A stretch of DNA of 64,000 bases. It comes from Patescibacteria group bacterium. Its GTDB lineage: Bacteria > Patescibacteriota > Patescibacteriia > UBA10025 > JAHIVO01. Numbering within the stretch: position 1 is the first letter of the stretch; each line of letters begins with the position of its first letter. The translations under genes were made by a program, and so were the position numbers. Under the pieces are notes generated by a model that worked only from the letters and a program-made list of their open reading frames with translations, was not told where the DNA came from and did no database searches. Location: positions 1,008,048 to 1,072,047 of the forward strand of contig JBMOKY010000001.1 in NCBI GenBank assembly GCA_049325535.1. The letters run 5' to 3'. Positions 1 through 64,000 of this stretch are shown piece after piece.

Positions 1-180
1 GTAGTACCGTTTACCTGGATAGCCTTCGGAATATTTATTGGTCAATACGCTTCCCAGCGCCTCCAGCACCGCTGGGGACGTAAAATTTTCCGACGGAATC
101 ATCTCCAGTCCATTGCGCTGTCGCTCTAATTCGTCATGAATTGAATCGAATATTTTTTTATCCGTATTTTGCAGATTCAT
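1..180 (-). CDS. glyA: Serine hydroxymethyltransferase, N-terminal 60 aa only (gene runs off the window start)
   Basis: The reverse complement of 1-180 translates to [60 protein letters not shown]. This carries the SHMT N-terminal motifs (SENF(T/V)S, TNKY(S/A)EGYPGKRYY). The start codon is the complement of 178-180. Confidence 0.8.
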
Positions 181-457
181 ACCATTATTGTACGGGATTA
201 TCAGGGAATTGTCATCTCGCCCGCCTTGTCATGCTGAGCGAAAGTCCCCCCCCCCCGGCGACTGAAGTCAAAGTATCTCATTATTAATTGCGACCACGAT
301 AGAACCGAGATTCCTCGGCTCGCCTCGCTTCGCTTGGCGAAGCGGGCTACGCTCAGAGTGACAGCCCATCCAACATTGACACATACATGCCCCCCTGCTA
401 AGGTGTAGCCACAAAAACGAATACAAACTTTCTCACCCTTTTATTTTGGAGGAATAA

Positions 458-1600
458 ATGAACATTAACTTGAAGCAAACCGTCAAGCGCATTATGCACA
501 TCGTGCGCCAATCCGGTGCTGACTGTCTGGTCATCCGCGACCTGGCCAGCATCCGCTACCTGACCGGCTGCGCCTTCCACTCGGTGGGAGATGCCGTCGT
601 CCTCGTCCGCGGCGATCGGGTGACGCTATTCACCGACGCTCGGTACCTGGGCGTGAAGCAGGAATTGGCGGGCCAGCCAGTCGCCATCGTCATCTGGAAC
701 CGGCTCGATGTCCCGGGTGCTATCTTCACCGCGGCAACCCGTGGTGCGCGTGGCGCCCGAACGGTCGTCATCGGCTTTGAACGCGACAGCGCCAGTATGA
801 CCTTCGGCTTTGTCGACCAGCTGCGCACCGGAGCTCGGAAAAAAGCGTGGCGTGGAAAGGTACGCGTCATGCCGATCCCGGATCTGATGCAGCTCGTCCG
901 CAGTATCAAGACCCCGGCAGAAATCCGTCTGCTGCAAAAGGCGCACCGGCTTGCCGACGAAGCCTTGCTGGTGGTCTCGCGAAGGATCACGGTGGGCATC
1001 TCCGAAAAAAAGATCGCCGAATGGCTCAACATCGAGCTGCGTCGGCTGTCCGGCGAGGACGAGCTGTCCTTCGCCACCATCGTGGCAAGCGGCGTAAACG
1101 GCGCCTGCGCCCATGCCACTCCCGGTAACCGGAAGATACGTCGCGGCGACCTGGTAACCATCGATTTCGGATGTACCTACCGGGGATACCACTCGGATAC
1201 GACCCGGATGATTGTCATCGGGGAACTGAACCCCAAAAAACAGAAAATGTTTGATGCGGTGCGCGGTGCTCAGGCGGCGGCCCAGACTGGCGCCCGTCCC
1301 GGCATGTCGGGCCAAGAGGTGGACGCCATCGCCCGTAACTACCTGAAGCAGGAAGGATACGGGGATTATTTCATCCATTCTACCGGCCATGGAGTCGGCC
1401 TGGATGTACATGAAAAACCGCACGTCACCCCTGCCGCTCCTGGCATCAACCTTCTCGAACCGGGTATGGTTTTCTCAATCGAGCCTGGGGTGTATATCGA
1501 GGGCTTCACCGGCCTCCGGCTGGAAAACACCGTCGTCATGACCAAGCGGGGCGTGAGGTCCCTCAGTCGTCTGCCGATGGTACTCAAAATTCCGGCCTGA
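458..1600 (+). CDS. M24 family Xaa-Pro aminopeptidase / prolidase
   Basis: A 380-aa ORF with the M24 metal-binding signature HSTGHGVGLDVHE and the pita-bread C-terminal domain (GMVFSIEPGVY). AGGAATAA sits upstream of the ATG. Confidence 0.85.
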   Translation: MNINLKQTVKRIMHIVRQSGADCLVIRDLASIRYLTGCAFHSVGDAVVLVRGDRVTLFTDARYLGVKQELAGQPVAIVIWNRLDVPGAIFTAATRGARGARTVVIGFERDSASMTFGFVDQLRTGARKKAWRGKVRVMPIPDLMQLVRSIKTPAEIRLLQKAHRLADEALLVVSRRITVGISEKKIAEWLNIELRRLSGEDELSFATIVASGVNGACAHATPGNRKIRRGDLVTIDFGCTYRGYHSDTTRMIVIGELNPKKQKMFDAVRGAQAAAQTGARPGMSGQEVDAIARNYLKQEGYGDYFIHSTGHGVGLDVHEKPHVTPAAPGINLLEPGMVFSIEPGVYIEGFTGLRLENTVVMTKRGVRSLSRLPMVLKIPA

Positions 1601-1628
1601 CGACGTTTCCGTCACCATCTCACTCACA

Positions 1629-1658
1629 GCCGCGAGCATCCCGCCCGCGGCTTTTTTT
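1629..1658 (+). terminator. Intrinsic terminator after the aminopeptidase gene
   Basis: GCCGCG...CGCGGC stem followed by a T7 run (ctttttttat). Confidence 0.6.
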
Positions 1659-1813
1659 ATACACCAACCTTGTCACCTCACGTGTATTAGAACGTGGGGT
1701 CCGGGAGATCCTCTAAACCCCTCCTACCACACACTACAAATCCAAAGAGCAAGCGCATAGCCCGCCCGAACACCGTTATGCGGGCAGGTATTCCCCGGCA
1801 GCTCTTTTGAGTT

Positions 1814-1837
1814 ACTTTTCTTGCTGCCAAGAAACGT
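1814..1837. repeat. Palindromic motif copy 1 (ACTTTTCTTG-ctgc-CAAGAAAcGT) at a convergent gene junction
   Basis: Shares the ~30-nt pattern TG.G.TACTTTTCTTGC.GCCAAGAAA.GT..CAAT with copy 2 at 8852-8875. It lies just 3' of the NUDIX gene. Confidence 0.4.
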
Positions 1838-1842
1838 AGCAA

Positions 1843-2223
1843 TTAATTACGTAAATGCTCCCCCACAATCTGTTTCACATTCGGCGCCACGTCGTTCGGT
1901 AGATGGTGGATGTCAAGCCATGTCCACTCCCGGATGTCTGGTCCGGGCCGTACCTCACCAATTCGCTTTGCCAAATAATGCACCAATACCACCACCGTCT
2001 CGTTGTCTTTCCTGGTCATCATGGTGCTCAATGGCCGGATAATCTCAATATCAATCCCCATTTCCTCTTTGACTTCCCGTGCGGCACACTTCTGCAAATC
2101 CAGCTGGTCAAATGTCTCCATCCGACCACCGGGGAATTTCCAAAACGTCGTGTCCCCGTGTTTGTTCACGAGCACCCGATCATCCTCTATGATAACCGGC
2201 CCAGCGGCGATGATGATGTTCAT
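1843..2223 (-). CDS. NUDIX hydrolase
   Basis: Nudix box GGRMETFDQLDLQKCAAREVKEEMGI (Gx5Ex7REUxEExGU pattern). Confidence 0.8.
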   Translation of the reverse strand: MNIIIAAGPVIIEDDRVLVNKHGDTTFWKFPGGRMETFDQLDLQKCAAREVKEEMGIDIEIIRPLSTMMTRKDNETVVVLVHYLAKRIGEVRPGPDIREWTWLDIHHLPNDVAPNVKQIVGEHLRN

Positions 2224-2283
2224 ACACCCCTTATGCTACCGCATTGAATGCCAGTGTCAAATGAGTTGCTGCCCGCACACCGG

Positions 2284-3468
2284 CTACTCCATCACGTACG
2301 TCTTCATCGGGGAAAACCCATTGAAATTAACGGAGCAGTACGAGGAAGTATACGCGCCAGTGGACAGCAGATAGACGCGGTCCCCCTCTTTGATATCCGC
2401 CGGTAATTTGTATTTGAATTTTTCGTACAGCGTGTCCATGGAATCGCAGGACGGTCCGGCCAGGATAACCTGTCGGGAACACTGGGCTTCGGGGTCAGCG
2501 GTAAAAATCGGATACTTCATTGATTCGTCGATAGTTTCGATGAGCCCGTTAAATTTACCCGTATCGAGATACACCCAGTCGACGTCCGCCGTGGCTGACT
2601 TCTTGGAAATCATGACGATTTCGCTGACCAGTACCCCAGCATCGGCAGTGATGCTCCGCCCGGGTTCGATAAAAATTTCCGGCATATGATCGCCAAAATC
2701 CTCGTGGAGAAAACGAGCGATTTCCTTGGCATACGTGGCTAGGGGTTGGGTCGGTTGCAGGTAGTGCGCGGGTAATCCGCCCCCGAGGTTGATCATGTGT
2801 AGCTCCACGCCCTGCTCATGCAATGAATCAAATAAATACTTCGTCTGGGCGATGGCCGTATCCCACTGCCCAATGTCGCGTTGCTGTGAGCCGACATGAA
2901 ACGACACGCCGTAGGGAACGAGTCCCAGCTGTTTGGCGCGTAACGCCAGGCGGAAGACGAGATCAGGGTGAGCGCCAAACTTCTTCGAAAGCGGCCAATC
3001 TGCCTGCCCCCCCTCGGAGAGAATACGCATGAAAATCCTGCTCCCCGGCGCCTGTCGCGCTAATTTTTCTAGGTCAGACGACGAATCAGTGGCAAACAAC
3101 CGAACCCCCCGGTCATATGCGTATTTGATATCACGTTCTTTTTTGATGGTATTACCAAAACTGATGCGCTCAGGGGAGACGCCCAATCGGAGCACCTGGT
3201 CGATCTCATTGACCGAAGCCAAATCAAAACATGCTCCCCGCTGGTGCAGCAGGCTAATGACCTCATCCAGAGGGCACGCCTTAATGGCATAGTACACGGT
3301 GGCTGCGGGAAAGTTCGTTTTCAGCTCATCATACTGTTGGGCGACTTTCTTCAGTGATATGACGAGGAGTGGAGTGAGTTTGTCAGCGGTAAACTCCTTG
3401 ATTTTCTCGAATTCCTCGCGTGTGAGATACTGTTCGAGACGATATCCATTACCATTTCCGTTGGCCAT
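2284..3468 (-). CDS. PLP-dependent fold-III decarboxylase (ornithine/lysine/arginine/DAP decarboxylase family)
   Basis: 394 aa. Contains the YAIKAC PLP-lysine motif, and HVGSQ and EPGR-like motifs typical of Orn/DAP/Arg decarboxylases. Confidence 0.8.
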   Translation of the reverse strand: MANGNGNGYRLEQYLTREEFEKIKEFTADKLTPLLVISLKKVAQQYDELKTNFPAATVYYAIKACPLDEVISLLHQRGACFDLASVNEIDQVLRLGVSPERISFGNTIKKERDIKYAYDRGVRLFATDSSSDLEKLARQAPGSRIFMRILSEGGQADWPLSKKFGAHPDLVFRLALRAKQLGLVPYGVSFHVGSQQRDIGQWDTAIAQTKYLFDSLHEQGVELHMINLGGGLPAHYLQPTQPLATYAKEIARFLHEDFGDHMPEIFIEPGRSITADAGVLVSEIVMISKKSATADVDWVYLDTGKFNGLIETIDESMKYPIFTADPEAQCSRQVILAGPSCDSMDTLYEKFKYKLPADIKEGDRVYLLSTGAYTSSYCSVNFNGFSPMKTYVME

Positions 3469-3842
3469 TGGCGTTTTTTGAAATGTTTAATTATTTATGA
3501 CTGATAGTATAATACATCCGCGGCAGAACGCAATGAAGCGGCTACTGTGCGGTAAGCCCAGATTCCCACAAACTCATAAAAATCCGGGACGAATGAATCC
3601 GTCCCGGATATGAGCTACTGGTGCCGTGCGGCAAGAAATGCTGGAGCGTGGGGCCGCCTCCCAAATTGCCTGTACTTTGTGCTGTCTGGCGCACCACCCA
3701 TTCAACCAAAGCAGATTTCGGTTGGCTTCTTAGGCGCTGTGCTCCAGCGTGATGTTAATGCGTTTCAATAGGGTAACCCTACCTTTCGAAAAAAACGCGT
3801 CGGTTAATGTACTGCTGCTCCGTCGAAACTCACGGAACTTTT

Positions 3843-4070
3843 TTAGTATACCCTATCTGATGATGTCGGGTAAAGCGTCCGACAATACCGGTCGACCAAC
3901 CAGTTCCATAAACCATATCCGAGCAAGGATCCGGCAATCATCCCGACCAAACCAGCTGCCGCTTGTACCCATGCCGGTACAGTGCAATACCATGCGATAC
4001 CTACACCAATACCGGCGCAGCTCAATACGATGATACTGACGCGCCATGCCATATACCATATGAACCGCAT
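3843..4070 (-). CDS. Small 2-TM membrane protein (hypothetical)
   Basis: An ATG at complement 4068-4070 is preceded by GGAGG with a 5-nt spacer. The product is hydrophobic (MRFIWYMAWRVSIIVLSCAGIGV...). Confidence 0.4.
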   Translation of the reverse strand: MRFIWYMAWRVSIIVLSCAGIGVGIAWYCTVPAWVQAAAGLVGMIAGSLLGYGLWNWLVDRYCRTLYPTSSDRVY

Positions 4071-4192
4071 ACATGCCTCCAAACGCCAAAGGTAGAAAAG
4101 AACAATATTCTATTGATAGTTTACGCTATCGCAGTCACCGAAAAAATGCAAGGACTTTACAGATGCTGCTCGACGTGAAATGCTAATGGTGT

Positions 4193-4726
4193 ATGCCAAA
4201 GAATATCGAGGTCGAAATCCGCAGTTTCATCGACGACGAGCAATACCAGCGCTTGCGCGACTTCTTTACGAAGTATGCCGAGCTGGTACTGGAGGACGAG
4301 CAGGAAACCATCTATCTGCACAATGACGAAGATGTGCGATTGCAACGTGGAACATTCAAAGCAAAACTATGGATGAAGTCAGGTCAGATCCATGATGAGG
4401 CTCGCGAGGAAACCGAGGTGCAATTCGATCCGCTGGATTTCGACAAGGTATTGAAAATATTCCTGACCCTCGGACACCGCGTCAAAATCAAATGGCTGCG
4501 GCACCGCTACCAATTCGACTGGGACGGCATCAGCGTTTCGCTCGATGATACGAAAGGGTACGGAAAAATTATTGAGCTGGAAAAAATGTGCAGCCCAAAA
4601 GAACGCACTGCTGCGCTTGAGCTACTTTCCCAAAAAATGCACGCGCTGAACATCCCCCTGACTCCGCGAGAAGAATTCGACAGACGCTTCCGCGAGTACG
4701 AGCGCAATTGGCATACCTTGGTATAA
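4193..4726 (+). CDS. CYTH-domain protein (triphosphate tunnel metalloenzyme / class IV adenylyl cyclase-like)
   Basis: N-terminal NIEVEIRSF matches the ExExK motif of the CYTH fold. The length of 177 aa fits a single CYTH domain. Confidence 0.6.
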   Translation: MPKNIEVEIRSFIDDEQYQRLRDFFTKYAELVLEDEQETIYLHNDEDVRLQRGTFKAKLWMKSGQIHDEAREETEVQFDPLDFDKVLKIFLTLGHRVKIKWLRHRYQFDWDGISVSLDDTKGYGKIIELEKMCSPKERTAALELLSQKMHALNIPLTPREEFDRRFREYERNWHTLV

Positions 4727-4783
4727 AAATGATAACCATAAGCGCCCATACCTCTGTCGGCATGAGCGCTCAATGGCATTGCA

Positions 4784-6079
4784 TTAGGCTACTTCCAGCC
4801 GTCCGTCAAGAAATTCCTGATACCCACCCAAGTCAAGAAATCCATGGCCGCTGATATTAACCAGGATAGTTCTCGCCTCCCCTGATTCCCGGCAGACAAT
4901 CGCCTCATCAATAGCTGCTTTGATGGCGTGGGCTGACTCAGGCGCTGGCAATATCCCTTCCGTTTGCACAAACATTTGAGCCGCCTGCATCACTGCGGTT
5001 TGCTCAACCGCGCGGCGTTCGATGTACCCCTGATCCACTAAATGGCTGATCAATGGCGCGGCGCCGTGATACCGAAGCCCACCCGCCTGGATCCGTGGCG
5101 GAATGAAGTCTGCGCCAAGGGTGTACATCTTCAGTAGTGGCGTCATCTCCGCTGTATCACCGAAGTCATAGCGATACTCACCTTTTGTCAGGCTGGGGCA
5201 GGTTTCCGGTTCTACTGCCACTACCCGGATTGATTTTTTCCTGGTGATTCCTGAACCAATATAGGGCAAACTTATTCCGGCTAGATTACTACCTCCTCCA
5301 AAACAACCAAAAATGACATCTGGGTACGCATCGACTTTCCCCATTTGTGTCATCACCTCTTGGCCGATCACCGTCTGATGCATCAAGACGTGATTAAGCA
5401 CGCTCCCCAGCGAATACTTAGTATGTTCGTTCTTGATTGCCTCCATCGCTTCACTGATGGCGATGCCCAGGCTGCCGGGATGATTTGGGTCTTTCGCGAG
5501 ATACTGCCGGCCAATCGTGGTCTGTCGGCTCGGCGAAGCCAGTACCTCAGCGCCGAGCATTCGCATATAACTCACCCGATACGGTTTCTGCTGATAATGC
5601 AGCCGGACATAGTAGATGAGCGCCTCCATGCCGAATAGTTTTGCAGCTAAGGAGAGTGCCATACCCCACTGTCCCGCACCCGTCTCCGTCGTGAGGGTAG
5701 TGATACCTTCCTGTTTATTATAATACGCTTGGGCCAATGCGGTATTTAATTTGTGGCTGCCGGTCAATGATGCACCTTCGTACTTATAGAAAATACGTGC
5801 TGGCGTATTCAGTACCCGCTCCAAACGATCAGCGCGGTACAGCGGGGTTGGTCGATACCGCTGATACAAGGTGCGTACCTCATCTGGAATTTCGATCATC
5901 CGCTCGACGCTCGTCTCTTGTTCCACGAGCGCTTTTGGGAATAGCCCGAGCAATGCCGCGGGATCCAGCGGCTTATTCGTACCAGGATGCAAGGGCGGAG
6001 GCGGAGGCACCGGCAGGTCCGCTAGGATATTGTAGTAGTGCGTCGGCACCTCGCGTGCCGATAGAATTATTGGATTCAT
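4784..6079 (-). CDS. trpB: Tryptophan synthase beta-like PLP enzyme (TrpB2 type)
   Basis: 431 aa. Contains HKLNTALAQAYYNKQEGITTLTTETGAGQWG and GGGSNLAG, characteristic of TrpB / TrpB2. Confidence 0.85.
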   Translation of the reverse strand: MNPIILSAREVPTHYYNILADLPVPPPPPLHPGTNKPLDPAALLGLFPKALVEQETSVERMIEIPDEVRTLYQRYRPTPLYRADRLERVLNTPARIFYKYEGASLTGSHKLNTALAQAYYNKQEGITTLTTETGAGQWGMALSLAAKLFGMEALIYYVRLHYQQKPYRVSYMRMLGAEVLASPSRQTTIGRQYLAKDPNHPGSLGIAISEAMEAIKNEHTKYSLGSVLNHVLMHQTVIGQEVMTQMGKVDAYPDVIFGCFGGGSNLAGISLPYIGSGITRKKSIRVVAVEPETCPSLTKGEYRYDFGDTAEMTPLLKMYTLGADFIPPRIQAGGLRYHGAAPLISHLVDQGYIERRAVEQTAVMQAAQMFVQTEGILPAPESAHAIKAAIDEAIVCRESGEARTILVNISGHGFLDLGGYQEFLDGRLEVA

Positions 6080-6388
6080 AATGATTGATAATGACTGAGT
6101 GATTTAAAAAATACGAATACACCTGCAATCACGCCAGAAAAAAGTTGCCTTAGTTTTGAAGATAAATTTCATATATATCAATACATAACAAATAAAAAAT
6201 CGCCCTGTGCAGGAGTAGGATTTTTTTTCGAAAACAAAACCTACTTCGCTAGCGGCGACTAATTTTTTGCCAACAATTGTTTACTATCTGATGCATGACT
6301 GCATAATACATCGGATATTCCGTCCCTGTCAAATATGCCGCACCACAAACAAGCTACGTTTATCTCAATGACTGTGGATAACTTCACT

Positions 6389-6437
6389 TGACATTATCAA
6401 TACGCTGTTATAGTGTTTTAATACATTAAAACACTTC
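6389..6437 (+). promoter_or_regulatory. Candidate sigma70-like promoter (TTGACA ... TATAGT) followed by a perfect 10-bp-arm palindrome GTGTTTTAAT-ac-ATTAAAACAC (6414-6435), directly upstream of the TrpR-like gene
   Basis: TTGACA at 6389-6394, TATAGT at 6410-6415 (15-nt spacer). The palindrome is read directly from the sequence. It lies in the divergent region shared with trpB2. Confidence 0.4.
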
Positions 6438-6441
6438 GTTC

Positions 6442-6729
6442 ATGAAATCAACCCATATCGACCCACGCGCGCTCAATGACCTGTATCGCGCCATACTCCG
6501 ATTAAAAACGATTGATGAATGTAAACGATTTTTCCGGGACATCGCTACCCTCGAGGAACTCAAAGACCTTTCCGACCGCTGGGAAGTAGCTCGGCTCATC
6601 CACACCGGCGTCCCCTATCGTACTATTTCTCAGCACACCGGCGTCAGCACTGCAACTATCACACGAGTTGCGCACTGGATCAATCATGGCGAAGGTGGAT
6701 ACCAACTGATGCTCAAACGAATACACTAA
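6442..6729 (+). CDS. TrpR-like / YerC-YecD family DNA-binding protein
   Basis: 95 aa. ...LNDLYRAILRLKTIDECKRFFRDIATLEELKDLSDRWEVARLI...ISQHTGVSTATITRV matches the YerC/YecD Trp-repressor-related family. Confidence 0.8.
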   Translation: MKSTHIDPRALNDLYRAILRLKTIDECKRFFRDIATLEELKDLSDRWEVARLIHTGVPYRTISQHTGVSTATITRVAHWINHGEGGYQLMLKRIH

Positions 6730-6838
6730 CATACCTATGAATTATCGATCAAACAACCAATCTCATCACCAAAAGAATTCTTCTGTATTGAAGAGGCTTT
6801 TGTGATGTAGATTCATTAGTACCCTATGAATCGGTGAG

Positions 6839-6862
6839 CCTCCTCAGTACAGGAGGTTTTTT
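6839..6862 (+). terminator. Intrinsic terminator
   Basis: CCTCCT-cagtac-AGGAGG hairpin followed by TTTTTT. Confidence 0.55.
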
Positions 6863-6927
6863 CATATAAAAAATAAAGACCAAAAAAAACCTCACGCACC
6901 TTCACAATTTTATACAAGGAGAAAAAC

Positions 6928-7107
6928 ATGGAATCATTCATGACCTGCACACTCATGTCAGTGCAGACCATAGCCCAAGAGCTACAGCTGCCTGAAGATG
7001 TCATTACCCAACTCATCACTAAACTCACGGAGGTATCCAGCCAAAAATTCACGAACGATTCACTGTCCACGCCGTGTGCCAGCAATGGTTACGGCATGAT
7101 TCACTAA
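6928..7107 (+). CDS. Small hypothetical protein (59 aa), absent from the supplied ORF track (below the 60-aa cut-off)
   Basis: ATG at 6928 preceded by AAGGAG with a 7-nt spacer. Translates to MESFMTCTLMSVQTIAQELQLPEDVITQLITKLTEVSSQKFTNDSLSTPCASNGYGMIH with stop at 7105-7107. It lies immediately upstream of the 375-aa gene on the same strand. Confidence 0.45.
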   Translation: MESFMTCTLMSVQTIAQELQLPEDVITQLITKLTEVSSQKFTNDSLSTPCASNGYGMIH

Positions 7108-7152
7108 CCACACTAAACTCATCTTTTTGTCCAAAAGGAGATAACGACAATC

Positions 7153-8280
7153 ATGTTACCCAGAAATGGACGTGAGCTGAAAGCCATGTTGCTGTGCGAA
7201 GGAATGCGTGGTGATATCATGGTCACTTCGCATTTCGCTCGCCAAAATCCATTCCGGATGCGACGGGGTAGCCTCAGTTCCGGCGGCAAAATAAAGCTGA
7301 ACTGCGGCCTTTTCGTCAATGTCCCAATCTATACCCATCCGACTGAACTGCACGCTGTGGCAGACGGTACTGATGATGAGAAAATCTACATTTGTGCCGG
7401 CACCAAAGTGTTAAGTGGCGCCCGAGTGCTCCCCGCACCGTTATGGTATAGGCGCCGCATCAAGGACTTGTTCCTCTCTCAGATACTGACCGCGCACAAT
7501 CGTCAGATTGCCGGGGCCGTGTACGAGGGGTGCGTGCACTTCAGTCGCGGCGACCAAGGCAAATTCTGCGTGATTAACCATTCGGTGTCCACCGGTGATC
7601 CGCGGTTGACGATGAAAAAACCGGAGCTGATCATAGCCGCACTGGAACAAATCCCGACTGACGATTATGACGGCCTGACGCTCAATGGCGGCATGACTCT
7701 CGCTCCAGGCCGCGGTATGGAACTGATGGTACCGGTTGTTGCGGCGATTTCCAAGCGATTTCCTCGGTTACCGATTGCGATTGAAATCACTCCGCCTGCT
7801 GAGCTTGACTGGATTGACCGGCTGGCAGAGGCGGGTACCAGTAGTCTGATGATGAATCTCGAATGCTGGGATCCGGACATCCGGCGTCGGATGATCCCGG
7901 GCAAAGACCAGCTGTGCCCCCGTGAATCATATCTGGCCGCATTTGACCGGGCCGTAACTCTCTTCGGACGTGGTCGCGTTACCAGCTGCTTCATTGTCGG
8001 CACTGAACCCGATTATTCATTGAAACAGGGTATCACCGTCACGGTGGAGCACGGGGTCATTCCTTCGCCGCTTGCCGGCCGAGGGTTTGAGGATATTCCT
8101 GAGTACCCCTTCAGAAATGGCTGGAATTACCCCTTCAGGTGTTCTTGGTTCTCATTGATGCAAATCATGGATTTTGCCACGCGTTGCATGCGGGAGCATA
8201 ATCTGGTGTCGACTGACAAGGCTGGATGTGTCGCGTGCAAGATGTGTGATTTAATCGGTGACTTTGGGACGTCTTGCTAA
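7153..8280 (+). CDS. Hypothetical TIM-barrel (radical-SAM-like core) protein with a C-terminal Cys cluster; function unknown
   Basis: AGGAG sits 8 nt before the ATG. The central segment (DGLTLNGGMTLAPG...IAIEITPP...LMMNLECWDP) resembles the glycine-rich / beta-alpha-barrel core of radical-SAM enzymes. No N-terminal CxxxCxxC is present; instead the C-terminus reads GCVACKMCDLIGDFGTSC (C-x2-C-x2-C-x9-C). Confidence 0.5.
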   Translation: MLPRNGRELKAMLLCEGMRGDIMVTSHFARQNPFRMRRGSLSSGGKIKLNCGLFVNVPIYTHPTELHAVADGTDDEKIYICAGTKVLSGARVLPAPLWYRRRIKDLFLSQILTAHNRQIAGAVYEGCVHFSRGDQGKFCVINHSVSTGDPRLTMKKPELIIAALEQIPTDDYDGLTLNGGMTLAPGRGMELMVPVVAAISKRFPRLPIAIEITPPAELDWIDRLAEAGTSSLMMNLECWDPDIRRRMIPGKDQLCPRESYLAAFDRAVTLFGRGRVTSCFIVGTEPDYSLKQGITVTVEHGVIPSPLAGRGFEDIPEYPFRNGWNYPFRCSWFSLMQIMDFATRCMREHNLVSTDKAGCVACKMCDLIGDFGTSC

Positions 8281-8366
8281 CCGTTTTCAAACCACGATGC
8301 TGACATCCGATATGGTACGGACAGGAGCATCGTCACACACAAACACATCCAAGGAGGTGAGAAGCG

Positions 8367-8570
8367 ATGGCTCAATGTCCCGTCTGTGAAGGAAGTGGAC
8401 GCTGTCCGGAATGTGATGGCACCGGCCATTCATTCATCGGTGACCTGGCCCGGAATATCCCCATCCCCGGGGATGACGATTCCGACGCGTCGACCTGCAA
8501 CCGCTGCCCCGATGGTAATGGCGATTGCTATAACTGCGACGGCACCGGCGAAGTCGACGACGACGATTAG
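8367..8570 (+). CDS. Small Cys-rich protein with four DnaJ-type CxxCxGxG zinc-finger repeats and an acidic tail
   Basis: AAGGAGGTGA RBS with a 6-nt spacer. Repeats are CPVCEGSG, CPECDGTG, CNRCPDGNG and CYNCDGTG; the C-terminus is EVDDDD. Confidence 0.7.
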   Translation: MAQCPVCEGSGRCPECDGTGHSFIGDLARNIPIPGDDDSDASTCNRCPDGNGDCYNCDGTGEVDDDD

Positions 8571-8596
8571 TTCTTTTCGCACTTTCCATGACACCA

Positions 8597-8630
8597 AAGC
8601 GCAGTCTCATCCACGAGATTGCGCTTTTTC
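8597..8630 (+). terminator. Intrinsic terminator
   Basis: AAGCGCAGTCTC...GAGATTGCGCTT stem with one G-U pair, followed by TTTTT. Confidence 0.6.
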
Positions 8631-8851
8631 TATATCAAATATTCACACTCCTAATAAACCGCCATTCGAACGGAAATGTTACACAAACGGGATGAAGAGG
8701 AACGATCCGCCTCTGGCGAATCGCGATGTCATGTTCGAGCGTATGAGTCCGTCACGCCAAAGGCGGACGAGACGAAAAGCGAGTTACATCGCGAAGTGAC
8801 GATGAACCCGTTTGTGTTAATTTCTGTGACATGGCGAGAGTTCTTTTGTGC

Positions 8852-8875
8852 TACTTTTCTTGCGGCCAAGAAAAG
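8852..8875. repeat. Palindromic motif copy 2 (ACTTTTCTTG-cggc-CAAGAAAAGT, perfect 10-bp arms)
   Basis: It lies just 3' of the elp3-like gene. See copy 1. Confidence 0.4.
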
Positions 8876-8890
8876 TGACAATCAAAAAAA

Positions 8891-10495
8891 CTATAACACC
8901 TTCACCATGTATGTATCCTGGAGCGTAAAACCCAACTTCTCATAATACCCCCGCACGCCGATACCCGAAATGACGGCCAATTTTTTATAGCCATGTTCGC
9001 GAGCCAGCTCTTCGGCGCGCGCCATCAAGCGTTTGCCAAATCCGATGTGCTGCACCGCTTGCCGGCCGGAATCCACCGGCATCAGTTCCCCGTACGTGTG
9101 CAGTTCGCGAATCAGCGCGGTGTCAGTGGGAAACGCCAGTTCATTGCCGGTCATGGTAATCTTCTTCTTATCAAAAAACCGTATCACTTCCAATTTCTCA
9201 GTAATGCGATTGTCCCGATCCGGCAACCGCAAACGAGTAAAGGCATAGAGTTTCGAGCGATCATTATTTTCAAAACTGAGAAAATGTTCCGTGCCTTGGC
9301 CGGCGCGGTAGATACGGTCAACGAGTTCAGCCTCGCTCTCGGGTACGGCATCGCGTACTTCCCGACACCGAATGCATTGACAGACCACTCCCTGATCATG
9401 CATCAACTGACGCAAGTTAGTCACCAAATTGCCCGCTACAATATCATCACCCGGAATATCCCGTATCAAACGATTGATGCGGACATATGGTGGAATTAAA
9501 TCTTTCTTGATGCGAACCAACAGGTCGAGCAATTGATTACCTTCATATGGTTTATATTTGCCTTCTTTATACCACTGATAAATCTGCGCGCTTTTCACCA
9601 CCACGCAGGGATAAATCTTCAGCATGTCTGGCTGGAAACGTGGGTCAGTAAACACTTGTTTAAATACCTGATAATCACCTTCGGGTGTGGCGCCCGGCAA
9701 TCCCGGCATCAGGTGATATGTCACTTTAAATCCAAAATCCCGCAGCATAGCTGTCGCCCGAGCGATATTCTGCACATTGTCGTCGCGCTTAATGAGATCG
9801 AGCACTTGTTGGTCAAGCGTTTGCACGCCGATCTGCACATGGGTACAACCAAATTCCCGCATCCGCCACAGTTCTTCTTTGGTGACATAGTCTGGGCGGG
9901 TCTCCAAAGTTAAACCAATGATACGATGCTGGGCAGTCTCATTATGCTTCTGTGCGATGGCTAACGAGTCAGCGATAAATCCGTTGGCCCCGTCAAAGAG
10001 CCCTTTGATAAATTCCTCTTGGTATTTCTCATCATAATAAGACCACGTGCCGCCCAATACGATCAATTCAATTTTGTCGGCACTATGACCGTTGGCCTCA
10101 AATGCCTCAATACGAAGCTTCATCTGCTGGTACGGGTCAAAATGCAATTGGAGGGCGCGCTGGGCGGCCGGTTCCGAGGCGATATAGCTCTTCGGCATCC
10201 GCGCTTCAGTCGGACAATAGGCACAGCGTCCGGGGCAGGGATAGGGCTTAGTCAATACAGTCACCGGCGCAATACCCGATAACGTCCGCACGTCCCGCTT
10301 GCGCAAAACCCTCAGCAAGGTCGGATCCTGATCAGCGATCGGCACCTGACTGCGGTATTCTTTCAATATCTGGGCATTGGAATGTATGACACTGTCATGC
10401 TGAGTGGCTAAGTCGCGTTTTGCTTGGCGCAATGCCTCCTCGTCTGTTGGACGAATTTTCCGCAGGTCAGTAATGTAGGATTGTGATACACTCAT
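8891..10495 (-). CDS. elp3: Elp3-family radical-SAM / GNAT protein (tRNA U34 carboxymethyl modification enzyme homolog)
   Basis: Radical-SAM motif CPGRCAYCP plus a C-terminal GNAT domain (HIGFGKRLMARAEELAREHGYKKLAVISGIGVRGYYEKLGF). The longest ORF reaches 10636, but an internal ATG at complement 10493-10495 avoids the overlap with the divergent methyltransferase gene. Confidence 0.8.
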   Translation of the reverse strand: MSVSQSYITDLRKIRPTDEEALRQAKRDLATQHDSVIHSNAQILKEYRSQVPIADQDPTLLRVLRKRDVRTLSGIAPVTVLTKPYPCPGRCAYCPTEARMPKSYIASEPAAQRALQLHFDPYQQMKLRIEAFEANGHSADKIELIVLGGTWSYYDEKYQEEFIKGLFDGANGFIADSLAIAQKHNETAQHRIIGLTLETRPDYVTKEELWRMREFGCTHVQIGVQTLDQQVLDLIKRDDNVQNIARATAMLRDFGFKVTYHLMPGLPGATPEGDYQVFKQVFTDPRFQPDMLKIYPCVVVKSAQIYQWYKEGKYKPYEGNQLLDLLVRIKKDLIPPYVRINRLIRDIPGDDIVAGNLVTNLRQLMHDQGVVCQCIRCREVRDAVPESEAELVDRIYRAGQGTEHFLSFENNDRSKLYAFTRLRLPDRDNRITEKLEVIRFFDKKKITMTGNELAFPTDTALIRELHTYGELMPVDSGRQAVQHIGFGKRLMARAEELAREHGYKKLAVISGIGVRGYYEKLGFTLQDTYMVKVL

Positions 10496-10499
10496 ATAT

Positions 10500-11219
10500 A
10501 TGAAACAAGAGACTGCACAAAGGATTGTAGAGGAAAATAAGCGGGTATACAACCGGATTGCCCGACACTTTTCTGGCACGAGGTCGCATCCGTGGGGGGA
10601 GTTTACCCTATTTGAGCCATATGTCAAAACAGGCAATCAGATACTAGACATCGGCTGTGGCAATGGTCGCCTGGCTGGCTTTTTTGAGCAAAAAAAAATC
10701 AACTATACTGGTGTGGATAACAGCGCGGCGCTGATTGATATTGCCAAGCAGGCACACCCTGCCGCTACCTTCCTGGTCAGTGAAGCGACGCAATTGCTAT
10801 TTTCCGATGGGCAATTCGATGTGGTCTGCAGCATCGCTACACTCCACCATATTCCATCACGGGAACTACGAGCAAAGGCCATCCGAGAAGCGGTCCGCGT
10901 GCTCAAACCCGGTGGTTACCTGCTGATAACAGAGTGGAACCTATGGCACCCGCAGTGGTGGAAATTGCTGGCACACTATTCATGGCGAAAATTCACCGGA
11001 CAAAGCGATCTCGATTGGGGGGATGTCGAAAAGCCATGGAAAGATGCCCGAGGAACGGTGCAGGGCATGCGATACCTCCACCCCTTTTCCCGCCGGCAGA
11101 TGGCACGCTTGTGCACCGACCAGGGCTGTACCCTCGTCTACCAAGAGTACACGACTCAAGGAGTGCCCACCCGGTGGTACCGCGGCTATAATCTGGTCAC
11201 TATCTGCCAAAAGCATTGA
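10500..11219 (+). CDS. Class I SAM-dependent methyltransferase, Trm9-like
   Basis: N-terminus VYNRIARHFSGTRSHPWGEF resembles the Trm9/ALKBH8 MTase N-terminal motif (...HFS.TR.KPW). SAM motif I is LDIGCGNGR. It sits divergent from elp3 with start codons about 5 nt apart. Confidence 0.6.
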   Translation: MKQETAQRIVEENKRVYNRIARHFSGTRSHPWGEFTLFEPYVKTGNQILDIGCGNGRLAGFFEQKKINYTGVDNSAALIDIAKQAHPAATFLVSEATQLLFSDGQFDVVCSIATLHHIPSRELRAKAIREAVRVLKPGGYLLITEWNLWHPQWWKLLAHYSWRKFTGQSDLDWGDVEKPWKDARGTVQGMRYLHPFSRRQMARLCTDQGCTLVYQEYTTQGVPTRWYRGYNLVTICQKH

Positions 11220-11274
11220 AAATCAAGGGTATCTATGATATCCTCAATACCATAATAGCTTTATCAACCACACT

Positions 11275-12438
11275 ATGCACACTATATTACGAGTCGTCTG
11301 CGGCATCGTGCTGGGAATTTTTTTAGTTCCCCTGAGTGCTCATGCGCTCGGCGTGGCTGCCGAGGAGAGCGTAACCCTGGCAGCTGACGAAATCATTGAT
11401 GATAATTATTTCGCTGCCGGTAACTCCATCACCATCGATGGCACGGTCAATGGTGACGTCTACGCCTTCGGTACGGTCATCACGATCAATGGCACCATCG
11501 GTGGCGACCTAATCAGTGGCGGGACACGTATCGAAATCAATGGCGAGGTAAAAGGCAATCTCCGGGCCGGTGCTACCACCATCCAGATCAATGCCCCAAT
11601 CGGTAAAAATGTGACGGTCGCCGGCGCGACTATCGCGCTCAATAGCGACAGTTCGGTCGGTTGGAGCTTCATCGGCGCTGGTCAGACTATAAAATTCGAT
11701 GGACCGATCGGAGGAAATGTAAATGTGGCCGGCGACTCCATCACTGTAAACGCCCCGATTGGCGGCAATACTGATGTTACGATCGGCGAACAAGGTCATG
11801 TGGCACTCGGAGAAAAAGCTCGACTGGATGGCGACCTGACCTACCGCGGAACCAAGGCAGCGCAAATCAGCGCTGACGCAGTCATACGCGGCGCAACCGT
11901 GCATCGGGAGCTCAACGCAAACATCAATTTCGATAAATCATTTTTCACCCGCGCCTGGATATTTCTCAAATTGGTCAGCCTGTTCGGCACGCTGCTGGTG
12001 GGTACCATCCTGGTCAGCGTGGCAGGTGCCTGGACAGAGGAACAAACCAAAAAAATGCTGGAAAAGCCAGGGCTTCAGTGCATGTGGGGGCTGATCATCC
12101 TGATTGTCGTGCCCATAGCCGTGGTTATTCTCATGCTGACGCTCATCGGTATACCGCTGGGGGTTGTCGTCTTGGGAATGTATTTTCTGGCACTCTATCT
12201 GGCAAAAATATTCGTCGGAATCATCATTGGTAATTACATCCTGCGCCAAAATGAAGCTAAACCTTTCCCGCTCATCTGGCGCATGATGCTCGGCACCACC
12301 GTGGTGGTACTGATCGTCAATATCCCAGTCATCGGCTGGTTATGCTCACTGGGCGTAACAATCTGGTTTTTAGGTTCACTCTGGACGAGAAGCGTCCATC
12401 ATTCATCAATAACCCCTCCCTCCCATGCCAAACATTAG
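11275..12438 (+). CDS. Signal-peptide beta-helix repeat protein (bactofilin / DUF4097-like repeats) with a C-terminal multi-TM region
   Basis: N-terminal signal-like segment. The repeats INGTIGGDLISGGTRIEINGEVKGNLRAGATTIQINAPIGKNVTVAGATIAL... have the periodicity of bactofilin / adhesin-like beta-helices. Four hydrophobic helices occupy the last ~150 aa. Confidence 0.5.
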   Translation: MHTILRVVCGIVLGIFLVPLSAHALGVAAEESVTLAADEIIDDNYFAAGNSITIDGTVNGDVYAFGTVITINGTIGGDLISGGTRIEINGEVKGNLRAGATTIQINAPIGKNVTVAGATIALNSDSSVGWSFIGAGQTIKFDGPIGGNVNVAGDSITVNAPIGGNTDVTIGEQGHVALGEKARLDGDLTYRGTKAAQISADAVIRGATVHRELNANINFDKSFFTRAWIFLKLVSLFGTLLVGTILVSVAGAWTEEQTKKMLEKPGLQCMWGLIILIVVPIAVVILMLTLIGIPLGVVVLGMYFLALYLAKIFVGIIIGNYILRQNEAKPFPLIWRMMLGTTVVVLIVNIPVIGWLCSLGVTIWFLGSLWTRSVHHSSITPPSHAKH

Positions 12439-13771
12439 TGCAAAAGTATTCAAAAGCTACGACGTCCGCGGCATTTATCCGACTGACCTGAATCTCGAAA
12501 CAGCATACGCTGTCGGGCAGGGATATGCCCAACTGACGGGCGCCAAAAAAGTAGTAGTAGGGCGGGACATGCGCATTGGCTCCCCGGAAATTTTTGAGCA
12601 GCTGACAAATGGCCTCCGCAGTCAGGGGGTGGTCGTGGAAAATATCGGCCTCGTACCCATTGACGCCGTATACTTTGCCGTCGGAACATTTGGCTATGAC
12701 GGGGGGTTGATGATTACCGCATCGCACAATCCCAAGGAATACAATGGCATCAAAATGGTGGTCAAACACGACCAGGGATTGGAGTGGATCCGTGGCAAGG
12801 AACTGTATGATTTCATCCGGGACAAAAAATTTACAGAGACATCAGCCGCCCCAATGACTGAACGCGACATCATGTCCGAGTATATCAAACACGTTTTATC
12901 ATTTGTCGATGTTAATAAAATTAAACCTTTCAAAATCGTGGTTGACGCCGGTAATGGTATGGCGGGCAAAATAATGCCTTTGTTGTTTGCTCACCTCCCC
13001 GGTACGTTGATTCCCATGAATTTCGAATTGGACGGCAATTTCCCAGCCCACCCATCAAATCCACTGCTCCCCGAATCACAGGCGGGTATCACCCAAGCGG
13101 TAGTAGCGCACCAAGCTGATTTTGGCGTCATCCTCGACGGGGATACGGATCGACTTTTTTTCATCACGGAGAAAGGCGAATTTATTCGCGCTGACGCCAC
13201 ACTACTGGTGCTGGCAAAGTATTTTCTCGAGCACGAACCGGGTGCGGGTATTGCCTACAATGTTATCTGCAGCAAAGCGGTACCGGAACGAATCACCGAA
13301 TGGGGTGGGCGGCCATTGCGCAGTAAGGTGGGCTTTGTCAATCTCGCACGGACTATGCGAGAAAACGGCGGTATCATGAGTGGGGAGCTGTCCGCACACT
13401 ACGCATTTCGAAAAAACTTCTACGCCGATTCCGGTTTTATTGCCTTTGTTATTCTATTGATGCTCATCTCCGAGCACAATAAAAAACTGTCGGAAATCGT
13501 CGAGGGGCTCATACCCTACGCCAAAGGTGACGAAATCAACCTGGAGGTACAGAATATTCCGGATATCATCAGTAAGGTAAAAAAACAATACCAAGACGGA
13601 ACCCAGGATGAACTCGATGGCCTGACAGTCCAATATGACACGTGGTGGTTTAATGTACGGCCGTCAAACACCGAGCCATTGCTCCGAGTAACGGTTGAAG
13701 CGGATACCCCGGCGTTACTCCAGGAAAAACAGGAAGAGGTCACCAGCTGTATTCGCTCAATCACCTCATGA
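12425..13771 (+). CDS. Phosphoglucomutase / phosphomannomutase (alpha-D-phosphohexomutase)
   Basis: Active-site TASHNPKEYNGIK and the metal-binding DGDTDR motif. Confidence 0.85.
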   Translation: MPNISAKVFKSYDVRGIYPTDLNLETAYAVGQGYAQLTGAKKVVVGRDMRIGSPEIFEQLTNGLRSQGVVVENIGLVPIDAVYFAVGTFGYDGGLMITASHNPKEYNGIKMVVKHDQGLEWIRGKELYDFIRDKKFTETSAAPMTERDIMSEYIKHVLSFVDVNKIKPFKIVVDAGNGMAGKIMPLLFAHLPGTLIPMNFELDGNFPAHPSNPLLPESQAGITQAVVAHQADFGVILDGDTDRLFFITEKGEFIRADATLLVLAKYFLEHEPGAGIAYNVICSKAVPERITEWGGRPLRSKVGFVNLARTMRENGGIMSGELSAHYAFRKNFYADSGFIAFVILLMLISEHNKKLSEIVEGLIPYAKGDEINLEVQNIPDIISKVKKQYQDGTQDELDGLTVQYDTWWFNVRPSNTEPLLRVTVEADTPALLQEKQEEVTSCIRSITS

Positions 13772-14430
13772 TCCGCGGCATTATTTTTGACATGGATGGG
13801 GTGGTTATAGATTCCGAACACCTCTGGGTAGAAGCGATACGGCAACAAATGGCCAAACGGAGCCTCGTTATCCCCCGCACTGCCGCCTACCAGCGCTATG
13901 TCAATCTCCATTTTCGCGGACGCAACCAGCGGCACGCGATATTGATGTGGAAACGATATTTCCATCTGGCAGAGCCGGCTAATGAGCTTATCCGGGAACG
14001 GGTCACGCTGCTGCTCAATATCTTCAAACAAAAATTACGCCCTATCCCGGGTATCCGTGGGCTACTCAATAAAACGCATCCCCGCTACCCGCTGGCATTG
14101 GCCTCGTCTTCCCCTCGTTCGGTAATCAGGTATGCACTGCGACGCGTCAACCTCCGGTCTTATTTTCAGTCGGTAATTTCTGGGGACGATTTCCACCACA
14201 GCAAACCAAATCCCGAAATTTTTCTCACCGCTGCCCGGCAGCTGCGCCTCCCGGCGCGCGACTGTCTGGTGATCGAGGATTCACTGAGCGGCGTACTGGC
14301 CGCCCACCGGGCCCGCATGCGCTGCATCGGCCTGAAACAGCCATACAATACCCGCCGGGATTTACAGACCGCGGACATTGTGGTACAACGATTATCTCAG
14401 ATAACGTTACCCCTGATACGTTCTCTATGA
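13768..14430 (+). CDS. HAD-superfamily hydrolase (beta-phosphoglucomutase-like subfamily IA)
   Basis: Motif I IIFDMDGVVIDSE. The 4-nt overlap with the upstream gene suggests an operon. Confidence 0.75.
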   Translation: MIRGIIFDMDGVVIDSEHLWVEAIRQQMAKRSLVIPRTAAYQRYVNLHFRGRNQRHAILMWKRYFHLAEPANELIRERVTLLLNIFKQKLRPIPGIRGLLNKTHPRYPLALASSSPRSVIRYALRRVNLRSYFQSVISGDDFHHSKPNPEIFLTAARQLRLPARDCLVIEDSLSGVLAAHRARMRCIGLKQPYNTRRDLQTADIVVQRLSQITLPLIRSL

Positions 14431-15218
14431 TCGGCATTTTTGATTCCGGCATCGGCGGTCTGACCGTCATCAAAGAATTACGCAAACAATTACCCGACTA
14501 CCAGCTGGTGTATTTTGGTGACACGGCCCGCACCCCATATGGAAACAAAAGCACCGACACCGTGATCCAATACGCCAAGGAAAATACTGAATTCTTGATT
14601 TCCCAAGGTGCTCAAATCATTGTCATTGCCTGCAATACCGCCTCTGCCGTAGCCACTGATGCTTTACGCGCCACCTATCCCCAGATACCCTTTTTTGAAG
14701 TGATCACCCCGGCTGCTGAAGCTGCGGCCAACCACTCCAAATCCGGCCGCATCGGCGTCATCGGCACCCGCACCACCATCAATAGCGACATCTACCAGAA
14801 AACGATCCAGAGCCACCGGCCAAAAATGTCCGTCACCAGCAAAGCCTGCCCCCTTTTCGTCCCACTCGCTGAGGAGGGATGGATCAATGATCAGATTACG
14901 AAGATTACCGCCCGACGCTATCTGGCCACCCTCAAACGTCATCAAATCGACACGCTCATCTTGGGCTGTACCCACTACCCCATCTTACGTAACGTCATCC
15001 AGCAAAAAATCGGCAAGCGCGTATTCTTGATTGACCCCGCTGTTCCGACCGTCGCCGCACTGCACCAATACCTTGCCGCTCACCCCGAGCTGGAGCAATC
15101 ATTGCCAAAAAATTCGAACCACCAATACTTCTTCAGCGATATCCCACCGCACATGACTGAGCTCACCCAGCGGTGGCTCGGGGAGTCGGTCAAACCACTG
15201 CTGCACCACATAAGCTGA
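14427..15218 (+). CDS. murI: Glutamate racemase
   Basis: MIGIFDSGIGGLTV, ACNTAS and GCTHYP motifs. Confidence 0.85.
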   Translation: MIGIFDSGIGGLTVIKELRKQLPDYQLVYFGDTARTPYGNKSTDTVIQYAKENTEFLISQGAQIIVIACNTASAVATDALRATYPQIPFFEVITPAAEAAANHSKSGRIGVIGTRTTINSDIYQKTIQSHRPKMSVTSKACPLFVPLAEEGWINDQITKITARRYLATLKRHQIDTLILGCTHYPILRNVIQQKIGKRVFLIDPAVPTVAALHQYLAAHPELEQSLPKNSNHQYFFSDIPPHMTELTQRWLGESVKPLLHHIS

Positions 15219-15221
15219 CCA

Positions 15222-15259
15222 TAAAAAAAGAGACCCCACCAAAAGGTACGGCGGGGTCC
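15222..15259 (-). terminator. Intrinsic terminator downstream of the recA-hyp unit (minus strand)
   Basis: On the minus strand a GACCCCGCC...GGTGGGGTC hairpin is followed by UUUUUUU. Confidence 0.55.
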
Positions 15260-15282
15260 GGACGGTCGATACGTTTGCGCCA

Positions 15283-15639
15283 TCAATGCGCGATACCCAG
15301 CCGGCCGCAGAGCTCATCGGCAAAGGCGATGACCTGCGCATCTTTGATGCGCTTATGCCTGAACGTGTGCATCAGATCCCGCCAAAATCCCGGCTTGGTC
15401 AGGTCACACGTGCTCAAAAAAACCTCATGCGGATACAGGTACTCGCCAAATCCCGCTGGCTCAGGAAAGCATTCCGGATAGGGACTGTCGGATGCAGTAC
15501 TGTGCTGGTCGGCCAGCGTACGCAGCTCGTCGCAGAAACGGATCCCATAGCGATGGGGAAGCCGTCGTACGCGACGATACATCACCACGCATACTCGCTG
15601 AAAGAACGAATAGTCAACCGTGACTTCAAAAAACATGAC
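15283..15639 (-). CDS. Hypothetical protein (118 aa) downstream of recA
   Basis: ATG at complement 15637-15639 is preceded by AAGGAGG (7-nt spacer). I recognise no family and it does not look like RecX. It terminates at the hairpin above. Confidence 0.45.
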   Translation of the reverse strand, partial: VMFFEVTVDYSFFQRVCVVMYRRVRRLPHRYGIRFCDELRTLADQHSTASDSPYPECFPEPAGFGEYLYPHEVFLSTCDLTKPGFWRDLMHTFRHKRIKDAQVIAFADELCGRLGIAH

Positions 15640-15754
15640 ACTACCTCCTTGGGAATGTTTGTGTAACTTTTTTTGTAATACTACCATAGCACAATTCCCC
15701 GGCCAGGCAAGTGCTCCGGCGAGAAATTGCTAATCTTGGTACAATCTTCGAAGT

Positions 15755-16798
15755 CTAGACCTTTTCCTGAGCAGCCTCTGCCGCCTCAGCAGCCGCGGCG
15801 GCTTCCATCACCTTTTTCCGAAGTTCCTCGATGAGCTTCGGATTCTGACGCAGGAATAAGCGGGCATTCTCTCGGCCGACACCAAGTTTGGTCTCACCAT
15901 ACGCGACGGTGTTCCCGCTTTTTTGGAGTACGTTGTATTTGATACCCGTATCGAGTAAATCCCCGGCTATGGAGATGCCTTCGTTGTACATGATGTCGAA
16001 TTCCGTCGTACGAAAAGGTGGTGCTACTTTGTTCTTCACAATCTTCACTTTGACGCGATTGCCAATAGATTCTTCCCCTTTTTTGATCTGGGCCGCCCGG
16101 CGCACCTCGACACGAACTGAGGCATAAAACTTCAGTGCCATACCGCCGGTGGTGGTTTCTGGATTCCCGAAGAAGACCCCGATCTTCATACGGGTTTGGT
16201 TGATGAAAATGACCACCGTCTTAGTCTTGCTGACAATACCCGCTAATTTTCGCAGTGCCTGGCTCATCAATCGCGCCTGAAGACCCATATGCGAATCTCC
16301 CATTTCGCCTTCAATTTCTGCCTTCGGTACGAGCGCGGCAACTGAATCAACGACTACCACATCCACGCCGTTTGACCGGACCAGCGTCTCGGTGATTTCT
16401 AGTGCCTGTTCACCCGTATCCGGCTGAGAAATAAATAGTTCATCGACATTCACACCGATCTTGCGGGCGTACTGCGGATCCAGGGCATGCTCGGCATCCA
16501 CGAACGCGGCGGTGCCACCCATGCGCTGAACCGATGCCACGATATGCTGCGCCAAGGTCGTTTTGCCGGATGCTTCCGGTCCATAGATTTCGATGATACG
16601 GCCACGGGGCACCCCCCCGACACCCAGTGCAATATCGAGCGAGGCGCATCCGGTGGGAACCGCATCGATGTCGATTTTACGGGCTTCACCGAGCTTCATG
16701 ATTGATCCTTCACCAAATCGTTCTTTGATCTGATTGATGGCTTCGAGCGCGGCGCGGGCACGCTGGGAGGTCTCGTGTTGGTCGCTTTTGGGGGACAT
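15755..16798 (-). CDS. recA: Recombinase RecA
   Basis: Walker [12 protein letters not shown], plus canonical RecA L1/L2 regions and an acidic C-terminal tail. Confidence 0.95.
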
Positions 16799-16831
16799 AT
16801 GTATAGCCGTTAATAATGTGTTATGAGTATA

Positions 16832-17515
16832 CTATTGTTCCGGTTCCAGTTCAAGCAAAACCGTACGAACTACCTCGACCGGTTTGCTACGCTTTTTTTT
16901 GGAACTGACAGAAATGACATTGATGCCTTCCGTGAGTGTTACCGTCTCACTAAACGTTCCTGTCGAGTCGAGAAATACCTCCCGGCCATTTATGGTGACG
17001 ACGGTTTCCGGCTGAGTAGTTCCGGAAACGACAATGGTCGGCTCGCTGACCGTGCTATTATTACTCGGATTTGTCACTACCAGCGGGGGTGGTGAAAAAA
17101 CATTCACCACCGTAATGCCGAGGTACGCGAGCGCCCCACACACGACAGCGCCTATCAGCAGCCGACGAATTAAACGCGGACTGATGATTTCCCGGGGCAG
17201 TTCCTGTGGCTTCGGAACAAAACGGCTGCGCTCTGTTGCCGCCAGGACTCGCTGCTCACGTTGACGATACAAATCCAACACATATGCCGGATCGACTTTG
17301 AGGAATTCGGCATATCGTTTCAAATAATTTTCGATGTAGACACTCCCGGGCATCGCCGCGTAGTTACCCTGTTCCACGGCTTCGAGATATGCTGCTCGGA
17401 TTCCGGTACCCTGCGCTACATCGGAAATCGTCAAACCCGCCTCCTCACGAATTTTGCGCAGGCGCTCACCAAGCGTTTTGGTTCGTTCGATCGCCCGTCG
17501 TTGAAATAGGGTCAT
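16832..17515 (-). CDS. RodZ-like cytoskeleton protein (N-terminal HTH, single TM, C-terminal beta domain)
   Basis: The HTH segment LGERLRKIREEAGLTISDVAQGTGIRAAYLEAVEQGNY matches the RodZ / HTH_25 arrangement, followed by a TM helix and a Ser/Thr-rich periplasmic domain. Confidence 0.6.
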   Translation of the reverse strand: MTLFQRRAIERTKTLGERLRKIREEAGLTISDVAQGTGIRAAYLEAVEQGNYAAMPGSVYIENYLKRYAEFLKVDPAYVLDLYRQREQRVLAATERSRFVPKPQELPREIISPRLIRRLLIGAVVCGALAYLGITVVNVFSPPPLVVTNPSNNSTVSEPTIVVSGTTQPETVVTINGREVFLDSTGTFSETVTLTEGINVISVSSKKKRSKPVEVVRTVLLELEPEQ

Positions 17516-19842
17516 ACCCGATTACCATATTCATCAACCTGCTCTTCTTCGTCATCAGTCTCCTCGACCTCAGTAACCTCATCCGGTACGTCGGATGCAT
17601 CGCTTATATCTTCCAGGGTGTCCTCACTCTGATGTGCCACTAAAATTTCCCGGGGTTTCGCACCGTCACCGGGTCCGATAACGCCCTGCTCCTCGAGGAT
17701 ATCCAAAATTCGCGCGGCACGGGCATAACCAATGCGTAACCGCCGCTGGAGAAACGATGCTGACGCTTTGCCTGCTTTTACCACGATGTCCCTGGCCTGA
17801 CTGACTAATTCATCATCACCCATATCCTCAAAGCTGCCTATCAAAGTTTTATCGACAACTTTCTGTACCACCGCCTCCTCATATTCCGGCTCGCCCTTAC
17901 TCTTCAGGAATGCGACGACACGGCTGATTTCCTCATCGGTGACAAACGCACCCTGTAATCGCCGGGGCTTAGACAGCTGGGAGGACGTATAGAGCATGTC
18001 CCCGCGTCCGAGCAGTTTCTCCGCCCCGGCGGTATCCAGAATGGTTCGGGAGTCGATCTGCGATGCCACGGCAAATGCGATTCGGGTGGTAATATTTGCC
18101 TTTATCAAACCGGTAATAATATCAACTGACGGGCGCTGAGTGGCGAGAATCAAATGGATGCCCACGGCACGAGCCATCTGCGCCAGTCGCACGATGGCTG
18201 CCTCTACTTCATTGGCTGCTACCGACATCAGGTCGGCTAATTCATCGATAGCGACCACTAGATAGGGCATCATATTACCATTATCGCGATTGTACGCCTG
18301 AATATTGCGATGGCCGGTTTTGGATAACAGTTGATACCGACGATCCATTTCAGCGACTACCCATCTGAGCGCATTGATGGTCTTCGTCACTTCATTGACC
18401 ACCGGCGTGATCAGATGCGGAATACCATTATACACCGATAATTCGACCCGCTTCGGATCCACTAAAATAAGTTTGAGTTCGTCTGGTGAATTCTGGTACA
18501 GCAGGCTGAGGATAATAGCATTCAGCATGACGGATTTGCCTGACCCTGTGGAGCCGGCGATCAAAAGATGAGGCATCGGCCCGATATCTTCCACCCACAT
18601 CGTGCCAGCCACGTCCTTCCCCACACCGATAGACAAATTTGATTTGCGTTTTTTGAATTCCTTGCTCATCAGAATCTCCTTCAGCTTTACCACCGCCACT
18701 GCTTTATTCGGTACCTCGATGCCTACCAAAGACTTGCCGGGAATCGGCGCCTCGATACGAATCGGATGAGCAGCCAGGGCCAATGCCAAGTCATTGTTCA
18801 GCGTGGTTATCTGGGATAATTTAACGCCCTCATCCGGCTTCAGCGTATACTGCGTGACGGTCGGACCTACTTTTGTTTCGCCCATTTCCACTTCAATGCC
18901 AAAATTCTGAAACGTATCATGGATAGTCTTCTTGATCATCTCAATATCACCGCTGGTCGGCTTTTCATTGCTTGATTCCAGTAAATCGACGGGGATGTCG
19001 ATCGTGCGGCGTCGAGCCTTCTCCTGGTGAAACATCGCTATCTGCTGGTGGGGTTGGGTATCAGCGGCCGAAGCGGGCTGAGCGGCAGCGTCGGGATTGG
19101 CAGTGGGCACGTCGCTGACGGCAAATGACGGAGGGGCTTGCGGAGCCGACTGGCTGGTTGCCGCATCCTCATCAGCCGCGTCACCGTCCGGGGTCTGATC
19201 CATATTCACCCGTAATCGATAAAAAAATTCACGAAACCGTTCACTGATCCGCTTGATAAAGTTTCCCTGTTCATACAGTCGGCTCAATGAGACATCAAAC
19301 ATAACTAGCAACGAAATGACAAAAACCGCAAAAAGGATAACGCCGGTTGCCCAGGGCCCCATCAATTTCTCCAGCGGGTATGACAACACAAAACCGATAT
19401 ACCCACCACCGCGTCCGCTGCCAATCTCGGATGCCGCCTGATCCAGAGGTAAGGCGATCAAATGCAAAAAACCGGTTCCGCTCAGCACCAGCAGGGCCAA
19501 CCCAACGCCGTTGGACAGCCGAAATGAGTATTGCCGCGGTCGTATCATCAGATACCCCAGATAGACCAAAATGATCGGCACCGCGATTTTACCCCAGCCG
19601 AAGAGATAGACTAACGCAGTGCGAATGGCGCCGCCAAACTGACCAGCCCAGCCGAAGAGACTAAAAAACATGACGATGGCGAGCGTAAAAACAAGTACGA
19701 TATAAATGCCGTGCTTGGTCTCGGGTTTGAGTCGCGGCTGACGTTCGTCCTGGTCGTCCGGCTGTTCTCGCCGCTCCCGCTGCGCTTCTTTTTTAAACTT
19801 TTGTAAGTATGGTTTATTTGGTTTTTTGGCCATGAACATCAC
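17512..19842 (-). CDS. ftsK: DNA translocase FtsK/SpoIIIE
   Basis: N-terminal TM helices, a Pro/Ala-rich linker, motor domain with Walker A GSTGSGKS, and a C-terminal gamma winged-helix domain. Confidence 0.9.
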   Translation of the reverse strand: MMFMAKKPNKPYLQKFKKEAQRERREQPDDQDERQPRLKPETKHGIYIVLVFTLAIVMFFSLFGWAGQFGGAIRTALVYLFGWGKIAVPIILVYLGYLMIRPRQYSFRLSNGVGLALLVLSGTGFLHLIALPLDQAASEIGSGRGGGYIGFVLSYPLEKLMGPWATGVILFAVFVISLLVMFDVSLSRLYEQGNFIKRISERFREFFYRLRVNMDQTPDGDAADEDAATSQSAPQAPPSFAVSDVPTANPDAAAQPASAADTQPHQQIAMFHQEKARRRTIDIPVDLLESSNEKPTSGDIEMIKKTIHDTFQNFGIEVEMGETKVGPTVTQYTLKPDEGVKLSQITTLNNDLALALAAHPIRIEAPIPGKSLVGIEVPNKAVAVVKLKEILMSKEFKKRKSNLSIGVGKDVAGTMWVEDIGPMPHLLIAGSTGSGKSVMLNAIILSLLYQNSPDELKLILVDPKRVELSVYNGIPHLITPVVNEVTKTINALRWVVAEMDRRYQLLSKTGHRNIQAYNRDNGNMMPYLVVAIDELADLMSVAANEVEAAIVRLAQMARAVGIHLILATQRPSVDIITGLIKANITTRIAFAVASQIDSRTILDTAGAEKLLGRGDMLYTSSQLSKPRRLQGAFVTDEEISRVVAFLKSKGEPEYEEAVVQKVVDKTLIGSFEDMGDDELVSQARDIVVKAGKASASFLQRRLRIGYARAARILDILEEQGVIGPGDGAKPREILVAHQSEDTLEDISDASDVPDEVTEVEETDDEEEQVDEYGNRV

Positions 19843-19896
19843 CCATGTTATGCTGTCAGGGTTGCTCTATTTTACCACTTTTAGTCCAATAATTCA

Positions 19897-19931
19897 ACAC
19901 AAAACCCAGCCCTCTGCTATCGAGGGCTGGG
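19897..19931 (-). terminator. Intrinsic terminator after rpoC
   Basis: On the minus strand a CCCAGCCCTC...GAGGGCTGGG hairpin is followed by a UUUUGUGUU tract. Confidence 0.6.
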
Positions 19932-19947
19932 CCTGAAATCGGTTTGA

Positions 19948-22900
19948 TTATTTCTTGGCTGCTTCCGCGGACGTGTCTGGTACCGGCGGCTGATTACGGC
20001 GGAATTCAAAACCGGAACCGGCCGGGATGAGTTTACCGATAATCACGTTTTCTTTCAAACCGCGCAACGTATCGATTTTTCCGGACACCGCCGCATCAAT
20101 CAATACACGAGCTGTCTCCTGGAACGATGCAGCCGATAGGAAACTTTCGATGGACAGCGATGCTTTGGTAATACCGAGCAATAGCGGCTCACCAATCGCC
20201 GGCTCACCTTTTTCCGCAGCTGATTCTGCATTTGCTTCGAGAAATTTACTCTTCTCAATCACCTCGCCGGATAAAAGACTCGTATCGCCTGGATTTTTGA
20301 TATAGAGCCGAGAAAATATCTGACGCACGACGATTTCGATGTGTTTCTCGTTCAATTTCTGGCCTTGCGACGAATAGATGTACTGAATTTCTTTGATGAT
20401 ATATCGCTGCACGGCTTCCTGGCCTTTCAGATAGAACAGCTGGTGCAGATCCACGCTTCCGTCAGTCAAACGGTCGCCGACATTGACTAAATCGCCTTCC
20501 TTGGCCCAAACCATCTGGCCCGGCATGGCCAAAAACTCACGCTCTTTTTGCTTCTCACTGATCACCACCACCCCTTCATCGGCCAGTTTGACGGTACCTG
20601 ATGATTTTGCGAGAACTTCCTGTTCGTGATCAATATAGAGGACATCCTGCGCTTTTACTTTGGCCCCATCTTTGACTTTAATCGTGGCTTTTTTGAGATT
20701 CTTTATCTTATACAGCTGCTCATCAAGTGCCTGATGGGTGATGATGATCCGCTTGGAGCGCTTGTCATCACCATCGCGGATGGAAACAGTGCCAGCCACA
20801 TTCGCAATCACCGCTGGACGGCGGATGGGCCGCGCCTCAAATAATTCTTCAACCCGCGGAAGCCCCTGAGTGATATCCTGTCCTGCCACACCGCCGGTGT
20901 GGAACGTACGCATCGTCAACTGAGTTCCTGGCTCACCAATACTCTGTGCGGCTATGATGCCGACGGCGGTACCGAGGACGACAAGCTTATTGAATCCCAG
21001 GTCATACCCGTAGCACTTCTGGCAGATGCCCCAGCTTGATTTACAGCTCAAGACCGAACGGATCTTCACCTCAGGTAAATCAATTTTTTCCAATTTCGGT
21101 ATGTGCTCCTCGGTGACCAGTTCATTTTTCTTTACGATAACTTTTCCTTTAGTGTCCTTAATTTCCTGCAATACCACCCGACCCAGCAACCGCTTGCCCA
21201 TGCTATCGCCAAATTCGGTCCCGTCACTTTTGAGCACAAACCCGTCTTTATCACCACAATCCTTTTCTGTGACGATAACGTCCTGACATACGTCAACCAG
21301 CCGACGGGTGAGATACCCGGCATTAGCAGTACGCAATGCCGTATCCGACAGCCCTTTACGGGCACCGTGGGTGGAGATGAAATATTCCAGTACATCAAAT
21401 CCTTCTTTGAAACTCCCCTTCACCGGCAATTCGATGGTTTCACCAGCCGGGTTGGTCACCAGACCTTTCATGCCCATCATCTGGGTCGTCTGTGCCCAGG
21501 AACCACGGGCGCCTGATTCAATCATGCTGAAAATAGGACCATTTTGATCCAGCGCCTTGCGACTCACTTCCTGAATCTGATCCTTGGCGCCAGCCCAGAT
21601 TTCAATCACCTTCATGTGACGCTCATCATCGGTCAATAAGCCCTGATCGAAATGATGTTCCACCTCCTCGACCTGCTTCTCCGCTTGGGAAAGAATGTCG
21701 CGTTTCTGTGGCGGCGTCACCAGATCATCCATGCCCCAACTGATGCCGGAACGAGTAAGAAAATCAAAAGAGGCCGTCTTCAGACGATCAAGTATTTCGG
21801 TCGTCCGCGCGTTTCCAAGCGCATTGATGATAGTGCTGATCATCTTGGAAATTGCTTTCTTGTCCATGGTCTCGTTGATGTAGCCAAGTTCAGCGGGCAA
21901 AAGTTGATTGAACACCAGACGTCCTGTGGTTGTTTCGATGATGGTACCATTGACGGGCACCATGATAGCGTCCTGGATATGAATATGCCCCAACTCCTCG
22001 GCCATCACCGCCTCGTCAATCGAGCTGAAATAGTGCGGCTGACGATCATCATGTTTCCGCATGACCGTGATGTAGTACATGCCCAAAACCATATCTTGGG
22101 TCGGGCTGACGATCGGCTGGCCGGTGGATGGTTTCAATAGGTTATTGACCGAAGCAATAATCTCAGCGGCTTCGCGCTTGGCATTTTCCGTCAGCGGAAC
22201 ATGTACCGCCATCTGGTCGCCATCAAAATCAGCATTAAACGCGGAGCAGACGAGCGGATGTACCTGGATTGCTTTACCCTCGATCAGCACGGGACGAAAT
22301 GCCTGAATGCCGAGCCGGTGAAGGGTTGGAGCGCGATTCAATAATACATGCGCATCCTTTGATACCTCTTCCAGAATATCCCATACCTCCGAACGGCCCG
22401 ATTCTATGAATCGGCTGGCGCTCCGGACATTATGCACATACTCCCGTTTGATCAGCTGACTGATAATAAAGGGTTTAAAAAGTTCTAGCGCCATACGTTT
22501 TGGCAAGCCGCACTGATCCATGCGCAGATGCGGACCGACTACGATGACCGAACGCCCAGAATAATCAACGCGTTTGCCCAGCAAATTCTGACGGAATCGA
22601 CCCTGCTTGCCTTTGAGGATGTCAGCGATTGACTTGAGTTGGCGCTTTTGGCCGGTCGATGCAGTGACGGTTTTGCCATGGCGAGCATTATTGTCGATCA
22701 AAGCATCAACTGCTTCCTGCAACATGCGTTTTTCATTACGCCGGATGACTTCCGGTGCATTGAGGGCAATCAGGCGCTTCAGACGATTATTCCGATTGAT
22801 AACCCGGCGATACAAATCATTTAAATCGGACGCGGCAAATCTGCCACCATCGAGCTGTACCATTGGCCGCAGGTCAGGCGGAATCACCGGAACCACGGTC

Positions 22901-23853
22901 AAAATCATCCATTCCGGACGGAATTTATTTATCTTAAAACTCTTGAATAATTTCAAACGGCGAATGGCACGACGTTTTTTCGCGTCGGGCAAATCAGCGA
23001 TCTCTTTCTCGAGATCGACAATCATGGTATCCAAATCAATCTCACTCAGTAGATTGCGGACGCCCTCGGCACCGATTTCCGCCTCAAAGACATGACCATA
23101 TTTCAGCGACAGATCACGATACTGCTGCTCGGAAATAATCTGCAGCGGGCGAAGAGCCTTGAGTTCTTTCTTGGCCAGCTCCACCGCTTCTTCAAGGTCA
23201 TTTAATTTCTTCTCTTTGCGCTGCGTATTTGCCTGCAGTTCTTCTTCGATATCCTTCAGGAGTAGTTTTTGCTTCGCCTCATCTGGTGTTTTCGCCACTT
23301 CCTGCGCCTGACGTTGTTTGATGTCATTACTGACTCGACTGGCGTCTGCCTCGATTGACTTTTTCTTTGCCTGGTACTCGACATTGATTTGTTCCAATGT
23401 CTGATCCCGGAGCTCATTGTCAATTTTGGTGATAATGAAGTTGGCAAAATAAATTACCTTTTCCAATTCCTGGACGGAAAGATCCAGCATCAAACCAATC
23501 TTTGATGGTACCCCGCGCAAAAACCAAATATGCGAAACTGGGGCGGCCAGAGCGATATGCCCCATGCGCTCGCGGCGGACAATGCTGCGCGTCACTTCGA
23601 CGCCGCATTTATCACACACAATACCTTTATACCGAACTTTTTTGTACTTGCCACAATAACACTCCCAATCCTTGGTCGGTCCAAAAATCTTTTCACAAAA
23701 CAGTCCATCTTTCTCGGGCTTTTGCGTACGATAATTAATGGTCTCCGGTTTGGTCACCTCACCATGAGACCAGCCCATAATATTGTCCGGGCTGGCTAAT
23801 TTGAGTCGAATAGCGTTGAAATCTACGGTAGTCGGGCTTACTTCTCCAATCAT
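19948..23853 (-). CDS. rpoC: DNA-directed RNA polymerase subunit beta'
   Basis: 1301 aa. Zinc-binding CxxC...CxxC at the N-terminus, the catalytic NADFDGD motif, and bridge-helix / trigger-loop regions. Confidence 0.97.
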   Translation of the reverse strand: MIGEVSPTTVDFNAIRLKLASPDNIMGWSHGEVTKPETINYRTQKPEKDGLFCEKIFGPTKDWECYCGKYKKVRYKGIVCDKCGVEVTRSIVRRERMGHIALAAPVSHIWFLRGVPSKIGLMLDLSVQELEKVIYFANFIITKIDNELRDQTLEQINVEYQAKKKSIEADASRVSNDIKQRQAQEVAKTPDEAKQKLLLKDIEEELQANTQRKEKKLNDLEEAVELAKKELKALRPLQIISEQQYRDLSLKYGHVFEAEIGAEGVRNLLSEIDLDTMIVDLEKEIADLPDAKKRRAIRRLKLFKSFKINKFRPEWMILTVVPVIPPDLRPMVQLDGGRFAASDLNDLYRRVINRNNRLKRLIALNAPEVIRRNEKRMLQEAVDALIDNNARHGKTVTASTGQKRQLKSIADILKGKQGRFRQNLLGKRVDYSGRSVIVVGPHLRMDQCGLPKRMALELFKPFIISQLIKREYVHNVRSASRFIESGRSEVWDILEEVSKDAHVLLNRAPTLHRLGIQAFRPVLIEGKAIQVHPLVCSAFNADFDGDQMAVHVPLTENAKREAAEIIASVNNLLKPSTGQPIVSPTQDMVLGMYYITVMRKHDDRQPHYFSSIDEAVMAEELGHIHIQDAIMVPVNGTIIETTTGRLVFNQLLPAELGYINETMDKKAISKMISTIINALGNARTTEILDRLKTASFDFLTRSGISWGMDDLVTPPQKRDILSQAEKQVEEVEHHFDQGLLTDDERHMKVIEIWAGAKDQIQEVSRKALDQNGPIFSMIESGARGSWAQTTQMMGMKGLVTNPAGETIELPVKGSFKEGFDVLEYFISTHGARKGLSDTALRTANAGYLTRRLVDVCQDVIVTEKDCGDKDGFVLKSDGTEFGDSMGKRLLGRVVLQEIKDTKGKVIVKKNELVTEEHIPKLEKIDLPEVKIRSVLSCKSSWGICQKCYGYDLGFNKLVVLGTAVGIIAAQSIGEPGTQLTMRTFHTGGVAGQDITQGLPRVEELFEARPIRRPAVIANVAGTVSIRDGDDKRSKRIIITHQALDEQLYKIKNLKKATIKVKDGAKVKAQDVLYIDHEQEVLAKSSGTVKLADEGVVVISEKQKEREFLAMPGQMVWAKEGDLVNVGDRLTDGSVDLHQLFYLKGQEAVQRYIIKEIQYIYSSQGQKLNEKHIEIVVRQIFSRLYIKNPGDTSLLSGEVIEKSKFLEANAESAAEKGEPAIGEPLLLGITKASLSIESFLSAASFQETARVLIDAAVSGKIDTLRGLKENVIIGKLIPAGSGFEFRRNQPPVPDTSAEAAKK

Positions 23854-23858
23854 AGGGG

Positions 23859-26800
23859 TTATTCGTTAGTGCCTTTCGTATCTGCCGCAGCAGGAGTAGC
23901 AGCTTCCGTCACTGGTGGAACGGACGCCTGCGGAGCGTCGTCACGGCCGTCATCGGTCTTTTCGCCGATCAATTCGACGTCCAGACACAAGCCTTTCAGT
24001 TCACGGATAAGCACATTAAATGTTTCGGGGATATTGAGTTTGCGGATTGACTCACCTTTGATGATTGCCTCATACGCTTTGGATCGACCGGGCACGTCAT
24101 CAGATTTGATGGTCAGCATTTCCTGCAGTGTATACGCGGCACCATAGGCTTCCAGTGCCCACACCTCCATTTCACCAAACCGCTGACCGCCGAATTGCGC
24201 CTTACCACCCAGTGGCTGCTGGGTAACCAGCGAGTACGGACCGATCGACCGCATGTGAATTTTATCTTCCACCATATGGTTCAGTTTCAAAATATACATG
24301 TACCCCACCGTCACATCTTGATCAAATTTATCACCGGTGCGACCGTCATAGAGTGTCACCTTACCATTACGGGGGAATCCCGCTTTTTCCAGTTCTTCAC
24401 GGATAGTCTCCTCATCGGTACCATTGAGCGGTGCGGTGGCTACTTTATACCCGAGCGCCTTGGCAGCCATACCGAGATGGGTCTCGAGAATCTGTCCAAT
24501 ATTCATACGGGAGGCAACACCCAGCGGATTCAGCACCACATCGACCGGGGTGCCGTCAGCCAGATGCGGCATGTCCTCTGCCGGAACGATGCGGGAGATG
24601 ACGCCTTTGTTGCCATGACGGCCGGCTAATTTGTCGCCCACCTGAATTTTACGCAACTGCGCCACGGAAACCTGAATTGATTTCAATATACCCGAGGCTA
24701 ATTTGTCGCCTTGTTCACGGGAGAAAATCTTCACATCGACAACTTTCCCTTGCTCACCATGCTCGAGATAGAGTGAACTATCCTTGACGTCTTTTGCTTT
24801 TTCCCCGAAAATCGCCCGCAGCAATTTTTCCTCTGCCGATAGCTCTGTTTCACCCTTGGGCGTAATTTTCCCAACCAGGATGTCACCGGATGACACTTCC
24901 GCTCCGATCCTGACGATACCCTCTTCGTCCAAGTCTTTTAATTTTTCTTCACCAATATTCGGTATGTCCCGCGTCACTACTTCCGGTCCCAGTTTCGTAT
25001 CACGCACATCGACGGTATAATCCTCGACGTGGATAGAAGTATATTTATCCGACTGCATCAACCGATCCGACAGTAAAATGGCATCCTCATAATTACCGCC
25101 CTCCCAGGACATAAATGCCACCAGGGCGTTTTGACCGAGCGCCAGCTCACCATGATCCGTCGCCGGTCCATCAGCCAGTACATCGCCTGGTTTTACCTGC
25201 TGACCGACTGTCACCACCGGACGCTGGTTAATACAGGTCGAGGCATTGGAGCGGACAAATTTTTGTAAACGATAGTTGTGGAGCTTACCCTGGGTATCTT
25301 TGATCTGGATCGATGCGCCGTCCACAAAGGCGACCGTGCCAGCTACTGACGCCACGATTGTCTGACCGGAATCGGTAGCCGCTTTGTGCTCCACCCCGGT
25401 TCCGACGAGCGGAGAATCAGGCATGACACAGGGCACTGCTTGCCGCTGCATATTTGAACCCATCAGAGCGCGCACGGCGTCGTCATGCTCCAAAAAGGGA
25501 ATCAGCGCGGTGGTAATGCTAATAATCTGATAGGGCGCCACATCCATGTAATCTATTTTATACACATAATCAACGGTCGGCTCACCTCGGCGACGGACTT
25601 CGGCTTTTTCATTGATGAAGTACCCGTCGTCAGTGATTGGGGTTGTCGCAGCCGTGGTGATACTGCGCTCCTCGACAAATGCATCGAGGTATACCAGCTC
25701 ATTGGTCACGTGCGGCCGAACCGGGATTGTCGGCTGACCAGTTGCCACGAGTTTTTCTGCCAGCGCTTTGGTGATAGTTTCGCCGGCATGGCCGATTACC
25801 GTGCCGGTAGCATCCGATACATCATCGCGCAGCGCCTCACCCTCGATCAGTGCTACTTTATTTTCCGGGTCATGCACGACCTTGCGGAACGGCGTTTCGA
25901 TAAATCCAAATTCATTGACCCGTGCATAGCATGACAAATGACCCACCAGTCCAATGTTTGGTCCTTCCGGGGTAGCAATCGGGCAAATCCGTCCATAGTG
26001 GGTGCGGTGTACATCGCGAACATCAAACCCAGCACGTTCACGCGACAAACCGCCGGGGCCCATGGCGGAAAGGCGTCGTTTGTGCTCCAGCTCAGCCAAA
26101 GGATTGGTCTGATCCATAAACTGGGATAGCTGCGAAGACATGAAAAATTCTTTGATAGACCCAATAATCGGTCGCGCATTGATAAGCTGATTCGGCGTCA
26201 GGGTATTGATATCCATGGTGCTCATCCGATCTTTGACGATGCGCTCCATACGCGCCAGACCGATCCGAAATTTATTCTGCACCAATTCACCGATGGCGCG
26301 GACCCGGCGATTGCCCAGGTGGTCGATATCATCGGGTTCACGTTGGGAATTATTGAGATTGATGATTTCCTTGATGATGGCCATCACGTCCTCTTTTTGC
26401 AGCACGCGGTACTCCTTTGTATTCGGGAAATCAAATCCAAAACGCTGATTTAATTTGTACCGGCCGACCCGACCAAAATCATACCGATCAAAAGAAAAAA
26501 ACATTTTATAAATCAACTCGCGTGCGTTATCGATAGTTGCCAAATCACCCGGCCGGATACGTTTATACACCTCCCGTAAACCTTCGGCTTCGTTGCGGGC
26601 GATATCCTTGTTCAGGGTAGCGCCGATATAATCCACTTCCTGGTTCAGCTGAACATCTGCGAAAAGATTACGTATCTCTTCATCCGTACCAAAACCAAAT
26701 GCGCGCAGTAAGGAGGTCACGGGCACTTTTCGCTTGCGATCGATTTTGACGGACATGACATTGTTCGCGTCAGTCTCGAGCTCCAGCCATGCGCCTCGAT

Positions 26801-27314
26801 TCGGAATAATCTTCGCTCCATAGTACCGACGTCCGCGAATAATTTCAGACGTAAAAAAAACACCAGCCGAACGGATCAGCTGGCTCACTACTACGCGCTC
26901 AATACCATTAATAATAAAAGTGCCGCGATCGGTCATGAGCGGGAAATCGCCCAGGTATACTTCCTGCTCCTTGATTTCACCGGTCTTTTTATTGACCAGT
27001 TTGGTCTCGACGCGCAATGGCGCTTCATAGGTAACATTTTTTTCTTTCGCCTTCCATTCATCAAACCGCGGCTCATCGAGGTAATAGTCGAGGAAGTATA
27101 ATTCCAAATCACGTCCGATGAAATCCTTCACCGGGGAAACCTCTTCAAACAGTTCCTTTAGTCCTTCGCGCAGAAACCATTCGTATGAATGACGCTGGGC
27201 CTCGATCAGATTTGGCAATTCGGTGACTGCCGCAGTTTTTGTAAACCGCATGCGCACAGGCGCTAAAGTCGTATGAGACGTAGACATAAAAATAGACTCT
27301 CCCCACCCTTTCAC
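23859..27314 (-). CDS. rpoB: DNA-directed RNA polymerase subunit beta
   Basis: 1151 aa with conserved rpoB blocks (e.g. [15 protein letters not shown]). It lies immediately upstream of rpoC on the same strand. Confidence 0.97.
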
Positions 27315-27408
27315 GTGTGAAAGAGGTTATAGAATTGGCTAATTTGTTATGATTTGAGACCTAACGTCATGTAATGTTTTGACGTCTCCGTAAGGATATG
27401 TATTTTCG

Positions 27409-27467
27409 ATAGTAACAGATGGTGTGGGTAGTGTCAAGTTTTAAGCAAAAAACAAAAAAAGTGTCAA
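27409..27467 (-). promoter_or_regulatory. Tandem candidate sigma70-like promoters for rpoBC (two TTGACA -35 boxes; TACTAT -10)
   Basis: Read on the minus strand: TTGACA (complement 27462-27467) + 17 nt + TTAAAA, and TTGACA (complement 27432-27437) + 17 nt + TACTAT (complement 27409-27414). Confidence 0.4.
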
Positions 27468-27604
27468 ATCATTGCTATGGTTAGCAAAATAACAAACACT
27501 AAATATATCAGCGGAGGTTTAAAATTGATATTGATCCTCACAGGTTATCCACAGTGATGCCTGATCCTGAAGATATTCGGCAATTGACCAAACTTTTTTC
27601 TGGT

Positions 27605-28534
27605 TTATTGCCCGCCGAGCGTCGGGGGCGTCTTATCTTTTCTAATATCTGAGTGACCTTTTTCCAGCTGGGACTGCTGTCGGGCCACCCCAGCCGCCAT
27701 GAGTATTTCCTTGGCGGCATTCAGCAAGCGGGACACTACCTGCTCTTCGGATTTTCCCTCAGCGGGAATCTCATAAGAGTACTCCCCGTGACGGATCCGA
27801 TCCAAACCATGAATAAGTATTTTCAATGGTTTGGTTACTCGCCGGGCGAGAAACCACGATAAGGCAAAAATAATAGGGATGACGATAGCCACTCCAAGGA
27901 CAATCCGCCAGAGCAGCCGATGACGCGTGGCACTGATCGTTTCCGCCCGATAATCAACTCCCAGGATACCCACTGCCTCTCCTGTATCATTTCGTAATGG
28001 TGCATATCCCGACAAAAACGAGCCCCACTTATCATACGTGATCTCCGAATCAGCGCTCGGTGCAGTCAGCGCATCATAAATCGCCGGAGCGATTGAGATG
28101 TCATACGGTTCACCCAAGAGCGCCTTTTCCTCTCCCTCGTCTATCAGATTGTCACCATTACGATCCTCGGAACCGGCTGCGCTAACCACAAACAGCATGA
28201 TATTCTCGATTTCCGTCGGGCGCAGGGTGTAGATGTCGTCGATCTGATCGTTCCCCGCCATGACCGATTGGAGATACAATTCCAATACCCGATAATCCTC
28301 CGATCGCATGTCGTCCGGGGTGCGCAGGCGCTCATGTACCTCGACTGGAATAAAATTTGCCGTGCGGGTGGCGATCGTTTTCAATTCAATCTGCGTATCG
28401 GAAAATTGCTGGCGTGACAGAAGATAATAAAATGCCCCCCCGACGATCAAGACGAGCAATGACGGAAAAATTGCCAATGGCCAGAAAACATACCGCCGAT
28501 AGGGAGATAAATTGTATAATTCACTAAGAGCCAT
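27605..28534 (-). CDS. Membrane sensor-like protein: two TM helices flanking a periplasmic Cache-like domain, then a HAMP domain, with no kinase or output domain
   Basis: TM1 near the N-terminus, a ~150-aa extracytoplasmic region, TM2 (LLWRIVLGVAIVIPIIFALSWFLA), then a HAMP-like RRVTKPLKILIHGLDRIRHGEYSYEIP. The protein ends ~50 aa later with no H-box. Confidence 0.55.
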   Translation of the reverse strand: MALSELYNLSPYRRYVFWPLAIFPSLLVLIVGGAFYYLLSRQQFSDTQIELKTIATRTANFIPVEVHERLRTPDDMRSEDYRVLELYLQSVMAGNDQIDDIYTLRPTEIENIMLFVVSAAGSEDRNGDNLIDEGEEKALLGEPYDISIAPAIYDALTAPSADSEITYDKWGSFLSGYAPLRNDTGEAVGILGVDYRAETISATRHRLLWRIVLGVAIVIPIIFALSWFLARRVTKPLKILIHGLDRIRHGEYSYEIPAEGKSEEQVVSRLLNAAKEILMAAGVARQQSQLEKGHSDIRKDKTPPTLGGQ

Positions 28535-28540
28535 ATAAAT

Positions 28541-29857
28541 TTAGTGTAGTATGTCCCGTATTGCTTGTCTATCGTCCCAGGGTATGAGTCTCCCGCCCGA
28601 CACGGCCATCACGGTTTCGCTCCCCTTTCCGGTTACGAGTACGACGTCCCCCGCTTGAGCCAGTTTGAGAGCGGCAGACAGCGCCGCGCGGCGATCGGGA
28701 ATCGCCCAGCAATTTTGGTCTCGAATTTTTCCAGCCGTGATTACCCCAGCCATCACATCGTCAATGATATGTTGCGGATCCTCATCATACGGGTCTTCAT
28801 TGGTAACGATTACATAATCGGCATAGGTACCGGCCAATGTGCCCATCACCGGACGCTTTGCCCGATCCCGGCCACCACCCTGCGAACCCAATACCACTAT
28901 CAGGTGTTTGGCATGGAGCGGCTTCATCGCTCGGTACACGGACTCAAGCGAGGCTGGCTCATGAGCATAATCTACGAAGATGCGTATGCGACGCAAATTA
29001 CTGATCTCCTCGAGCCGTCCCGGAATCTGCACATTCTGCTCCACTGCCTCCCGTATTTGATTCCAGGAAATGCCGCAGGCCGCGCCGACACACGCCGCGG
29101 CAAGTATATTGTACACATTAAATGTCCCCAATAGCCATACGCGAAACAACTGATGATTGAGCACAAACTCGGTATGGTGAGCATACGCTGCCACTCGTTC
29201 AGCTATCACGTGCATATCACTCTGCTGTGGCACTGGCTGATCGGGTCGCAACGAATAGGTAAAGCGGCGATCGGCATCCGCGCTGAGGAATCGATCGGCT
29301 TCAGGGTCATCAGCATTGACGACAATCATTTTTGGAATTCGCTCACCTGCGATGACCTTGGTCGGCAATGTCGATAGCCGCTGAAAAAGCCTGAGCTTTG
29401 CATCACGATATCGTTCAAATGATCCGTGCGATTCGATGTGTTCAGGCGACAGATTGGTAAATACCGCCAGATCATAATCGATACCGACATGACGGAACTG
29501 CGCAATTCCCTCCGATGACGTCTCGACTACCACATAGCGGCAGCCGCACCAAACCATTTCCCGTAGCAATTGCTGCAAACGAAAACGGCCAGGCATCGTC
29601 TGCTTCGTCTGATTCACCCATTCTCGTGAACCGATTTTGAAATGCGTCGTGGCCACCACGCCAACGGTATTTCCTGCCTGCTCCAAGATACGACTGATCA
29701 GTGTCACGGTGGTCGATTTTCCTTTGGTACCGGTCACGCCAATAACAATCAAACGGCGCGAGGGATATCGGTACCACCAAGCGCCCATGCTTGCCAGACA
29801 CCAATGGTATGTCTGGAGTAAAAATTTCGGAATGAATTTCCTGATCAATCGTTTCAT
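28541..29857 (-). CDS. Mur ligase family protein (MurE/MurT-like)
   Basis: ATP-binding GVTGTKGKSTT plus Mur ligase middle and C-terminal domains. The start at complement 29855-29857 overlaps the cutA stop (ATGA). Confidence 0.7.
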   Translation of the reverse strand: MKRLIRKFIPKFLLQTYHWCLASMGAWWYRYPSRRLIVIGVTGTKGKSTTVTLISRILEQAGNTVGVVATTHFKIGSREWVNQTKQTMPGRFRLQQLLREMVWCGCRYVVVETSSEGIAQFRHVGIDYDLAVFTNLSPEHIESHGSFERYRDAKLRLFQRLSTLPTKVIAGERIPKMIVVNADDPEADRFLSADADRRFTYSLRPDQPVPQQSDMHVIAERVAAYAHHTEFVLNHQLFRVWLLGTFNVYNILAAACVGAACGISWNQIREAVEQNVQIPGRLEEISNLRRIRIFVDYAHEPASLESVYRAMKPLHAKHLIVVLGSQGGGRDRAKRPVMGTLAGTYADYVIVTNEDPYDEDPQHIIDDVMAGVITAGKIRDQNCWAIPDRRAALSAALKLAQAGDVVLVTGKGSETVMAVSGGRLIPWDDRQAIRDILH

Positions 29858-30165
29858 GGCAGTCGGGTTTGCTTCAATAACCACTGTTGATAGGGCGGAT
29901 AGACCCTGCCCACTGGTAACTCAAATATACAGGGAACTGCATCAGGGTGGTGCTGTTTGATGTATCGGGTTATAGCGATAAAATGTCGACGGTGAGTCTT
30001 GATTAAACTGGCGTATTCCCGATTTTTTTTTAATCTTCCCTGCCAATAGTACCAGGATTCCACCGGAAAAAAATTGACGCAGGCGGCCTGGCGCTGCTTG
30101 AGAAGCATGCCGCAAATTTTTTGAGCCTGCTTTTTCGTAGGATACGTGACGAAAATATCAATCAT
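29854..30165 (-). CDS. cutA: Divalent-cation tolerance protein CutA
   Basis: 103 aa with CutA1-like sequence throughout (DIFVTYPTKKQAQKI...CVNFFPVESWYYWQGRL...). Confidence 0.8.
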   Translation of the reverse strand: MIDIFVTYPTKKQAQKICGMLLKQRQAACVNFFPVESWYYWQGRLKKNREYASLIKTHRRHFIAITRYIKQHHPDAVPCIFELPVGRVYPPYQQWLLKQTRLP

Positions 30166-30168
30166 GGA

Positions 30169-30570
30169 TTATTCAGCCCGTATCAAATTTCCCTGCGGAT
30201 CCAGTTCCACGAAATGTTTTGCCGCGCCGCTGCGAAACCCGCTGCACTGGTTGGCCGGGTCATTATCCACGTCTTGCCGCGGATCATGCGCCACATCCAC
30301 CACCCAGTCTTCGATTGCCTGATTGGATAAGCACGGACCGTCCGATAAATCAATATCATCAATAATCGCCTGGCGATACAACTCATACGCTTTGGCAACG
30401 GCCAAATCTCTATCGGCTTGCGTTTTCAATTGGACATCTGCCGCGCCACTTAAAACTTCCGCGCCATTCACCGAATCATCTTCGGTACCCGAGCGGGTGG
30501 CCAACATAAAATACACCCCGGCGCCCAACGCGGCGATGATGATGATTATGATAATAATATATTTCACCAT
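30169..30570 (-). CDS. Hypothetical membrane-anchored protein (poly-Ile TM segment)
   Basis: N-terminal MVKYIIIIIIIIAALGAGVYFML followed by an acidic soluble domain. Confidence 0.5.
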   Translation of the reverse strand: MVKYIIIIIIIIAALGAGVYFMLATRSGTEDDSVNGAEVLSGAADVQLKTQADRDLAVAKAYELYRQAIIDDIDLSDGPCLSNQAIEDWVVDVAHDPRQDVDNDPANQCSGFRSGAAKHFVELDPQGNLIRAE

Positions 30571-30642
30571 ACCATCACTAGTATACTGTTTTTACCCACA
30601 AAAAACAAACCTCCCTGCATGGAAAACGGCCAGCCACTCGTG

Positions 30643-31803
30643 CTATCGCTTGAGCGCGTCGACACGATCCAGCTGTTCCCAAGGAAGCGACACGTCGACC
30701 CGGCCAAAATGACCATAAGCAGCCGTCTGCTCGTAGATAGGCCGCTTGAGATTGAGTACGCTAATAATGTCCGCTGGTTTCAGCGGGAAGTGCTCCTGGA
30801 CCAGGCGGATGACATCGCCATTCTCCAGAGTGCCTGTGCCAAACGTATTGACCATAATCGACACCGGCTCTGCCACGCCAATAGCATAAGCAAGCTGAAT
30901 CTCCACCCGCCGGGCGATCCCGGCCGCCACCAGATTTTTTGCGATGTACCGGGCAGCGTACGAAGCGCTCCGATCAACTTTTGAGACGTCCTTGCCGGAA
31001 AATGCGCCACCGCCGTGAGCCCCCACTCCGCCGTAGGTATCCACGATGATCTTCCGCCCGGTCAATCCGGTGTCGGCCGGGGGGCCGCCGAGCACAAACC
31101 GACCGGTGGCATTGATATGCAATCGTATCTGATCCGAATACAGATCCCCCAGCACTGGCCGTATCACCAGCTCAGTAATTTCTTTGCGAAGCTGGGAAGT
31201 GCTCACCGCTTCCGCATGTTGGGCGGCGATGACCACCGTATCGACTCGCTGGGGCCGATCATTTGCATATTCCACCGTCACCTGGGATTTACCGTCCGGC
31301 CGCAGGTACGGCAGCGTCCGATCTTTCCGCACATCGGCCAGCCGCTTGGTCAGTTGGTGTGCCAAGGCGATAGGTAATGGCATGTACTCCGGGGTCTCGT
31401 CACAGGCATACCCAAACATGAGCCCCTGGTCACCCGCACCCTGCTCCTTATCACCGCTCGCATCGACTCCCTGCGCGATATCCGGCGACTGCTCATGAAT
31501 AGTGCTCAATACCCCCACGTCATCGGCACAAAAGCCATACTCCGATTTATCATAACCGATCCGCCGAATAGTTCGCCGAACCACTTCCTGAATATTGACA
31601 TATCCGGTTGTCCGAACCTCGCCGCCTACCATGACCAATCCAGTGGTGGCAAAACACTCGACCGCCGAGCGAGATTCGGGGTCCTGACGGAGCATTTCAT
31701 CATACACCGCATCAGAGATCTGATCACACACTTTATCCGGATGACCCTCGGTGACCGACTCAGAAGTAAATAACCGTTTGTACGATGACATAAGTTCCTT
31801 CAT
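30643..31803 (-). CDS. metK: S-adenosylmethionine synthetase
   Basis: [18 protein letters not shown] and DTYGG motifs. Confidence 0.95.
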
Positions 31804-31958
31804 TTATGTAATAAAAATATCTCCGACCAAATATGGAGGAGATGTGAGTACTGCTACACTTATCTACCTACACGATTGGTAGCCGAGAATTAGCACCCGC
31901 CCGTGACGGGTTGCCGGGGAGTCACCGGGCTCGGTCCCTACTCCCACTCGTGATAAGC
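31804..31958 (-). ncRNA. SAM-I (S-box) riboswitch with an SD-sequestering expression platform, in the metK leader
   Basis: The minus-strand RNA reads CUUAUCACGAGUGGGAGUAGGGACCGAGCCCGGUGACUCCCCGGCAACC...GGUGCUAAUUCU...GUAGAUAAG. This matches the SAM-I consensus: P1 CUUAUC/GAUAAG, GGGA...GCCC...UGA...CCGGCAACC, and GGUGC.AAUUC. Downstream, AUCUCCUCC can pair with GGAGAU adjacent to the metK start. Confidence 0.8.
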
Positions 31959-32208
31959 TATTTGATTGTCAAAAGGTAGCGTCAGTATACGTAGCGCTCA
32001 TCTTCCCGTCAAGCGCTCCAAGCATTCGGCGTGATAGATGCGCCATGAATACATGAATAAGCGTGGTCCATGCGTACGCACAGAATTCCCCGATGACTGA
32101 CATGCGTTTAGCGGAATCGAGCCGAAGCAATGCGTTTGCCCGCATTCTTCCGGTGCTTCTTTTGCGCTACCTTTTTCTTCTTATTCATAATATATGACTA
32201 ATAATATG

Positions 32209-33207
32209 TTACCGCGACATGGCGTCATGTGAACGGATGGTGTGTTTCCCGATAACAGGCGCGTCGATGCCCCGTGCGACTGCAGCGGCCTTGACCTCCG
32301 CTGGTAAATCAAACCATACCCGTTCGTCAACCGATTGCAGCGTCTCTACGGATGTCGCGCCATGACGCTGCAGCATGCGCACTACCTCCTGGACAATATC
32401 CTCAGGTGCCGAAGCCCCGGAAGTGACACCAACAGTATCAATGCCGTCCAACCATGTATCCTGAATCTCATCGGCCCGGTCAATGCGGTATGCCGGACAT
32501 CCTTGCGCCCGGGCCACGTCGACCAATCGATTGGTATTTGAGCTGGTCGCTGATCCGATTACCAATATCATGCCACATGATGCGGCAAGCGCCGTGACCG
32601 CCTTCTGACGATTCGTGGTCGCATAGCAGATGTCTGAAGCCGGAGGCAACACCGCCTGAGGGAATCGCTTGCGGATTTCCTCGAGGGTTGCCCGGGTATC
32701 ATCGACGGACAGCGTGGTCTGGGTCAGCACCGCAATCCGATGATCTGCTGGTAATTGCAACGCATCCACATCTGCGACTGTCTCTACCACATGAGTACGT
32801 TCAGGTGCCTCACCCATAGTGCCGCGCATTTCCACGTGGCCACGATGCCCAACTAAGATGATGGTATACCCCTCTCGGGCATACCGCTGTACTTCCAGAT
32901 GCACTTTCGTTACCAATGGACAGGTGGCATCAATCACGTCCAGTTTCCGTTCTTTCGCTTCAGCATAGTCCGCCGGCGGGCTGCCATGGGCGCTGAATAC
33001 GACCCGGCCACCTTCGGGGATTTCCGCAACCGACTCGATAAACGTCACCCCCTTAGCTTCTAAACGCTGAACCACATGGGTATTGTGTACGATGGCATGT
33101 TTGACGTACAGCGGCGTGCCATATACCTGCAATGCTAATTCCACGACGTCAATCGCCCGATCAACGCCAGCGCAGAAACCCCTCGGACTGGCCAGCAAAA
33201 CTTTCAT
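32209..33207 (-). CDS. ispH: 4-hydroxy-3-methylbut-2-enyl diphosphate reductase
   Basis: MKVLLASPRGFCAGVDRAI... is the conserved IspH/LytB N-terminus. The longest ORF extends 33 codons further upstream (to 33306), but the MKVLL start matches homolog N-termini. Confidence 0.85.
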   Translation of the reverse strand: MKVLLASPRGFCAGVDRAIDVVELALQVYGTPLYVKHAIVHNTHVVQRLEAKGVTFIESVAEIPEGGRVVFSAHGSPPADYAEAKERKLDVIDATCPLVTKVHLEVQRYAREGYTIILVGHRGHVEMRGTMGEAPERTHVVETVADVDALQLPADHRIAVLTQTTLSVDDTRATLEEIRKRFPQAVLPPASDICYATTNRQKAVTALAASCGMILVIGSATSSNTNRLVDVARAQGCPAYRIDRADEIQDTWLDGIDTVGVTSGASAPEDIVQEVVRMLQRHGATSVETLQSVDERVWFDLPAEVKAAAVARGIDAPVIGKHTIRSHDAMSR

Positions 33208-33336
33208 AGCAGGTGGGAGTATAGCAAAAATGCCCGATCGTGGATAGGCAGGCGCACGTTTGTACGAATGACTACTCGGATCACCCGTACACGACGGGGC
33301 CGTCATTCACCTCGGTATCCATTCTGTGCAAACCCA

Positions 33337-33408
33337 TGCCCTCAAGAGGAGTCGAACCTCTATTACAAGATCCGGAATCTTGCGTCCTATCCATTGAACG
33401 ATGAGGGC
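33337..33408 (-). tRNA. tRNA-Arg (anticodon CCG)
   Basis: The minus-strand sequence GCCCTCATCGTTCAATGGATAGGACGCAAGATTCCGGATCTTGTAATAGAGGTTCGACTCCTCTTGAGGGCA folds as a cloverleaf. It has a 7-bp acceptor stem (GCCCTCA/TGAGGGC), T-loop GGTTCGACTCC, and anticodon loop TTCCGGA. CCA is not encoded. Confidence 0.85.
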
Positions 33409-33428
33409 GCGAGTTTGTGCAGAATTTA

Positions 33429-34142
33429 TTAACGCGTCTGCAAATACCGCTCAAACTGATCGATGTCATCGGGATTGCCGAAATCTATCCAGTACCCATC
33501 AATTTTTACGACCTTCACTTTTTTTTGCTGCGCAAGCGCCGTGATGGCATCGGTAATCTCATATTCGCCGCGGGATGACAATTGTACGCGGTCAATAATT
33601 TCAAAAATATCCTGGGTAAATTTATAAGCGCTTCCATTCACCAGATTGCCCATAAAGCTTTTTGGTTTTTCAACGATGCTCGTCAGTATGCCATCGGCAT
33701 CGGTGACGAGAACGCCTTTTGTCTCAGGGTGATCGGTCGTCTTCGCACCAACGTACGTATACGCATCATCGCGGATCAATTTCTGAATATCGGCAACCTC
33801 ATAAAAATTATCACCGGCGAGCGCCACGAATTGATCAGCCCCAATGATGTCCCGCACAACTTTTATCGGACAGGCTGTGCCATATTCTTTTTCACCGAGA
33901 ATCTTGAATTGATCCAGTACTCGGACGGGATAGGAAAGGGTAGCCACAAACCGCTCGATCTGTTCTGAAAAATACCCACTGACGATGGTAATATCGGTTA
34001 ATCCGGCAGCGCGAATTTGTTCGAGTAGGTAGTATAAAAAAGGCTTACCGGCAACCTCAATGAGGTGCTTGGGGCGATCCTGTGACAGATGTTTCATCCG
34101 GGTACCACGGCCGGCTGCTGAAATGACTACTTTCGATATCAT
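33429..34142 (-). CDS. Sugar-phosphate nucleotidyltransferase (NTP_transferase family)
   Basis: N-terminal AAGRGTRMKHLSQDRPKHLIEVAGKPFL, the signature of glucose-1-P thymidylyl/uridylyltransferase-like enzymes. Confidence 0.75.
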   Translation of the reverse strand: MISKVVISAAGRGTRMKHLSQDRPKHLIEVAGKPFLYYLLEQIRAAGLTDITIVSGYFSEQIERFVATLSYPVRVLDQFKILGEKEYGTACPIKVVRDIIGADQFVALAGDNFYEVADIQKLIRDDAYTYVGAKTTDHPETKGVLVTDADGILTSIVEKPKSFMGNLVNGSAYKFTQDIFEIIDRVQLSSRGEYEITDAITALAQQKKVKVVKIDGYWIDFGNPDDIDQFERYLQTR

Positions 34143-34146
34143 AGCC

Positions 34147-35175
34147 TCATGTACGAAATCGTCTGATGAATTTATATAGTGTATACCAGCCTGGCTTGAG
34201 TATCAAGTCCCGGGTGCCGGCGTAGCCGACGGGTACCCCGCCAAATCCTTGTTTGAAGCGCGTGATACCTTCCCAGCGCTCCTGGGTACCGGCAGCGGCC
34301 GAACCAACCCCCCAAAAGTCATACCAGCGCGCCCCGACCGATTGAGCATATTCTATCTGTTTCCATTGTAATAAATGAGGGGCCATCACATTACGAAATT
34401 CATTTGCCGACGCGCCATGAACATACGTCACCGTGTCACCGTAGTGCATCACGATATTCGCGGCGATAATTGATCCATGATACTCCGCCAGGAATAACCG
34501 CAGTGCCCCGGAAAAACCATACAGCTCAAACATAGTCTGGTAGTACCCCGCGTCATGCGCCACAAATGCATCTCGTGAAGCCGTCGTGGCCGTCAACCGG
34601 CAGAACGCCATGAGATCGTTTGCGCTGACGCCTTGGCGGATGGTCACGCCCTTACGTTCCGCCAGATGGATATTATAGCGTGTTTTTTGATGCAACTGCT
34701 CGGAAATTTGATGGCTTGTTTTGTCCAAAGGCAGCAGGATCGTATCTGACGGCTGGACATACCGGGCCGGCGCATGGCGCAACCCTCCCAGCACCTGCCG
34801 CGCCAGAAGCGGTGCGTCATCTCGGATCAACGGTGGTTCGATTTTGATAAACATCACATCCTTGGGGCGTGCCAACGCGCGTATCCCTGTCAACATCTCC
34901 CGCATCGCTGCCAATGCAGCGTCCCGATCCAGCGATGCCGATACTACCGGCCCCCGCGGTATATACCAATACCCCTGTTCCCCAGGCAATGCACGCTCCA
35001 GTACCTGTACGGCCGCCACCAGCCGGTTCCCATCACCCATACGATACCGCGAAACTGACCAGCCAGAGCGTTCCTGAAACGCCCCCCATTGCCAGGACTG
35101 TAAAAAAGGCGTGTGCGGCTGACTGGCCACAAACGATTCAAATAACTTTTGGTCGACGATTGGTCGTACTTCCAT
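34147..35175 (-). CDS. FemABX-family peptidoglycan aminoacyl transferase
   Basis: 342 aa; the N-terminal FLQSWQWGAFQ region and overall length resemble Fem/MurM lipid II aminoacyl transferases. Confidence 0.7.
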   Translation of the reverse strand: MEVRPIVDQKLFESFVASQPHTPFLQSWQWGAFQERSGWSVSRYRMGDGNRLVAAVQVLERALPGEQGYWYIPRGPVVSASLDRDAALAAMREMLTGIRALARPKDVMFIKIEPPLIRDDAPLLARQVLGGLRHAPARYVQPSDTILLPLDKTSHQISEQLHQKTRYNIHLAERKGVTIRQGVSANDLMAFCRLTATTASRDAFVAHDAGYYQTMFELYGFSGALRLFLAEYHGSIIAANIVMHYGDTVTYVHGASANEFRNVMAPHLLQWKQIEYAQSVGARWYDFWGVGSAAAGTQERWEGITRFKQGFGGVPVGYAGTRDLILKPGWYTLYKFIRRFRT

Positions 35176-35747
35176 TACTGCTGCTTCCCTAATAATTTGA
35201 GCGCGGCCTGTACCCGAGTTCTGGTTGTCGCCATTTCCGATGGAATCGCTCGCAGCGCGTCACGCGCCTCCTTCGCCGAATACCCCAAACCCATCAGCGC
35301 ATCGATCGCATCACCGTCAGCCCCCGGCTGTAGTACAATGTCATGAGAAGTGGCCAGTTTACGCTTCAGCTCTACGATGATGCGCTCTGCGGTTTTGGTG
35401 CCGATGCCCGACACTTTGGTCAGGAGAGAGGCGTCCCCCTGGACGATAGCCGATTGCAATTCATCCAGAGAGGCAAGCGCCATGACGGTCAAGGCTGATT
35501 TTGGCCCGACGCCGGTAACCCCGATCAGCTGTTTGAAAAAATTTCGCTCTCCGGCGCTGCGAAACCCGTATAGCTCCAACGAATCTTCCCGCACGTACTG
35601 ATAGGTGAACAGTGTCACGGTTGCGTCCAGCGCCGTCTGCTCCAGCACGGGAAGAGTACAAAAAACTTCATACCCGACCTGTCCGGAGACCACGGTTATT
35701 GATTTTTCAGTTTTTTCCTGGACCACGCCAGTGAGCATTGCAATCAT
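35175..35747 (-). CDS. ruvA: Holliday junction branch-migration complex subunit RuvA
   Basis: MIAMLTGVV...GYEV N-terminal OB domain, HhH motifs (GVGPKSAL, VSGIGTKTAERI) and a C-terminal RuvB-interaction domain. Confidence 0.9.
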   Translation of the reverse strand: MIAMLTGVVQEKTEKSITVVSGQVGYEVFCTLPVLEQTALDATVTLFTYQYVREDSLELYGFRSAGERNFFKQLIGVTGVGPKSALTVMALASLDELQSAIVQGDASLLTKVSGIGTKTAERIIVELKRKLATSHDIVLQPGADGDAIDALMGLGYSAKEARDALRAIPSEMATTRTRVQAALKLLGKQQ

Positions 35748-35780
35748 AGGATAGATACATAGTACCAGATTACGCCCGGC

Positions 35781-35818
35781 AAAAAAAGCCGCTATCTGTC
35801 ACGATGACATATAGCGGC
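35781..35818 (-). terminator. Intrinsic terminator after the antiporter gene
   Basis: On the minus strand GCCGCTAT...ATAGCGGC hairpin followed by UUUUUUU. Confidence 0.6.
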
Positions 35819-35840
35819 CAGAGCATATATTGCCAGCTGA

Positions 35841-37406
35841 TTACACAGTCTGTAAACCAGCGATCGCCTCCTGGAAATGCGCCAAACCATCGGTGATAGC
35901 CGCATCCACGTCGGCAGTACTCGGCGTGGAACAGTCGAATGACAATTCTCCTTTCGTCATCCTGAGCGTGATAATTTTCTGGTCATCATCCTTGCCAATC
36001 AGGTTGGCAATGCCGCGCACCCGATCGTCAAGCTCCACATCATAGCCTCTCGCCTGAAAAGCCTCCACCAGAAAATCGCGCAATGCCGACACCATGTGCG
36101 GCGACTGACGTAACGTCCGATATGGTTCGATCAATTGCGGCACCATCACTGTTTCCTCTCCCCGCACTCCGGATGCCGGGTTTTTGAATAATGGCACCAG
36201 AATAATCGGAGCGAGCAGTGTGGTTACCACCGTCATCATGATCGACACGCCAAATACTTCATTTGATATCAGCCCAGCGGATAATCCGATGCCGGCCACA
36301 ATCAGGGCTACTTCACCACGCGGCAACATACCGATGCCGATGCGCGACGAGCCCATAAAATTGAACCCGGAAAAAAATGCCGGAATGCCGCAGCCGACCA
36401 CTTTACCGATGATAGCAAAAGCGGTGATGACCAGTCCAAATACGATGGCGCTGGCCATGGCCCGGAAATCGACCAAGGTTCCCATGATCGCGAAAAACAC
36501 CGGCACGACCAGGTGTGAGGCACCGGCCAATTTCTCCTCAAGCTCTTTACCCAAAGGGGTGACGGACAGCAAGATACCGGCCAGATAGGCACCGATGATG
36601 GTAGCCAAGCCAAACATTTCAGCAATGGCAGCGATGAGAAAACAAATTGCCGCCGCAATTGCCGCATAGGTCTTACCATCCAGTTTGAGCAAATAATGTG
36701 ACAATTTCTTGCCAAACATGATGCCTATAACCGATACTACCCCGATGAAACCGACGGCTTTCAGGCCAATCATGCCCAGCTCGGATAGCGACACACCTTC
36801 ACCACCGTCCTGGCCAGCCAGTGACAGCACGACGGCCAGCACGAGAATGCCTAGGATATCATCGATCACCGCAGCGGCTAAAATCGAAACACCCTCGCGG
36901 GTATCCAATTTATACATATCGGACAAGACGCGGGCGGTAATGCCGACGGACGTGGCGGTCATGATGGCTCCCATAAAGAGCGCCGGACCGTCAAAAATAC
37001 TGTCGGCAAAACCAAACGCCATGGTTCCCCAGGCGCCGAGAAAGAACGGTACGACCACGCCGCCGATCGCGATGCCCAGCGATTTCAGTCCGTATTTCAT
37101 GAACATCTTTGCGTCGGTTTCCAGACCAACCAGAAAAAGCAGCAGTACCGCGCCGATTTGGCCGAAGAAATACAATTCAGGCGAGATGGCCAGACCCGAT
37201 CCATGCTCGGACGCATGCCCAAACAGCGCGCCGATGAACGGCAAATCTACACCACCGAGCGCAAATGGACCGATGGCCATGCCGCCGATCAGTTCGCCGA
37301 GTACCTCGGACTGTTTCATTTTCTTAAAAATAATGCCAAATAGCTTAGCAACGAGGAGAAGAACTGCCAACTGGAGAATAAGATGTGCGAGTTCTGCGGG
37401 TGTCAT
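35841..37406 (-). CDS. Monovalent cation:proton antiporter (CPA2 / Kef-type) with a C-terminal soluble regulatory domain
   Basis: About 12 TM helices with CPA2-like motifs, and a ~130-aa cytoplasmic tail. Confidence 0.8.
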   Translation of the reverse strand: MTPAELAHLILQLAVLLLVAKLFGIIFKKMKQSEVLGELIGGMAIGPFALGGVDLPFIGALFGHASEHGSGLAISPELYFFGQIGAVLLLFLVGLETDAKMFMKYGLKSLGIAIGGVVVPFFLGAWGTMAFGFADSIFDGPALFMGAIMTATSVGITARVLSDMYKLDTREGVSILAAAVIDDILGILVLAVVLSLAGQDGGEGVSLSELGMIGLKAVGFIGVVSVIGIMFGKKLSHYLLKLDGKTYAAIAAAICFLIAAIAEMFGLATIIGAYLAGILLSVTPLGKELEEKLAGASHLVVPVFFAIMGTLVDFRAMASAIVFGLVITAFAIIGKVVGCGIPAFFSGFNFMGSSRIGIGMLPRGEVALIVAGIGLSAGLISNEVFGVSIMMTVVTTLLAPIILVPLFKNPASGVRGEETVMVPQLIEPYRTLRQSPHMVSALRDFLVEAFQARGYDVELDDRVRGIANLIGKDDDQKIITLRMTKGELSFDCSTPSTADVDAAITDGLAHFQEAIAGLQTV

Positions 37407-37649
37407 ATACTAGACTCCTATTTTTTATATTGTTTTGATGCTTAATTATTCGAATCAACCATACTGCGGTCGACGGCGCAGTTATGTTTGCTATCTATAA
37501 TAGTACTCACCACCAATGTGTCAAGACCCTTGCGGATTGACACGGCATGATTCACTAAAAAAATCTCCCCGATTCCCTCAATATGATCCAATACCACAGA
37601 CTGCTGCACAGAACAACCCCCGTGGTGAGCGCGGGGTCTTCATGGTACA

Positions 37650-39149
37650 ATGGCTGATATGAAACGTTCTGCCGGTATTTTACTCCACCCTACCTCGCTT
37701 CCCAGCAGATACGCCATCGGTGATTTTGGACCGACCGCTTTTGCGTTTGTTGATTTTTTAGCACAGGCACGGGTGCATGTCTGGGCAGTCCTGCCACTGA
37801 CCATTCCGGATATGACCGGCTCGCCCTATGCCTCGGTTTCGGCCCATGCTCTGACCTGGCTCTGCGTCAGCCCTGACCAGCTGGTTCACGACGGTCTACT
37901 GCCCGCAACCGCCCTGCCCCGGTCCCGGCCGACGGATAACGTAAGCTATGCCACCGCCTACCATCAGCGGCGGACAGTACTGAAAGACGCCTTTTCCCAT
38001 TTCCAAAAAAACGGATCCCCGGCACACCATCGCGCAGTACGACAGTTTATCCGGCGAGAATCATACTGGCTCACCGAGTACGCCACATTCATGGCTATCA
38101 AACAGCGCTATCATGATATGCCTTGGTTCCGCTGGCCACGCGCGCTCGCCGAACACCGATCGGCGGAACTCCGCCACTGGCGTGCACGGCATGCCCGAGA
38201 AATCGCTTTTTTTGAATTCGAGCAATGGGTGACTCAATCACAGTGGCTCCGCCTCAAGGGGTATGCTCACCGCCAAGGTGTCAGTATATTTGGCGATATC
38301 CCTTTCTTCGTCACCCATGACAGCGTGGATGTCTGGGCACATCAAAACCAATTCCTGCTCAATAAAAAACATTTGCCAATCACAATCGCCGGAGTGCCAC
38401 CTGACTATTTTGGCCGGCGGGGACAAATCTGGGACAATCCGCACTATAACTGGCAGGTGATGCAAAAAAATCACTTTCACTGGTGGATAAGCCGTTTTCG
38501 TCGGGCTTCGAGGCTATATGACCTGACTCGTGTCGACCACTTCCGCGGATTCGATACCGTATGGCACATTCCCTTCGGCGCACGAACTGCGCGCCGAGGT
38601 TCCTGGGAGCCGGTGCCCGGACATAAGCTGCTGACCGAGGTGCGACGACGGGTATCGGGACTGAGCATCGTCGCGGAAGATCTGGGAACCATCACCCCAA
38701 CAGTCGCTACGCTCCGTAAAAAATTTGGCCTTCCCAGCATGCGCGTGCTGCAATTCAGCTTTAGCGGATTCCCCGACAATACCCACATGCCAAAAAACTT
38801 CCGTGGGCCGATCGTCGCCTACACCGGCACGCACGATAATGACACCAGCCGCGGATGGTTCACCACATCCAGCACCTCTGACGAACGCTGGCTGGCCGGC
38901 GAACGGCTCCGAGCAGACGAACACACGTTTGCGCAAAAACTGATCGCCTACGGTATGGCCACCCGCGCCCAGCTATTCATAGTTCCGCTCCAGGATATCC
39001 TCAATCTCGGGTCAGAAGCGCGGATGAATAAACCCGGCACTAAACGGGGCAACTGGCGCTGGCGATTCCAGCCCCACCACCTACACGCAGAACATGCTCA
39101 ACGACTCGCGCGTCTGATCCGTATCACCGGCCGCGGCCATGCCATTTAA
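37650..39149 (+). CDS. malQ: 4-alpha-glucanotransferase (amylomaltase, GH77)
   Basis: N-terminal RSAGILLHPTSLPSRYAIGDFG and catalytic-region motifs of GH77. Confidence 0.85.
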   Translation: MADMKRSAGILLHPTSLPSRYAIGDFGPTAFAFVDFLAQARVHVWAVLPLTIPDMTGSPYASVSAHALTWLCVSPDQLVHDGLLPATALPRSRPTDNVSYATAYHQRRTVLKDAFSHFQKNGSPAHHRAVRQFIRRESYWLTEYATFMAIKQRYHDMPWFRWPRALAEHRSAELRHWRARHAREIAFFEFEQWVTQSQWLRLKGYAHRQGVSIFGDIPFFVTHDSVDVWAHQNQFLLNKKHLPITIAGVPPDYFGRRGQIWDNPHYNWQVMQKNHFHWWISRFRRASRLYDLTRVDHFRGFDTVWHIPFGARTARRGSWEPVPGHKLLTEVRRRVSGLSIVAEDLGTITPTVATLRKKFGLPSMRVLQFSFSGFPDNTHMPKNFRGPIVAYTGTHDNDTSRGWFTTSSTSDERWLAGERLRADEHTFAQKLIAYGMATRAQLFIVPLQDILNLGSEARMNKPGTKRGNWRWRFQPHHLHAEHAQRLARLIRITGRGHAI

Positions 39150-41127
39150 ACTCCGCTCCCCGTTCAAGCCTACCGGAGATCAGCCCATGGCTATCAAAAA
39201 ACTGGTGGGTGGTTTAGCGCAGCACAAACATCAGACACTCCTTGGGGTCACCGGTTCCGGGAAAACATTTACCATGGCCAATGTCATCCAGCGGGTGCAG
39301 AAACCAACGCTGATTATTTCCCACAATAAAACGCTGGCTGCCCAACTTGCTTCTGAGTTTGAGGACTTCTTCCCAGAAAATTCAGTCCACTACTTCGTCT
39401 CCTACTACGACTACTACCAGCCTGAAGCCTATATCCCCAGAAGTGACACCTACATCGAAAAAGAAACGCAGATGAATGAAGAAATCGACCGTCTGCGCCA
39501 CGCCTCCACCGCCGCGCTGCTTTCCCGGGACGACGTCATCATCGTTGCTTCCGTTTCCTGTATTTACGGTCTGGGGTCACCCACTGAATACAAAAAAGAT
39601 GTGCTGAACCTCCGGCAAGGCCAGCACATCAAACGCGATCTCGTCCTTTTTGCCCTGGTCAATATCCAATACCAGCGCAACCAGACTGATTTGTGGCGCA
39701 ATCGATTTCGAGTACAGGGCGACGTGGTTGAGGTATTCCCCTCATCATCCGAAAATAACTACTACCAAATCAGGTTTTGGGGGGACAGTGTGGAAAAAAT
39801 CGTGGAAATCGATTCACTCACCCGGGCAGTGGTCAGAGAACACACCGAGGTGGACATCTACCCGGCCAAACACTACCTGGCGCCGGATGAAATAGTCAAA
39901 CAGGCGCTGGCGGAGATTGAGCATGACATGGACATGCAGGTGGCGGCATTCAAAAAAGCAAATAAGTATGTGGAAGCGCAACGGCTGGAGGAGCGCACCC
40001 GCTATGACCTCGATATGATCCGGGAAGTAGGATATTGCAATGGCATCGAAAACTATTCGAGGTACTTTGACCAGCGTACCGCCGGACAGCCACCATCTAC
40101 CCTGATTGATTTTTTCCCCAAGGATTTCCTCCTCTTTATCGATGAATCACATATGACGATCCCCCAAATCCGCGGCATGTATTTCGGCGACCGCTCGCGC
40201 AAAGAAACGCTGGTCAGGTACGGTTTCCGCCTCCCCGCGGCTATGGATAATCGCCCCCTTCAGTATGAGGAATTCAGTACAAAAATAAACCGAGCCATCT
40301 ACGTATCGGCTACCCCGGGGGAATACGAACAAGAACTGTCGACGCAGACCGTAGAACAATTAATCCGCCCGACGGGACTCCTTGACCCGACTGTGGAAAT
40401 CCGGGCGACCGAACACCAAATCGATAATCTGCTCGAGGAGATTCGGGTGCGGGTAAATAAAAAACAGCGAGTGCTCGTCACCACGCTGACGAAGCGTATG
40501 GCCGAAGATCTCACCGACTACCTGGCCGATCTGGATATCAAAGTCCAGTACCTGCACTCGGAGGTAGATACCATGGAGCGACTGGAAATACTCCGTGATT
40601 TACGGACCGGAAAGTACGACGTACTCATCGGCATCAATCTGCTACGGGAGGGGCTGGATTTGCCCGAGGTTTCTTTGATTGCAATTCTGGATGCTGATAA
40701 AGAAGGCTACCTCCGCTCAGATACCGCGCTGATCCAAACCATGGGCCGAGCCGCTCGCCATGTCGAGGGCCATATCATCATGTACGCGGATGCGGTCACC
40801 CAATCGATGCGACGGGCCATAGACGAAACCGTTCGCCGGCGCACTATTCAGGAATCATACAACACCAAACACGGCATCACCCCCCAATCAATCACCAAAG
40901 CGATCAAAGAAACACGACTAGCCGGCGCAAAAACAAAGGCGGCAGCCGATACAGCCCACTCCGCAGACCAAATACCACCGGAGGAGATTCCGCACCTGTT
41001 AGCGGACATGCAATCAAAAATGGAATTGGCAGCCCAAAATCTCGAATTTGAAGAGGCGGCTCGATTGAGAGACTGGATTACTGAAATCGAGAATAGCCAG
41101 CAACCCAAGAGACGCCGGAAGAAATGA
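39139..41127 (+). CDS. uvrB: Excinuclease ABC subunit B
   Basis: Walker A GVTGSGKTFTMA, helicase motifs, beta-hairpin, and a C-terminal UvrC-interaction coiled coil (FEEAARLRD). Confidence 0.95.
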   Translation: MPFKLRSPFKPTGDQPMAIKKLVGGLAQHKHQTLLGVTGSGKTFTMANVIQRVQKPTLIISHNKTLAAQLASEFEDFFPENSVHYFVSYYDYYQPEAYIPRSDTYIEKETQMNEEIDRLRHASTAALLSRDDVIIVASVSCIYGLGSPTEYKKDVLNLRQGQHIKRDLVLFALVNIQYQRNQTDLWRNRFRVQGDVVEVFPSSSENNYYQIRFWGDSVEKIVEIDSLTRAVVREHTEVDIYPAKHYLAPDEIVKQALAEIEHDMDMQVAAFKKANKYVEAQRLEERTRYDLDMIREVGYCNGIENYSRYFDQRTAGQPPSTLIDFFPKDFLLFIDESHMTIPQIRGMYFGDRSRKETLVRYGFRLPAAMDNRPLQYEEFSTKINRAIYVSATPGEYEQELSTQTVEQLIRPTGLLDPTVEIRATEHQIDNLLEEIRVRVNKKQRVLVTTLTKRMAEDLTDYLADLDIKVQYLHSEVDTMERLEILRDLRTGKYDVLIGINLLREGLDLPEVSLIAILDADKEGYLRSDTALIQTMGRAARHVEGHIIMYADAVTQSMRRAIDETVRRRTIQESYNTKHGITPQSITKAIKETRLAGAKTKAAADTAHSADQIPPEEIPHLLADMQSKMELAAQNLEFEEAARLRDWITEIENSQQPKRRRKK

Positions 41128-41194
41128 TGAGCATTGTTCCATACATTAAATTTAAATATTGCCCGGTGGCGCACACATGGTACACTAAACTCAG

Positions 41195-41380
41195 TTCATT
41201 GGCTCTCCACAGCCATGCTGCCCGCCCACGCATCCGGTGCGTGCGAGTCTTCTCGGCCCTTTGCGGTCAGCCCCCTATCATATCCTCCTCCAGAAAAACC
41301 GTGTAGGAATGCCTGCCGAATGCGTAACGGAGATCGCGTGCCCGAAAGGTAAGAGGATGCTATAGGGGGCTTTTTTCTGT
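41195..41380 (+). ncRNA. Candidate structured non-coding RNA (unknown class) in the uvrB / purF-like convergent spacer
   Basis: GCCCCCUAU (about 41271) pairs with AUAGGGGGC (about 41362), enclosing ~90 nt with internal hairpins (for example GUGCCC-GAAA-GG), followed by UUUUUU. A possible promoter TTGCCC-16 nt-TACACT lies at 41159-41186. No ORF with an RBS is present. Confidence 0.25.
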
Positions 41381-41415
41381 AAAAAAAATCCGGCTGCCAC
41401 GCGTGGTAGCAGCCG
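41381..41415 (-). terminator. Intrinsic terminator after the purF-like gene
   Basis: On the minus strand CCGGCUGCUACCACGCGUGGCAGCCGG hairpin followed by AUUUUUUUU. Confidence 0.6.
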
Positions 41416-41445
41416 GTTACGGTCAATATAATATGACGATTCCTC

Positions 41446-42957
41446 CTAAATGCGAAGTTCCTTGCTCCAGCAGCCGGTGCAAAAATGCCGGGCGTCTTTC
41501 CCCGCTACTTTGAGCAAACCCTCAAGCGAAAGGTAGCGCAGACTGGAAACCCGCAGGTGTTCCCGTTCGATCTTCTCGATCGCCATGGTAGCGGCGATGA
41601 GATCACCCTTGGTTGCCATGTCGATGCCGTAGGGGCACCGTTCCACCACCGGCGGACAGCTGATCCGCACATGGATTTCCTTTGCCCCGGCGGCGCGCAG
41701 GGTCCGCACCAACCGTTGGATCGATGTGCCATAGACGATAGAGTCGTCCACCACCACGATCCGCGGCCGTTTGGTGAAGAGCGCGTGCATCGGCCGATAT
41801 TTGATCGAGGCGAGATGTTTCCGATTCGACAGTTCCGGACTGATGAATGTCCGGCTGACATACGGATTCCGCACCAGGCCGATACGGTAAGCCAGTCCGC
41901 TCTCATCGGCAAATCCGGCGGCGGCCAGATCCCCGGAGGCCGGAATGGAGATGACGCAATCGGCATCCGCGTCACCCATCGGATGTTCGGCGGCCAGCTG
42001 TTTGCCCAGACGGTAACGGAAACTGTTTACCTCCTCGGTCTGGTCCTCGAGGTAATCGAACCAGTAGTTCCCATTGTCCCACTGTACCATGATTTTATAG
42101 CACAGCGGGTTGCCATCAGTCGGCACGCGGAAGCGGCTGTCCGGACGCTGGAAATACACATATTCAAACAGGCAGAGGGCCCGCCGTTCCTCCGGCTCGA
42201 CCAGTTGCTGTCGCACGATCTGAGGATCGTGCAGATGCACCGTCAGCATTTCGCCCGGCAACACCTGATTGATACTCACCGTCCCGTCCTGGTGTCCTTC
42301 TTCGGCCCGATAGGTCAGGATGCCGTTGAGAGCGCAGTCCTCGGAGGCGAAGACGAAATAGTCGCCGACCGTCATGTAGAAGAGCGGCCGATTGGCAAAC
42401 CGATCACGGAACAGGTGAACCGTATCCCGAGTTGCCAGCCAGGAAGAAAATGATGCGCTGGAATGGAGCATCAAATGGCGGATGCCATCCTCCAGCCGGT
42501 CGAAATTATTGTCAGCATGGTAGAGGATATGCTGCACCAGCAATTCCGCATCATTCTGACTGTCGAAGACCAGGCCCTGCTCCTCCAGCTCACGACGCGC
42601 TTCGGCATAATGGCGATGATCACCATTACTCCCCAGCGCGATAGTACCTCTGCCCGGACGCAAAAACTGCGGCTGGGCATTGCGCTTGGTGCTTCTGCCC
42701 TGGGTAGAAAAGCGCCCCTGCAAACACATGAGTTGCGGAGTATCGGCCCGGAGGCTCTGATACACTTCCCGGTTACCGAACGCGGATTCAAACAGGCCTG
42801 CCTGTTTGTAGACTCTGAGGATTCGTCCGTCGGAATGGGCAAACCCCAGCCATTCGTGCCCCCGGTGCTGCAAATCACCGCCAAGAATGGCGACCAATTT
42901 CATCACTTCATCGGGGTCGACGGTTTTCATGGGAATGACGCCGCCAATAGAACACAT
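41446..42957 (-). CDS. purF: Amidophosphoribosyltransferase-like protein (class II glutamine amidotransferase Ntn domain + PRTase domain)
   Basis: N-terminal MCSIGGV (catalytic Cys2) and the PRPP-binding motif VVDDSIVYGTS. Confidence 0.7.
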   Translation of the reverse strand: MCSIGGVIPMKTVDPDEVMKLVAILGGDLQHRGHEWLGFAHSDGRILRVYKQAGLFESAFGNREVYQSLRADTPQLMCLQGRFSTQGRSTKRNAQPQFLRPGRGTIALGSNGDHRHYAEARRELEEQGLVFDSQNDAELLVQHILYHADNNFDRLEDGIRHLMLHSSASFSSWLATRDTVHLFRDRFANRPLFYMTVGDYFVFASEDCALNGILTYRAEEGHQDGTVSINQVLPGEMLTVHLHDPQIVRQQLVEPEERRALCLFEYVYFQRPDSRFRVPTDGNPLCYKIMVQWDNGNYWFDYLEDQTEEVNSFRYRLGKQLAAEHPMGDADADCVISIPASGDLAAAGFADESGLAYRIGLVRNPYVSRTFISPELSNRKHLASIKYRPMHALFTKRPRIVVVDDSIVYGTSIQRLVRTLRAAGAKEIHVRISCPPVVERCPYGIDMATKGDLIAATMAIEKIEREHLRVSSLRYLSLEGLLKVAGKDARHFCTGCWSKELRI

Positions 42958-43098
42958 ACCAAACTCCCTTCGTATCGGGGTTATATTGTTTACGAACTAT
43001 TATTGTTTTTCTTTTGAGAGAAGGGGTTATCTTACACTACTCGTCAAACAACTGTCAAAAAGTTATTGCGACATGGTATACTCACCCCACTGCCTATG

Positions 43099-44028
43099 AA
43101 AAAAGTACTCGTCACCGGAACATTTGACCTCCTCCATCCCGGCCACTACCGACTGTTACAATCGGCCAAGCGTCTGGGGGATTTTTTGACGGTGGTCATC
43201 GCCCGTGACGAGACGGTCAAGCGCGTCAAAGGATACAATCCTTTCTTCACCCAAGCCGATCGGGTACAAAACATGCGCGCACTCGGCATCGCCCACCGGG
43301 TCATCCCCGGCGGCAGCGGCGATAAATTGTCAGTCATTGCCTCCGAACGGCCTGATATCATCTGTCTGGGGTACGACCAGCATGCCTTTACCGATGACCT
43401 CGAGAAAAAGCTAACTGCCCGTGGCTTCACCCCGCGCATCGTCCGCATCCGTCGATTTAGCGCTGGTATGTTCCGCACCGGCGGATTGCATGCCGCTGGA
43501 TTAGTGGCCCTGCATCGTACTGATCCGACACTGGTTATCGAACCGCGCTATGCCACCGCCCGGAATTTCACCGGTCAACGGCTATACCACAACCGTATTA
43601 TTCTGGGACGAACGCATGTGGCGCGTATGGTGAAGCGCGCGCAAACCGTCTTGCGCCGCCAAGGATACGGACTCAAGATTTGGGATTGTTACCGGCCGTT
43701 ATCCGTACAAAAAATCCTCTGGTGCCATCTGCCGGATGAGCGCTATGTCGGCAATCCAAAAAAAGGGCCGGTGCATACGCGTGGCACCGGTGTGGACTGC
43801 ACCCTAGTGGACCGGCGCGGACGCCCATTACCCATGCCCACGAAGTACGACGAATTTTCAGATCGAGCGCATCGTCAGCATCCCCCGCATCCGACGACCG
43901 GATGGCGGCACTCCCGCATCCTCGAACAAGCTATGACCCGTGCCGGATTCGAGGCGTTGCCCACCGAATGGTGGCATTTTTCTGATCCCCGGTGGAAACA
44001 ATACCCGGTTATCGATATCGCCATCTGA
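43099..44028 (+). CDS. Two-domain fusion: cytidylyltransferase-like HxGH nucleotidyltransferase domain + VanX/DdpX-type D-Ala-D-Ala dipeptidase (M15D) domain
   Basis: N-terminal MKKVLVTGTFDLLHPGHYRLL (HxGH nucleotide-binding motif, ~130 aa). The C-terminal half carries VHTRGTGVDC (SxHxxGxAxD-like) and EWWHFSD, the Zn-ligand and catalytic motifs of VanX-family dipeptidases. The longest ORF starts at 43066. Confidence 0.65.
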   Translation, partial: KKVLVTGTFDLLHPGHYRLLQSAKRLGDFLTVVIARDETVKRVKGYNPFFTQADRVQNMRALGIAHRVIPGGSGDKLSVIASERPDIICLGYDQHAFTDDLEKKLTARGFTPRIVRIRRFSAGMFRTGGLHAAGLVALHRTDPTLVIEPRYATARNFTGQRLYHNRIILGRTHVARMVKRAQTVLRRQGYGLKIWDCYRPLSVQKILWCHLPDERYVGNPKKGPVHTRGTGVDCTLVDRRGRPLPMPTKYDEFSDRAHRQHPPHPTTGWRHSRILEQAMTRAGFEALPTEWWHFSDPRWKQYPVIDIAI

Positions 44029-44098
44029 AACTTGACCAAGTGAATAAAACTGGCTACACTTCATCCTACTTACTTATCATCAATCTCACACTAATGCT

Positions 44099-44359
44099 AT
44101 GCCCATCAAGCACGCCTCAGCCAAACATCTACGTCAAACCGTCCGCCGAACCTCCCGCAACCACGCGGTCATCGCCAAATTACGCTCTCTGATCAAGACA
44201 GCGCGTAAAGCAATCGCCGCCAAGGACAAAGAAAAAGCCCAGGCAGCAGTACGTGCCGCTGCTACGGCAATCGATAAGGCCGCGCAAAATAAAGTGATGA
44301 AAAAAAACACCGCCAGCCGGTATAAATCACGCCTGACAACCGCCCTCAACAAAATCTAA
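44099..44359 (+). CDS. rpsT: 30S ribosomal protein S20
   Basis: MPIKHASAKHLRQTVRRTSRNHA... is highly basic and alpha-helical with rpsT length and sequence. Confidence 0.9.
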   Translation: MPIKHASAKHLRQTVRRTSRNHAVIAKLRSLIKTARKAIAAKDKEKAQAAVRAAATAIDKAAQNKVMKKNTASRYKSRLTTALNKI

Positions 44360-45339
44360 GCACGAGCGGTACCGAGTCGCGTCACCAACAGGTCAAACAT
44401 GAGCTGCGGATTTTGTGATGATGTCTTCAGGGCGATATCAGTATCCAGCAGCATGCCATATACCATTTTCAACTCATCAATTTTGTACCGGCGTATATCC
44501 CGTACTGCTTTTTGTACCACGAATGGATGCAGCCCCAGCCGCCGGGCGATGGTGGCCGGATGCGGTTCGGTTTCGGCCAATGACCGCACTTGGAGTAAAA
44601 TGCGGAACTGGCGGATGACCATGGTCAGTATATAAAGCGGGGCGGCGCCGGAAGCAAATTGATCATGGAGTAATCGCACCGTCGTTTTCGTGTCACGCGC
44701 CGCTAATGCATCGGATAAATGAAATATATTTTCATCATAGGCCGCGCGGACCATCTGCCGAACATCCGCCGCACGAATCAACTGTCCGGCTCGGTAATTG
44801 ATGAGTTTTTCTATCTCGGCGGCCATTTCCCAGAGATCACTGCCGATCAGTCCCGCCATTTCCCCCACCGCCGACGACTCAATCCGTCCGCCCCGCCGCC
44901 GTACCTCCTGCTGGATCCATGTGGTCAGCTGCACGCCCGTGAGAAGCGGGAATGACTCCACAGTCGCTTCCTTATCCAGAAAAACAGCCAGCGGATGGGC
45001 GCTCTTCCTACCCCGGCCACGTCCCGTATCGACTTCTTCCTCGACACAGATAATAACCGCGTCGCCAGTATATTCTCCAGTGAGATAGTCGACGATAGCT
45101 GGTCCCAATTGCTTACTTTTATTTTTTGTGATGACGTTTTCGATGACCACCAGCCGTTTTGTCGCTAGAAATCCGACCTGCCCAATCGCCTGGCGCAGCG
45201 CTTCCAGAGTCAATTTCTCCCCATCAAGCACCGTAGTATTATACCCCTGCGGATCATATTTTTTTCTAAATCCAGCCTGATAATACTGCAACCGCTGGCG
45301 CAGACGGTACGTGTCGGGTCCATGGAGATACATAATCAT
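44356..45339 (-). CDS. holA: DNA polymerase III subunit delta
   Basis: 327 aa. An N-terminal clamp-loader delta-like domain with conserved leucine-rich helices. Its start overlaps the polA stop. Confidence 0.75.
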   Translation of the reverse strand: MIMYLHGPDTYRLRQRLQYYQAGFRKKYDPQGYNTTVLDGEKLTLEALRQAIGQVGFLATKRLVVIENVITKNKSKQLGPAIVDYLTGEYTGDAVIICVEEEVDTGRGRGRKSAHPLAVFLDKEATVESFPLLTGVQLTTWIQQEVRRRGGRIESSAVGEMAGLIGSDLWEMAAEIEKLINYRAGQLIRAADVRQMVRAAYDENIFHLSDALAARDTKTTVRLLHDQFASGAAPLYILTMVIRQFRILLQVRSLAETEPHPATIARRLGLHPFVVQKAVRDIRRYKIDELKMVYGMLLDTDIALKTSSQNPQLMFDLLVTRLGTARA

Positions 45340-48128
45340 AGTACAATCGGCATTAATGTTCCCCAGGTATCTCCCGCTTCTACCTCGGTCACGATCGGCA
45401 CGCGCAACGTATAAGCGCCATTCATCTGCTCGGCCACAAAAGCCGCCACCTTTTGCACCTCCATTTCAGGTACTTCAAACACTAGCTCGTCATGCACCTG
45501 TAATATCATCCGGGTTTGCGGACTGACGCTGGGCAGCTGGCGATGGATATTGATCATGGCTACTTTCAGGAGATCAGCTGCCGTACCCTGGATCGGCATA
45601 TTGACGGCCATACGTTCCGCCGCCGCCCGCACCTGGGGCATAGAAGCGTTGATATCCGGGAGATACCGTCGCCGGCCAAACAACGTCTCCACATATCCCT
45701 GCTCGTGCGCCAGGGCGATCGTCGCGGCGATGTACTCCTGGATTTCCGGATGTACCATAAAATATTTTTCGATAAACGCCCGGGCCCGGTCACGCGACAT
45801 ACCCTGCCGCGAGGCCAATCCCCAGGCACCCATACCGTACAGGATGCCAAAATTTACCTCTTTTGCTTCATAGCGCTGTTGTTTGGTGACCTGCTCCAGC
45901 GGGATTTGATTGACATCTGCGGCAGTACGGCGATGTATGTCCTCGCCGCGCCGGAATGCGTCGATCATCTTTTCGTCTCCGGCGATCGAGGCGACGATCC
46001 TGAGTTCTATCTGTGAATAATCCGCCGCCAGTATCCGATAACCGGGCTCAGCGATGAATGCCCGGCGGATCTGTGCTCCGGTCTCCGTGCGAATCGGTAT
46101 GTTCTGCAAATTTGGATCCGATGATGACAGCCGCCCGGTAGCGGTTACTGCCTGATTGAAACTGGTATGCACTCGTTTGGTCTTTGGATTGACCAATACC
46201 GGGAGCGCGTCGAGATAGGTTGATTTCAATTTGGACAGCTCGCGGTACTCCTGCAGCAGGACAATAATCGGATGCTTGTCCTTCAGTTTTTCCAGCTGGG
46301 CTGCGGCGGTCGATAGGCCGGTTTTGGTCTTGCCGATGCCCTCAGTACTGATATGCAGGCGCTCAAACAGCACCTCCTTCAGCTGGAGCGGGGAATTGAT
46401 ATTGAATTCAACGCCGGCCATGTCATATATTTTTTTTTCCAAAGTCCCGATCGTGGTGCCAGTTTTTTGAGACAGCGTATTTAAAAAAGCTGTATCAATT
46501 TTCACGCCATTTTGTTCCAGCGTAGCCAGGACCGGAATGAGCGGTACCTCCAGTTTGTCCATCAAACCAGACATATTTTTTTCCTCCAGCTCACTGGTAA
46601 AATGCTGATACAGTTGCCAGGTGTATTCCGCGTCTTCCGCGGCGTACCAGGCGATCCGATCGACGGGCACCATATCCATGGAAATCTGCTGTTTGCCTTT
46701 GCCGATGAGGTCAGTTATCGGCTCCATTTCATATCCAAAAATTTCAAAAGCGAGATTATCCAGGCTGTGCCCCCGCGAACCAGGATTCAGTAAATAGGAG
46801 GCGACCATGCTATCAAATGCAATCGGATGTAGATTGATGCCCACCTGCCAGAGCATGGCCAGATCATACTTGATGTTGTGTCCCACTTTTTTTATGGTGG
46901 GATGTTCCAGCAATAATTTCAATTGCGGGAGCCACTCCGCATGGTCGGCCACGTGCATATAATACGCCGTGCCAGACTGCCAGCAGAGGCTGACCCCGAG
47001 CAGTCGGGCGCGAAATGGATCGACGCTGGTGGATTCGGTATCCACCGCCAATACCGGCTGTCGCATGGCCGCCGCCATACAGTCAGCAAACTGTGCGCCG
47101 GTCTGAATATGGATGTATTGCGATGGGGAGGTTCGCGGCACCGTCGAGGGTATGTTCGCCGATTCCGGACGCGGAGCGACTGTAGTATTTTTTGGAATCA
47201 CCGATTCGGCATTCAGCGCATCACTTGTGGACACACTGACATCCGGCAGACGATTGAGCAGGCTCTTAAATTCCAGCTCCTGAAACAGGGAAAATACAGC
47301 CTGCCGGTCATACGGCCGTAAAGCGCAATCGTCCGGTGAGTATGTGATAGGCACGTCGCGCACGATGGTCGCCAGCCGCTTGCTCATCATTGCCTCCTTT
47401 TCTTGCTTCTGCAGGAGCGCCAAATTTCGTTTTTTGATATCCGCCGTTTTGCCGGCGGCGATAGCTTGATATATCTTTTCTACTGATTCAAACCGCCGTA
47501 ATAATTCCGTCGCCCCCTTATCACCGATGCCTTTGACCCCGGGAATATTATCAGACGGATCGCCGGCGATTGCTTTCAGGTCAATCATCTGGATGGGATC
47601 CAGGCCGTATGTATCCCGGAACGCCGCCGTATCATACGTCACCGTATCGGCAATGCCCTTGCGGAGGGTATGCACCACGGTATGCTCATCAATCAGCTGA
47701 AAGGCGTCCTTGTCTCCGGTGACGATGATATTTTCGATCCCAGCCGTTTCATTTTCCCGGGCAATAGTACCGATCACGTCATCCGCTTCAAAACCATCAA
47801 TCTCATAGACCGGAATCTGAAAAGCGGCGAGTATAGCTTTGACAATAGGAATCTGGGTATAAAATTCATCCGGGGTTTCTGCCCGTCCGGCCTTGTACTC
47901 CGCATATTCCTCGTGGCGGAATGTTTTTTTGGCCTTATCAAAAGCCACCGCGATATGCGTCGGTTTAAATTCCTTCAGCACTTTAAATAACACTGAGGTA
48001 AACCCGTACACCGCATTCACCATCTGCCCGCTCTTGGTGGTCAGGGTCGGTGGCAACGCATGGAAACTCCGGTGCAGAAGCGCATTGGCATCGATTATGA
48101 CGGCTTTTTGTCGTTTGACGGCTGACAT
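45336..48128 (-). CDS. polA: DNA polymerase I (5'-3' exonuclease, 3'-5' exonuclease and polymerase domains)
   Basis: 930 aa. N-terminal FEN-like domain, a central exonuclease-like domain, and C-terminal family A polymerase motifs A/B/C (DYSQIELR, RRxAKxxNFGxxYG, HDE). Confidence 0.95.
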   Translation of the reverse strand: MSAVKRQKAVIIDANALLHRSFHALPPTLTTKSGQMVNAVYGFTSVLFKVLKEFKPTHIAVAFDKAKKTFRHEEYAEYKAGRAETPDEFYTQIPIVKAILAAFQIPVYEIDGFEADDVIGTIARENETAGIENIIVTGDKDAFQLIDEHTVVHTLRKGIADTVTYDTAAFRDTYGLDPIQMIDLKAIAGDPSDNIPGVKGIGDKGATELLRRFESVEKIYQAIAAGKTADIKKRNLALLQKQEKEAMMSKRLATIVRDVPITYSPDDCALRPYDRQAVFSLFQELEFKSLLNRLPDVSVSTSDALNAESVIPKNTTVAPRPESANIPSTVPRTSPSQYIHIQTGAQFADCMAAAMRQPVLAVDTESTSVDPFRARLLGVSLCWQSGTAYYMHVADHAEWLPQLKLLLEHPTIKKVGHNIKYDLAMLWQVGINLHPIAFDSMVASYLLNPGSRGHSLDNLAFEIFGYEMEPITDLIGKGKQQISMDMVPVDRIAWYAAEDAEYTWQLYQHFTSELEEKNMSGLMDKLEVPLIPVLATLEQNGVKIDTAFLNTLSQKTGTTIGTLEKKIYDMAGVEFNINSPLQLKEVLFERLHISTEGIGKTKTGLSTAAAQLEKLKDKHPIIVLLQEYRELSKLKSTYLDALPVLVNPKTKRVHTSFNQAVTATGRLSSSDPNLQNIPIRTETGAQIRRAFIAEPGYRILAADYSQIELRIVASIAGDEKMIDAFRRGEDIHRRTAADVNQIPLEQVTKQQRYEAKEVNFGILYGMGAWGLASRQGMSRDRARAFIEKYFMVHPEIQEYIAATIALAHEQGYVETLFGRRRYLPDINASMPQVRAAAERMAVNMPIQGTAADLLKVAMINIHRQLPSVSPQTRMILQVHDELVFEVPEMEVQKVAAFVAEQMNGAYTLRVPIVTEVEAGDTWGTLMPIVL

Positions 48129-48268
48129 AGGTGTACCTATTGTACCAGCTTATCCGCCTTGCTGTCATGCGCCAGTCAGTCACAATCTATCAACATTGAC
48201 AAACAACATCCAAATTGGTACGGTTGCATGATTTTCCGCTCTTTAACTTTTCCCGTGGAGGAAATACC

Positions 48269-49672
48269 ATGTCCAAACAAAAATTCCTATTCTGGGCAGA
48301 CATGGTTCATCCCATGGTTCCGCCACCTCGCTACTTCGGCTGCCACCCTGGCTACCAGGCGGCATTTCGCCGCTACTCAAAGAAATCCCGCAGCGTGGCA
48401 GATCGATTCCGCGCCATGGCTGGCCAGGAAATCTCAGTGATGACGTTTGCCGACCCGCGGCATCCGGAAACGGTACTGGTACCCCGCAACCGGCCACTCA
48501 TCGCCACTGACGGGTTTCATGACCCCGCCACCCCCCGACTGCCTTTCTTCTTCAGTTCCTACGACCTCTGGATTGATCAGGACGAGCAACCGCTCTGGCA
48601 AGCACTGCACCATCCGGCACTGTTCCGCATGCAGGGCATCAGTGAACTCGGCGCCCTCATCCCTGATTTCTTTGACCAGGCGCAGTACCTGTACTTTATC
48701 GGCATGCCATTCACCCACAATCGGTGGTCGCACTTGATGCTGGCGGCGGCTATGGCCGATGTGCTGCTGGCCCGCTCCGGATGGGATATCCAGCGACGTG
48801 CCGCGCCAGTACTAACCGTGGCGACGCACGATCTGGCGCTTCCCGCCGGCGGTGACACGGTCAAACGAGTTGATCCACCGGTGCTCGATGAGGAGGCGGC
48901 GTATGCCGAAACATTGGCGCAGTGGGGGCTTGCCGACGGCTGGCGCGTCCGCTTCAATTTCGACGTCACACAGGCATCCGCCTGGGTACGCAATGAAGGC
49001 ATGATCGGGCAACTGCTCGATATCGTAGACAAGCTGTCCTACGTCACCTACGACTGCTACTACGCCGGCTATGCCACTGATGGCGCGATCCGCCGCTGGT
49101 GCGTGCGGCATCCGCTGGTGATGAATGTCTGGCAGGATTGCGGACTTTCGTCCGATGGCACCACCTGGGGTTTTGCCGATGCCGAGCGGCTGTACCATTT
49201 CCTCGTGCTTCGCGCGTTGGAACATGACGAACTGCTGCTCAATCCCGCCTCACGCTTTCTGGATACACACCTATCCACATTCGTTCGCCCGCTGTACCAG
49301 CGGGGGGTGATTACGGCAGCTATGCTGCGCCAGTGGACTGACCAGGAACTGATCTGGTTCCTGGAAAAAAAATACCCGACAGCCGACGTGTCGCTCAATT
49401 CAATCGAACCCGCCCATTTCACCTGGCGACGATTTGCCAGCGCACATCAGCGCCGTGGTTTCATCGATCAGTGCGGACATCCGATCGACCACACCGAAGA
49501 CCGAACTGGATTCAATTCCTGCATCGACTGGCCGGTATTCACCGACCGCGCGCGCAGCAGATGGCGGCCGCTGCATGACTGCATCTCCCAGCCGCGCACT
49601 GATTATCTCCTGCACCTTTCCCGGCGAACCGCCGGATACTATGCCTACTGGAAACGCCCCGCTGTTTCATAA
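48269..49672 (+). CDS. HD-domain phosphohydrolase-like protein (uncharacterised, 467 aa)
   Basis: GGAGG sits 8 nt before the ATG at 48269. The H...H...HD...D pattern is present (FTHNRWSHLMLAAAMA ... VATHDLALPAGGD). Local GC is visibly higher than in the flanking genes. Confidence 0.55.
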   Translation: MSKQKFLFWADMVHPMVPPPRYFGCHPGYQAAFRRYSKKSRSVADRFRAMAGQEISVMTFADPRHPETVLVPRNRPLIATDGFHDPATPRLPFFFSSYDLWIDQDEQPLWQALHHPALFRMQGISELGALIPDFFDQAQYLYFIGMPFTHNRWSHLMLAAAMADVLLARSGWDIQRRAAPVLTVATHDLALPAGGDTVKRVDPPVLDEEAAYAETLAQWGLADGWRVRFNFDVTQASAWVRNEGMIGQLLDIVDKLSYVTYDCYYAGYATDGAIRRWCVRHPLVMNVWQDCGLSSDGTTWGFADAERLYHFLVLRALEHDELLLNPASRFLDTHLSTFVRPLYQRGVITAAMLRQWTDQELIWFLEKKYPTADVSLNSIEPAHFTWRRFASAHQRRGFIDQCGHPIDHTEDRTGFNSCIDWPVFTDRARSRWRPLHDCISQPRTDYLLHLSRRTAGYYAYWKRPAVS

Positions 49673-49730
49673 AACAGAGGGGCGTCTTTTTTTCCTGGGG
49701 TCAGCCCGGAGAACATTCCTTGCTGCAGGC

Positions 49731-49759
49731 TTGACAAAAGCGTTTTTTTGCGCTATACT
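49731..49759 (+). promoter_or_regulatory. Near-consensus sigma70-like promoter (TTGACA - 17 nt - TATACT)
   Basis: TTGACA at 49731-49736 and TATACT at 49754-49759, with an A/T-rich spacer. Confidence 0.5.
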
Positions 49760-49765
49760 AAGGGT

Positions 49766-49880
49766 AGAAAACAAAAATAAAAAGGAAAAATACGTTCCTT
49801 CCCATTCGGGGACAATCGCTTACCACGATTTCACGAGTCAATCTCGCGGGCTGATGGTAGCGATTGTCCCCTGTTTTCTT
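49766..49880 (+). ncRNA. Candidate small RNA (~115 nt) bounded by the promoter above and an intrinsic terminator
   Basis: A 16-bp terminal stem GGGGACAAUCGCUUACC / GGUAGCGAUUGUCCCC (49808-49824 / 49856-49871) is followed by UGUUUUCUU. An internal hairpin CGAG-ucaau-CUCG is present. No ORF with an RBS. Confidence 0.4.
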
Positions 49881-49884
49881 ATAT

Positions 49885-49918
49885 ATAAAAAAGGCGCACG
49901 AGTGGTGTATCGCGCGCC
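49885..49918 (-). terminator. Intrinsic terminator for the minus-strand gene 49943-50566
   Basis: On the minus strand GGCGCGCG...CGUGCGCC hairpin followed by UUUUUU. Confidence 0.55.
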
Positions 49919-49942
49919 GAACATATGATGTGCAGATATTGA

Positions 49943-50566
49943 CTACCGATGAATGACATCGGTCAGGTTCCGAACCCGCCGGGACTTCTCTTTCTTGGGC
50001 GACCCCTCGATGATCCCTTCTTCGGCGGCTCCCAGGAACGCCTGGAATACTTCGATGCGCAGCTGCGGGAGCTGGCGCTGGTGCGGATACTTCACCCGCA
50101 ATGCCTCGGCTTGCGCCGCTGCCGCCGAAACCTGTTCAATGGTCACGTTGACGTGCTGAAGCGCACGCCACCACTGGTCCAGATGCGGATCGGCATCGCC
50201 CAACGCCAGACGCATGGCATAGCGGGAAAGCGTGCACTGCTGCACTTTTTCCTCAGGGAATCCCAGCACCTGCAACTCGTCCATGAGCGCCAGCACCCGG
50301 GCTTCATCCAACTTCGGATCCAGCATAGCCAGATCCAGTTCCTGAAATTTCGCCTGCGCCTGATCGAGACGCTGGCGCTCCGCGTCGAACATGAGGTCGA
50401 CGGGGTCATGAGCAAATGGATGGGCGATTCCCTGTTCTTCGTGTTCCTGATGTTCCTGATTTGGACGTCGAGTCATCCGATGACTCCTTTCCTGTTTGGT
50501 TTTTTTGGTTGCTGTTTTGAAAGGTGCTACGGTTTCTATTTGTTCTTCAACTGAGCAAAATACCAC
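49943..50566 (-). CDS. Hypothetical protein (207 aa; acidic, helical)
   Basis: ORF with terminator; I recognise no family. Confidence 0.45.
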   Translation of the reverse strand: MVFCSVEEQIETVAPFKTATKKTKQERSHRMTRRPNQEHQEHEEQGIAHPFAHDPVDLMFDAERQRLDQAQAKFQELDLAMLDPKLDEARVLALMDELQVLGFPEEKVQQCTLSRYAMRLALGDADPHLDQWWRALQHVNVTIEQVSAAAAQAEALRVKYPHQRQLPQLRIEVFQAFLGAAEEGIIEGSPKKEKSRRVRNLTDVIHR

Positions 50567-50748
50567 CGATACGACAAATTGTCAAGGGATATAACCTTGA
50601 CACCATGTTTACCATACGATAGACTACCCTGACCTCTGTCCATATCATCTGGCTAATATGGTACAGACGGGTTGCTGTTTTCTTCTTGGCCGCCTTTTCC
50701 TGGACGGTCCCTGCCGGGGGTTCACATCATAGAACTCCCGGCCTTTTT

Positions 50749-51855
50749 TTATCCGATCCGCAGCGCCACGATCTCCGGAAAATTGCCGGTGCGCATCGGC
50801 GGTCCCCACGTCCCCACTCCCGGCGACGTATACAGCGTCATTTGTTTGATGGTGGAACGGCGATAATGAAATCGACCATAAATTTTCTGAGTGATAGCGG
50901 CAAAGGGCCACAGCTGGCCTTTGTGGGTGTGGCCGCACAACATAAGGGAGGCTCCTCGATCTGCCGCACGCGCAACCGCATCCGGCACCGGTTCGTGCAG
51001 CAGCACGATGCTCGGTCGGGAAGGATCGAGACGGTCAATAATCGAACCGAGGTCTTTTTCCTTGCCCGGCAAATGGTATTCGACGCCCATTACCTGGACC
51101 CCGGCTACGTCGACGATCTCGTCGTGAAGTACCCGCATCGGTAATTCTTTCAGCGCAGCAAATACTTTTTCCACGCCGACATACGTCTCATGATTGCCGG
51201 TAATGAAATACATGCCCATCGGCGGCCGTAGTTCCTGTAGCGGATTTGCCATCAACCCGAGCTCCTGGCCAACCCCATCATACAGATCGCCCGTGATGAA
51301 AATGATGTCAGGATGAAGCGCTTTGGTCAGCGTCACCACCCGACGCATAAATTTGATATGATGTACCACTCCCAAATGCACATCCGATAACTGCACGATG
51401 GTTTTCCCGCGCCATGATTCAGGGAATCGATCTGCGGGCAGCGACACCCGCCGCACCCGGGGAAACTGCGCATTCCATACCCCATACCCGGCATACCCGA
51501 GCGCCCCGCCGACTGCCACGATGCCGATCCACTCGCGCCAAGCAGCTAGCGGCAGCAACCAAACGATCAGCAAACCGACGCTGCAGGCTATAGCCAAATA
51601 GAGCGCCAAGCCAAGCCAGGTCGCCACCACCGTGTAAACCCAACTGGTCAGCCAGTTTTCCCGGATATGCACCAGGTACATGCTGGGTAAAAAACCGACG
51701 GCGAACAAACCAAACAGCACGGCCAATATGATTTGGATCGCCTCGGTGGTGATATCCAAAAGAAAAATCACGCTGAACCACAGCCAGGCGTGAGCGGCCA
51801 GCAGTATAGTGGCGGCGACAATGGTCAGAATGGCAACGAGTGTCCGTCGGGTCAT
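50749..51855 (-). CDS. Membrane-anchored calcineurin-like metallophosphoesterase
   Basis: About four N-terminal TM helices, then a phosphoesterase domain with GDLYDG, GNHE and GHTH motifs. Confidence 0.7.
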   Translation of the reverse strand: MTRRTLVAILTIVAATILLAAHAWLWFSVIFLLDITTEAIQIILAVLFGLFAVGFLPSMYLVHIRENWLTSWVYTVVATWLGLALYLAIACSVGLLIVWLLPLAAWREWIGIVAVGGALGYAGYGVWNAQFPRVRRVSLPADRFPESWRGKTIVQLSDVHLGVVHHIKFMRRVVTLTKALHPDIIFITGDLYDGVGQELGLMANPLQELRPPMGMYFITGNHETYVGVEKVFAALKELPMRVLHDEIVDVAGVQVMGVEYHLPGKEKDLGSIIDRLDPSRPSIVLLHEPVPDAVARAADRGASLMLCGHTHKGQLWPFAAITQKIYGRFHYRRSTIKQMTLYTSPGVGTWGPPMRTGNFPEIVALRIG

Positions 51856-51963
51856 AGAGAGTGGGTCAGGTGTGTCCTCCAGTATAGCGGCTTTTTACCA
51901 ATAAAAAAAGTGGCCGACCCAGAGGATCAGCCACCTACGGATATCCGGCGGCGATAGCCGGTT

Positions 51964-52872
51964 TCAGGCGAGGGTAATACCCCGCGATGTCAGATAGGCA
52001 CCGATTGCCCGATCAATCAGCGCAGCCGTCTCAGACGGTAACTGCTGGTAGAAATACTCCACCAGCATACTGGGCGCACCCGTTTCCACGATTGCATCCA
52101 GTACCTCGCGCAGATTGACATCGTACAACCAGCTCAAGAGGTACAGCATGTACCCCTCATAGCTGCGCATCCGTTTGCGATCGAGCACCTGGCGCCCGGT
52201 GAAAGCTTGCAGGAAATCCTCCGGATCGATGGATCCGGTTTCTCCCCGCAATCCGTGCTGCCGTATCTCCCCCGATTTCTTGTCCCCATCATAGAGATAT
52301 GAACGGGTTCGGTCGCGGAAGATGAGATACTTATCAGCATCCCGAAGCAGGCACGTGAAGAGCAGGGTGGTAGACACGTGCCGATCCCGCAAATCACCCA
52401 CCGCGACCGGCGAATACGACCCGACGTGGTGGCGGATGACGAATTCAATCAGGTGCCGAGTCTGATCGGAGAAACTATCCAGCGCGCCCCACGACTGAAG
52501 GATCAGGACCGACTGCTCGGCATGATCACCGCAGTAGGAGATACCGTCGGGCAGCGTACCGAGAGTATGAGCGCCCTCAATGACCCGACCGAGATCATGC
52601 ACCCGGAAAATGAACTCCAATAACCGGAAATTCACCGGGCAGATAACCCCGCGGAATCGGTCAACGATCGGCTGCTTCGCCTCGTGCGCCCGGGTCATAT
52701 GTTCTTGTTTGCCCGCTTTCCACATGTGGTCGTCGGGCAACAGCTGAAACAAGTCGTCTTGGCGACCTGCCACCACTGCCAGTGCCTGATCGATGTCCTG
52801 ATCAGTGCACAGCGGCTGGTCATCATAGTGCAACCTGCCGCTGATCATTTGAATCTCCACCATGTTAGACAT
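51964..52872 (-). CDS. HD-domain phosphohydrolase (uncharacterised)
   Basis: HD motifs HDLGRV, GDHAE, IRHHVG and DADKY. The likely start (MSNMVEIQ) is preceded by AAGGGAG; the longest ORF extends to 53007. Confidence 0.6.
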   Translation of the reverse strand: MSNMVEIQMISGRLHYDDQPLCTDQDIDQALAVVAGRQDDLFQLLPDDHMWKAGKQEHMTRAHEAKQPIVDRFRGVICPVNFRLLEFIFRVHDLGRVIEGAHTLGTLPDGISYCGDHAEQSVLILQSWGALDSFSDQTRHLIEFVIRHHVGSYSPVAVGDLRDRHVSTTLLFTCLLRDADKYLIFRDRTRSYLYDGDKKSGEIRQHGLRGETGSIDPEDFLQAFTGRQVLDRKRMRSYEGYMLYLLSWLYDVNLREVLDAIVETGAPSMLVEYFYQQLPSETAALIDRAIGAYLTSRGITLA

Positions 52873-53034
52873 GCTCCCTTTCCCGAAAAAATGGTTGTAT
52901 ATATCAGTGAAATCTATAGGCACATCCGGCACGCCAGATGGGTACCGTAAAATAGTAAGGTGCAAAAAATAACCACCCATGCTACCACATCGGGTCCCAT
53001 CTGTCAAGATGCCCTTCAGCGACGCACTGATACA

Positions 53035-55185
53035 TCAATCGGAGCGTCGCCGCTGCTGCCGCTCCCGGATCACATAGGCAGCGATGCCCGCGCCGATAGC
53101 TACCGCCGCTCCAATCAAATAATACACCACCGCTCGCTGTCCGGCCGGCGCTGGCACGACTACCGACGGCTGATCCGTACTGGCACCCAACACGTCTCCG
53201 GTCGATACGGCGATGGATGAGGGAATAGATATGTCGTCCTGAGTGCGGGGCAATAAACGCAAGCCGGCGCTCGTCTTATCCAATACCCCAGTGACGGTAA
53301 CCAGATCGCCCGGATTGAGTTCCGGTTGAACGATACCCGTCTTGGCCTGAATATATACGCGGAGGACATTGCCATCCTCATCCATCAAATAAATCCCCCG
53401 ACTATTTGCCCGATCCACGGTGCCGGTCACCTGCAGCAGCTGACCGATCATCTCGTCCGTCACCTCGCCAATGCCAACCTGGCGGAGTTCCAGTGATGCG
53501 GTGGAGACGTCAGTGCCCATGCCCTCCGCGTCCTCAGCGGGTGGCACTATTTCATTTTCCGCGCCCGGCGTCAGCACCTCGGTCCACTCCCACCGGCCAT
53601 CGGCAAACGCAAACGCATAGTCCTTTGGTGCCTTGGGAATGGTAACGCCGTGAATGATAGTGCCGGCTGGATCAACCAGATATAATTGTTCACCGGAATT
53701 GTTCAGGGTTATCTTGCTTTCCACCCGCTCAACCACCAGAAAAGCGCCAGCTGGGACCGTGCTATCATCACCAAATGTAAAATATCGCGATCCATCCGTC
53801 AGCTGCCACCCATCGAGCGATACGTCCCTGTCGCCGCTGTTATGCAGTTCAATAAACTCGCACACACTATCGCTCGGCATACAGCTGGGCAATACTTCGG
53901 AAATGATGATGGCATCGGAATAATCATAGTCCGAAACAATAATGTCCGTCCGTGTCATGTGTGTTGCGCCGTGCTCATCGGTCACCGTCAACGACACGCG
54001 AAACGCGCCAGCCCGTGTGTACGCATGGGTGGGCTTCTTTTCCGCTGACGTCTGGCCATCGCCAAAATCCCAGGCATAAATCAGTTCATCCGCATCACTA
54101 TCATTGCTTTCTCCACCATCGAAGGTGATATCATGGCGGACTTTTACTTCTGTGGCTGATGCCTGTATCACCGCTTCGGGAGGAGTATTGGAAATGATAT
54201 GTCGGTTTACTGCTCCGGGAGTCATTGCGTCAGTCCATTGCCATACATCCCCAATCAAACTATACGATTGCCCCTCATGAGAACCAGTATACGCTACACT
54301 CTCTACCTCGGTATTGTCCGGCCAGTACAATCGGACAGAGTCGGCGGTATTGTTGAGTGCAATGCCAGTGAGAGATTTAGGTAATACCAGATAGGATAGT
54401 GCCGCGATGGTTGGATTACTTATCGCATATCGCCGCGAACTATTGTCTCCAATTTTCCATCCAGTCAAATCGACTGCCACGGTACCGCGATTAAATAATT
54501 CGATGAATTCAGTGTCATCAGTACCCACCGGGTCCGGGAGAAATTCAGAAATGCATACGGTCGTGGCATATGCGATCGGTTCGTCATCAGCCGTCGCATC
54601 CGCCACAGGTACATATGAAGTATTATGGGGCTGGGGAACATCGAGGGTGGAAAAATCAGCGGCATTATTGTCAGTATCGATGCCGTCGGTACGCACAATA
54701 CTTTTATTGCTCCCCGGGTTCGCTGCCGGCGCTGATTCAGCGTGCGTAGCAGAACCAAACCCCACCAGATCGACAATACCGCCATCGGCATCAATCAACT
54801 CCACAGAGTTATTATCGGCCATCGAGTTGCCGCTCGAATAGGTAATATCAGGCTCGGCCGTGCCGAGATAACCAGTAGGATGCGTGATGAGAAAATAATG
54901 CCCTGGCGGAATAATCATGCCTGTAAATGAGTCAACCAGTACATACGCCGTACCACTGCTCGTCCGCTTCACCATTGACCATCCATCCAGAACAACATCG
55001 CTGCCGGTCGGATTATAGAGCTCGATAAATTCGTTGGTGCTCTGTCCACTCGATCCGCTCACCATTACTTGGTTAATAACTACATGGGTAGTTTCAGCTG
55101 CCATTAATCTGCTAGGCATTGCCAGAAATAATAAGAGAAATAAGGCGAGACGGGACTTGAAAGGTTGAAAGGATAAATAGTTCAT
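53035..55185 (-). CDS. Cell-surface protein with three lamin-tail (LTD) domains and a PKD domain, C-terminal TM anchor
   Basis: Signal peptide, then three LTD signatures (NEFIELYNPTGSDVVLDGW; TEFIELFNRGTVAVDLTGW; CEFIELHNSGDRDVSLDGW). A PKD-like block follows (WDFGDGQTSAEKKPTHAYTRAGAFRVSLTVTDEHG). The C-terminal TM is VVYYLIGAAVAIGAGIAAYVI followed by a basic tail. Confidence 0.7.
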   Translation of the reverse strand: MNYLSFQPFKSRLALFLLLFLAMPSRLMAAETTHVVINQVMVSGSSGQSTNEFIELYNPTGSDVVLDGWSMVKRTSSGTAYVLVDSFTGMIIPPGHYFLITHPTGYLGTAEPDITYSSGNSMADNNSVELIDADGGIVDLVGFGSATHAESAPAANPGSNKSIVRTDGIDTDNNAADFSTLDVPQPHNTSYVPVADATADDEPIAYATTVCISEFLPDPVGTDDTEFIELFNRGTVAVDLTGWKIGDNSSRRYAISNPTIAALSYLVLPKSLTGIALNNTADSVRLYWPDNTEVESVAYTGSHEGQSYSLIGDVWQWTDAMTPGAVNRHIISNTPPEAVIQASATEVKVRHDITFDGGESNDSDADELIYAWDFGDGQTSAEKKPTHAYTRAGAFRVSLTVTDEHGATHMTRTDIIVSDYDYSDAIIISEVLPSCMPSDSVCEFIELHNSGDRDVSLDGWQLTDGSRYFTFGDDSTVPAGAFLVVERVESKITLNNSGEQLYLVDPAGTIIHGVTIPKAPKDYAFAFADGRWEWTEVLTPGAENEIVPPAEDAEGMGTDVSTASLELRQVGIGEVTDEMIGQLLQVTGTVDRANSRGIYLMDEDGNVLRVYIQAKTGIVQPELNPGDLVTVTGVLDKTSAGLRLLPRTQDDISIPSSIAVSTGDVLGASTDQPSVVVPAPAGQRAVVYYLIGAAVAIGAGIAAYVIRERQQRRRSD

Positions 55186-55200
55186 ATGAGGACAAGAAAA

Positions 55201-55593
55201 CTATTCGTTTCTTTTTAATTCAAGGGAGTAGATTAAACGGTCAAATAAGTACATGGTTTTCATGGCGAGGGCATTAAAGGCGTCATATTCCTCTTCAGTT
55301 ATATACCCCTTTCGTAATAGCCGGCGTATGCGCTCATTTACCTCACCCAGAGAGCGCCGGCCATACCGAAGGAATCGAATGTAATCACCGATCGTACCGC
55401 TGTAGTACCCTTCCACAAAATTTGCACCTACACTATCCGAAGCGCTATCTATCTGACTCCGCATTTTGTATTCATTACGAGGGACGTGCTGTAAAATCTT
55501 TTGCACAGAAAAATCAAGTTGATCTATATTCTTCCATACTATCATCCGCTGGTGCCCCGCTATCCGTGTCCCCTGCTTCCCCTCTTCGGCCAT
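55201..55593 (-). CDS. Four-helix-bundle protein (23S rRNA intervening-sequence protein family)
   Basis: QIDSASDSVGANFVEGYY and the overall 130-aa helical layout match the IVS-protein / four-helix-bundle family. Confidence 0.65.
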   Translation of the reverse strand: MAEEGKQGTRIAGHQRMIVWKNIDQLDFSVQKILQHVPRNEYKMRSQIDSASDSVGANFVEGYYSGTIGDYIRFLRYGRRSLGEVNERIRRLLRKGYITEEEYDAFNALAMKTMYLFDRLIYSLELKRNE

Positions 55594-55687
55594 ATAAAAC
55601 CTATTGCCCTTAAATCATTATTCCCTTTCTTCCGGGTCGTACCGAGACCTTCCCCAAGAACGATACGACCCGGGAGAAAAGGAGTGA

Positions 55688-56113
55688 TTACTCCTTTTCC
55701 GAAACCGGAACTTTGTTAACGTCGATTTCCTCGACTACGATTTCATCGTTGACCTTATTGGTTTCCTCTTCCGATTTTTTCTTCGCACCGCCGAGCATCA
55801 CCAGATTTTCCATGATGATTTCCGTGCGGTAGTGTTTTTGCTGATCCTTTCCCTGCCAGTTGCGGGTGTGGATACGGCCATCCAGATAGATGCGGTCGCC
55901 CTTTTTCAGGTATTTGCCGACCACCTCGCCCAGCCGTCCCCAGGCCACCACCGGTAAAAATTCCGTGGACTCCTGACGCTGTTTCGATTTGGCATCGACC
56001 CAGCGATGGCTGGTGGCGACGCGGAACGACGCGACTGACTGGCCTGACGGCAATGACCGGATTTCCGGATCCACCGCCAGATTGCCTATTACCTGCGCTT
56101 TGTTGAGATTCAT
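55688..56113 (-). CDS. ssb: Single-stranded DNA-binding protein
   Basis: OB-fold N-terminus MNLNKAQVIGNLAVDPEIRSLPSGQSVASFRVA and an acidic C-terminal tip. Confidence 0.9.
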   Translation of the reverse strand: MNLNKAQVIGNLAVDPEIRSLPSGQSVASFRVATSHRWVDAKSKQRQESTEFLPVVAWGRLGEVVGKYLKKGDRIYLDGRIHTRNWQGKDQQKHYRTEIIMENLVMLGGAKKKSEEETNKVNDEIVVEEIDVNKVPVSEKE

Positions 56114-56157
56114 AGGTCCTTTCTTTTTAGTTGTTTAATGTTCCCACTGTCATGCGC

Positions 56158-56185
56158 GCTTGACAGTTTTTGATAAATTATTACA
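56158..56185 (+). promoter_or_regulatory. Candidate sigma70-like promoter (TTGACA - 16 nt - TACAAT) with no obvious downstream gene
   Basis: TTGACA at 56158-56163 and TACAAT at 56180-56185. Downstream are ~180 nt with no ORF carrying an RBS, ending at a GACCT...AGGTC hairpin + GUGUUUUUGGUUU (56326-56360). Confidence 0.35.
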
Positions 56186-56363
56186 ATGCAAACAAGCTCA
56201 AGAAACTTAAAAACCCGACACGTACTCAAACTGTGTGATCCGAACACACCTTTACCGAGGTTGCTCAGGATGGCACAGACCTTGTTAGGTTTTTTATTCT
56301 TACGACGAGCGCCAAAAACCCGACTGACCTACACCAAGACTAAGGTCGTGTTTTTGGTTTGTG

Positions 56364-57176
56364 TTACTCATTTACTTCTAAAGAACGAACAATGGAGTTA
56401 AACATCTGCGCATCATGGGTATCAGCTTGGAATCCTTCAATTTGTCCCGCATTAATTTTACTCACGTATGCCTCAAACTCATCAGGTTGTATTTGCACTG
56501 AATAATTTTCCGCAGGAACATACCCAAATATGATTTGTTTGGCTGGATTGCTAATACTCTGTAGATAAACCTCCTGTACTATTTGGCCACTACCTTCAAC
56601 CCCATAATCCGGAACAAATTGGTAATATGAAAACCCACGAAACCCGTTCGGTGGATTTTCTAATATGCCGCACCCGCCATACTTATAATTAGTTATGGCC
56701 ACTAACCCCCCACAAAACTGACTTATGTCACCCTGGAATTGCGGCTCTTTCAATAATGAGAAAATGCGTTCCGTGGCACAGAATGACGTCTGTGTATCAT
56801 AGCTTATCCACAAGCCAAACGTCGATCCAGCGGGCACATCCACTACCCTGCACGCATTATCTATTTGATATTCTCCCTCACCACTATTATATGCGGCTAC
56901 TTGCGCCTCGGTCATCTGAAAATACGATGTTGGCAATTCTATACTAATGCCAACCTGAGGAAATAATAATGTTCCATACGTTGAATTCGGCTCAAACCTA
57001 ATAACATCACTCACAGTTTCCGCGGTATTGGTCACCGGTTGATTCGTGCTGATGGGGACATTTTTTTCATCGACCACCATAACATATATCACCCCAAATA
57101 TTAAGATCGTGATGGCTGTGCTGATAATTATTATATTTCTTTTCATACTCATTTTTTTAAATTGTGGGGTGGTCAT
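56364..57176 (-). CDS. Hypothetical secreted/membrane-anchored protein (270 aa), AT-rich island
   Basis: N-terminal hydrophobic anchor NIIIISTAITILIFGVIYVMVV. I recognise no family. Confidence 0.5.
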   Translation of the reverse strand: MTTPQFKKMSMKRNIIIISTAITILIFGVIYVMVVDEKNVPISTNQPVTNTAETVSDVIRFEPNSTYGTLLFPQVGISIELPTSYFQMTEAQVAAYNSGEGEYQIDNACRVVDVPAGSTFGLWISYDTQTSFCATERIFSLLKEPQFQGDISQFCGGLVAITNYKYGGCGILENPPNGFRGFSYYQFVPDYGVEGSGQIVQEVYLQSISNPAKQIIFGYVPAENYSVQIQPDEFEAYVSKINAGQIEGFQADTHDAQMFNSIVRSLEVNE

Positions 57177-57188
57177 ATATTCAGATAG

Positions 57189-57818
57189 TTATTTTATTTC
57201 GAGGGAGTTAAAAATTTCATCGCCCATCTTTTCCGCACTAATAAACCGATCTAAACTCGGGTCTTCATTCATTATGGTATTTCTAAAGCTGATAATATTT
57301 GTGCCCACCTGGATATAATAATTAATAGAGGAAAAAGCAAATACGTTTTGTTTATTCCAGACCCACTGGCGTATTACAGGATATTGACCCAGGGAATATT
57401 GCTCCTGTGTTTGAACGCTGTCACTATTAACTCGTTGTCTAGCCCACACTTCCATATTAGTATCCGCTGGTAATTCATCCTCTCGTATGGTAATAGTGCT
57501 TAACGGTGCCTGTATTATTTGACCACTTAGTTCGTCAGTGTATTGAATATCTTCATCAGATTTAATTTCAACATAATTATCCAATTCATCATTAAATTCA
57601 TTTAAGTCCCAGCTTTGGGGATACGAAACCGTGATGCCAAGCCGGTCTGAAATATGAACTCGCCAATCACTGGCAATGCTTTGATTTATATTGCCCTCGA
57701 CGTTCGCATTGCTTACGTTCCGTGAATTATTACTATTTATCAAAAACACCGCCACAATAATTGCTGCGGCAATGACTAATATGATTGTCAAATTTTTCCT
57801 GCTCATTTTTAATATCAT
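57189..57818 (-). CDS. Hypothetical secreted/membrane-anchored protein (209 aa), AT-rich island
   Basis: N-terminal anchor LTIILVIAAAIIVAVFLI. I recognise no family. Confidence 0.5.
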   Translation of the reverse strand: MILKMSRKNLTIILVIAAAIIVAVFLINSNNSRNVSNANVEGNINQSIASDWRVHISDRLGITVSYPQSWDLNEFNDELDNYVEIKSDEDIQYTDELSGQIIQAPLSTITIREDELPADTNMEVWARQRVNSDSVQTQEQYSLGQYPVIRQWVWNKQNVFAFSSINYYIQVGTNIISFRNTIMNEDPSLDRFISAEKMGDEIFNSLEIK

Positions 57819-57870
57819 ACTTGATTAAATCTGGGAGAGTTATGAAAATCCACAACTCTCCCGTCCGTCG

Positions 57871-58635
57871 TTATGGGCACCATGTGCGCCCGGTTGGCGA
57901 GGAAACTGGAATGTTCCAGGAGGAATACTGGTAGTTGACTACGATGCTTCTATATCCTGAAATGCCGGTCAGGGGCTGAGATACTCCGTTCTTGTAGATT
58001 ACGAAGTGGATATGCGGAAAAGCGGGGAGCCCGCGTTCCGGACCAGTCCAGCCAGTCGCACCAGCGTTTCCGATTATTGTCCCCTGCAGCAGATCGTCAC
58101 CTTCGTGCACGAAGTATTGTGGATCGCAGTTCAAATGGGCGACGACTGACTCCCATCCATTCCCATGATCCATTCTGACATACCAGCCAAGCGAACTACT
58201 CCATCGTGCATATTTAAAAATGCCCCTGGCGGGAGCAAGCACCCTACGGCCAGTAGTCGAACCATCCATCCGGACTAAATCAACAGCATGGTAATTGTTC
58301 CCCTGGTGGTATCCCACACCATATCCGCTGATTATTTTCCAGTACTCCGGGCCATAGAAATAATACGTACCAGCCCATGGCCACTTAAAATCGTACATAC
58401 TAGAAGGCCACGTTGCTGCTCCTGCCGCTGCAGTCACCGCTCCACGCCCCTTCCCGTCATCGACAGCGGTCGAATCAATGTCAGGGCCCGGCCCCTTGTT
58501 CAGGTCAGCAGGTTCGGTCGGTGTGGGGCTGTTGGTACAGCTGGTGATGAGAGCGGAAGATCCGATTGCCAGCGCAGTGAAGAGCACCAGCAGTGCGAAA
58601 AACTTCAGGTATTTCACGGGAAATACTCCTTTCAA
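57871..58635 (-). CDS. M23-family peptidoglycan peptidase, predicted lipoprotein
   Basis: Lipobox LITSC after the signal peptide. M23 metal-ligand motifs VRMDHGNGWESVVAHL (HxxxD) and PHIHFVIY (HxH). Confidence 0.75.
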   Translation of the reverse strand: MKGVFPVKYLKFFALLVLFTALAIGSSALITSCTNSPTPTEPADLNKGPGPDIDSTAVDDGKGRGAVTAAAGAATWPSSMYDFKWPWAGTYYFYGPEYWKIISGYGVGYHQGNNYHAVDLVRMDGSTTGRRVLAPARGIFKYARWSSSLGWYVRMDHGNGWESVVAHLNCDPQYFVHEGDDLLQGTIIGNAGATGWTGPERGLPAFPHIHFVIYKNGVSQPLTGISGYRSIVVNYQYSSWNIPVSSPTGRTWCP

Positions 58636-58797
58636 ACGATTTCAGATTGACTGTGTAACGTGAACATCCGTGTTTCATTTGTAATGAGCGCGTACCGTAC
58701 GGAGAGACCCACGGACTGTAAACTGTCTCCGTACGACCAGCCTCGCGGCTAGGCGGGTACGATCGAATTACGATTCATGGTCACCTCGCTTTCTACT

Positions 58798-59094
58798 CTA
58801 ATGAGCGGTTTGTGTGTTTTGGGTCATTGTTAACATTCGACACATATTTTTTTGAATATAATAAATCGTCAGCCCAACTACTCCATACCCCGTAACCACA
58901 AGAAAATAAGGCCATTGCTGCGTCCAGCGAGAAATGAGCATTACTGAAGTAATGACAAAATAGGCAGTAAACCAGATCCAGGACAGAATTGCATCACGTC
59001 GATCAACTATGTTTTTACGATGGACTAAATCAAGAAGAAAACCGAGGGGCGCCGCACCTCCCATGACCATTACATAACCAATTTCGTACGTCAT
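58798..59094 (-). CDS. Small 3-TM membrane protein (hypothetical)
   Basis: Three hydrophobic helices. Start taken at MTYEIGY; the longest ORF starts at 59124. Confidence 0.4.
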   Translation of the reverse strand: MTYEIGYVMVMGGAAPLGFLLDLVHRKNIVDRRDAILSWIWFTAYFVITSVMLISRWTQQWPYFLVVTGYGVVGLTIYYIQKNMCRMLTMTQNTQTAH

Positions 59095-59126
59095 ATGGTA
59101 AACCCTTTTATTACCCAATTTCAATA

Positions 59127-59447
59127 TTAATCATGACTTTCTCTGAAAGAAGGAGCTAATCTCGTCACTCGAACAATTAATGTCGGAAAGTAACAAATAA
59201 CAAAACTTTCAATAATCACAAATATGGGCAGTGATATATAGCTAATCGGGCTCTCGGACACCCTGACCAGCAATTCTGTCAATGTGGTTGCTGGCAAAAA
59301 AATAGCATAAGTCACCTCACCGATACTGCGAAAAAATGGCCCCAGGTCAAAAAACGAAAAAACTGCAAAAACAATACATATAATTACCGTGCCAATATAA
59401 GTATAGCGAGAGGGTTCGATTTGTAACTGTGATTTTATGGTTTCCAT
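59127..59447 (-). CDS. Small 3-TM membrane protein (hypothetical)
   Basis: Three hydrophobic helices, similar in size and architecture to the adjacent small membrane protein. Confidence 0.4.
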   Translation of the reverse strand: METIKSQLQIEPSRYTYIGTVIICIVFAVFSFFDLGPFFRSIGEVTYAIFLPATTLTELLVRVSESPISYISLPIFVIIESFVICYFPTLIVRVTRLAPSFRESHD

Positions 59448-59566
59448 ATATTAATATCTAGAGTCTGCACATAATTATTAGTAGGGTAGAGAAGCAAGTC
59501 TTCCTCTACCCTACTTCTACCAACGATTGTATGAACGGAGCGCTACTTGCGGCTTAATCGCCCACA

Positions 59567-60289
59567 CTAGTAAGCCGTCATCATGACCGAGGCCGATTTG
59601 TCATTGTTCTGCACAACGACGAAGAGATAGGCAATATCTGCACTCCCGCTGTATAGCGTCTTATACGTATACCACGGAGCGCACCACCAGGCGGTCCACT
59701 GGTTCCACCCGGAGCTGGTATTCCGCCACGACGGGAGCATGAGGACCTCATAGTTCCAGACAATATTATTCTTGAACTTCAGGGTCTTATACCCGGCTTT
59801 GCGCGGATTGTAGTACACCCAGGCCTGATCACTGCTTTCCATGATGACAGCGTATACCCACTCATTATCCTTCAGATAATAATTGGTGATGTCGGCACCG
59901 AGAGCAGTGGCCGCCGGAATCATTTGCCGGATGTTTTCCTTATCCTCTGGTGAGATGGTGCCGGTATTGCCGAGGTCGATTACCGGATGGATCAGCGTAT
60001 ACTCGGTGCCATCGGGGAGGATAATCGTCCGTATCACGCCTTCATCAGCTGCACTACAGCTGGCCGACTTCGACAGATTGTCGACATTGATCGTATCGGA
60101 CGCTCCGATTACTTGGGAAAAATCATTCGGGAAATGCAGGTTGCCATGGTTCACCAGATCGGCGGCATGCACTGTCATTTCGGGATGAACGGCAATACTG
60201 TGCACTGTATCACCAGTCTGCGAACAGCCGGCGATGACTATGATCATGACCACCAGGGCCGGGATCATGATTTTCTTCCAATACAACAT
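59567..60289 (-). CDS. Hypothetical lipoprotein (240 aa)
   Basis: Signal peptide + lipobox VIAGC. AAGAGGTAG sits upstream of the ATG. I recognise no family. Confidence 0.55.
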   Translation of the reverse strand: MLYWKKIMIPALVVMIIVIAGCSQTGDTVHSIAVHPEMTVHAADLVNHGNLHFPNDFSQVIGASDTINVDNLSKSASCSAADEGVIRTIILPDGTEYTLIHPVIDLGNTGTISPEDKENIRQMIPAATALGADITNYYLKDNEWVYAVIMESSDQAWVYYNPRKAGYKTLKFKNNIVWNYEVLMLPSWRNTSSGWNQWTAWWCAPWYTYKTLYSGSADIAYLFVVVQNNDKSASVMMTAY

Positions 60290-60632
60290 GATAACTACCT
60301 CTTGTAGCGTATCAACAATACCCGCGAGTGCTTGATTTCAAAAAACGAGAATAAGAAGAGACCCACGTTATCTTCCTAACCGTATCCGGTCGTTTCTGAC
60401 CTCCTTTCTCACTTATAAAAGTGCAGTGTTGATGATGCGAAATGTGATTACCCACAATTCTTCGCGACGGCCTTTTTCAGAGACGGCGTCTGCGGTTCAT
60501 GCGAGAACCATTCATTCGTACGGCTCAAACAGTAACTTTAGAAAAATTTTTTCTTTTTCCGCCGTCACTTTTTTTTGATCTCAATGTTCGTTTCTACTGT
60601 AATTATAGCAAAAAAATAAGCGCTGCAAAATT

Positions 60633-60667
60633 AAAAAAAGGGCCGGACGAAATAATTCGCACGACCC
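60633..60667 (-). terminator. Intrinsic terminator after prs
   Basis: On the minus strand GGGUCG...CGGCCC hairpin followed by UUUUUUU. Confidence 0.55.
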
Positions 60668-60689
60668 AGGAACAAATCCTCTCAGTTCT

Positions 60690-61697
60690 TCACTGCGCTT
60701 CGGGAACAGTGTCGAACATGCCGTCAATCTCGTGGATCGACGCGTCGGTATGGTTCCGCCAGATGGCCTCGCCAAACAGCTCCCCGACTGACACCACGGT
60801 GATGAGGTCTCCGGGTATGCTCCCCTCCGGATGCATCACCGTATCAGTGATGAACAGTCGTTTGATTTTCGACGCCCGGATGTTCTCGATGGCCTTCCCC
60901 GCCAGAATACCATGAGTGATAAAGGCATGCTGATCTTCCGCGCCGAGTTCGGCAGCCTTGAGCGAGACCGCTTTGAGCGATCCGGCAGTATCAGCGATAT
61001 CATCGAAGATGAATACCACTTTACCCTCGACATCGCCCAGGATGCCATTCACGACCACCACGTCAGCGAGCGTCCGCTTCTTGTCCCCGACCGCGTATGT
61101 CGGAGCCTTCGTCCGCTTGCGGTAATGCGCGGCGATGGCTGCCGAACCGACGTCCGGTGCCAGCGGCACTACGTTCGAATAGTCACCGTGGACGATGGCA
61201 TCACCCTCCCGTCTGAACAAAGCCGTCGGGTACACCACGTCACACGGAATGCGGTAGACACTGTGGATTTGTTTGAAATGCGGATGCATCACCATCACAT
61301 GCCGATAGGGGCACGCCACCATCGCATCCTCAATCTGCTGCGCGTACAACGATGCGGCGACATCCACCCGCGGCTCGTCCTTCGTGTCCTGACGCAAGCC
61401 GTCGTGATACGGGATGACTGCCGTGATGCGCCGGGCTGAAGCCAGCGCCGCCGCCTGCAGAATCTTCAGCAGCGTCATATGGTTGATGTCCGGCGGATTC
61501 GTCGGCTGGAGCACGTACACGTCCCTGCCGCGGACATTGCGAGTGATCTGCACCTTGCGGTGGCCATCGGCATAGTCCGTATTCTTGCACCGGATCACCG
61601 AGAAATTATAATTTCCCGACAGCTCCCGAATCCTGCGTTCTGCTCCCTGCACCAGTGTTTCGGCGCATGCCGGTCCTGCGATTACAGCTAATTCCAT
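60690..61697 (-). CDS. prs: Ribose-phosphate pyrophosphokinase (PRPP synthetase) family
   Basis: RITAVIPYHDGLRQD (vs consensus RITAVIPYFGYARQDR) and PRPP-binding loop FIFDDIADTAGS. Confidence 0.8.
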   Translation of the reverse strand: MELAVIAGPACAETLVQGAERRIRELSGNYNFSVIRCKNTDYADGHRKVQITRNVRGRDVYVLQPTNPPDINHMTLLKILQAAALASARRITAVIPYHDGLRQDTKDEPRVDVAASLYAQQIEDAMVACPYRHVMVMHPHFKQIHSVYRIPCDVVYPTALFRREGDAIVHGDYSNVVPLAPDVGSAAIAAHYRKRTKAPTYAVGDKKRTLADVVVVNGILGDVEGKVVFIFDDIADTAGSLKAVSLKAAELGAEDQHAFITHGILAGKAIENIRASKIKRLFITDTVMHPEGSIPGDLITVVSVGELFGEAIWRNHTDASIHEIDGMFDTVPEAQ

Positions 61698-61862
61698 GAG
61701 ATACCTCCTCGGGGTTTGACCTCGTTATTTCTATATCAATGAACCGATATGATTTTTCTGGGAAAAACAAAGAGTTTTCCATCTTACCGTCACCCCGCAC
61801 CGATTGTCAAACTGCTTGCACATTTGCTGTGGGTCACTATAATGGGTAGAATTACACCTGTG

Positions 61863-61949
61863 CTGGAGTGGCGGAATTGGCATACGCGCTAGCCTTAGGA
61901 GCTAGTGCCCGCAAGGGCTTGAGAGTTCAAATCTCTCCTCCAGCACCAA
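61863..61949 (+). tRNA. tRNA-Leu (anticodon TAG), type II with long variable arm, CCA encoded
   Basis: GCTGGAG...CTCCAGC acceptor stem, anticodon stem-loop CTAGC-CTTAGGA-GCTAG, variable arm TGCCCGCAAGGGC, T-arm GAGAG-TTCAAAT-CTCTC, 3' ACCA. Confidence 0.9.
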
Positions 61950-62005
61950 TAAAAAACACCCATCCAGATACCCCGGACGGGTGTGGTACAGCACGCAAAA
62001 AGCGA

Positions 62006-63049
62006 TTACTCGGCGATACGCCAGATGAGCGTTTCGCCGGCGCACAAAGGGCGGACGGTCACTGCGCCGAATTCCAGCATCGGCCGCACGATCCAGGGTT
62101 GCCGGACCAGCGTGACGGTATCGGCATTCCGCGGTACGCCGTAAAAATCCGCACCGTGAAAACTGGCAAACCCTTCCAGCCTGTCGAGCATACCTGCCGC
62201 CTCAAACACTTCGGCGTACAATTCCAGCGCACATGGCGCGGAATAGCAGCCAGCGCAACCGCAGGTGGACTCTTTTGCCTGGAGCGGATGCGGCGCGGAA
62301 TCAGTGCCGAGAAAAAACTTCGGCGAGCCCGACGTCGCCGCCGCGAGCACTGCCTGCCGATGCGGTATGGCACGCTTCAGTACCGGACGACAGAACAGGT
62401 GCGGACGGATGCCGCCGTCAAATAAATCGGCGCGGCTGTAGCGCAGATGGTGGGCGGTGATCGTCGCTGCCACGCGAGGCGAGGCAGACTGGACGAAATC
62501 AACCGCTTCCGCGGTAGTCACATGCTCCAGGACAATTTTCAGCCCCGGAAATGATTTGACCAGCGAGGTGAGCGTTTCGTCCACAAACAACCGTTCAGCG
62601 TCGAAGGGGTCGGCCGGAGCCGTGGCTTCGCCGTGAATCGAAAGCACCAAACCGACACGTTCCATCTCCGCCAAAACCGGATACAGCCGCGACAGATCGG
62701 TCACGCCCGAAACGGAATTGGTGGTAGCTCCGCGCGGATACAACTTCACGGCGTGGACAATGCCAGATTCTTTTGCCCGCCAAACCTCTTCGACGGGTGT
62801 ATCATCGGTGAGATACAGCGTCATCAACGGTTCAAACGCTACCAGCGGACTGGCACTGATGATCTCCTGCCGATACTGGAGCGCCTGAGCCACGGTGGTG
62901 ACCGGCGGTGTCAGATTGGGCATGACGAGCGCCCGGCCAAAACAGCGGGCGGTATGATGCACCACGTCGAGTAGCGCGTCTCCCTGGCGGAAGTGGACAT
63001 GCCAATCGTCCGGGCGGGTCATCGTCAATGATTGAGCCATGCGATCCAT
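62006..63049 (-). CDS. pyrC: Dihydroorotase (homodimeric E. coli-type)
   Basis: N-terminal DDWHVHFRQGD metal-ligand motif with a characteristic length of 347 aa. Confidence 0.85.
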   Translation of the reverse strand: MDRMAQSLTMTRPDDWHVHFRQGDALLDVVHHTARCFGRALVMPNLTPPVTTVAQALQYRQEIISASPLVAFEPLMTLYLTDDTPVEEVWRAKESGIVHAVKLYPRGATTNSVSGVTDLSRLYPVLAEMERVGLVLSIHGEATAPADPFDAERLFVDETLTSLVKSFPGLKIVLEHVTTAEAVDFVQSASPRVAATITAHHLRYSRADLFDGGIRPHLFCRPVLKRAIPHRQAVLAAATSGSPKFFLGTDSAPHPLQAKESTCGCAGCYSAPCALELYAEVFEAAGMLDRLEGFASFHGADFYGVPRNADTVTLVRQPWIVRPMLEFGAVTVRPLCAGETLIWRIAE

Positions 63050-63189
63050 CCTTTCTTGGGGAATATGTTGGAGTCAATGAGCTTTCCGGTCGTTGTACCA
63101 TAGTCTCAGCCGATTGGCAATCGCGTCCGTCATGCTCCTCTCACGCCTTTTATCCGGTGGCGTTCCGTAGTATACTTCATGGTATCTAT

Positions 63190-63912
63190 ATGCCTGAATA
63201 CTCAGCCAAACTTATCTCCAAACGTACCATCGCCCGTGAAACGTGCGAATTCGTCTTCACCAAACCCGCTGGATTTGATTTCCGGCCGGGACAATTCATG
63301 ACCCTCATCCTGCCTGATCTCGACCCGAAAGTAGCCAAAGGCAATCGGCGCAGCATGTCCATCGCCTCAGCGCCGACTGACGACCTGGTCTCCTTCGGTA
63401 TGCGCATGGGCACCTCGGCATTCAAACAGCGCATCGACAAACTGAATATCGGCGAACAGATCCAAATGATGGGCCCGTTTGGCCGATTTATCATGCCGGA
63501 TGACCAGTCAATCCCACTGGTTTTTTTGGCGGGTGGCATCGGCATCACCCCATTCCTCAGTATGATTACCTATTGTGCCGCTACCAAATCACCACGAGAA
63601 CTGTTCTTACTCTATAGCAACAGCTGCATCTCAAACGCATCCTACCTGCCTGAATTAGAATCGCTGCAGAACCGTCACCCCCACCTGCACTATGTGCCGA
63701 CCATGACCGATCAGGAGCATCTCGAACACGAGTGGGTCGGACAGACCGGTTTTATCACCGCAGACATGATTAAACAGTCGGTGTCTGATTACATGCGACC
63801 ACTCTATATGATTGTCGGCCCGCCGGGTATGGTCGAGGCGATGGTCGCCCTGCTCAAGGAAATGGGGCTGCCGGAAAAACAAATCATGATCGAAAAATTC
63901 ACCGGCTACTAA
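63190..63912 (+). CDS. FAD/NAD(P)-binding oxidoreductase (ferredoxin-NADP reductase-like fold)
   Basis: RSMSIAS (RxYS FAD-binding motif) and GGIGITPFLS (NAD(P)-binding). The start is taken at MPEYSAK; the longest ORF starts at 63028 and overlaps the pyrC start. Confidence 0.55.
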   Translation: MPEYSAKLISKRTIARETCEFVFTKPAGFDFRPGQFMTLILPDLDPKVAKGNRRSMSIASAPTDDLVSFGMRMGTSAFKQRIDKLNIGEQIQMMGPFGRFIMPDDQSIPLVFLAGGIGITPFLSMITYCAATKSPRELFLLYSNSCISNASYLPELESLQNRHPHLHYVPTMTDQEHLEHEWVGQTGFITADMIKQSVSDYMRPLYMIVGPPGMVEAMVALLKEMGLPEKQIMIEKFTGY

Positions 63913-64000
63913 TCAGCCTCTGGTGGATTATCTGCCCATACGCCATTCGCGGATGAACTGGCTCGATTTTGATTTGACAGACGCCGGTGCGATGGCTAAG

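Follow-up and report, generated by a model that had tools for sequence, protein, structure and literature searches.

Two regulatory modules, a HisR-type operator and a tryptophan-codon leader, probably lie back to back between yerC and trpB2 in a patescibacterial genome

Introduction

When a gene for a TrpR-like regulator lies divergently beside a tryptophan synthase beta gene, with a perfect palindrome between them, do the two form a tryptophan regulon? Such a locus occurs in the 64-kb stretch of patescibacterial DNA analyzed here (hereafter, the window). A preliminary description proposed that the palindrome is an operator of a tryptophan- or indole-responsive repressor, which controls its own gene as well as trpB2 and thereby the salvage of indole and serine to tryptophan. 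We examined the window together with comparison loci around yerC or trpB2 homologues (designated by L-numbers).

Results

A standalone trpB2 gene and yerC diverge from an AT-rich spacer

trpB2 (4784-6079, minus strand) encodes a standalone TrpB2-type PLP enzyme of 431 aa. Its product scored above the cutoffs of NF009057 ('TrpB-like PLP enzyme'; 671.6 bits, cutoff 366) and TIGR01415 (612 bits, cutoff 519) and below that of the TrpB1 profile (TIGR00263 trpB; 150 bits vs 392), and it is a member of a Patescibacteria clade of 431-aa proteins with 69-100% identity. The E. coli TrpB query matched trpB2 alone in the 64-kb window (E = 9e-20), and queries with E. coli TrpA, TrpC, TrpD, and TrpE gave no match there (best E = 0.32). 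Both the profiles and the E. coli queries thus confirmed a TrpB2-type gene that stands in the window without other trp genes. On the opposite strand, yerC (6442-6729, plus strand) encodes a TrpR-fold regulator of 95 aa. The divergent arrangement and the AT-rich spacer of about 360 bp were also as first described: the spacer (6080-6441) is 362 bp long with a GC content of 34%, compared with 52% window-wide.

A consensus scan detected a terminator-like hairpin, GAGCCTCCTCAGTACAGGAGGTTT followed by a T-run, downstream of yerC (6836-6865, plus strand), which suggests that yerC is mostly monocistronic. Rfam at gathering thresholds found two tRNAs and one SAM riboswitch in the whole window, all outside the spacer. 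A riboswitch or T-box in the spacer was sought, and nothing credible was present in 5900-7200 (Rfam, E up to 10). A match to RF04312 ('trpB ncRNA motif') at 6765-6868 (plus strand), 3' of yerC, scored only 22.6 bits (cutoff 59, E = 2.2) and was taken as chance. No his genes were found in the 64-kb window by tblastn with six his-linked loci as queries, and a 59-aa ORF or hisG remnant linking yerC to the downstream radical-SAM gene was rejected, as no similarity was found.

YerC is assigned to the HisR family

YerC scored 94.8 bits against TIGR02531 (YerC/YecD; cutoff 42.2) and 91.7 bits against PF01371, whereas its score against the TrpR profile TIGR01321 (29 bits) was below the cutoff of 67.25. 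The nearest solved structures were 3FRW, 3G1C, and 3KOR (E of about 1e-18), with no TrpR chain among the structure matches at E < 0.01; 3G1C is an E. eligens protein handled as HisR by Ashniev et al. (2022, BMC Genomics, PMC9413887), who also equate yerC of B. subtilis with hisR. In the comparison loci, hisG/hisD/hisC (in some cases with hisB or hisS) adjoined yerC in at least 62 of 80, nearly always directly downstream. NCBIfam confirmed the his genes beside yerC in L030, and for five further yerC loci, Pfam or similarity to a gene of the hisG or hisI type gave such a link. From these profile, structure, and neighborhood matches, YerC is assigned to the HisR (YerC) histidine-repressor family and not to TrpR. 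The initial label 'Trp-repressor-like' therefore holds for the YerC/YecD family and the TrpR fold, but not for TrpR proper.

DNA binding by HisR of R. gnavus requires L-His, and in the HisR family the residues that contact Trp are mostly not conserved (PMC9413887). By analogy with the characterized HisR, the corepressor of YerC is probably L-histidine. The YerC clade of the window (window, L005, L085) has no adjoining his genes, and its presumed ligand helix reads FFRDIAT..SDRW against the consensus FFRDLCT..SERW. With these clade-specific substitutions and no adjacent his genes, the effector could differ.

The palindrome matches the HisR operator and covers the yerC start region

The perfect 22-nt palindrome reported at first, GTGTTTTAATacATTAAAACAC at 6413-6434, was confirmed and in fact extends to 24 nt (11+2+11; AGTGTTTTAATacATTAAAACACT, 6412-6435). 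It is single-copy in the window, and none of 100 shuffles gave a match at up to 3 mismatches. Inside the palindrome lies the main 20-bp box of a HisR-type operator, TGTTTTAATACATTAAAACA (6414-6433, 26.1 bits), accompanied by a second, weaker one at an offset of 8 bp (6406-6425, 12.9 bits); the scores come from a weight matrix trained on the yerC upstream regions of the comparison loci and of the window itself. Apart from this overlapping shifted box, no HisR box of at least 8 bits occurs elsewhere in the window.

Of 82 loci from several phyla, 69 had the motif yGTnTTArYRYRyTAAnACr, with a score of at least 8 bits, in the 130 nt before yerC. At 14 bits or more, 87 box matches lay within 160 nt upstream of yerC, compared with 14 in the remaining ~717 kb (of 730 kb), and about nine of these 14 were between yerC and the next gene or before the gene preceding yerC. 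The offsets between boxes upstream of yerC were 8, 16, and 24 bp only (53, 13, and 2 cases). The published HisR operator is a 20-bp palindrome, cacTTTAnnnnnnTAAAgtg, which takes the form TGTAnTA...TACA in Proteobacteria, and a site is found upstream of hisR in about half of the genomes studied (PMC9413887). The core of the window box, TTA-N6-TAA, is that of the published consensus, whereas the flanks here are yGT...ACr, like proteobacterial HisR/TrpR ends, and not cac...gtg as in the published form.

The promoter first proposed for yerC, TTGACA/TATAGT, stood in part. Both hexamers are present on the plus strand (6388-6393 and 6409-6414), but their spacing is only 15 nt. A second candidate for the -10, TAGTGT (6411-6416, plus strand), follows the -35 at a spacing of 17 nt. 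In L005 and L085, TTGAC of the -35 and TAGTGT or TAATGT of this -10 are conserved, and the palindrome, -35, and -10 form conserved islands in the alignment of the three loci; this suggests that the true -10 is TAGTGT/TAATGT at 6411-6416, within the left arm of the palindrome. A perfect DnaA-box-like 9-mer, TGTGGATAA (6373-6381, plus strand), lies 6 nt upstream of the -35 and is kept in the window, L005, and L085. In 730 kb this 9-mer has 13 perfect copies; six of them, all from Patescibacteria, are located in the 200 nt before yerC. No Shine-Dalgarno sequence precedes yerC.

As the box overlies the -10 and start region of yerC, autoregulation is well supported. With the motif upstream of yerC in most loci, the palindrome is likely the operator of the adjoining regulator, as the preliminary description had suggested for its autoregulatory part.

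trpB2 is preceded by a conserved leader with a tryptophan codon and a putative terminator hairpin

A leader module upstream of trpB2 was found in nine Patescibacteria loci (window, L168, L170, L172-L175, L177, and L087). In the window, the trpB2 promoter (6303-6332, minus strand) consists of a -35 TTGACA (6332-6327), an 18-nt spacer, and a -10 TATTAT (6308-6303), with 11 of 12 positions agreeing with the consensus. The ATG of an upstream ORF, uORF1, follows the -10 after just 6 nt, so that a leaderless transcript is predicted. The layout of TTGACA, 17-18 nt, TAnnnT, 6-8 nt, and ATG recurs in eight of the nine leaders; the promoter of L177 was not identified.

uORF1 (6249-6296, minus strand) encodes MHQIVNNCWQKISRR in 15 codons, with only one Trp codon (6272-6270), and its stop codon TAG (6251-6249) is located on the 5' side of a terminator hairpin. 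Equivalents of 15-17 codons with one or two Trp codons are found at the same relative place in the other eight loci. The hairpin is long and nested (6190-6260, minus strand), with an outer stem GUCGCC/GGCGAU and an inner stem AGUAGG/CCUACU, followed by UUUUUUAUUU; we interpret it as the attenuator's intrinsic terminator. According to minimum-energy folds of the nine leaders, the hairpin proper spans 6260-6199 and is followed by a U6AU3 tract. The inner stems vary in sequence across lineages and keep their pairing. A covariance model built from the other lineages only matched the window at 6194-6279 (minus strand, E = 0.036), and its other matches in 280 kb (window plus 24 loci) were only the trpB2 leaders of L168 and L177. 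The order promoter-uORF1-terminator-uORF2 is identical in eight loci, and L177, the ninth, contains the two uORFs together with terminator-like hairpins.

No more than three or four independent lineages support the hairpin. Because lineages were few and the MAFFT alignment was out of register, covariation counted on it was weak (both sides changed in 3 of 18 pairs), and we relied instead on the per-sequence folds and the independent covariance model. The fold of the whole leader was no more stable than that of shuffled sequence (z = -0.78); only the local hairpin is meaningful. Rfam gave no match on the trpB2 leaders at E of 1 or below and none significant in the window region up to E of 10.

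Constrained folds of L170-L175 predicted that ribosome stalling at the last Trp codon abolishes the stem beside the U-tract, whereas the compact terminator remains with a ribosome at the stop codon. In L087, the stalled ribosome likewise removes the U-tract stem, and no compact terminator forms with the ribosome at the stop; in L177, the alternative pairing is clear from a three-segment layout. For the window and for L168, the folds predict a terminator that largely survives a ribosome stalled at the Trp codon, with 4-6 outer base pairs left in the window. We read the trpB2 leader as a putative ribosome-mediated Trp attenuator; given the single Trp codon and the persisting terminator in the window, its direction and strength are uncertain in this genome.

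A second upstream ORF encodes a conserved peptide

uORF2 (6104-6172, minus strand) encodes MKFIFKTKATFFWRDCRCIRIF with a Trp codon at 6136-6134, and its stop codon lies 24 nt before the ATG of trpB2, which has no Shine-Dalgarno sequence. The conserved peptide core is [FY]-K-[NT]-x(3-5)-[FILY]-[FI]-W, with FFW at its end in the window (KATFFW). In the six-frame translation of 1.38 Mb, this core was found only in trpB2 leaders of the Patescibacteria clade. Changes at the conserved residues are synonymous and at third positions (e.g. ACT to ACA). uORF2 of L177 has no Trp codon. A shared hairpin 3' of the uORF2 Trp codon was considered, and the folds differ between lineages, so no structural claim is made. 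In a more speculative reading, which we consider improbable, uORF2 would be a nascent-chain sensor similar to TnaC that reads free tryptophan, indole, or the charging of tRNA-Trp and gates the translation of trpB2.

The yerC-trpB2 pairing appears to be a species-level juxtaposition

trpB2 was present in none of 80 yerC loci, and yerC in none of 80 trpB2 loci; no HisR box was found in the 494 kb of trpB2 loci. In L005 and L085, whose YerC is 76% identical to that of the window, genes other than trpB2 lie upstream of yerC, with an SHMT/FolD pair further upstream, and downstream genes, among them Elp3, are common to these loci and the window. L168 is closely related to the window on the trpB2 side (TrpB2 87%, CYTH 79%, and the radical-SAM gene 60% identical) and has the order CYTH, trpB2, radical-SAM gene, with neither yerC nor the box; it retains the same trpB2 leader without yerC. 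The pairing was found only in strains with 96-100% identical TrpB2. Moreover, about 127 bp separate the box from the predicted trpB2 start downstream of it. From this gene-order comparison, the pairing of yerC and trpB2 appears to be a species-level juxtaposition and not a regulon.

The Komeilibacteria locus L177 encodes a TrpR-type paralogue at a distance of 1 kb upstream of its trpB2. A TrpR-fold gene near trpB2 thus occurs twice in about nine Patescibacteria lineages, which is above the naive chance expectation.

We weighed these results against the original proposal, in which YerC acts as a TrpR analogue that responds to tryptophan or indole and, through the palindrome, represses both yerC and the divergent trpB2, so controlling indole salvage. 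The adjacent and divergent genes, the TrpR fold of the regulator, and the TrpR-family gene near trpB2 in Komeilibacteria (L177-L179) are in its favor, as is a weak promoter-like sequence on the minus strand, TTAAAA-17-GATAAT (6421 to 6393, 9/12), which overlaps the box. However, the regulator is assigned to HisR, next to whose homologues his genes lie in most loci, the L177 gene is of a different, TrpR-type subfamily and only 33% identical, and no box accompanies any trpB2 locus. The pairing is missing from all 160 comparison loci and the closest relatives, the conserved trpB2 promoter puts the box at about -127, and L168 retains the leader in the absence of yerC. We regard this explanation as unlikely, and neither the repression of trpB2 through the palindrome nor the response to tryptophan or indole, as put forward in the preliminary description, is supported.

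Cross-pathway control is also improbable, distinctly so: YerC would sense histidine, and the juxtaposed operator would additionally modulate trpB2, coupling histidine status to tryptophan salvage. Possible routes would be the weak divergent promoter that overlaps the box, or effects of local supercoiling or occupancy. In favor of this reading, just 55 bp separate the two -35 hexamers, the promoter-like sequence of the minus strand runs into the box, and the arrangement is stable in the strains with 96-100% identical TrpB2. Yet comparative support and a second box are both absent, the strong conserved trpB2 promoter is at least 80 bp from the box, and adjacency in one species is the sole tie between the genes.

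We consider it very improbable that the palindrome, instead of binding protein as DNA, works in the 5' UTR of yerC as an RNA hairpin that affects translation or mRNA stability: its perfect 11-bp arms would fold if transcription started upstream of 6412, and yerC lacks a Shine-Dalgarno sequence, but elsewhere the motif repeats in the 8-bp register, often as direct repeats unable to pair (e.g. GTGTTAGTGTGTTAGTATATTAAT in L029), the site matches the experimentally validated HisR DNA motif, and with the -10 at 6411-6416 most of the left arm would remain untranscribed.

Discussion

We consider it probable that two independent regulatory modules lie back to back in the 362-bp spacer and that the gene pairing is no regulon. 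In the first module, a YerC dimer, or tandem dimers in the 8-bp register, would bind the box at 6414-6433 and the weaker shifted box. Both boxes overlie the -10 and start region of yerC, so that YerC would repress its own transcription. In the second module, trpB2 mRNA would be transcribed from the promoter at 6332-6303 (minus strand), starting at or beside the AUG of uORF1, the end of which overlaps the 5' arm of the U-tract terminator hairpin. The supply of charged tRNA-Trp would set the position of the ribosome on uORF1 and hence whether the terminator forms, and uORF2, just upstream of trpB2, would add another layer.

The first module resembles the HisR regulon (PMC9413887) in the family of the regulator (TIGR02531/PF01371), the 20-bp palindrome with its TTA-N6-TAA core, and the position of the site upstream of the regulator's own gene, which in relatives heads his operons. 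It differs in that the host belongs to the Patescibacteria, no his genes lie within 64 kb, and the protein has clade-specific substitutions. E. coli TrpR with its trp/aroH/trpR operators shares the TrpR fold, autoregulation, a palindrome with TGT...ACA ends, and the 8-bp tandem register; this register is common to the whole TrpR-fold family and thus does not discriminate TrpR from HisR. Unlike in E. coli, the core here is TTA/TAA and not CTAG, the TrpR profile is below cutoff, and there is no conserved trp linkage.

The trpRBA operon of Chlamydia trachomatis is likewise found in a reduced genome and combines the Trp-salvage gene trpB(A) with an adjoining TrpR-family gene, and its intergenic region mediates Trp-dependent attenuation involving TrpL (PMC7755916). 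However, the chlamydial TrpR is a true Trp repressor, conserved in the same operon, whereas the neighbor here is HisR-type, divergent, and species-specific; the closer structural parallel is Komeilibacteria L177. With E. coli trpL-type attenuators, the second module shares a short leader ORF with codons of the end product, a G+C-rich hairpin plus U-tract, and, in the predicted folds of L170-L175 and L087, alternative pairing dependent on the ribosome. It differs from them in its predicted leaderless start, the stop codon inside the 5' arm of the terminator, a predicted antiterminator nested in one long hairpin, the single Trp codon in the window, the extra uORF with a conserved peptide, the standalone trpB2 as target, and the lack of an Rfam match. 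Mycobacterial leaderless polycysteine short ORFs (bioRxiv 10.1101/834739) are similarly enriched in codons of one amino acid and attenuate downstream genes, but they concern another amino acid and another phylum, and a terminator hairpin follows the ORF here.

It is rather doubtful, though conceivable, that a nascent-chain-sensing uORF2 and the leaderless uORF1 attenuator together sense Trp in two tiers for a patescibacterial salvage enzyme with no other trp gene in its vicinity, beside an orphan HisR. As for this orphan HisR, it may have lost its adjacent his operon and gained new targets, such as the downstream radical-SAM gene.

Salvage of indole and serine to tryptophan by TrpB2 remains plausible, and the Trp-codon leader strengthens this idea indirectly. 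Standalone trpB2_o, for example in Pyrococcus horikoshii, is also a single trpB2 with no other trp gene, and its physiological role is debated (Merkl, 2007, PMC1854888). There, trpB2 is alone in the whole genome, whereas here this applies within 64 kb only; on the other hand, the Trp-codon leader here would couple expression to the supply of Trp, in favor of a Trp-making role.

These results advise caution on guilt by association: a TrpR-like gene beside trpB mimics a Trp regulon, yet the regulator is predicted to be a histidine-type repressor that arrived beside trpB2 in one species only. They would also extend the HisR regulon and its operator, including the strict 8-bp tandem register, to Patescibacteria, Acidobacteriota, and Chloroflexota, with further Actinomycetota added; in PMC9413887, Patescibacteria and Acidobacteria are unmentioned, and Chloroflexi appear in the reference list only. 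Within the Patescibacteria, we identified a clade that keeps hisR although no his operon lies next to it. The Trp-codon leader provides regulatory evidence that the role of the long-debated standalone trpB2 in genome-reduced bacteria is to supply tryptophan, probably through salvage of indole. To our knowledge, almost no gene regulation has been described in Patescibacteria, and the trpB2 leader represents a directly testable cis-regulatory system in this group.

A divergent gene pair with two separate regulatory elements

The window encodes a TrpB2-type enzyme (trpB2, 4784-6079, minus strand; NF009057, 671.6 bits; TIGR01415, 612 bits) and, divergently, a YerC/YecD TrpR-related protein (yerC, 6442-6729, plus strand; TIGR02531, 94.8 bits), to which the TrpR equivalog model gave only 29 bits versus its cutoff of 67. 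Both proteins are 100% identical to ones recorded under 'Patescibacteria group bacterium', and the window derives from a metagenome-assembled genome of this group (CPR). No match to E. coli TrpA, TrpC, TrpD or TrpE was found in the 64-kb window. The spacer (6080-6441; 362 bp, 34% GC) contains a perfect palindrome that extends to 24 nt (6412-6435), occurs once in the window and had zero matches in any shuffled sequence. The family models and the extended palindrome thus confirmed the arrangement given in the preliminary description. The TATAGT named there is present (15-nt spacing), but TAGTGT at 6411-6416, with 17-nt spacing, is the likelier conserved -10. In the stored gene calls of three loci (L086, 2348-2578; L180/L181, 2349-2579), a 76-aa antisense ORF corresponding to window 6502-6732 (minus strand) replaces yerC, and the regulator is therefore absent from some annotations of this species.

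YerC belongs to the HisR family, and a predicted HisR-type operator precedes its gene

In B. subtilis, yerC is hisR, a histidine repressor of the TrpR family (PMC9413887). HisR recognizes a palindromic 20-bp operator (cacTTTAnnnnnnTAAAgtg in Firmicutes, TGTAnTA...TACA in Proteobacteria), L-histidine is needed for DNA binding by R. gnavus HisR, and a site lies upstream of hisR itself in about half of the genomes studied (PMC9413887). Patescibacteria and Acidobacteria go unmentioned in that study, and Chloroflexi appear in its reference list only.

Scanning a YerC alignment against one genome per species gave 80 loci (48-76% identity) from Patescibacteria, Acidobacteriota, Chloroflexota, Actinomycetota and other phyla. 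hisG, hisD and hisC, in some cases with hisB or hisS, adjoin yerC in 62 of them, nearly always directly downstream, and NCBIfam confirmed the hisS-hisG-hisD-hisC-hisB cluster of one locus (L030). Five more were tied to HisG-/HisI-type genes, four via Pfam and one via similarity to a HisG-like neighbor. This neighborhood matches the published HisR literature.

A palindromic weight matrix refined on yerC upstream regions converged to yGTnTTArYRYRyTAAnACr. A box of at least 8 bits lies within 130 nt of the yerC start codon in 69 of 82 loci, mostly scoring above 20 bits; the window box (6414-6433) scores 26.1 bits. Matches of at least 14 bits numbered 87 in the 160 nt upstream of yerC versus 14 elsewhere in the 730 kb, and about nine of the latter fall between yerC and the gene after it or before the gene preceding yerC. 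Neighboring boxes are offset exclusively by 8, 16 or 24 bp (53, 13 and 2 cases), and an 8-bp tandem register is known for TrpR; the window has a shifted second box at 6406-6425 (12.9 bits). In an alignment of the window and the two yerC relatives closest to it, three islands were conserved: the -35, the -10/palindrome and a 12-mer preceding the -35. These results make the palindrome a predicted HisR-type operator covering the yerC -10 and start region, and negative autoregulation of yerC, as suggested earlier, is well supported by these sequence comparisons.

By analogy, the effector of the window YerC is probably L-histidine. This is less certain here, because his genes are not adjacent in its clade and the presumed ligand helix differs at two positions.

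Operons of the hisR-hisS-hisG-hisD type, most with hisC and/or hisB, were seen at eight loci (L015, L017, L024, L030, L035, L056, L076, L084). L035 is from Thermodesulfobacteriota; the others belong to Patescibacteria, among them Gracilibacteria, Peribacteria and Buchananbacteria. The HisR box precedes hisR in all but L076, and the histidyl-tRNA synthetase gene (hisS) is part of these hisR-headed units. Histidine biosynthesis genes are therefore retained by some Patescibacteria. Divergent HisG-like genes follow yerC in L006 (4296-5183) and L018 (818-1552); no further his gene was detected within 5 kb of the former, which suggests an ATP-phosphoribosyltransferase-like enzyme outside the canonical pathway.

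A perfect DnaA-box-like 9-mer, TGTGGATAA/TTATCCACA, lies at 6373-6381 (plus strand). It precedes the promoters of TrpR-fold genes in several Patescibacteria, occurring also in L005, L085, L024, L029, L033, L040 and L177 (about 1712-1720), and sits 6-8 nt upstream of the -35 in the window and the first four of these. Six of its 13 copies in 730 kb are within 200 nt upstream of yerC; the window holds four versus 0.48 expected. DnaA or some other factor could bind there.

Comparative evidence argues against control of trpB2 by the yerC operator

The preliminary description had also proposed Trp- or indole-responsive control of trpB2 by YerC through the palindrome. No TrpB homologue was found within 5 kb of yerC in any of the 80 yerC loci, and no yerC homologue in any of 80 metagenomic trpB2 loci (56-71% identity), whose 494 kb yielded no box scoring 14 bits or more. 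Downstream of yerC, the window has Elp3 and other genes in common with the closest yerC relatives (L005 and L085, 76% identical), and with L005 the radical-SAM gene as well; directly upstream of yerC, both relatives carry other genes, and an SHMT/FolD pair lies farther upstream. Among other species, the closest trpB2 relative is L168 (TrpB2 87%, CYTH 79% and radical-SAM gene 60% identical). Its gene order, CYTH, trpB2, radical-SAM gene, is that of the window without yerC, and the HisR box is absent. The pairing is common only to strains with TrpB2 96-100% identical, and, relative to the predicted trpB2 transcription start, the box is centered 127.5 bp upstream. The comparisons therefore speak against trpB2 being under this operator.

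A conserved Trp-codon leader precedes trpB2

All Patescibacteria-clade trpB2 genes with retrieved DNA have an upstream gap of about 280-1,000 nt. Eight of nine leaders compared, including that of the window, show the layout promoter, uORF1, terminator, uORF2; in the ninth (L177), uORFs and hairpins are present, and no promoter was identified. The promoter comprises a perfect TTGACA, 17-18 nt, a TAnnnT -10 and, 6-8 nt later, an ATG, so a leaderless uORF1 is predicted. This ORF is 15-17 codons long, and its one or two Trp codons precede the stop by 2-6 codons (MHQIVNNCWQKISRR in the window; MRHISNISWQKISRR, MKSIHSTTNWWILNRL and MKFQRNTTWYWTERLS in others). The stop codon falls within the 5' side of the terminator hairpin in eight leaders and just upstream of it in L177. 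In predicted folds, this terminator is a long nested hairpin whose outer CGCC/GGCG stem abuts a U6 tract. uORF2 encodes a conserved peptide core (MKFIFKTKATFFW, MEFQFKTKATFFW, MKYYFKNPGKYFW, MKFRYKNKATFFW), with synonymous third-position codon changes at conserved residues, and its stop precedes the trpB2 ATG by 20-41 nt in the eight main leaders. A six-frame translation of 1.38 Mb contained the uORF2 motif in these leaders only; downstream of the uORF2 Trp codon, the leaders share no consistent structure.

Across the window and 24 of the loci (280 kb), a covariance model based on no lineages other than L170-L175 and L087 matched only three sequences, all of them trpB2 leaders: those of L168, L177 and the window (6194-6279, minus strand; E = 0.036). 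No Rfam family matched the trpB2 leaders.

Constrained folding of the L170-L175 leaders gave a classical three-state logic. With no ribosome on the leader, the full hairpin would form and transcription would terminate. Ribosome stalling at the last Trp codon would mask the outer stem, and the middle stem would sequester the 5' half of the compact terminator, permitting read-through, whereas a ribosome at the stop codon would leave the compact terminator CCGCUU-UCAC-AGGCGG plus U6. In L087 folds, the stalled state loses the stem beside the U-tract, and a ribosome at the stop yields no compact terminator; in L177, antiterminator and terminator are arranged explicitly as three segments. The window and L168 have one Trp codon with the stem starting 12-13 nt after it, so the terminator is predicted to survive ribosome stalling. 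From these models, the direction and efficiency of attenuation in the window genome are uncertain.

In Komeilibacteria (L177-L179), trpB2 (3001-4296), with its Trp-codon leader and explicit antiterminator and terminator, lies 1 kb downstream of a TrpR-type paralogue on the same strand (1726-1998, plus; TIGR01321 55 bits versus 34 bits for the YerC model; 33% identical to the window protein). A TrpR-fold trpB2 regulator may therefore exist elsewhere in the group, possibly paralleling Chlamydia trpR-trpBA; it is not the window YerC. No operator was detected at the Komeilibacteria locus.

Other features of the locus

A variant radical-SAM gene, distantly MSMEG_0568-like (window 7153-8280, plus strand; L005 5970-7121; L018 1575-2681; L168 1321-2439), recurs 3' of yerC in the window, L005 and L018, the last in the order yerC, hisG-like, radical-SAM, and directly abuts trpB2 in L168. 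It may be a HisR regulon member in these lineages. A bacterial Elp3 homologue (8891-10636, minus strand; radical SAM plus GNAT; TIGR01211, 521 bits) keeps synteny with yerC in L005 and L085. Directly 5' of the radical-SAM gene, a 59-codon ORF (6928-7107, plus strand) with a strong Shine-Dalgarno AAGGAG could be a precursor peptide or spurious; it had no homologue in five related loci or 14 Patescibacteria trpB2 loci. A sub-threshold match to RF04312 ('trpB ncRNA motif'; 6765-6868, plus strand; 22.6 bits versus cutoff 59, E = 2.2) downstream of yerC, ending at a terminator-like hairpin, is probably chance. A SAM-I riboswitch at 31857-31959 (minus strand) scored 56.6 bits, over the Rfam gathering threshold.

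Discussion

yerC with its own operator is a case of the HisR family and operator class, now in phyla outside earlier coverage, and departs from TrpR proper on two tested defining features. The trpB2 leader would work like a trpL-type attenuator, but it is predicted to be leaderless and to nest its antiterminator in one hairpin; it also has an additional uORF whose peptide is conserved, and its target would be a standalone trpB2. Related precedents exist in Chlamydia (trpRBA and TrpL; PMC7755916), in mycobacteria (leaderless polycysteine uORFs; bioRxiv 10.1101/834739) and in P. horikoshii (a standalone trpB2_o of debated role; PMC1854888). The Trp-codon leader points indirectly to tryptophan as the product of the window TrpB2, and it keeps the indole-salvage idea alive without the proposed repressor. 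The interest of the locus lies mainly in the conservation of the trpB2 leader and in a HisR found as an 'orphan' in Patescibacteria, rather than in the gene pairing itself.

Follow-up and report, generated by a model that had tools for sequence, protein, structure and literature searches.

In eukaryotes and in some archaea, the tRNA wobble base mcm5U is formed by two enzymes, Elp3 and Trm9. The Trm9 methyltransferases known to date require an activator, Trm112. In archaea, Elp3 makes cm5U in vitro, Trm9–Trm112 of Haloferax makes mcm5U, and the genes of Elp3 and Trm9 are clustered in Sulfolobus (PMC6144793, PMC5372719). Trm9 orthologues were reported solely in Sulfolobales and Halobacteriales and in no bacterium, and it was stated that Trm112-dependent methyltransferases have no bacterial homologues (PMC5372719). 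Bacterial Elp3 was likewise described as a rarity confined to Dehalococcoides, and direct evidence for xcm5U in bacteria as lacking (PMC7663514). The MnmE/MnmG(/MnmC) route to (c)mnm5U34 shares its target, C5 of U34, and its decoding role with the Elp3/Trm9 route, but its enzymes and chemistry are unrelated. It relies on GTPase/FAD chemistry with glycine and CH2-THF.

The window analyzed here is a stretch of 64,000 nt from a Patescibacteria group bacterium (GCA_049325535.1, contig JBMOKY010000001.1, positions 1,008,048–1,072,047 of the forward strand). In this tiny-genome organism, elp3 lies head to head with a gene of a Trm9-like methyltransferase, with only 4 nt between the two start codons. 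The elements named in a preliminary description of the locus (Elp3, the methyltransferase, and the radical-SAM motif) were all found in place, and the distance of about 5 nt given there was measured as the 4-nt spacer ATAT (10496..10499), read directly from the sequence in the context ...CAT ATAT ATG.... The two genes leave no intergenic promoter space. We consider it probable that, in this bacterium of the Patescibacteria (CPR), the two genes form a module of archaeal/eukaryotic type for modifying the wobble uridine of tRNA. It resembles the archaeal systems (Haloferax HVO_1032 and Sulfolobus) in combining a prokaryotic stand-alone Elp3 with Trm9, and for these mcm5U was demonstrated experimentally; Trm112 is required in the archaeal case.

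The gene on the reverse strand (8891..10495) encodes, as judged by homology, a full-length Elp3: a radical-SAM/GNAT protein of 534 residues and homologue of tRNA U34 carboxymethyl (cm5U) synthases. It scores 521.6 bits with TIGR01211 (ELP3; cutoff 350), residues 18–534 covering model positions 13–522, and Pfam assigns Radical_SAM (65 bits) and Radical_SAM_C (74 bits) domains. The [4Fe-4S] motif CPGRCAYCP (10211..10237, reverse strand; residues 87–95), which contains the CX3CX2C cluster signature CPGRCAYC (residues 87–94), aligns with CPGKCIYCP of DmcElp3 from Dehalococcoides. At the C terminus, a GNAT/KAT acetyl-CoA domain (8921..9061, reverse strand; residues 479–525) is recognized by Acetyltransf_1/7/10, with Acetyltransf_1 above its cutoff of 20.7 at 24.1 bits. 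Both features had been noted before from the letters of the sequence and are thus confirmed. DmcElp3 (5L7J/6IA6) is the closest solved structure (3.9e-120 for 5L7J) and agrees with the window Elp3 in domain order and in its catalytic residues. Its residues K77, K193, E386, and Y441, which are listed for the acetyl-CoA pocket (PMC6367351), are all four identical in the aligned window protein; herein E386 falls into IRELHTYG (nt 9089–9112) and Y441 into GVRGYY (nt 8942–8959), both on the reverse strand. The cysteine triad of the Zn site, a feature of bacterial and archaeal Elp3 (PMC6367351), is present as CQCIRC (9365..9382, reverse strand; residues 372–377) and aligns with CRCIRC of DmcElp3. 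The window protein differs from DmcElp3 by an archaeal-type N-terminal extension of about 65–66 residues with 11 Lys/Arg, which MinElp3 also has; the alignment with MinElp3 (6IA8) starts at residue 39.

The longest open reading frame of elp3 runs from a TTG start (8891..10636, reverse strand). The ATG at 10495 was adopted as the start since tblastn alignments of relatives commonly open at residue 1–3, and independent gene calls in further assemblies of this organism yield an Elp3 of 534 residues, its end 4 nt ahead of the methyltransferase gene. Conservation and these gene calls led us to reject the TTG-initiated form. The proximity of the starts had been taken to mean either that promoters lie inside coding sequence or that the elp3 start is misannotated. 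The evidence supports the first option and not the second: both N termini are conserved, and starts that abut or overlap recur in about half of 60 related pairs.

The partner gene (10500..11219, forward strand) encodes a class I SAM methyltransferase of 239 residues, which by hhalign, PDB, and HMM comparisons is Trm9-like and is predicted to O-methylate cm5U34 to mcm5U34. A profile of 46 relatives aligns with 27 fungal Trm9 sequences end to end (hhalign probability 100%, E 4.5e-42, 206 aligned columns), residues 12–239 of the window protein pairing with residues 24–232 of Yl Trm9 at about 29% identity. Trm9 (5CM2_Z) is the top PDB sequence match both for the single sequence (2.1e-15) and for the family profile (1.7e-27, 99 bits, profile positions 25–221), in the latter case with a lead over the next match of only 13 bits. 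A fungal Trm9 HMM scores 95.5 bits on the window protein and 65–120 bits across all 46 family members; Pfam and NCBIfam contain no Trm9-specific model, so these scores have no curated threshold. Three relatives carry the name TRM9 or ALKBH8 in JGI annotation. At E<=1e-30, the family comprises 1,877 cluster representatives (50% identity).

Eukaryotic Trm9/ALKBH8 and the window methyltransferase have in common the class I SAM fold, the end-to-end profile alignment, and a functional linkage to Elp3, as well as the N-terminal pattern VYxxIAxHFSxTR and the HH, W, PW, RY-H, and C-terminal N motifs. The N-terminal resemblance had been pointed out in the preliminary description and holds up at three residues: VYNRIARHFSGTRSHPWGEF (10545..10604, forward strand; residues 16–35) places Y17, H23, and R28 at the spacing of Y18, H24, and R29 in ScTrm9, with Y17 retained in 77 of 80 relatives. 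ScTrm9 is inactivated by mutation of R29, D72, H116, W145, W168, R241, Y243, or N271 (PMC4678810). Seven of these eight residues are kept in the window methyltransferase, with Tyr243 as the exception. R28 corresponds to R29. The SAM-binding D73, equivalent to D72, accompanies motif I DIGCGNGR and occurs in 80/80 relatives. H116/H117, in LHHIPS (10842..10859, forward strand), match H115/H116, of which H116 was proposed to contact the cm5U carboxylate (PMC4678810). W146 aligns with W145. DVEKPW and MRYLHPF (11022..11087, forward strand) contribute W180 and R191 at the positions of W168 and R241, position 180 being aromatic in all 80 relatives. N231, in the C-terminal YNLVTICQK (11187..11213, forward strand), matches N271, the proposed uracil-recognizing residue (PMC4678810). 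Across the 80 relatives, the equivalents of R29, D72, and W145 are invariant, and the remaining essential positions are kept in the majority. In contrast to eukaryotic Trm9, the window enzyme is bacterial, its gene faces elp3 head to head, Tyr243 is replaced by Leu (L193), and the WNLW strand is followed by a helical insert (residues 151–170) in the place of a shorter loop in Trm9.

By homology, the basic N-terminal extension of the stand-alone Elp3 would bind tRNA. The radical-SAM domain of the enzyme would produce a 5'-deoxyadenosyl radical that abstracts hydrogen from an acetyl group, derived from acetyl-CoA and supplied by the GNAT domain, and the acetyl-derived radical would add to C5 of U34 to give cm5U34. 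Homology and gene linkage further suggest that the Trm9-like enzyme would esterify the cm5U carboxylate with SAM, yielding mcm5U34, with Arg28, His116/His117, Trp146, Trp180, Arg191, and Asn231 positioning the carboxylate and the uracil as in yeast Trm9. Formation of cm5U34 by Elp3 followed by its methylation to mcm5U34 is the most likely reading of the pair. The earlier proposal that the pairing points to successive Elp3 and Trm9 steps on the wobble uridine gains support from the Trm9 homology, the active-site residues, and the conserved linkage. Its claim of a full eukaryote/archaea-style pathway is an overstatement: the locus carries genes for the cm5U and mcm5U steps only.

The end product may differ from plain mcm5U even if U34 is the target. 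The ester could be an intermediate that is processed to ncm5U, mcm5s2U, or another derivative, for instance a hydroxylated one, or the methyl group could be placed on another atom of the Elp3-modified nucleotide. Such an outcome would fit the Haloferax trm9 and trm112 mutants, which do not accumulate cm5U and thereby indicate a branched pathway (PMC6144793). It would also fit the variability at the Tyr243 position, which is Y, V, F, L, or I within the family (Tyr in 47/80 relatives, Leu in 6/80); in ScTrm9, Y243 is important for tRNA binding and catalysis, and Y243A keeps about 10% of the activity (PMC4678810). However, the Trm9 residues that bind the carboxylate and the uracil are conserved, and the methyltransferase is a single 239-residue domain (AF2 model, pLDDT 96.9) with no extra domain such as AlkB. 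We regard a product other than mcm5U as unlikely.

Far less probably, the partner of Elp3 would be an unrelated enzyme of the UbiE/MenG/BioC kind that acts on small molecules and whose gene neighbors elp3 by accident. This reading draws on generic annotation: Pfam returns general methyltransferase domains and a weak Ubie_methyltran match (42.8 bits), JGI names many relatives "UbiE", and a Foldseek search against the PDB does not discriminate, with an uncharacterized Methanosarcina methyltransferase (3SM3) first, Trm9 second, and several small-molecule methyltransferases not far below. The HH and W motifs are missing from 3SM3 in the sequence alignment. The comparison of Trm9/ALKBH8 with UbiE and BioC profiles comes out in favor of the Trm9 assignment made in the preliminary description: UbiE (TIGR01934) reaches 59.7 bits against a cutoff of 158.35, BioC (TIGR02072) 44.6 against 184.95, and all 45 NCBIfam matches stay under their cutoffs, the best at 66.8 bits and thus below the Trm9 HMM. 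Together with the end-to-end profile alignment and the retained active-site residues, this identifies the methyltransferase, at the level of sequence homology, as a Trm9 homologue despite the generic calls from standard libraries.

An accidental neighborhood is further contradicted by gene linkage, which bears on the coupling of the two genes, not on activity. In a sample of 80 species-level genomes with a methyltransferase homologue, nearly all of them Patescibacteria, Elp3 lies within 6 kb of the homologue in 66 and is divergently oriented in 62, in most cases directly abutting it. The next most frequent neighbor family occurs in at most 16 of the 80; Elp3 is the sole conserved neighbor, and the flanks are otherwise variable. 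Because Elp3 adjoins in 66 genomes and every other family in no more than 16, the adjacency is far above chance. The arrangement recurs in a second phylum: in Dehalococcoides mccartyi, a divergent gene of a Trm9-like methyltransferase (224 residues, only 32% identical to that of the window and without W32) starts 43 nt upstream of elp3, and two further Dehalococcoidia have a divergent pair as well. Patescibacteria share the Elp3 plus Trm9-like module as a conserved trait, and Dehalococcoidia, among them D. mccartyi, have it as well. A target other than tRNA (rRNA, or protein lysine acetylation combined with protein methylation) recalls the historical proposal of Elp3 as a protein acetyltransferase and would be compatible with the absence of direct substrate evidence in bacteria, but it is highly improbable given the tRNA-binding-type N-terminal extension of Elp3 and the uracil-recognizing Asn and stacking Trp that its partner shares with Trm9.

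No Trm112 partner was found near the bacterial pair: the neighbor families of the related loci include no conserved small Trm112-like protein, and eight longer members of the methyltransferase family carry no Trm112 fusion domain. A Cys-rich open reading frame of 67 residues in the window (8367–8570) was considered as Trm112 and rejected, being neither Trm112-like nor conserved beside the pair. Homologues of MnmE, MnmG, and MnmA are absent from the 64-kb window; a tblastn search with the E. coli proteins over the window and 80 CPR loci (0.9 Mb) returned none either, a weak result as only about one match per gene would be expected if these genes were universal.

Literature searched for Elp3 with Trm9 in Patescibacteria/CPR or Dehalococcoides does not describe the pair; articles matching Dehalococcoides and Trm9 name Dehalococcoides one to three times each, PMC5699542 solely in its references. 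Contrary to the views of bacterial Elp3 and of Trm112-dependent methyltransferases in PMC7663514 and PMC5372719, Elp3 has a tightly linked Trm9 homologue throughout a very large radiation of bacteria. Such a homologue also adjoins the structurally characterized DmcElp3 itself, whose partner is thereby already identified. The Elp3–Trm9 pair predicts mcm5U in bacteria, and its recurrence in the phylum and in Dehalococcoides suggests that a modification held to be nonbacterial is made by many bacteria. Such a two-protein system would allow the Elongator pathway to be reconstituted in vitro without the six-subunit complex, and it prompts the question of whether Trm112 is dispensable for Trm9. As a shared character, the pair also bears on the relationship of CPR and Chloroflexota. 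A broader scenario can be put forward only tentatively and is more doubtful than the assignment of the pair itself: a stand-alone Elp3 and a Trm9 that does without Trm112 might provide Patescibacteria phylum-wide and Dehalococcoidia with wobble uridines of the mcm5U type, replacing the canonical bacterial MnmEG route or acting beside it. The pair with its shared start codons might then be an ancient module, inherited from a CPR–Chloroflexota ancestor or acquired from archaea, whose mutually embedded promoters enforce coexpression.

Because the genes stand head to head with almost no spacer, each promoter must sit in the first codons of the partner. A candidate sigma-70-like promoter for elp3 (TTGACA-16-TAAACT, 10/12; 10600..10627, reverse strand) lies within the methyltransferase coding sequence, upstream of the elp3 start by about 100 nt; in the same consensus scan, sigma-70-like matches in the region do not exceed shuffle expectation. 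Neither start has a Shine–Dalgarno site, which is not distinctive as such a site precedes just 6 of 40 window genes. In 41 loci, the 60 nt preceding each start show some enrichment of −10-like hexamers, which AT-rich N-terminal codons could explain. The arrangement, evident from the gene anatomy, physically locks elp3 to the methyltransferase gene; a coupling of their expression is a probable consequence. The 60 related pairs have a median gap of about 10 nt, with CATG shared in 12 of them, whereas other divergent pairs within the same loci are separated by a median of 122 nt. With their abutting or overlapping divergent starts, these pairs are an unusually extreme example of coding-embedded promoters.

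In this window, part of a Patescibacteria (CPR) metagenome-assembled genome, the Elp3 gene occupies positions 8891-10495 (-) and encodes a 534-aa product. Head to head with it lies the gene of the Trm9-like methyltransferase at 10500-11219 (+), encoding 239 aa. The intergenic DNA reads CAT-ATAT-ATG, with 4 nt separating the two start codons. The pair had been put forward in the preliminary description, and every detail of it, including both quoted motifs, is borne out by the sequence, by relatives, and by gene calls. That description also considered that the annotated elp3 start might be wrong, and indeed the longest mechanical minus-strand ORF begins with TTG at 10636. This start was rejected because the extension is unconserved: alignments with relatives begin at residue 1-3 of the product that starts with ATG. 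The 534-aa product and the 4-nt spacer also recur in independent gene calls of three other assemblies of the same organism. Hence, relatives and gene calls uphold the ATG start.

Elp3 is matched over its full length by the NCBIfam model TIGR01211 (521.6 bits versus a curated cutoff of 350) and contains the Pfam domains Radical_SAM, Radical_SAM_C, and a C-terminal GNAT domain. Its best solved relatives are the Elp3 of Dehalococcoides mccartyi (DmcElp3, 5L7J, 3.9e-120) and of Methanocaldococcus infernus (MinElp3, 6IA8, 1.2e-114), followed by eukaryotic Elp3. In the alignment with DmcElp3, the cluster cysteines CPGRCAYC, the linker cysteine triad CQCIRC, and the equivalents of K77, K193, E386, and Y441, which are acetyl-CoA pocket residues in the list of Lin et al., are all kept. 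Compared with DmcElp3, the protein carries an additional N-terminal extension of ~65 residues including 11 Lys/Arg, which aligns with MinElp3 from residue 39. In relatives, this extension is likewise strongly basic, resembling the archaeal tRNA-binding N terminus.

Pfam assigns the methyltransferase no more than generic domains of class I methyltransferases along with a weak UbiE match, and all 45 NCBIfam matches lie far under their cutoffs (UbiE 59.7 versus 158, BioC 44.6 versus 185); a Trm9-specific model is absent from both collections. Among all PDB sequences, the top match is chain Z of 5CM2 (2.1e-15), the Yarrowia Trm9-Trm112 structure. With a profile of 46 relatives, the match to Trm9 improves to 1.7e-27 (99 bits, the next PDB match being 3SM3 with 86 bits), and the alignment reaches the C-terminal motifs DV-VPW and RYYH-F. 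A fungal Trm9 profile was built from 27 aligned full-length sequences. Comparing the relatives' profile with it by hhalign gives a probability of 100% and an E value of 4.5e-42 over 206 aligned columns, spanning residues 12-239 of the window protein and 24-232 of Yarrowia Trm9. With a fungal Trm9 HMM, the window protein reaches 95.5 bits and each of the 46 relatives between 65 and 120 bits. UbiE and BioC remain below cutoff, and the earlier Trm9-like reading is supported. The AlphaFold model is very confident (pLDDT 96.9); a Foldseek search of the PDB with it is nondiscriminating, ranking 3SM3 first and Trm9 second, with Trm9 showing the best target-normalized TM-score (0.82). In the automatic annotation of JGI, three relatives are called TRM9 or ALKBH8 and many more UbiE, and NCBI lists them as generic methyltransferases. 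The nearest named relative (70% identity) stems from Candidatus Kerfeldbacteria. An exhaustive profile search (E ≤ 1e-30) places 1,877 representatives of 50% identity clusters in the family; most of those listed have a single domain and a length of about 220-260 aa.

The activity of yeast Trm9 requires R29, D72, H116, W145, W168, R241, Y243, and N271, and a model places Y18, H115, R241, and N271 around cm5U (Létoquart et al., PMC4678810). Read from the profile alignment, Y18, R29, D72, H115/H116, W145, W168, R241, and N271 correspond to Y17, R28, D73, H116/H117, W146, W180, R191, and N231 of the window protein. The sole mismatch is Y243, which is L193 here; a Tyr occupies this position in 47 of 80 relatives. 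Among the same 80, no variation occurs at R28, D73, or W146, and position 180 holds an aromatic residue throughout; H117 is kept in 78, and R191 in 69.

A scan using one genome per species detected a relative of the methyltransferase in at least 494 genomes, and the best 80 loci, nearly all from Patescibacteria, were taken for analysis. A tblastn search with the window Elp3 located Elp3 in 66 of these, divergent and upstream in 62 and on the same strand in four; in five of the 14 loci lacking a match, the upstream sequence is no longer than about 1 kb. By all-against-all ORF clustering, Elp3 is the sole conserved neighbor (64 loci), the next family reaching 16 loci. The commoner other neighbors are unrelated housekeeping genes (SHMT, FolD, Mur ligase, a SLOG-family protein, and NIF3). 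Since Elp3 alone is conserved, the pair constitutes a specific two-gene module amid variable surroundings. The gene immediately downstream of the methyltransferase at 11275-12438 (+), which adjoins the pair in only eight related loci, encodes a 387-aa protein whose bactofilin-like repeats precede a hydrophobic C-terminal half (precomputed matches: DUF8173).

The arrangement extends to D. mccartyi, the species whose Elp3 structure is solved. In CP019867.1, a 224-aa methyltransferase is divergent from Elp3 with a 43-nt gap. With the CPR profile it reaches 114 bits and with the fungal Trm9 HMM 71.6 bits, and it retains the R, HH, W, PW, RYY, and N motifs. Five gene contexts were examined: two other Dehalococcoidia share the divergent arrangement, a fourth lacks it, and one contig has too little upstream sequence to judge. 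queH, the gene of epoxyqueuosine reductase and thus another tRNA position-34 modification gene, lies ~1.6-2 kb from the Dehalococcoidia pair (locus L085, 3140-3688 (+); locus L086, 2767-3327 (+)).

Start-codon gaps were measured in 60 divergent Elp3/methyltransferase pairs with starts refined by homology. The gap is -20 in one pair, -2 in 12 (a CATG common to both starts), 0-10 nt in 17, 11-40 nt in 11, 41-120 nt in nine, and larger than 120 nt in 10. By the same ORF rule, 59 other divergent ORF pairs from the same loci show a median of 122 nt (Mann-Whitney p = 2e-11), and other divergent pairs within the window have gaps of 86-362 nt. With such short gaps, each promoter must sit within the 5' coding region of the partner gene, in agreement with the other option raised previously, that of promoters inside coding sequence. 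About 100 nt upstream of the elp3 start, at 10627-10600 (-), a candidate sigma-70-like promoter of that gene, TTGACA-16-TAAACT, falls within the methyltransferase gene; the scan for sigma-70-like matches returned nothing comparable for the methyltransferase gene. A Shine-Dalgarno sequence is absent at both starts, and among 40 predicted genes in the window, only six show a Shine-Dalgarno-like core (GGAG/GAGG/AGGA) no more than 20 nt from their start. From these sequences, initiation in this organism seems to be largely SD-independent, and rare Shine-Dalgarno use may be what permits such tight packing of starts.

Archaeal and eukaryotic Elp3 form cm5U by radical-SAM activation of acetyl-CoA and its addition to C5 of U34, and acetyl-CoA hydrolysis by DmcElp3 is triggered by tRNA (PMC6367351, PMC7663514). 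In yeast and Haloferax, Trm9 converts cm5U to mcm5U by O-methylation of its carboxylate (PMC4678810, PMC6144793). By analogy, the window Elp3 would activate acetyl-CoA by radical SAM chemistry and add it to U34 C5, yielding cm5U, whose carboxylate would be O-methylated to mcm5U by the Trm9-like enzyme. Such a predicted bacterial two-step pathway is the best explanation for the homology, the catalytic and substrate residues, and the conserved linkage; the wobble-uridine interpretation proposed at the outset is supported as far as sequence analysis allows. Neither the window nor 0.9 Mb of related DNA yielded MnmE, MnmG, or MnmA, which is weak evidence of their absence from the genome. No Trm112-like activator is linked to the pair in related loci or fused to the methyltransferase in eight longer family members.

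The enzymes and their chemistry belong to a known type. In Sulfolobus, the genes of Elp3 and Trm9 have been reported to cluster, and a 2026 paper mentions Elp3 in "numerous bacteria," no more than that. In the library searched, no paper brings Patescibacteria or the candidate phyla radiation together with Elp3 or Trm9. In the literature compared, which excludes Glatt et al. 2016, there appears to be no description of a Trm9 orthologue from bacteria, of its linkage to Elp3 across the phylum, or of its adjacency to DmcElp3. The pair is best regarded as a bacterial member of an already known pathway; its gene architecture is conserved and unusual, and the interpretation can be tested directly by experiment.

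Several further features of the window were recorded. Convergent with elp3, a 67-aa Cys-rich ORF at 8367-8570 (+) contains four CxxC motifs and an acidic DDDD tail; considered as a Trm112, it was rejected, being not Trm112-like, matching only DUF7895 weakly, and being unconserved in related loci. Two genes from elp3, a "variant radical SAM" protein (7153-8280 (+); NF045502, 147 bits versus a cutoff of 125) is MSMEG_0568-like at a sub-cutoff level and is not conserved beside the pair in other genomes. SAM, consumed by both Elp3 and the Trm9-like enzyme, is the product of the synthetase encoded by metK (30643-31803 (-)), directly upstream of which lies a SAM-I riboswitch (RF00162, 56.6 bits; 31857-31959 (-)). 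The window also encodes tRNA-Arg(CCG) at 33337-33408 (-) and tRNA-Leu(UAG) at 61862-61948 (+). The latter is a conceivable Elp3 substrate because it has U34 and this isoacceptor carries ncm5U34 in Thermoplasma (PMC5372719). The dihydroorotase gene pyrC (62006-63049 (-); TIGR00856, 423 bits) is divergent from an NAD-binding flavin reductase-like ORF (63028-63912 (+)), possibly PyrK-like. Under longest-ORF starts, their 5' ends overlap by 22 nt. This could be another head-to-head arrangement, or else the true start of the plus-strand ORF could be farther downstream. At 43066-44028 (+), a TTG-initiated gene appears to fuse two domains, one cytidylyltransferase-like (residues 16-126) and the other a D-Ala-D-Ala dipeptidase (Peptidase_M15, 143-308). 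Finally, the 716-aa product of 53035-55185 (-), in which three lamin-tail domains (LTD, 183 bits) accompany a PKD domain, is probably a surface protein.

Follow-up and report, generated by a model that had tools for sequence, protein, structure and literature searches.

What does a gene do that encodes, on one chain, a small HxGH nucleotidyltransferase and a VanX-type peptidase, and do its two halves work together? The gene lies in a 64,000-nucleotide stretch of DNA from an ultrasmall patescibacterium (the window), and the original prediction had suggested that it might link nucleotide-activated precursor chemistry to D-Ala-D-Ala cleavage. Judging from sequence comparison, we consider it probable that the product is instead a cytoplasmic, lineage-specific bifunctional FAD synthase and D-Ala-D-Ala dipeptidase, the two enzyme activities, the substrates assigned to them and their independence of each other being predictions. 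Residues 1–132 would act as an FMN adenylyltransferase, making FAD from FMN and ATP, and residues 133–310 as a zinc dipeptidase that releases two D-alanines from D-Ala-D-Ala. These would be two complete enzymes on one chain, most likely acting independently, of which the FAD synthase would be the indispensable part and the dipeptidase an accessory.

A rare fusion in an intact reading frame

The fusion gene occupies 43096..44028 on the + strand, to which all coordinates within the gene refer, and both the ORF list and the sequence give it as one continuous frame of 310 codons plus a stop. The frame is free of internal stops whether it is opened at 43066 (TTG) or at 43096 (ATG), and closes at 44028. 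Since an ATG is read at 43096–43098, the start originally placed at 43099 is codon 2; orthologous fusion proteins start with MKKVL. Database protein P0001 matches the 310-aa product at 100% identity, and the same fused architecture recurs in P0002–P0028.

Pfam locates both of the domains that had been proposed within the intact frame, each far above chance: PF01467 (CTP_transf_like) at aa 5–115 (E 4.7e-14, 53.2 bits against a cut-off of 21) and PF01427 (Peptidase_M15) at aa 132–297 (E 2.3e-31, 109.6 bits against a cut-off of 27; profile positions 2–185 of 199), where the numbering is that of a 309-aa query lacking Met1. The motifs on which the original prediction relied are likewise present, namely HPGH (aa 14–17; 43135..43146), HTRGTGVD (aa 227–234; 43774..43797) and EWWH (aa 291–294; 43966..43977).

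The pairing of PF01467 with M15 is very rare and confined to one lineage of Patescibacteria. The impression that it is unusual was borne out by a single full-length match among 1.84 billion 50%-identity representative proteins, by 28 clusters with the fused architecture among ~5.8 billion 90% clusters, and by tblastn detection in 11 of 185,579 GTDB species; our literature searches found no mention of the fusion, nor of DdpX in Patescibacteria. The same fusion, sought in relatives as had been proposed, does occur there. The orthologues other than the window protein itself are 46–81% identical to it and nearly all ~310 aa long. All apparently come from Patescibacteria MAGs, two of them labelled Gammaproteobacteria, and they carry generic names ('M15 family metallopeptidase' or 'adenylyltransferase/cytidyltransferase family protein'). 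Two further proteins, P0267 and P0330, gave matches that reached towards the N-terminal domain, yet were rejected as PF01467+M15 fusions because other N-terminal domains stand there (a Phosphodiest domain in P0330).

DdpX-type M15 domains are found elsewhere joined to YkuD L,D-transpeptidase, AmiA-like, C39-like and Phosphodiest domains, and in tandem with a second M15 domain. These multidomain proteins show the module to be mobile, and frequently attached to other domains. Their partners are mostly wall enzymes and none is PF01467, whereas the partner here is a predicted RibL-type enzyme of cytoplasmic cofactor synthesis; three of the other multidomain proteins (P0029–P0031) have hydrophobic, signal-peptide-like N-termini.

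The C-terminal domain resembles VanX and DdpX

The C-terminal domain (aa 133–310; 43492..44025) is assigned to the M15 VanX/DdpX-type zinc dipeptidases from PF01427, the NCBIfam DdpX model PRK10178 and the VanX structure 1r44. PRK10178 aligns near full length (151 bits, positions 6–178 of 188), and 1r44 matches the domain by sequence at E 1.2e-15. The top Foldseek match, 1r44_A (E 2.7e-16, target TM 0.73), indicates a VanX-like fold. Alignment to 1r44 sets Arg200, in a YRP motif (aa 199–201; 43690..43698), against VanX Arg71, a residue with a transition-state role in that enzyme. By the same alignment His227 and Asp234 of HTRGTGVD correspond to His116 and Asp123 of VanX, and Glu291 and His294 of EWWH to Glu181 and His184; in VanX, H116, D123 and H184 are the zinc ligands and E181 is the catalytic base (bioRxiv 10.1101/2023.10.13.562161). 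All five residues are invariant in 19 aligned fusions and 96–100% conserved across 28 fusions and 55 standalone homologues, and the motifs YAT-x-x-NF, WD-x-YRP and MP-x-x-x-D-x-F, common to VanX and DdpX, are invariant as well.

The domain therefore has the fold, zinc ligands, catalytic Glu and transition-state Arg of E. coli DdpX and Enterococcus VanX (MEROPS M15D, PF01427), which are cytoplasmic zinc D-Ala-D-Ala dipeptidases; like them, the fusion protein has no signal peptide. The differences are of several kinds. DdpX and VanX are single-domain proteins of roughly 190–200 aa, whereas here the M15 domain sits behind another enzyme, and the gene lies between a purF-like gene and rpsT rather than in a van or ddp operon. 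The scores of 151 bits against the DdpX equivalog NF007557 (cut-off 176) and 65 bits against the VanX equivalog NF033115 (cut-off 320) stay below both thresholds. By sequence the domain is DdpX-like, and by NCBI threshold it is no equivalog.

The differences extend to individual residues. Identity of the M15 domain to standalone DdpX-like proteins is 45–53%, and the loop before the first zinc-binding His, near-invariant as G-S-R-H-N-R-G in the standalone homologues, reads G-P-V-H-T-R-G in the window protein. Throughout the subclade to which this protein belongs (P0001–P0016), S-R-H-N-R-G has become P-(V/F/Y)-H-T-R-(G/A), Cys169 is replaced by Ile, Leu171 by Thr or Gly and Asp296 by Ser, all at positions that are 96–100% conserved in 55 standalone DdpX-like proteins. 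Given the changes in the loop and at residues 169, 171 and 296, substrate specificity in the subclade may have shifted. Taken further, the same substitutions, together with a score short of the DdpX equivalog cut-off, could mean that the domain is a zinc peptidase for another D-amino-acid dipeptide or for a muropeptide fragment, at least in this subclade. We think this unlikely. Counter to it, the full catalytic set and the VanX/DdpX motifs are invariant, and the fusion subclade P0018–P0028 keeps S-x-H-N-R-G. Moreover, VanX itself has S-S-H-S-R-G, so variation in this loop is tolerated among true D-Ala-D-Ala dipeptidases. We favour hydrolysis of D-Ala-D-Ala in the cytoplasm, by which the cell would either recover D-Ala or alanine from wall material that it has scavenged or regulate the size of its D-Ala-D-Ala pool.

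The N-terminal domain resembles archaeal-type FAD synthases

The N-terminal domain (aa 1–132; 43096..43491) is assigned as a RibL-like HxGH nucleotidyltransferase from PF01467, its match to 3glv_A and the names of standalone homologues. Neither His of the HPGH motif, as read from the sequence, varies among 19 aligned orthologues, and both are 100% conserved in 50 standalone homologues. The fusions likewise retain all residues whose conservation among standalone RibL-like proteins reaches 85% or more. The closest solved structure is PDB 3glv, a structural-genomics entry with a RibL-like sequence for a Thermoplasma volcanium 'lipopolysaccharide core biosynthesis protein' (sequence E 1.2e-23; fold TM 0.90, 41% identity, rmsd 1.9 Å over 122 residues). 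The two have the motifs TG-FD-LH-GH, VVVARD and PDII-LGYDQ in common. 3glv is an uncharacterised single-domain archaeal protein, and its deposited name is old and automatic.

Patescibacteria, Nanoarchaeota and methanogens are the sources of the standalone homologues (40–57% identity, 129–165 aa), which appear as 'FAD synthetase' in JGI annotation and, in one case, as 'FAD synthase [Methanotrichaceae]' at NCBI. Where the closest homologues bear a specific name it is FAD synthetase or synthase, at 40–49% identity to the domain, most others being called generically adenylyltransferase/cytidyltransferase family proteins. Archaeal RibL (M. jannaschii MJ1179) and the FADS of Entamoeba histolytica are likewise small HxGH nucleotidyltransferases of ~130–150 aa. 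RibL differs in its conserved C-terminal cysteine pair, a feature linked to air sensitivity, which the domain lacks: the place of C-x-x-C-S-S is taken by FRTGGLH or YK(S/T)S, with (Y/F)(K/R)(S/T)(S/G) as the replacing pattern. In the window protein this is FRTGGLH (aa 126–132; 43471..43491), located by motif scan and archaeal comparison and seen in the structural model as the last helix ahead of the domain junction. The cysteine pair occurs in 50 of 120 standalone matches and in none of 6 inspected sequences of Patescibacteria/DPANN type. The archaeal-type FADS of Entamoeba also lacks the two cysteines and is nevertheless active and ATP-specific (PMC11423594), so that the pair is not required for activity. 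RibL further differs in having no C-terminal M15 enzyme, and according to one publication Bacteria have no RibL orthologues (PMC5397151), whereas the fusion gene is bacterial. We read the domain as a probable FAD synthase of the RibL (archaeal) type without the cysteines, an assignment made through automatically named homologues and the uncharacterised 3glv.

The original prediction had likened this domain to glycerol-3-phosphate cytidylyltransferase as well as to FAD-synthetase-like enzymes. The HxGH nucleotidyltransferase stands, but the cytidylyltransferase does not: the domain scores 47.8 bits against TIGR01518 (TagD), whose cut-off is 165.4, and 3glv is far closer. It also falls far below the cut-off of every NCBIfam equivalog for the other PF01467 subfamilies, including TIGR02199 (RfaE domain II; 58 bits, cut-off 181) and the PPAT models (weak matches, cut-off 104 bits), and matches the RibF models weakly (E about 1e-5 to 0.05). 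Among solved structures, the sequence matches to TagD (E 3.3e-10) and HldC (E 1.5e-7) are weaker than that to 3glv, so that the domain is closer to the RibL type than to TagD, HldE-II/HldC, PPAT, NMNAT or RibF. We rejected an identity as TagD, HldE or PPAT on these scores and on the much closer 3glv.

In a broader form, the domain might still be TagD-like, or else a nucleotidyltransferase with a non-flavin substrate (HldE domain II or archaeal PPAT type), that makes a CDP- or ADP-activated precursor of a wall polymer, the link to D-Ala running through D-alanylated polymers of the teichoic-acid type. Arguing for this are membership of the same Pfam family, the weak profile matches just given, and structures of TagD, HldC and choline/ethanolamine cytidylyltransferases that all match by fold. 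We nevertheless hold it to be improbable, given how far the scores fall under their cut-offs, the advantage of 3glv by many orders of magnitude in sequence along with its TM of 0.90, the long PDII-LGYDQ motif that it has in common with the domain, and the FAD synthetase/synthase names of the closest homologues. FAD synthesis, the function we prefer for this domain, would meet a need in these cells: the flavoenzymes MurB and TrxB occur in Parcubacteria, from which ribF and ribKL were nonetheless reported missing (PMC4508563).

One gain and at least one loss at a fixed locus

Over the extent covered by each, the fetched loci of both kinds, fusion and standalone, have the gene order uvrB, purF-like, [gene], rpsT, holA, polA in common. 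In the window, the divergent upstream neighbour is a glutamine amidotransferase/PurF-like gene (41446..42957, − strand; Pfam GATase_6/7), found also in most fetched fusion and standalone loci. Downstream lie rpsT, for ribosomal protein S20 (44099..44359, + strand; recognized by tblastn synteny, with PF01649 in orthologues), and the syntenic flank of holA, for DNA polymerase III delta, and polA (44356..48128, − strand), which we used for a genome tree. Sister genomes have, in the identical slot, a standalone RibL-like orthologue of 134–138 aa, and the fetched standalone loci (12 kb) contain no M15 gene and no tblastn remnant of one. Among the relatives seen, this rules out that two neighbouring operon genes were fused. 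Wall genes in the window are MurI-like, Mur ligase and FemAB genes, a PyrK-like oxidoreductase is also encoded, and the rest is general housekeeping; ribK, ribF, ddl, alr, vanH/vanA and dadA were not found within its 64 kb. Near the gene we found no relevant RNA elements or tRNAs (Rfam and tRNA matches lie elsewhere in the window) and no relevant promoters or terminators, whose counts are at shuffle level. The context of a standalone patescibacterial M15 gene, which lies between dnaK/dnaJ and a recombinase, was uninformative.

A neighbour-joining tree of the 130-aa N-terminal domain is too poorly resolved to place the fusions, and we used trees of the C-terminal domain and of PolA+HolA. In the former, the M15 domains of the fusions are all grouped in a single clade (47 of 50 bootstraps), which indicates a single gain of the domain. 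In the latter, the genomes with a standalone gene are nested among the fusion genomes, and a split between the two kinds appears in 0 of 200 bootstraps. We interpret this nesting to indicate that the M15 domain was later lost at least once, with the RibL-like part always kept. The N-terminal domain of the window protein is 52% identical to the standalone orthologues, as compared with 44–63% to other fusions, and fused N-terminal domains show neither accelerated divergence nor altered conserved residues relative to the standalone ones. The RibL-like gene would accordingly be a resident housekeeping gene of this lineage, fixed between purF-like and rpsT. On a single occasion its 3′ end would have acquired, in frame, an M15 module that has its nearest standalone relatives in other phyla; the resulting gene would then have been inherited vertically, and the module dropped again in some descendants.

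Two activities or a coupled enzyme

Could the two domains nonetheless form a functionally coupled enzyme, in which the nucleotidyltransferase acts on, or is controlled by, a substrate or product of the dipeptidase, and which provides a new step in peptidoglycan precursor editing? D-Ala, or a precursor that contains it, might for instance be adenylated, or nucleotide or flavin binding and the hydrolysis of D-Ala-D-Ala might affect each other allosterically. The AlphaFold model of the fusion is compact and confident (pLDDT 95.9, pTM 0.90), with almost no linker, a helix at 128–133 being followed by a strand at 136–138. The two domains are also still fused, and both active sites intact, in orthologues of as little as 46% identity. 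The HIGH-motif nucleotidyltransferase superfamily includes enzymes that adenylate carboxylates, such as pantothenate synthetase, although its structure 1iho is only a weak structural match, and P0330 provides another union of a nucleotide enzyme with M15. 

Counter to this, the orthologous N-terminal domain stands alone at the same locus in sister genomes, with no M15 gene in the fetched loci; the M15 module has been lost at least once while the N-terminal domain was kept; and the fused N-terminal domain has neither diverged faster nor changed its conserved residues. To our knowledge, the known PF01467 members transfer NMP to phosphate groups and not to amino acids, and we know of no substrate, product or intermediate that FMN adenylylation and D-Ala-D-Ala hydrolysis have in common. 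We regard a coupled enzyme as very unlikely. Comparable fusions are known from the flavin pathway: in bacterial RibF (riboflavin kinase/FMN adenylyltransferase), an FMN adenylyltransferase of the HxGH superfamily is likewise fused to a second module, and plant FADS is fused to an inactivated FAD pyrophosphatase (PMC9678776), but those partners belong to the same pathway, whereas a wall dipeptidase has no known flavin link.

The near-zero linker, the confident compact model and retention of the fusion to 46% identity do exceed what a purely neutral fusion would need, so some functional or structural interplay may exist. That the rigid, linker-less union is no accident and that the active sites cooperate, for example through control of D-Ala-D-Ala hydrolysis by nucleotide or flavin or through nucleotidylation of a D-Ala-containing compound, is a slighter prospect still; if true, it would be a new step linking cofactor or nucleotide status to peptidoglycan precursor supply in these epibiotic bacteria. 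The coupling initially proposed is thus not upheld, given a RibL-like N-terminal domain that stands alone in sister genomes and an M15 domain gained once and then lost in some lineages.

An artefact, in which a sequencing frameshift or lost stop codon joined two adjacent genes in one assembly, has only the prior that unusual MAG fusions are sometimes artefacts in its favour and is already refuted by the orthologue set: the frame runs unbroken through residues ~130–150, where an interruption had been looked for, 27 further clusters have the same architecture, the 28 clusters come from independent assemblies and sources (NCBI, JGI, ENA, Logan) with proteins of 309–331 aa at 46–100% identity, the 11 GTDB species genomes each give one uninterrupted tblastn match, and zero genomes were found with the two parts as neighbouring separate genes.

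Significance

The domain pairing is one that the literature searched does not describe, and the evidence points to two independent activities and not to a new coupled chemistry. The history is legible, with one gain at a fixed locus, vertical inheritance and later loss, and offers a clean natural example of how streamlined genomes gain and lose domains. Probably the more useful point is the predicted archaeal-type, RibL-like FAD synthase in a bacterial housekeeping locus. A cysteine-less RibL-type enzyme in common with DPANN archaea would help to fill the ribF/ribKL gap in Parcubacteria (PMC4508563). The DdpX-type domain, by its predicted activity, indicates cytoplasmic D-Ala-D-Ala hydrolysis in some wall-bearing, host-dependent cells, which would bear on the supply and balance of D-alanine in them.

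A two-domain protein in one unbroken frame

The forward-strand gene begins at 43066 (TTG) or 43096 (ATG) and runs without internal stops to a stop codon ending at 44028; the start originally given, 43099, is the second codon, because the ATG occupies 43096-43098. Its 310-aa product (MKKVLVTGTFDLLHPGHY...) is 100% identical to P0001, a database protein encoded on a 1.148-Mb MAG contig labelled 'Patescibacteria group bacterium'. Pfam places the N-terminal domain in the cytidylyltransferase-like family PF01467 (E 4.7e-14) and the C-terminal domain in Peptidase_M15, PF01427 (D-Ala-D-Ala dipeptidase; E 2.3e-31). The original prediction of a fusion between two such domains is thus borne out, and the motifs that it quoted (HPGH, HTRGTGVD and EWWH) are all present. 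No frameshift or stop splits the halves: the frame is unbroken and the same fusion recurs in other genomes. Each half is a member of a known family, and their combination is a new architecture.

The N-terminal domain closes with a motif and helix (aa 126-133) that lead straight into the first M15 strand (aa 136-138), and standalone orthologues of this domain terminate just 4-12 residues past the matching motif. The AlphaFold model of the whole chain, computed from a 133-sequence alignment, has a mean pLDDT of 95.9 and a pTM of 0.90, which speaks for domains packed compactly in a fixed arrangement and against a beads-on-a-string layout. A structure search returned no solved chain spanning both domains.

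A rare, lineage-restricted architecture

Among about 5.8 billion 90% clusters, 28 have this architecture (nearly all 309-331 aa; identity 46-100%). They are drawn from NCBI, JGI, ENA and Logan assemblies, and those with names are Patescibacteria, Parcubacteria or Candidatus Kerfeldbacteria. Using tblastn against one genome per GTDB species, we found the uninterrupted fusion in 11 of 185,579 species, nine of them labelled Patescibacteria, Parcubacteria or simply 'bacterium'. The other two are co-assembly bins labelled Gammaproteobacteria, with the same synteny as the rest. We searched 1.84 billion 50%-identity representatives exhaustively with HMMER and obtained 12,920 matches, only one of them full-length (P0023); two longer matches that seemed to reach the N-terminal domain have different N-terminal domains. 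The combination is as unusual as first proposed. Database names for these proteins are generic and our literature searches found no description of the fusion; we therefore hold the architecture to be real, lineage-restricted and, as far as checked, undescribed.

Both Gammaproteobacteria-labelled loci, L009 (CAZBNI010000004.1) and L011 (CAYPXF010000023.1), come from MAGs named 'uncultured Gammaproteobacteria bacterium'. Their gene order is typical of Patescibacteria (purF-like, rpsT, holA and polA, with uvrB additionally in L009) and their PolA proteins are 65-67% identical to that of the window; the labels are probably wrong.

Identity of the N-terminal domain

NCBIfam models for TagD, RfaE/HldE domain II, PPAT, NMNAT and RibF all scored far under their cut-offs. 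In a sequence search of solved structures the best match was 3glv (E 1.2e-23; TagD, E 3.3e-10), which leads the others by 13 orders of magnitude. This uncharacterised Thermoplasma volcanium protein has long motifs in common with the domain, such as PDII-LGYDQ, and the AlphaFold model superposes on it with a TM of 0.90 and an rmsd of 1.9 Å at 41% identity. A search with this domain by itself retrieved single-domain proteins of 129-165 aa (40-57% identity) from Patescibacteria, Nanoarchaeota and methanogens, named 'FAD synthetase' by JGI and, in one NCBI entry, 'FAD synthase [Methanotrichaceae]'.

The archaeal C-x-x-C-S-S motif, counterpart of the two cysteines described for RibL, occurs in 50 of 120 standalone homologues; in the fusion and the Patescibacteria- and DPANN-type sequences inspected it is replaced by (Y/F)(K/R)(S/T)(S/G). 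The cysteine pair is dispensable for activity, because an experimentally validated archaeal-type FAD synthase of Entamoeba, which like the fusion lacks it, is active and ATP-specific (PMC11423594). All residues with at least 85% conservation in standalone RibL-like proteins are retained in the fusions, and among the testable RibL-type features only the cysteine pair is missing. Given the similarity to 3glv, the FAD-synthase-named homologues, the retained residues and the active Entamoeba enzyme, we read the domain as a cysteine-less RibL-type FMN adenylyltransferase, a prediction from homology via annotated relatives.

Identity of the C-terminal domain

The predicted VanX/DdpX-type zinc dipeptidase is likewise upheld. 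Alignment to the NCBIfam DdpX model is nearly full-length (151 bits; cut-off 176) and the match to the VanX model far weaker, while the closest fold is VanX 1r44. Standalone 'D-alanyl-D-alanine dipeptidase' proteins of about 200 aa from many phyla are 45-53% identical. Of the testable features that define M15D, the domain shows all but the NCBI equivalog score. Arg200 aligns to VanX Arg71, the transition-state residue. The VanX zinc ligands His116, Asp123 and His184 and catalytic base Glu181 (bioRxiv 10.1101/2023.10.13.562161) align to His227, Asp234, His294 and Glu291. These five fusion residues do not vary among the 19 fusion orthologues aligned; over the full set of 28 fusions and 55 standalone homologues their conservation is 96-100%.

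Members of the window's own subclade, P0001-P0016, have G-P-(V/F/Y)-H-T-R-(G/A) in the loop preceding the first zinc histidine, where standalone M15 proteins have a near-invariant G-S-R-H-N-R-G and the other fusion subclade retains S-x-H-N-R-G; three further near-invariant M15 positions also deviate. This could reflect a shifted specificity. Counter to this, the VanX loop, S-S-H-S-R-G, also differs from the standalone form, so that the loop varies among true dipeptidases, and we consider a shift unlikely.

Locus and evolutionary history

On one side of the fusion gene is a purF-like amidotransferase gene transcribed divergently from it, and on the other rpsT; uvrB lies upstream and holA and polA downstream, none of them related to cell wall or flavins. 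Every fetched fusion locus shows this order over the stretch that it covers. Related genomes have, in the same slot, a standalone ribL-like gene of 134-138 aa (P0122, P0125, P0128; loci L001-L004), with no M15 gene or detectable M15 remnant within the fetched loci. The N-terminal domain is thus orthologous to a single-domain gene that resides at this locus. In L004 an extra 189-aa ORF (6443-7012, reverse strand) lies between the ribL-like gene and rpsT, exactly where fusion genomes have the M15 domain; it is on the opposite strand, with no Pfam match and no M15 similarity by tblastn.

In a distance-based tree with the 90 best standalone relatives, the M15 domains of the 28 fusions form one clade (47 of 50 bootstraps), and the nearest standalone relatives belong to other phyla, such as Calditrichota. 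A distance-based PolA+HolA tree (1,008 columns) intersperses standalone among fusion genomes; its deepest branch (L010, L013) is fusion-bearing, and none of 200 bootstraps cleanly separated standalone from fusion genomes. The most economical account is a single in-frame M15 gain, followed by vertical inheritance and then at least one loss (probably two), the RibL-like part never being lost. The window's N-terminal domain is about 52% identical to standalone orthologues and 44-63% to other fused ones, so fusion left its evolutionary constraints unchanged.

Two predicted activities in one chain

The best-supported reading is a probably bifunctional protein with predicted independent activities. 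It would be cytoplasmic; it has no signal peptide, because the chain opens with the first Rossmann-fold strand. The essential, ancestral N-terminal part would convert FMN and ATP to FAD, and the accessory, dispensable C-terminal part would cleave D-Ala-D-Ala to D-alanine. Survival and precursor-control roles are classically discussed for DdpX and VanX. Here, such a DdpX-type activity may recover alanine from D-Ala-D-Ala that the cell scavenges, or reduce the D-Ala-D-Ala pool. The organism makes peptidoglycan, since the window carries a MurI-like Asp/Glu racemase (14427-15218, forward), a Mur ligase (28541-29884, reverse) and a FemAB-family peptidyltransferase next to an NTP_transferase (the pair at 33429-35175, reverse).

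The original prediction raised the possibility that nucleotide-activated precursor chemistry is coupled to D-Ala-D-Ala cleavage. That coupling is unsupported: sister genomes have the N-terminal domain without a fused partner, the M15 module has been both gained and lost, and no metabolite is common to both reactions. Real interplay between the domains retains a small probability, given how closely they join, how compact the model is and how long the fusion has been kept.

Cell-wall genes are dispersed across the window, including an M23 peptidase (57871-58635, reverse); no ddl, alr or van-type gene was found within these 64 kb. The reverse strand also carries metK (S-adenosylmethionine synthetase, 30643-31803) with a SAM (S-box) riboswitch directly upstream (31857-31959; 56.6 bits, gathering score 44.4), and a 581-aa Radical_SAM, Radical_SAM_C and C-terminal GNAT acetyltransferase protein (8891-10636) with the Elp3-like architecture that archaea and eukaryotes typically have and that is uncommon in bacteria. 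A probable surface protein of 716 aa (53035-55185, reverse), which has a PKD domain and three lamin-tail domains, adjoins a small '23S rRNA intervening sequence protein' family gene (55201-55593, reverse).

Other M15 fusions

Partners seen with DdpX-type M15 domains were a YkuD transpeptidase, an AmiA-like amidase, a C39-like peptidase, a second M15 and a phosphodiesterase-family domain; PF01467 was never a partner in the other multidomain proteins examined. P0330 (485 aa, metagenomic) joins another nucleotide-related enzyme, a Type I phosphodiesterase/nucleotide pyrophosphatase family domain (PF01663), to a following Peptidase_M15. YkuD (L,D-transpeptidase)-M15 fusions and tandem M15 proteins recur (P0029, P0030, P0031, P0039, P0055, P0058, P0087, P0090, P0095, P0103, P0109, P0119, P0253). 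P0029-P0031 have hydrophobic, signal-peptide-like N-termini. The number of such proteins suggests that L,D-transpeptidation and D-Ala-D-Ala cleavage are a common extracytoplasmic pairing.

A predicted archaeal-type FAD synthase in Patescibacteria

The cysteine-less RibL-like gene lies at 43096-43491 in the window and at 6001-6417 in each of L001-L004, in a conserved housekeeping slot (purF-like/rpsT/holA/polA), and its closest relatives include Nanoarchaeota proteins. Parcubacteria are reported to lack ribF/ribKL and to keep the flavoenzymes MurB and TrxB (PMC4508563), and RibL orthologues are stated to be absent from Bacteria (PMC5397151). The protein described here is a domain fusion specific to one lineage, whose gain and loss can be traced. 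The predicted archaeal-type FAD synthase in a patescibacterial housekeeping locus may matter more than the fusion itself.

Follow-up and report, generated by a model that had tools for sequence, protein, structure and literature searches.

The 64,000-nt stretch of Patescibacteria DNA analyzed here, hereafter called the window, carries polA, which encodes DNA polymerase I and serves as the syntenic anchor of the locus, at positions 45336-48128 on the minus strand. It is followed by a plus-strand gene for a 467-aa protein (48269-49672) and by a convergent minus-strand gene for a 177-aa protein (49943-50476), neither of which has a Pfam match. A metallophosphoesterase gene also flanks the locus. 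Between the 467-aa and 177-aa genes lies a candidate small RNA (sRNA) gene. The 467-aa gene ends in a terminator of its own on the plus strand (49655-49693), whose stem (49655-49667/49672-49684, with one mismatch) is followed by TCTTTTTTT and whose CATA loop contains the stop codon of the gene. This arrangement is also kept in the alignment with L004, a locus with a 467-aa orthologue 65% identical to that of the window. The terminator is predicted to insulate the sRNA promoter against upstream transcription. In the 467-aa protein itself, an HD-like motif can be seen by eye (FTHNRWSH...ATHDLALPAGGD). A search of 5.8 billion proteins returned only four clusters for it, yet tblastn detects a homologue with 41% identity in L008.

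A preliminary description of this DNA had proposed a free-standing small-RNA locus composed of the promoter TTGACA-17 nt-TATACT and a perfect 16-bp terminator hairpin, with no reading frame bearing a ribosome-binding site and with the terminator of the convergent gene on the opposite strand. The promoter is indeed found at 49731-49759. Its -35 hexamer TTGACA (49731-49736) and -10 hexamer TATACT (49754-49759) match 11 of 12 consensus positions, and no site in the 3 kb scanned scores higher. The 17-nt spacer (49737-49753), which holds a T run (49743-49749) and then GCGC (49750-49753), falls within the 16-18 nt spacing of sigma-70-type promoters. The position of this predicted promoter is kept among homologues, in which the -10 element is TATAAT, TATACT or TAATAT. 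We infer a transcript of ∼115 nt (49766-49880, plus strand) that starts at A49766 or G49767, 7-8 nt past the -10 element. The start and an A-block tract, AGAAAACAAAAATAAAAAGGAAAAATA (49766-49792), are followed by a pyrimidine-rich linker or 'CU box', CGTTCCTTCCCATTC (49793-49807), a 64-nt terminator hairpin (49808-49871) and a U tract, TGTTTTCTT (49872-49880), where the RNA would end. The intrinsic terminator of the convergent gene (49883-49918, minus strand), with its stem at 49918-49893 and then the tail TTTTTTATAT, was confirmed as well. By position it is the 3' boundary of the predicted sRNA and lies outside the sRNA itself.

The A-rich tract occurs nowhere else in the 64-kb window (0.03 occurrences expected), and a repeat search found no second copy of the element elsewhere in the window. 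Because the element is single-copy there, a REP or MITE element is ruled out. Three Logan contigs and one WGS contig from the same strain contain an identical copy of the window locus. The best PolA genome matches are metagenome-assembled genomes labeled 'Patescibacteria group bacterium' (75%, 67% and 65% identity), and the nearest named PolA proteins belong to Candidatus Kerfeldbacteria (73% and 64% identity). About 43 PolA clusters share at least 60% identity with the PolA of the window, and the remainder share at most 58%.

Several routes were used to collect relatives of the element. A covariance model built from two sequences, those of the window and L004, was used to search the loci of related organisms and gave matches beside polA in L007, L008 and L013. 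Seven further distinct members (L087, L088, L091, L092, L093, L095 and L097) came from scanning metagenomes with a DNA pattern that represents the -10 element and the start; another hit, L094, is AT-rich, has no -35 element and was dismissed as a chance match. Since such a search pattern biases the sample, eight more relatives were taken through PolA alone. The element is present in all six of these whose PolA is at least 60% identical (L098, L099, L100, L102, L104 and L105) and was not found in L101 (56%) and L103 (58%). Counting every protein-anchored relative with PolA identity of at least 60%, 10 of 10 carry the element. More distant Patescibacteria loci (PolA at most 58% identical) have no homologue detectable by covariance model, regular expression or nhmmer, and viral contigs gave no match. 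An nhmmer profile of the promoter and 5' domain yielded exactly one strong match per lineage in the 1.77 Mb searched. The resulting family consists of 18 distinct homologous sequences with RNA lengths of 84-126 nt. As far as these searches reach, this putative sRNA family is confined to one Kerfeldbacteria-like clade of Patescibacteria and is present in every close relative sampled.

The preliminary description had suggested comparing the conservation of the region with that of its flanks, on the reasoning that conserved flanks around an unconserved region would speak against a functional RNA. The opposite pattern was observed. From -35 to +27, the sRNA locus is 73%-92% identical to its relatives, whereas the polA DNA of the same relatives is 66%-72% identical to that of the window. 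The 60 nt upstream of the -35 element show only 44%-49% identity, which is background. Likewise, L004 can be aligned from the -35 element to the U tract, and both flanks are unalignable. By these comparisons, the unit from promoter to terminator is under strong purifying selection, with the conserved information located in the predicted unstructured 5' domain.

The promoter is part of this conserved unit. A TTGACA -35 element is found in 18 of 18 homologues, though it was never part of the search pattern (the L097 contig ends at -35, where only GTTGACA and downstream DNA are readable). The 17-nt spacing and a -10 element are likewise kept in all 18. The promoter consensus is TTGACAAA-N6-T(5-7)-G(C/T)GC-TATAMT, with TAATAT in L099. 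The T run and G(C/T)GC of the spacer are seen in every homologue with upstream DNA, including those found only through PolA, and this conserved spacer may be the site of a regulator. The T5-7 run followed by GCGC or GTGC ends at -13, which is not the register of a TGn extended -10 element.

Conservation of the spacer beyond the needs of the -35 and -10 elements could be taken to mean that the unit functions at the level of DNA or transcription. In such a scenario, a strong promoter-terminator cassette would insulate or interfere with the divergent polA promoter, or would form a boundary between convergent genes, and the RNA would be a by-product. The arrangement in L007, L013, L093, L095 and L098, where the sRNA is divergent to and directly beside polA with just ∼45-250 nt between its -35 element and the start codon of polA, is compatible with this idea. 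However, an entire gene separates polA from the element in the window, L004, L008, L091, L104 and L105, and ∼4 kb separates them in L100 and L102, and conservation is equal in these loci. Moreover, conservation reaches through ∼40 transcribed nucleotides, and the A blocks of L102 are preserved even though they have moved away from the promoter. We therefore consider a DNA-level function very improbable.

The neighborhood of the element is stable only in outline. Loose synteny between the metallophosphoesterase gene and polA is maintained, as is the element itself, and the upstream neighbor can be the divergent polA, the 467-aa gene or a large protease gene. Only some lineages have the 467-aa gene between polA and the sRNA, and the 177-aa gene is not conserved as a neighbor. 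Two peculiarities of single loci were also seen. In L005 (1555-1630, minus strand), a distant relative whose 467-aa orthologue is 37% identical, the spacer equivalent to the one that contains the sRNA in the window instead apparently holds a tRNA gene on the opposite strand, as judged by eye. In L102, a reverse-transcriptase (RVT_1) gene (3052-4071, plus strand) is located directly upstream of polA.

No reading frame is conserved across the family, in agreement with the preliminary description, which had noted that no open reading frame with a ribosome-binding site is present. The single ATG, at 49854, falls within the hairpin, and L004 and L007 have ATA in its place. Small open reading frames, including those with near-cognate start codons, were rejected as their frames differ between members, and the short-hairpin members described below have no space for an open reading frame. 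These observations also bear on the possibility that the RNA controls the downstream gene in cis, as a leader or attenuator, or that it is an mRNA encoding a very small protein. Such roles might be suggested by L087 and L088, the only two loci in which the next gene is co-oriented (∼45-65 nt past the U tract), and by L089, where the same promoter and A-rich start drive a 36-aa hydrophobic open reading frame. Yet the two co-oriented genes are unrelated to each other, and most loci have a convergent gene downstream, the identity of which changes from locus to locus. For these reasons a cis-leader role is considered excluded, and together with the mRNA alternative it retains only a trace of credibility. 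The element has the features of a trans-encoded sRNA, namely an independent predicted transcription unit with no conserved open reading frame and no constant downstream gene.

The terminator hairpin differs in detail from the perfect 16-bp helix that had been proposed. The arms of the lower stem, GGGGACAATCGCT and AGCGATTGTCCCC, form 13 perfect pairs, above which are one bulged U (49821), four more pairs (ACCA/TGGT), an internal loop and an apical 4-bp stem. The fold energy is -46.8 kcal/mol compared to -22.9 ± 3.4 kcal/mol for dinucleotide shuffles (z = -7.0), and 0 of 200 shuffles fold as well. The opposite strand is equally foldable (z = -8.0), and thus folding alone cannot pick the strand. 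The plus strand was assigned because of the conserved promoter and U tract. A minus-strand function, or a bidirectional terminator, was rejected since neither a conserved promoter nor a U run directly past the stem is present on the minus strand.

Covariation, which the preliminary description had proposed to examine, supports the hairpin. The family contains two unrelated GC-rich hairpin forms in the same place, a long form of ∼64-70 nt and a short form of ∼34-40 nt. Across eight homologues, pairing in the lower 13 pairs of the long form is 99% complete, and 5 of the 13 have compensatory double changes. None of 500 shuffles scored as well, and slid registers came nowhere near the covariation score of the true register. 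The base of the long-form hairpin is conserved (GGGGACAAUCRC), and its apical part differs completely between members and is missing in those with the short form. A U-rich run lies 3' of the hairpin in 18 of 18 homologues, with the window having an imperfect tail, UGUUUUCUU (6 U of 9). This combination of a GC-rich stem-loop, compensatory changes and an adjoining U run is that of an intrinsic (Rho-independent) terminator. The RNAalifold consensus contains this one helix alone and leaves the 5' ∼49 columns unpaired.

Two further pairings were evaluated and rejected. Single-sequence folds suggested a 5' hairpin, P1, in which the CU box pairs with the A blocks, and two apparent compensatory changes in L008, L092 and L093 were noted. 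However, the stability of P1 is no better than that of composition-preserving shuffles, its pairing (60.6%, compared to 59.5% in shuffles) shows no gain over slid registers, and it does not appear in the RNAalifold consensus. Pairing between the 5' end and the 3' U tract (AGAAAACA/UGUUUUCU, seen in the window and L087) was set aside because inspection revealed that other members do not maintain it.

An Rfam search, another check proposed at the outset, matched no family. With Rfam 15 at the gathering threshold, there was no match over the element in the window or in 10 homologous loci, and only noise appeared at a permissive E value of at most 5-10 for the window and 10 other members. The only Rfam or ARAGORN features of the window are a SAM (S-box) riboswitch (31857-31959, minus strand, 56.6 bits), tRNA-Arg(CCG) (33337-33408, minus strand) and tRNA-Leu(TAG) (61862-61948, plus strand).

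These results can be weighed against the idea of a diverged housekeeping RNA, such as 6S RNA, small SRP RNA, a piece of tmRNA or a Y-like RNA, that Rfam models have missed. The element is found throughout the clade in single copy, with a very strong predicted promoter and a stable synteny, and divergent RNAs are common in Patescibacteria. Nevertheless, nothing emerged even at the permissive Rfam threshold, ARAGORN reported two tRNAs only, and the RNAs are 84-126 nt long with a single terminator hairpin as their consensus structure. With two unrelated hairpin forms and variable apical loops, there is no conserved SRP helix-8 motif or 6S central bubble. We rejected 6S RNA, a rod of ∼160-200 nt with a central bubble, on the basis of length, the single hairpin and the lack of an RF00013-type match. 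The small SRP (4.5S) RNA was rejected as there is no Rfam match and the apical part of the hairpin is not conserved. Overall, we give the housekeeping explanation next to no weight.

It is very probable that positions 49766-49880 of the plus strand are a genuine, independently transcribed non-coding sRNA gene, judging from the conserved promoter, hairpin and U tract. The proposal of a free-standing small-RNA locus is thus upheld, apart from the description of its hairpin as a perfect 16-bp stem. The family is previously undescribed, and it is built like an ordinary trans-encoded sRNA of bacteria, which makes it a known kind of RNA. We found no description in the literature of regulatory sRNAs or of Hfq from Patescibacteria.

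The A-block tract is the most conserved part of the RNA, and its A columns are the invariant columns of the 18-sequence alignment. It consists of three to five runs of A4-6, and the one or two bases between runs differ in both kind and number (C, U, UU, G, GC or GU). The transcript start is usually (U)AGAAAAY, which leads into the A blocks, and the blocks often end in AAAGG, which resembles a Shine-Dalgarno (SD) sequence. The tract and the first ∼40 nt in general are predicted to be single-stranded in the RNAalifold consensus. In L102 (263-377, minus strand), a hairpin of ∼30 nt, CCGTGAACT...AGTTCATGG, is inserted between the start site and the A blocks. The blocks are retained despite this insertion, which argues that their conservation is not merely an effect of the promoter or initial transcript. 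In the window, AAC-AAA-AAU-AAA-AAG at 49770-49784 can be read as five consecutive A-A-N triplets. The RNA therefore has the A-R-N or A-rich repeats plus terminator U tail that characterize Hfq class II or CrcZ-like sequences.

Most homologues have a CU box of the form GCUC(Y)UU. The window, L004 and L007 carry UUCCUUCCC. In L100 and L102 the region reads UUGCUCCUUUC, and their box CUCCUUUC matches the canonical 3' end of 16S rRNA. In L013, L104 (GCCCAUU) and L097, the box is weak or absent. The SD sequences of the lineage are GAAAGGAG and GGAAGGAG. When duplexes between the linker and SD sequences were summed over 12 members, the energy was -88.4 kcal/mol, compared to -66.2 ± 6.6 kcal/mol for shuffled linkers; ∼1 in 1000 shuffles is as good, a statistic that overstates the significance because the family members are related rather than independent. 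Individually, the SD duplexes are predicted to have modest energies of -4 to -10 kcal/mol. C/U variation inside the box keeps pairing to G. The complementarity of the CU box, as predicted, favors occlusion of ribosome-binding sites, as with other C/U-rich sRNAs. A search for sRNA targets in the 64-kb window, a few percent of the genome, gave a best duplex of -23.2 kcal/mol, compared to -22 to -29 kcal/mol for shuffled queries.

The layout of the family can be compared with those of several known sRNAs. RybB and OmrA/B of enterobacteria also have their own promoter, an unstructured and conserved 5' domain and then a Rho-independent terminator, with the 5' part being most conserved and the terminator covarying or being replaced. 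They differ from the family in that there is no kinship by sequence or Rfam, the family has low-complexity A blocks and a CU box rather than a unique seed, and the hosts belong to another phylum. RsaE/RoxS and LhrC of Gram-positive bacteria share with the family a single-stranded, pyrimidine-rich motif that is complementary to ribosome-binding sites, and this likeness makes a chaperone-independent block of translation initiation plausible. Whereas these RNAs display several UCCC or CCC motifs in hairpin loops, the family has one linear box, mostly CUCUUU and usually with no CCC. Membership in their class, which calls for at least two UCCC/CCC motifs in unpaired loops, was rejected accordingly.

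ChiX, MgrR and CrcZ resemble the family in having A-R-N-type repeats upstream of a U-tailed intrinsic terminator. A-rich A-R-N repeats together with a U-tailed terminator are the layout that binds the distal and proximal faces of Hfq. CrcZ differs in being ∼400 nt long with six A-rich motifs, compared to the ∼115-nt RNA of the window, and there is no homology. A tblastn search for Hfq, CsrA, CspA and KhpA gave no match in the locus DNA examined, which is a small part of each genome.

Modules similar to the start of the sRNA are also found elsewhere in the clade. The pattern TATAMT-N5-TAGAAA occurs twice in the window, compared to 0.18 occurrences expected. A second promoter of like design (T run-GC-TATAAT-TACAG-TAGAAAC) lies at 60557-60625 on the minus strand. 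It heads a leader of ∼200 nt with A runs, extending to ∼60395, ahead of a lipoprotein-like 240-aa open reading frame (59567-60289, minus strand), and the fold of this leader is ordinary (z = -1.35). The same -10 element, start and A-rich beginning, TTGCGCTATACT-TAGGC-TAGAAAATAAAAAAAGACAAAAATT, are present in L089 (4703-4857, minus strand). There the A-rich start runs into the ATG of the 36-aa hydrophobic open reading frame, which has no SD sequence and is followed by a DksA/TraR-like zinc-finger gene. This layout indicates that the promoter and A-rich module are also used as an mRNA leader in a related organism.

The promoter and leader of the large protease gene that lies between polA and the sRNA in L104 and L091 likewise resemble those of the sRNA. 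The sequence in L104 (9889-9936, minus strand) is TTGACAAAA...TTTTTTAAGCTATAAT...GTAAAATAAAAATT...ATG, and that in L091 (9496-9533, minus strand) is TTGCGCTATGAT-TAGAC-TAGAGAATAATAAAT...ATG. This likeness could reflect duplication of a promoter or a convention of promoter design in the clade. The polA gene has an extended -10 element, TGGTACAAT, only ∼7-11 nt before its ATG (read at ∼48129-48160 in the window, at ∼9960-10003 in both L007 and L013, and upstream of 9849 in L004). TATACT is also present 10-14 nt ahead of the ATG in several other genes. With -10 elements so near the start codon, many mRNAs of the clade look leaderless or nearly so.

The A-rich, SD-poor mRNA leaders (L089, L091, L104 and ∼60.6 kb) share with the sRNA a T run, GC, TATAAT, N5, TAG and an A-rich start. 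Unlike the sRNA, they run into a start codon and an open reading frame. The sRNA lacks an open reading frame, its A-block tract is longer, and it includes a CU box and a terminator. The sRNA may have evolved from such an A-rich leader. Part of the conservation at its 5' end may also represent a promoter or leader convention of the clade, since a similar module precedes the coding genes at these four sites.

The explanation that we favor overall, with some confidence, is that the locus is a genuine sRNA gene producing a ∼115-nt RNA that acts in trans through its unstructured 5' domain, with SD pairing ranked first among its possible mechanisms. In this model, the strong sigma-70-type promoter would fire ∼7 nt past TATACT. 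The first ∼40 nt, comprising the A-block tract and then the CU-rich box, would remain single-stranded, and the GC-rich hairpin and U tract would end transcription and stabilize the 3' end. The CU box (UUCCUUCCC, elsewhere GCUCYUU or CUCCUUUC) would pair with the purine-rich SD regions (GAAAGGAG and GGAAGGAG) of target mRNAs and thereby block translation initiation. The A tract would keep the CU box accessible and might dock a protein or the 30S subunit. From the conserved architecture and the complementarity of the box, we infer both action in trans and SD pairing. Provided that the gene is genuine, SD occlusion is only tentatively put forward as the main mechanism. Counting against it is the A-block tract, the most conserved element, which SD pairing does not explain. 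On the same proviso, binding of a protein or the ribosome by the A tract is possible as the main mechanism, though doubtful.

The most serious competing proposal gives the A tract itself the role of effector. It would bind a factor that recognizes A tracts, such as Hfq (via the distal face), ribosomal protein S1 or the 30S subunit, and the RNA would serve as a sponge or as a decoy ribosome-binding site without an open reading frame. Invariant A runs with variable spacers suit recognition of A runs better than they suit a fixed pairing seed, and the blocks of L102 are kept though displaced ∼30 nt from the start site. The A-A-N triplets and U tail resemble Hfq class II sRNAs and the A-rich motifs of CrcZ. 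Furthermore, A-rich leaders stand directly before translated open reading frames in L089, L091 and L104, which suggests ribosome recruitment and makes a ribosome or S1 decoy, or a protein sponge, a serious rival. Nonetheless, the CU box is left unexplained by this proposal, none of the known sponge RNAs has just one short tract, and homologues of Hfq, CsrA and KhpA are absent from the small genome fraction covered. On balance, a sponge or decoy seems rather unlikely. A more specific version, to which we assign a somewhat lower probability, is that the RNA is a mimic of the A-rich leaders of the clade without an open reading frame. With its A blocks, SD-like AAAGG and anti-SD-like box, it would titrate the 30S subunit, S1 or an Hfq-like factor. 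If this is true, then the RNA would be a global regulator of translation capacity in the ultra-small cells of the Candidate Phyla Radiation (CPR), and a new sequestering RNA with a role comparable to those of 6S, CsrB or CrcZ.

Patescibacteria, or the Candidate Phyla Radiation, make up a very large part of bacterial diversity and have tiny genomes with few recognizable regulators. Given its clade-wide presence, its conservation above that of polA and its very strong predicted promoter, the RNA gives a tangible starting point for studying post-transcriptional control in these uncultivated bacteria. The family is ready for addition to RNA databases. Its A-block tract, which is partly common to mRNA leaders of the clade, may bear on how translation is initiated in these bacteria.
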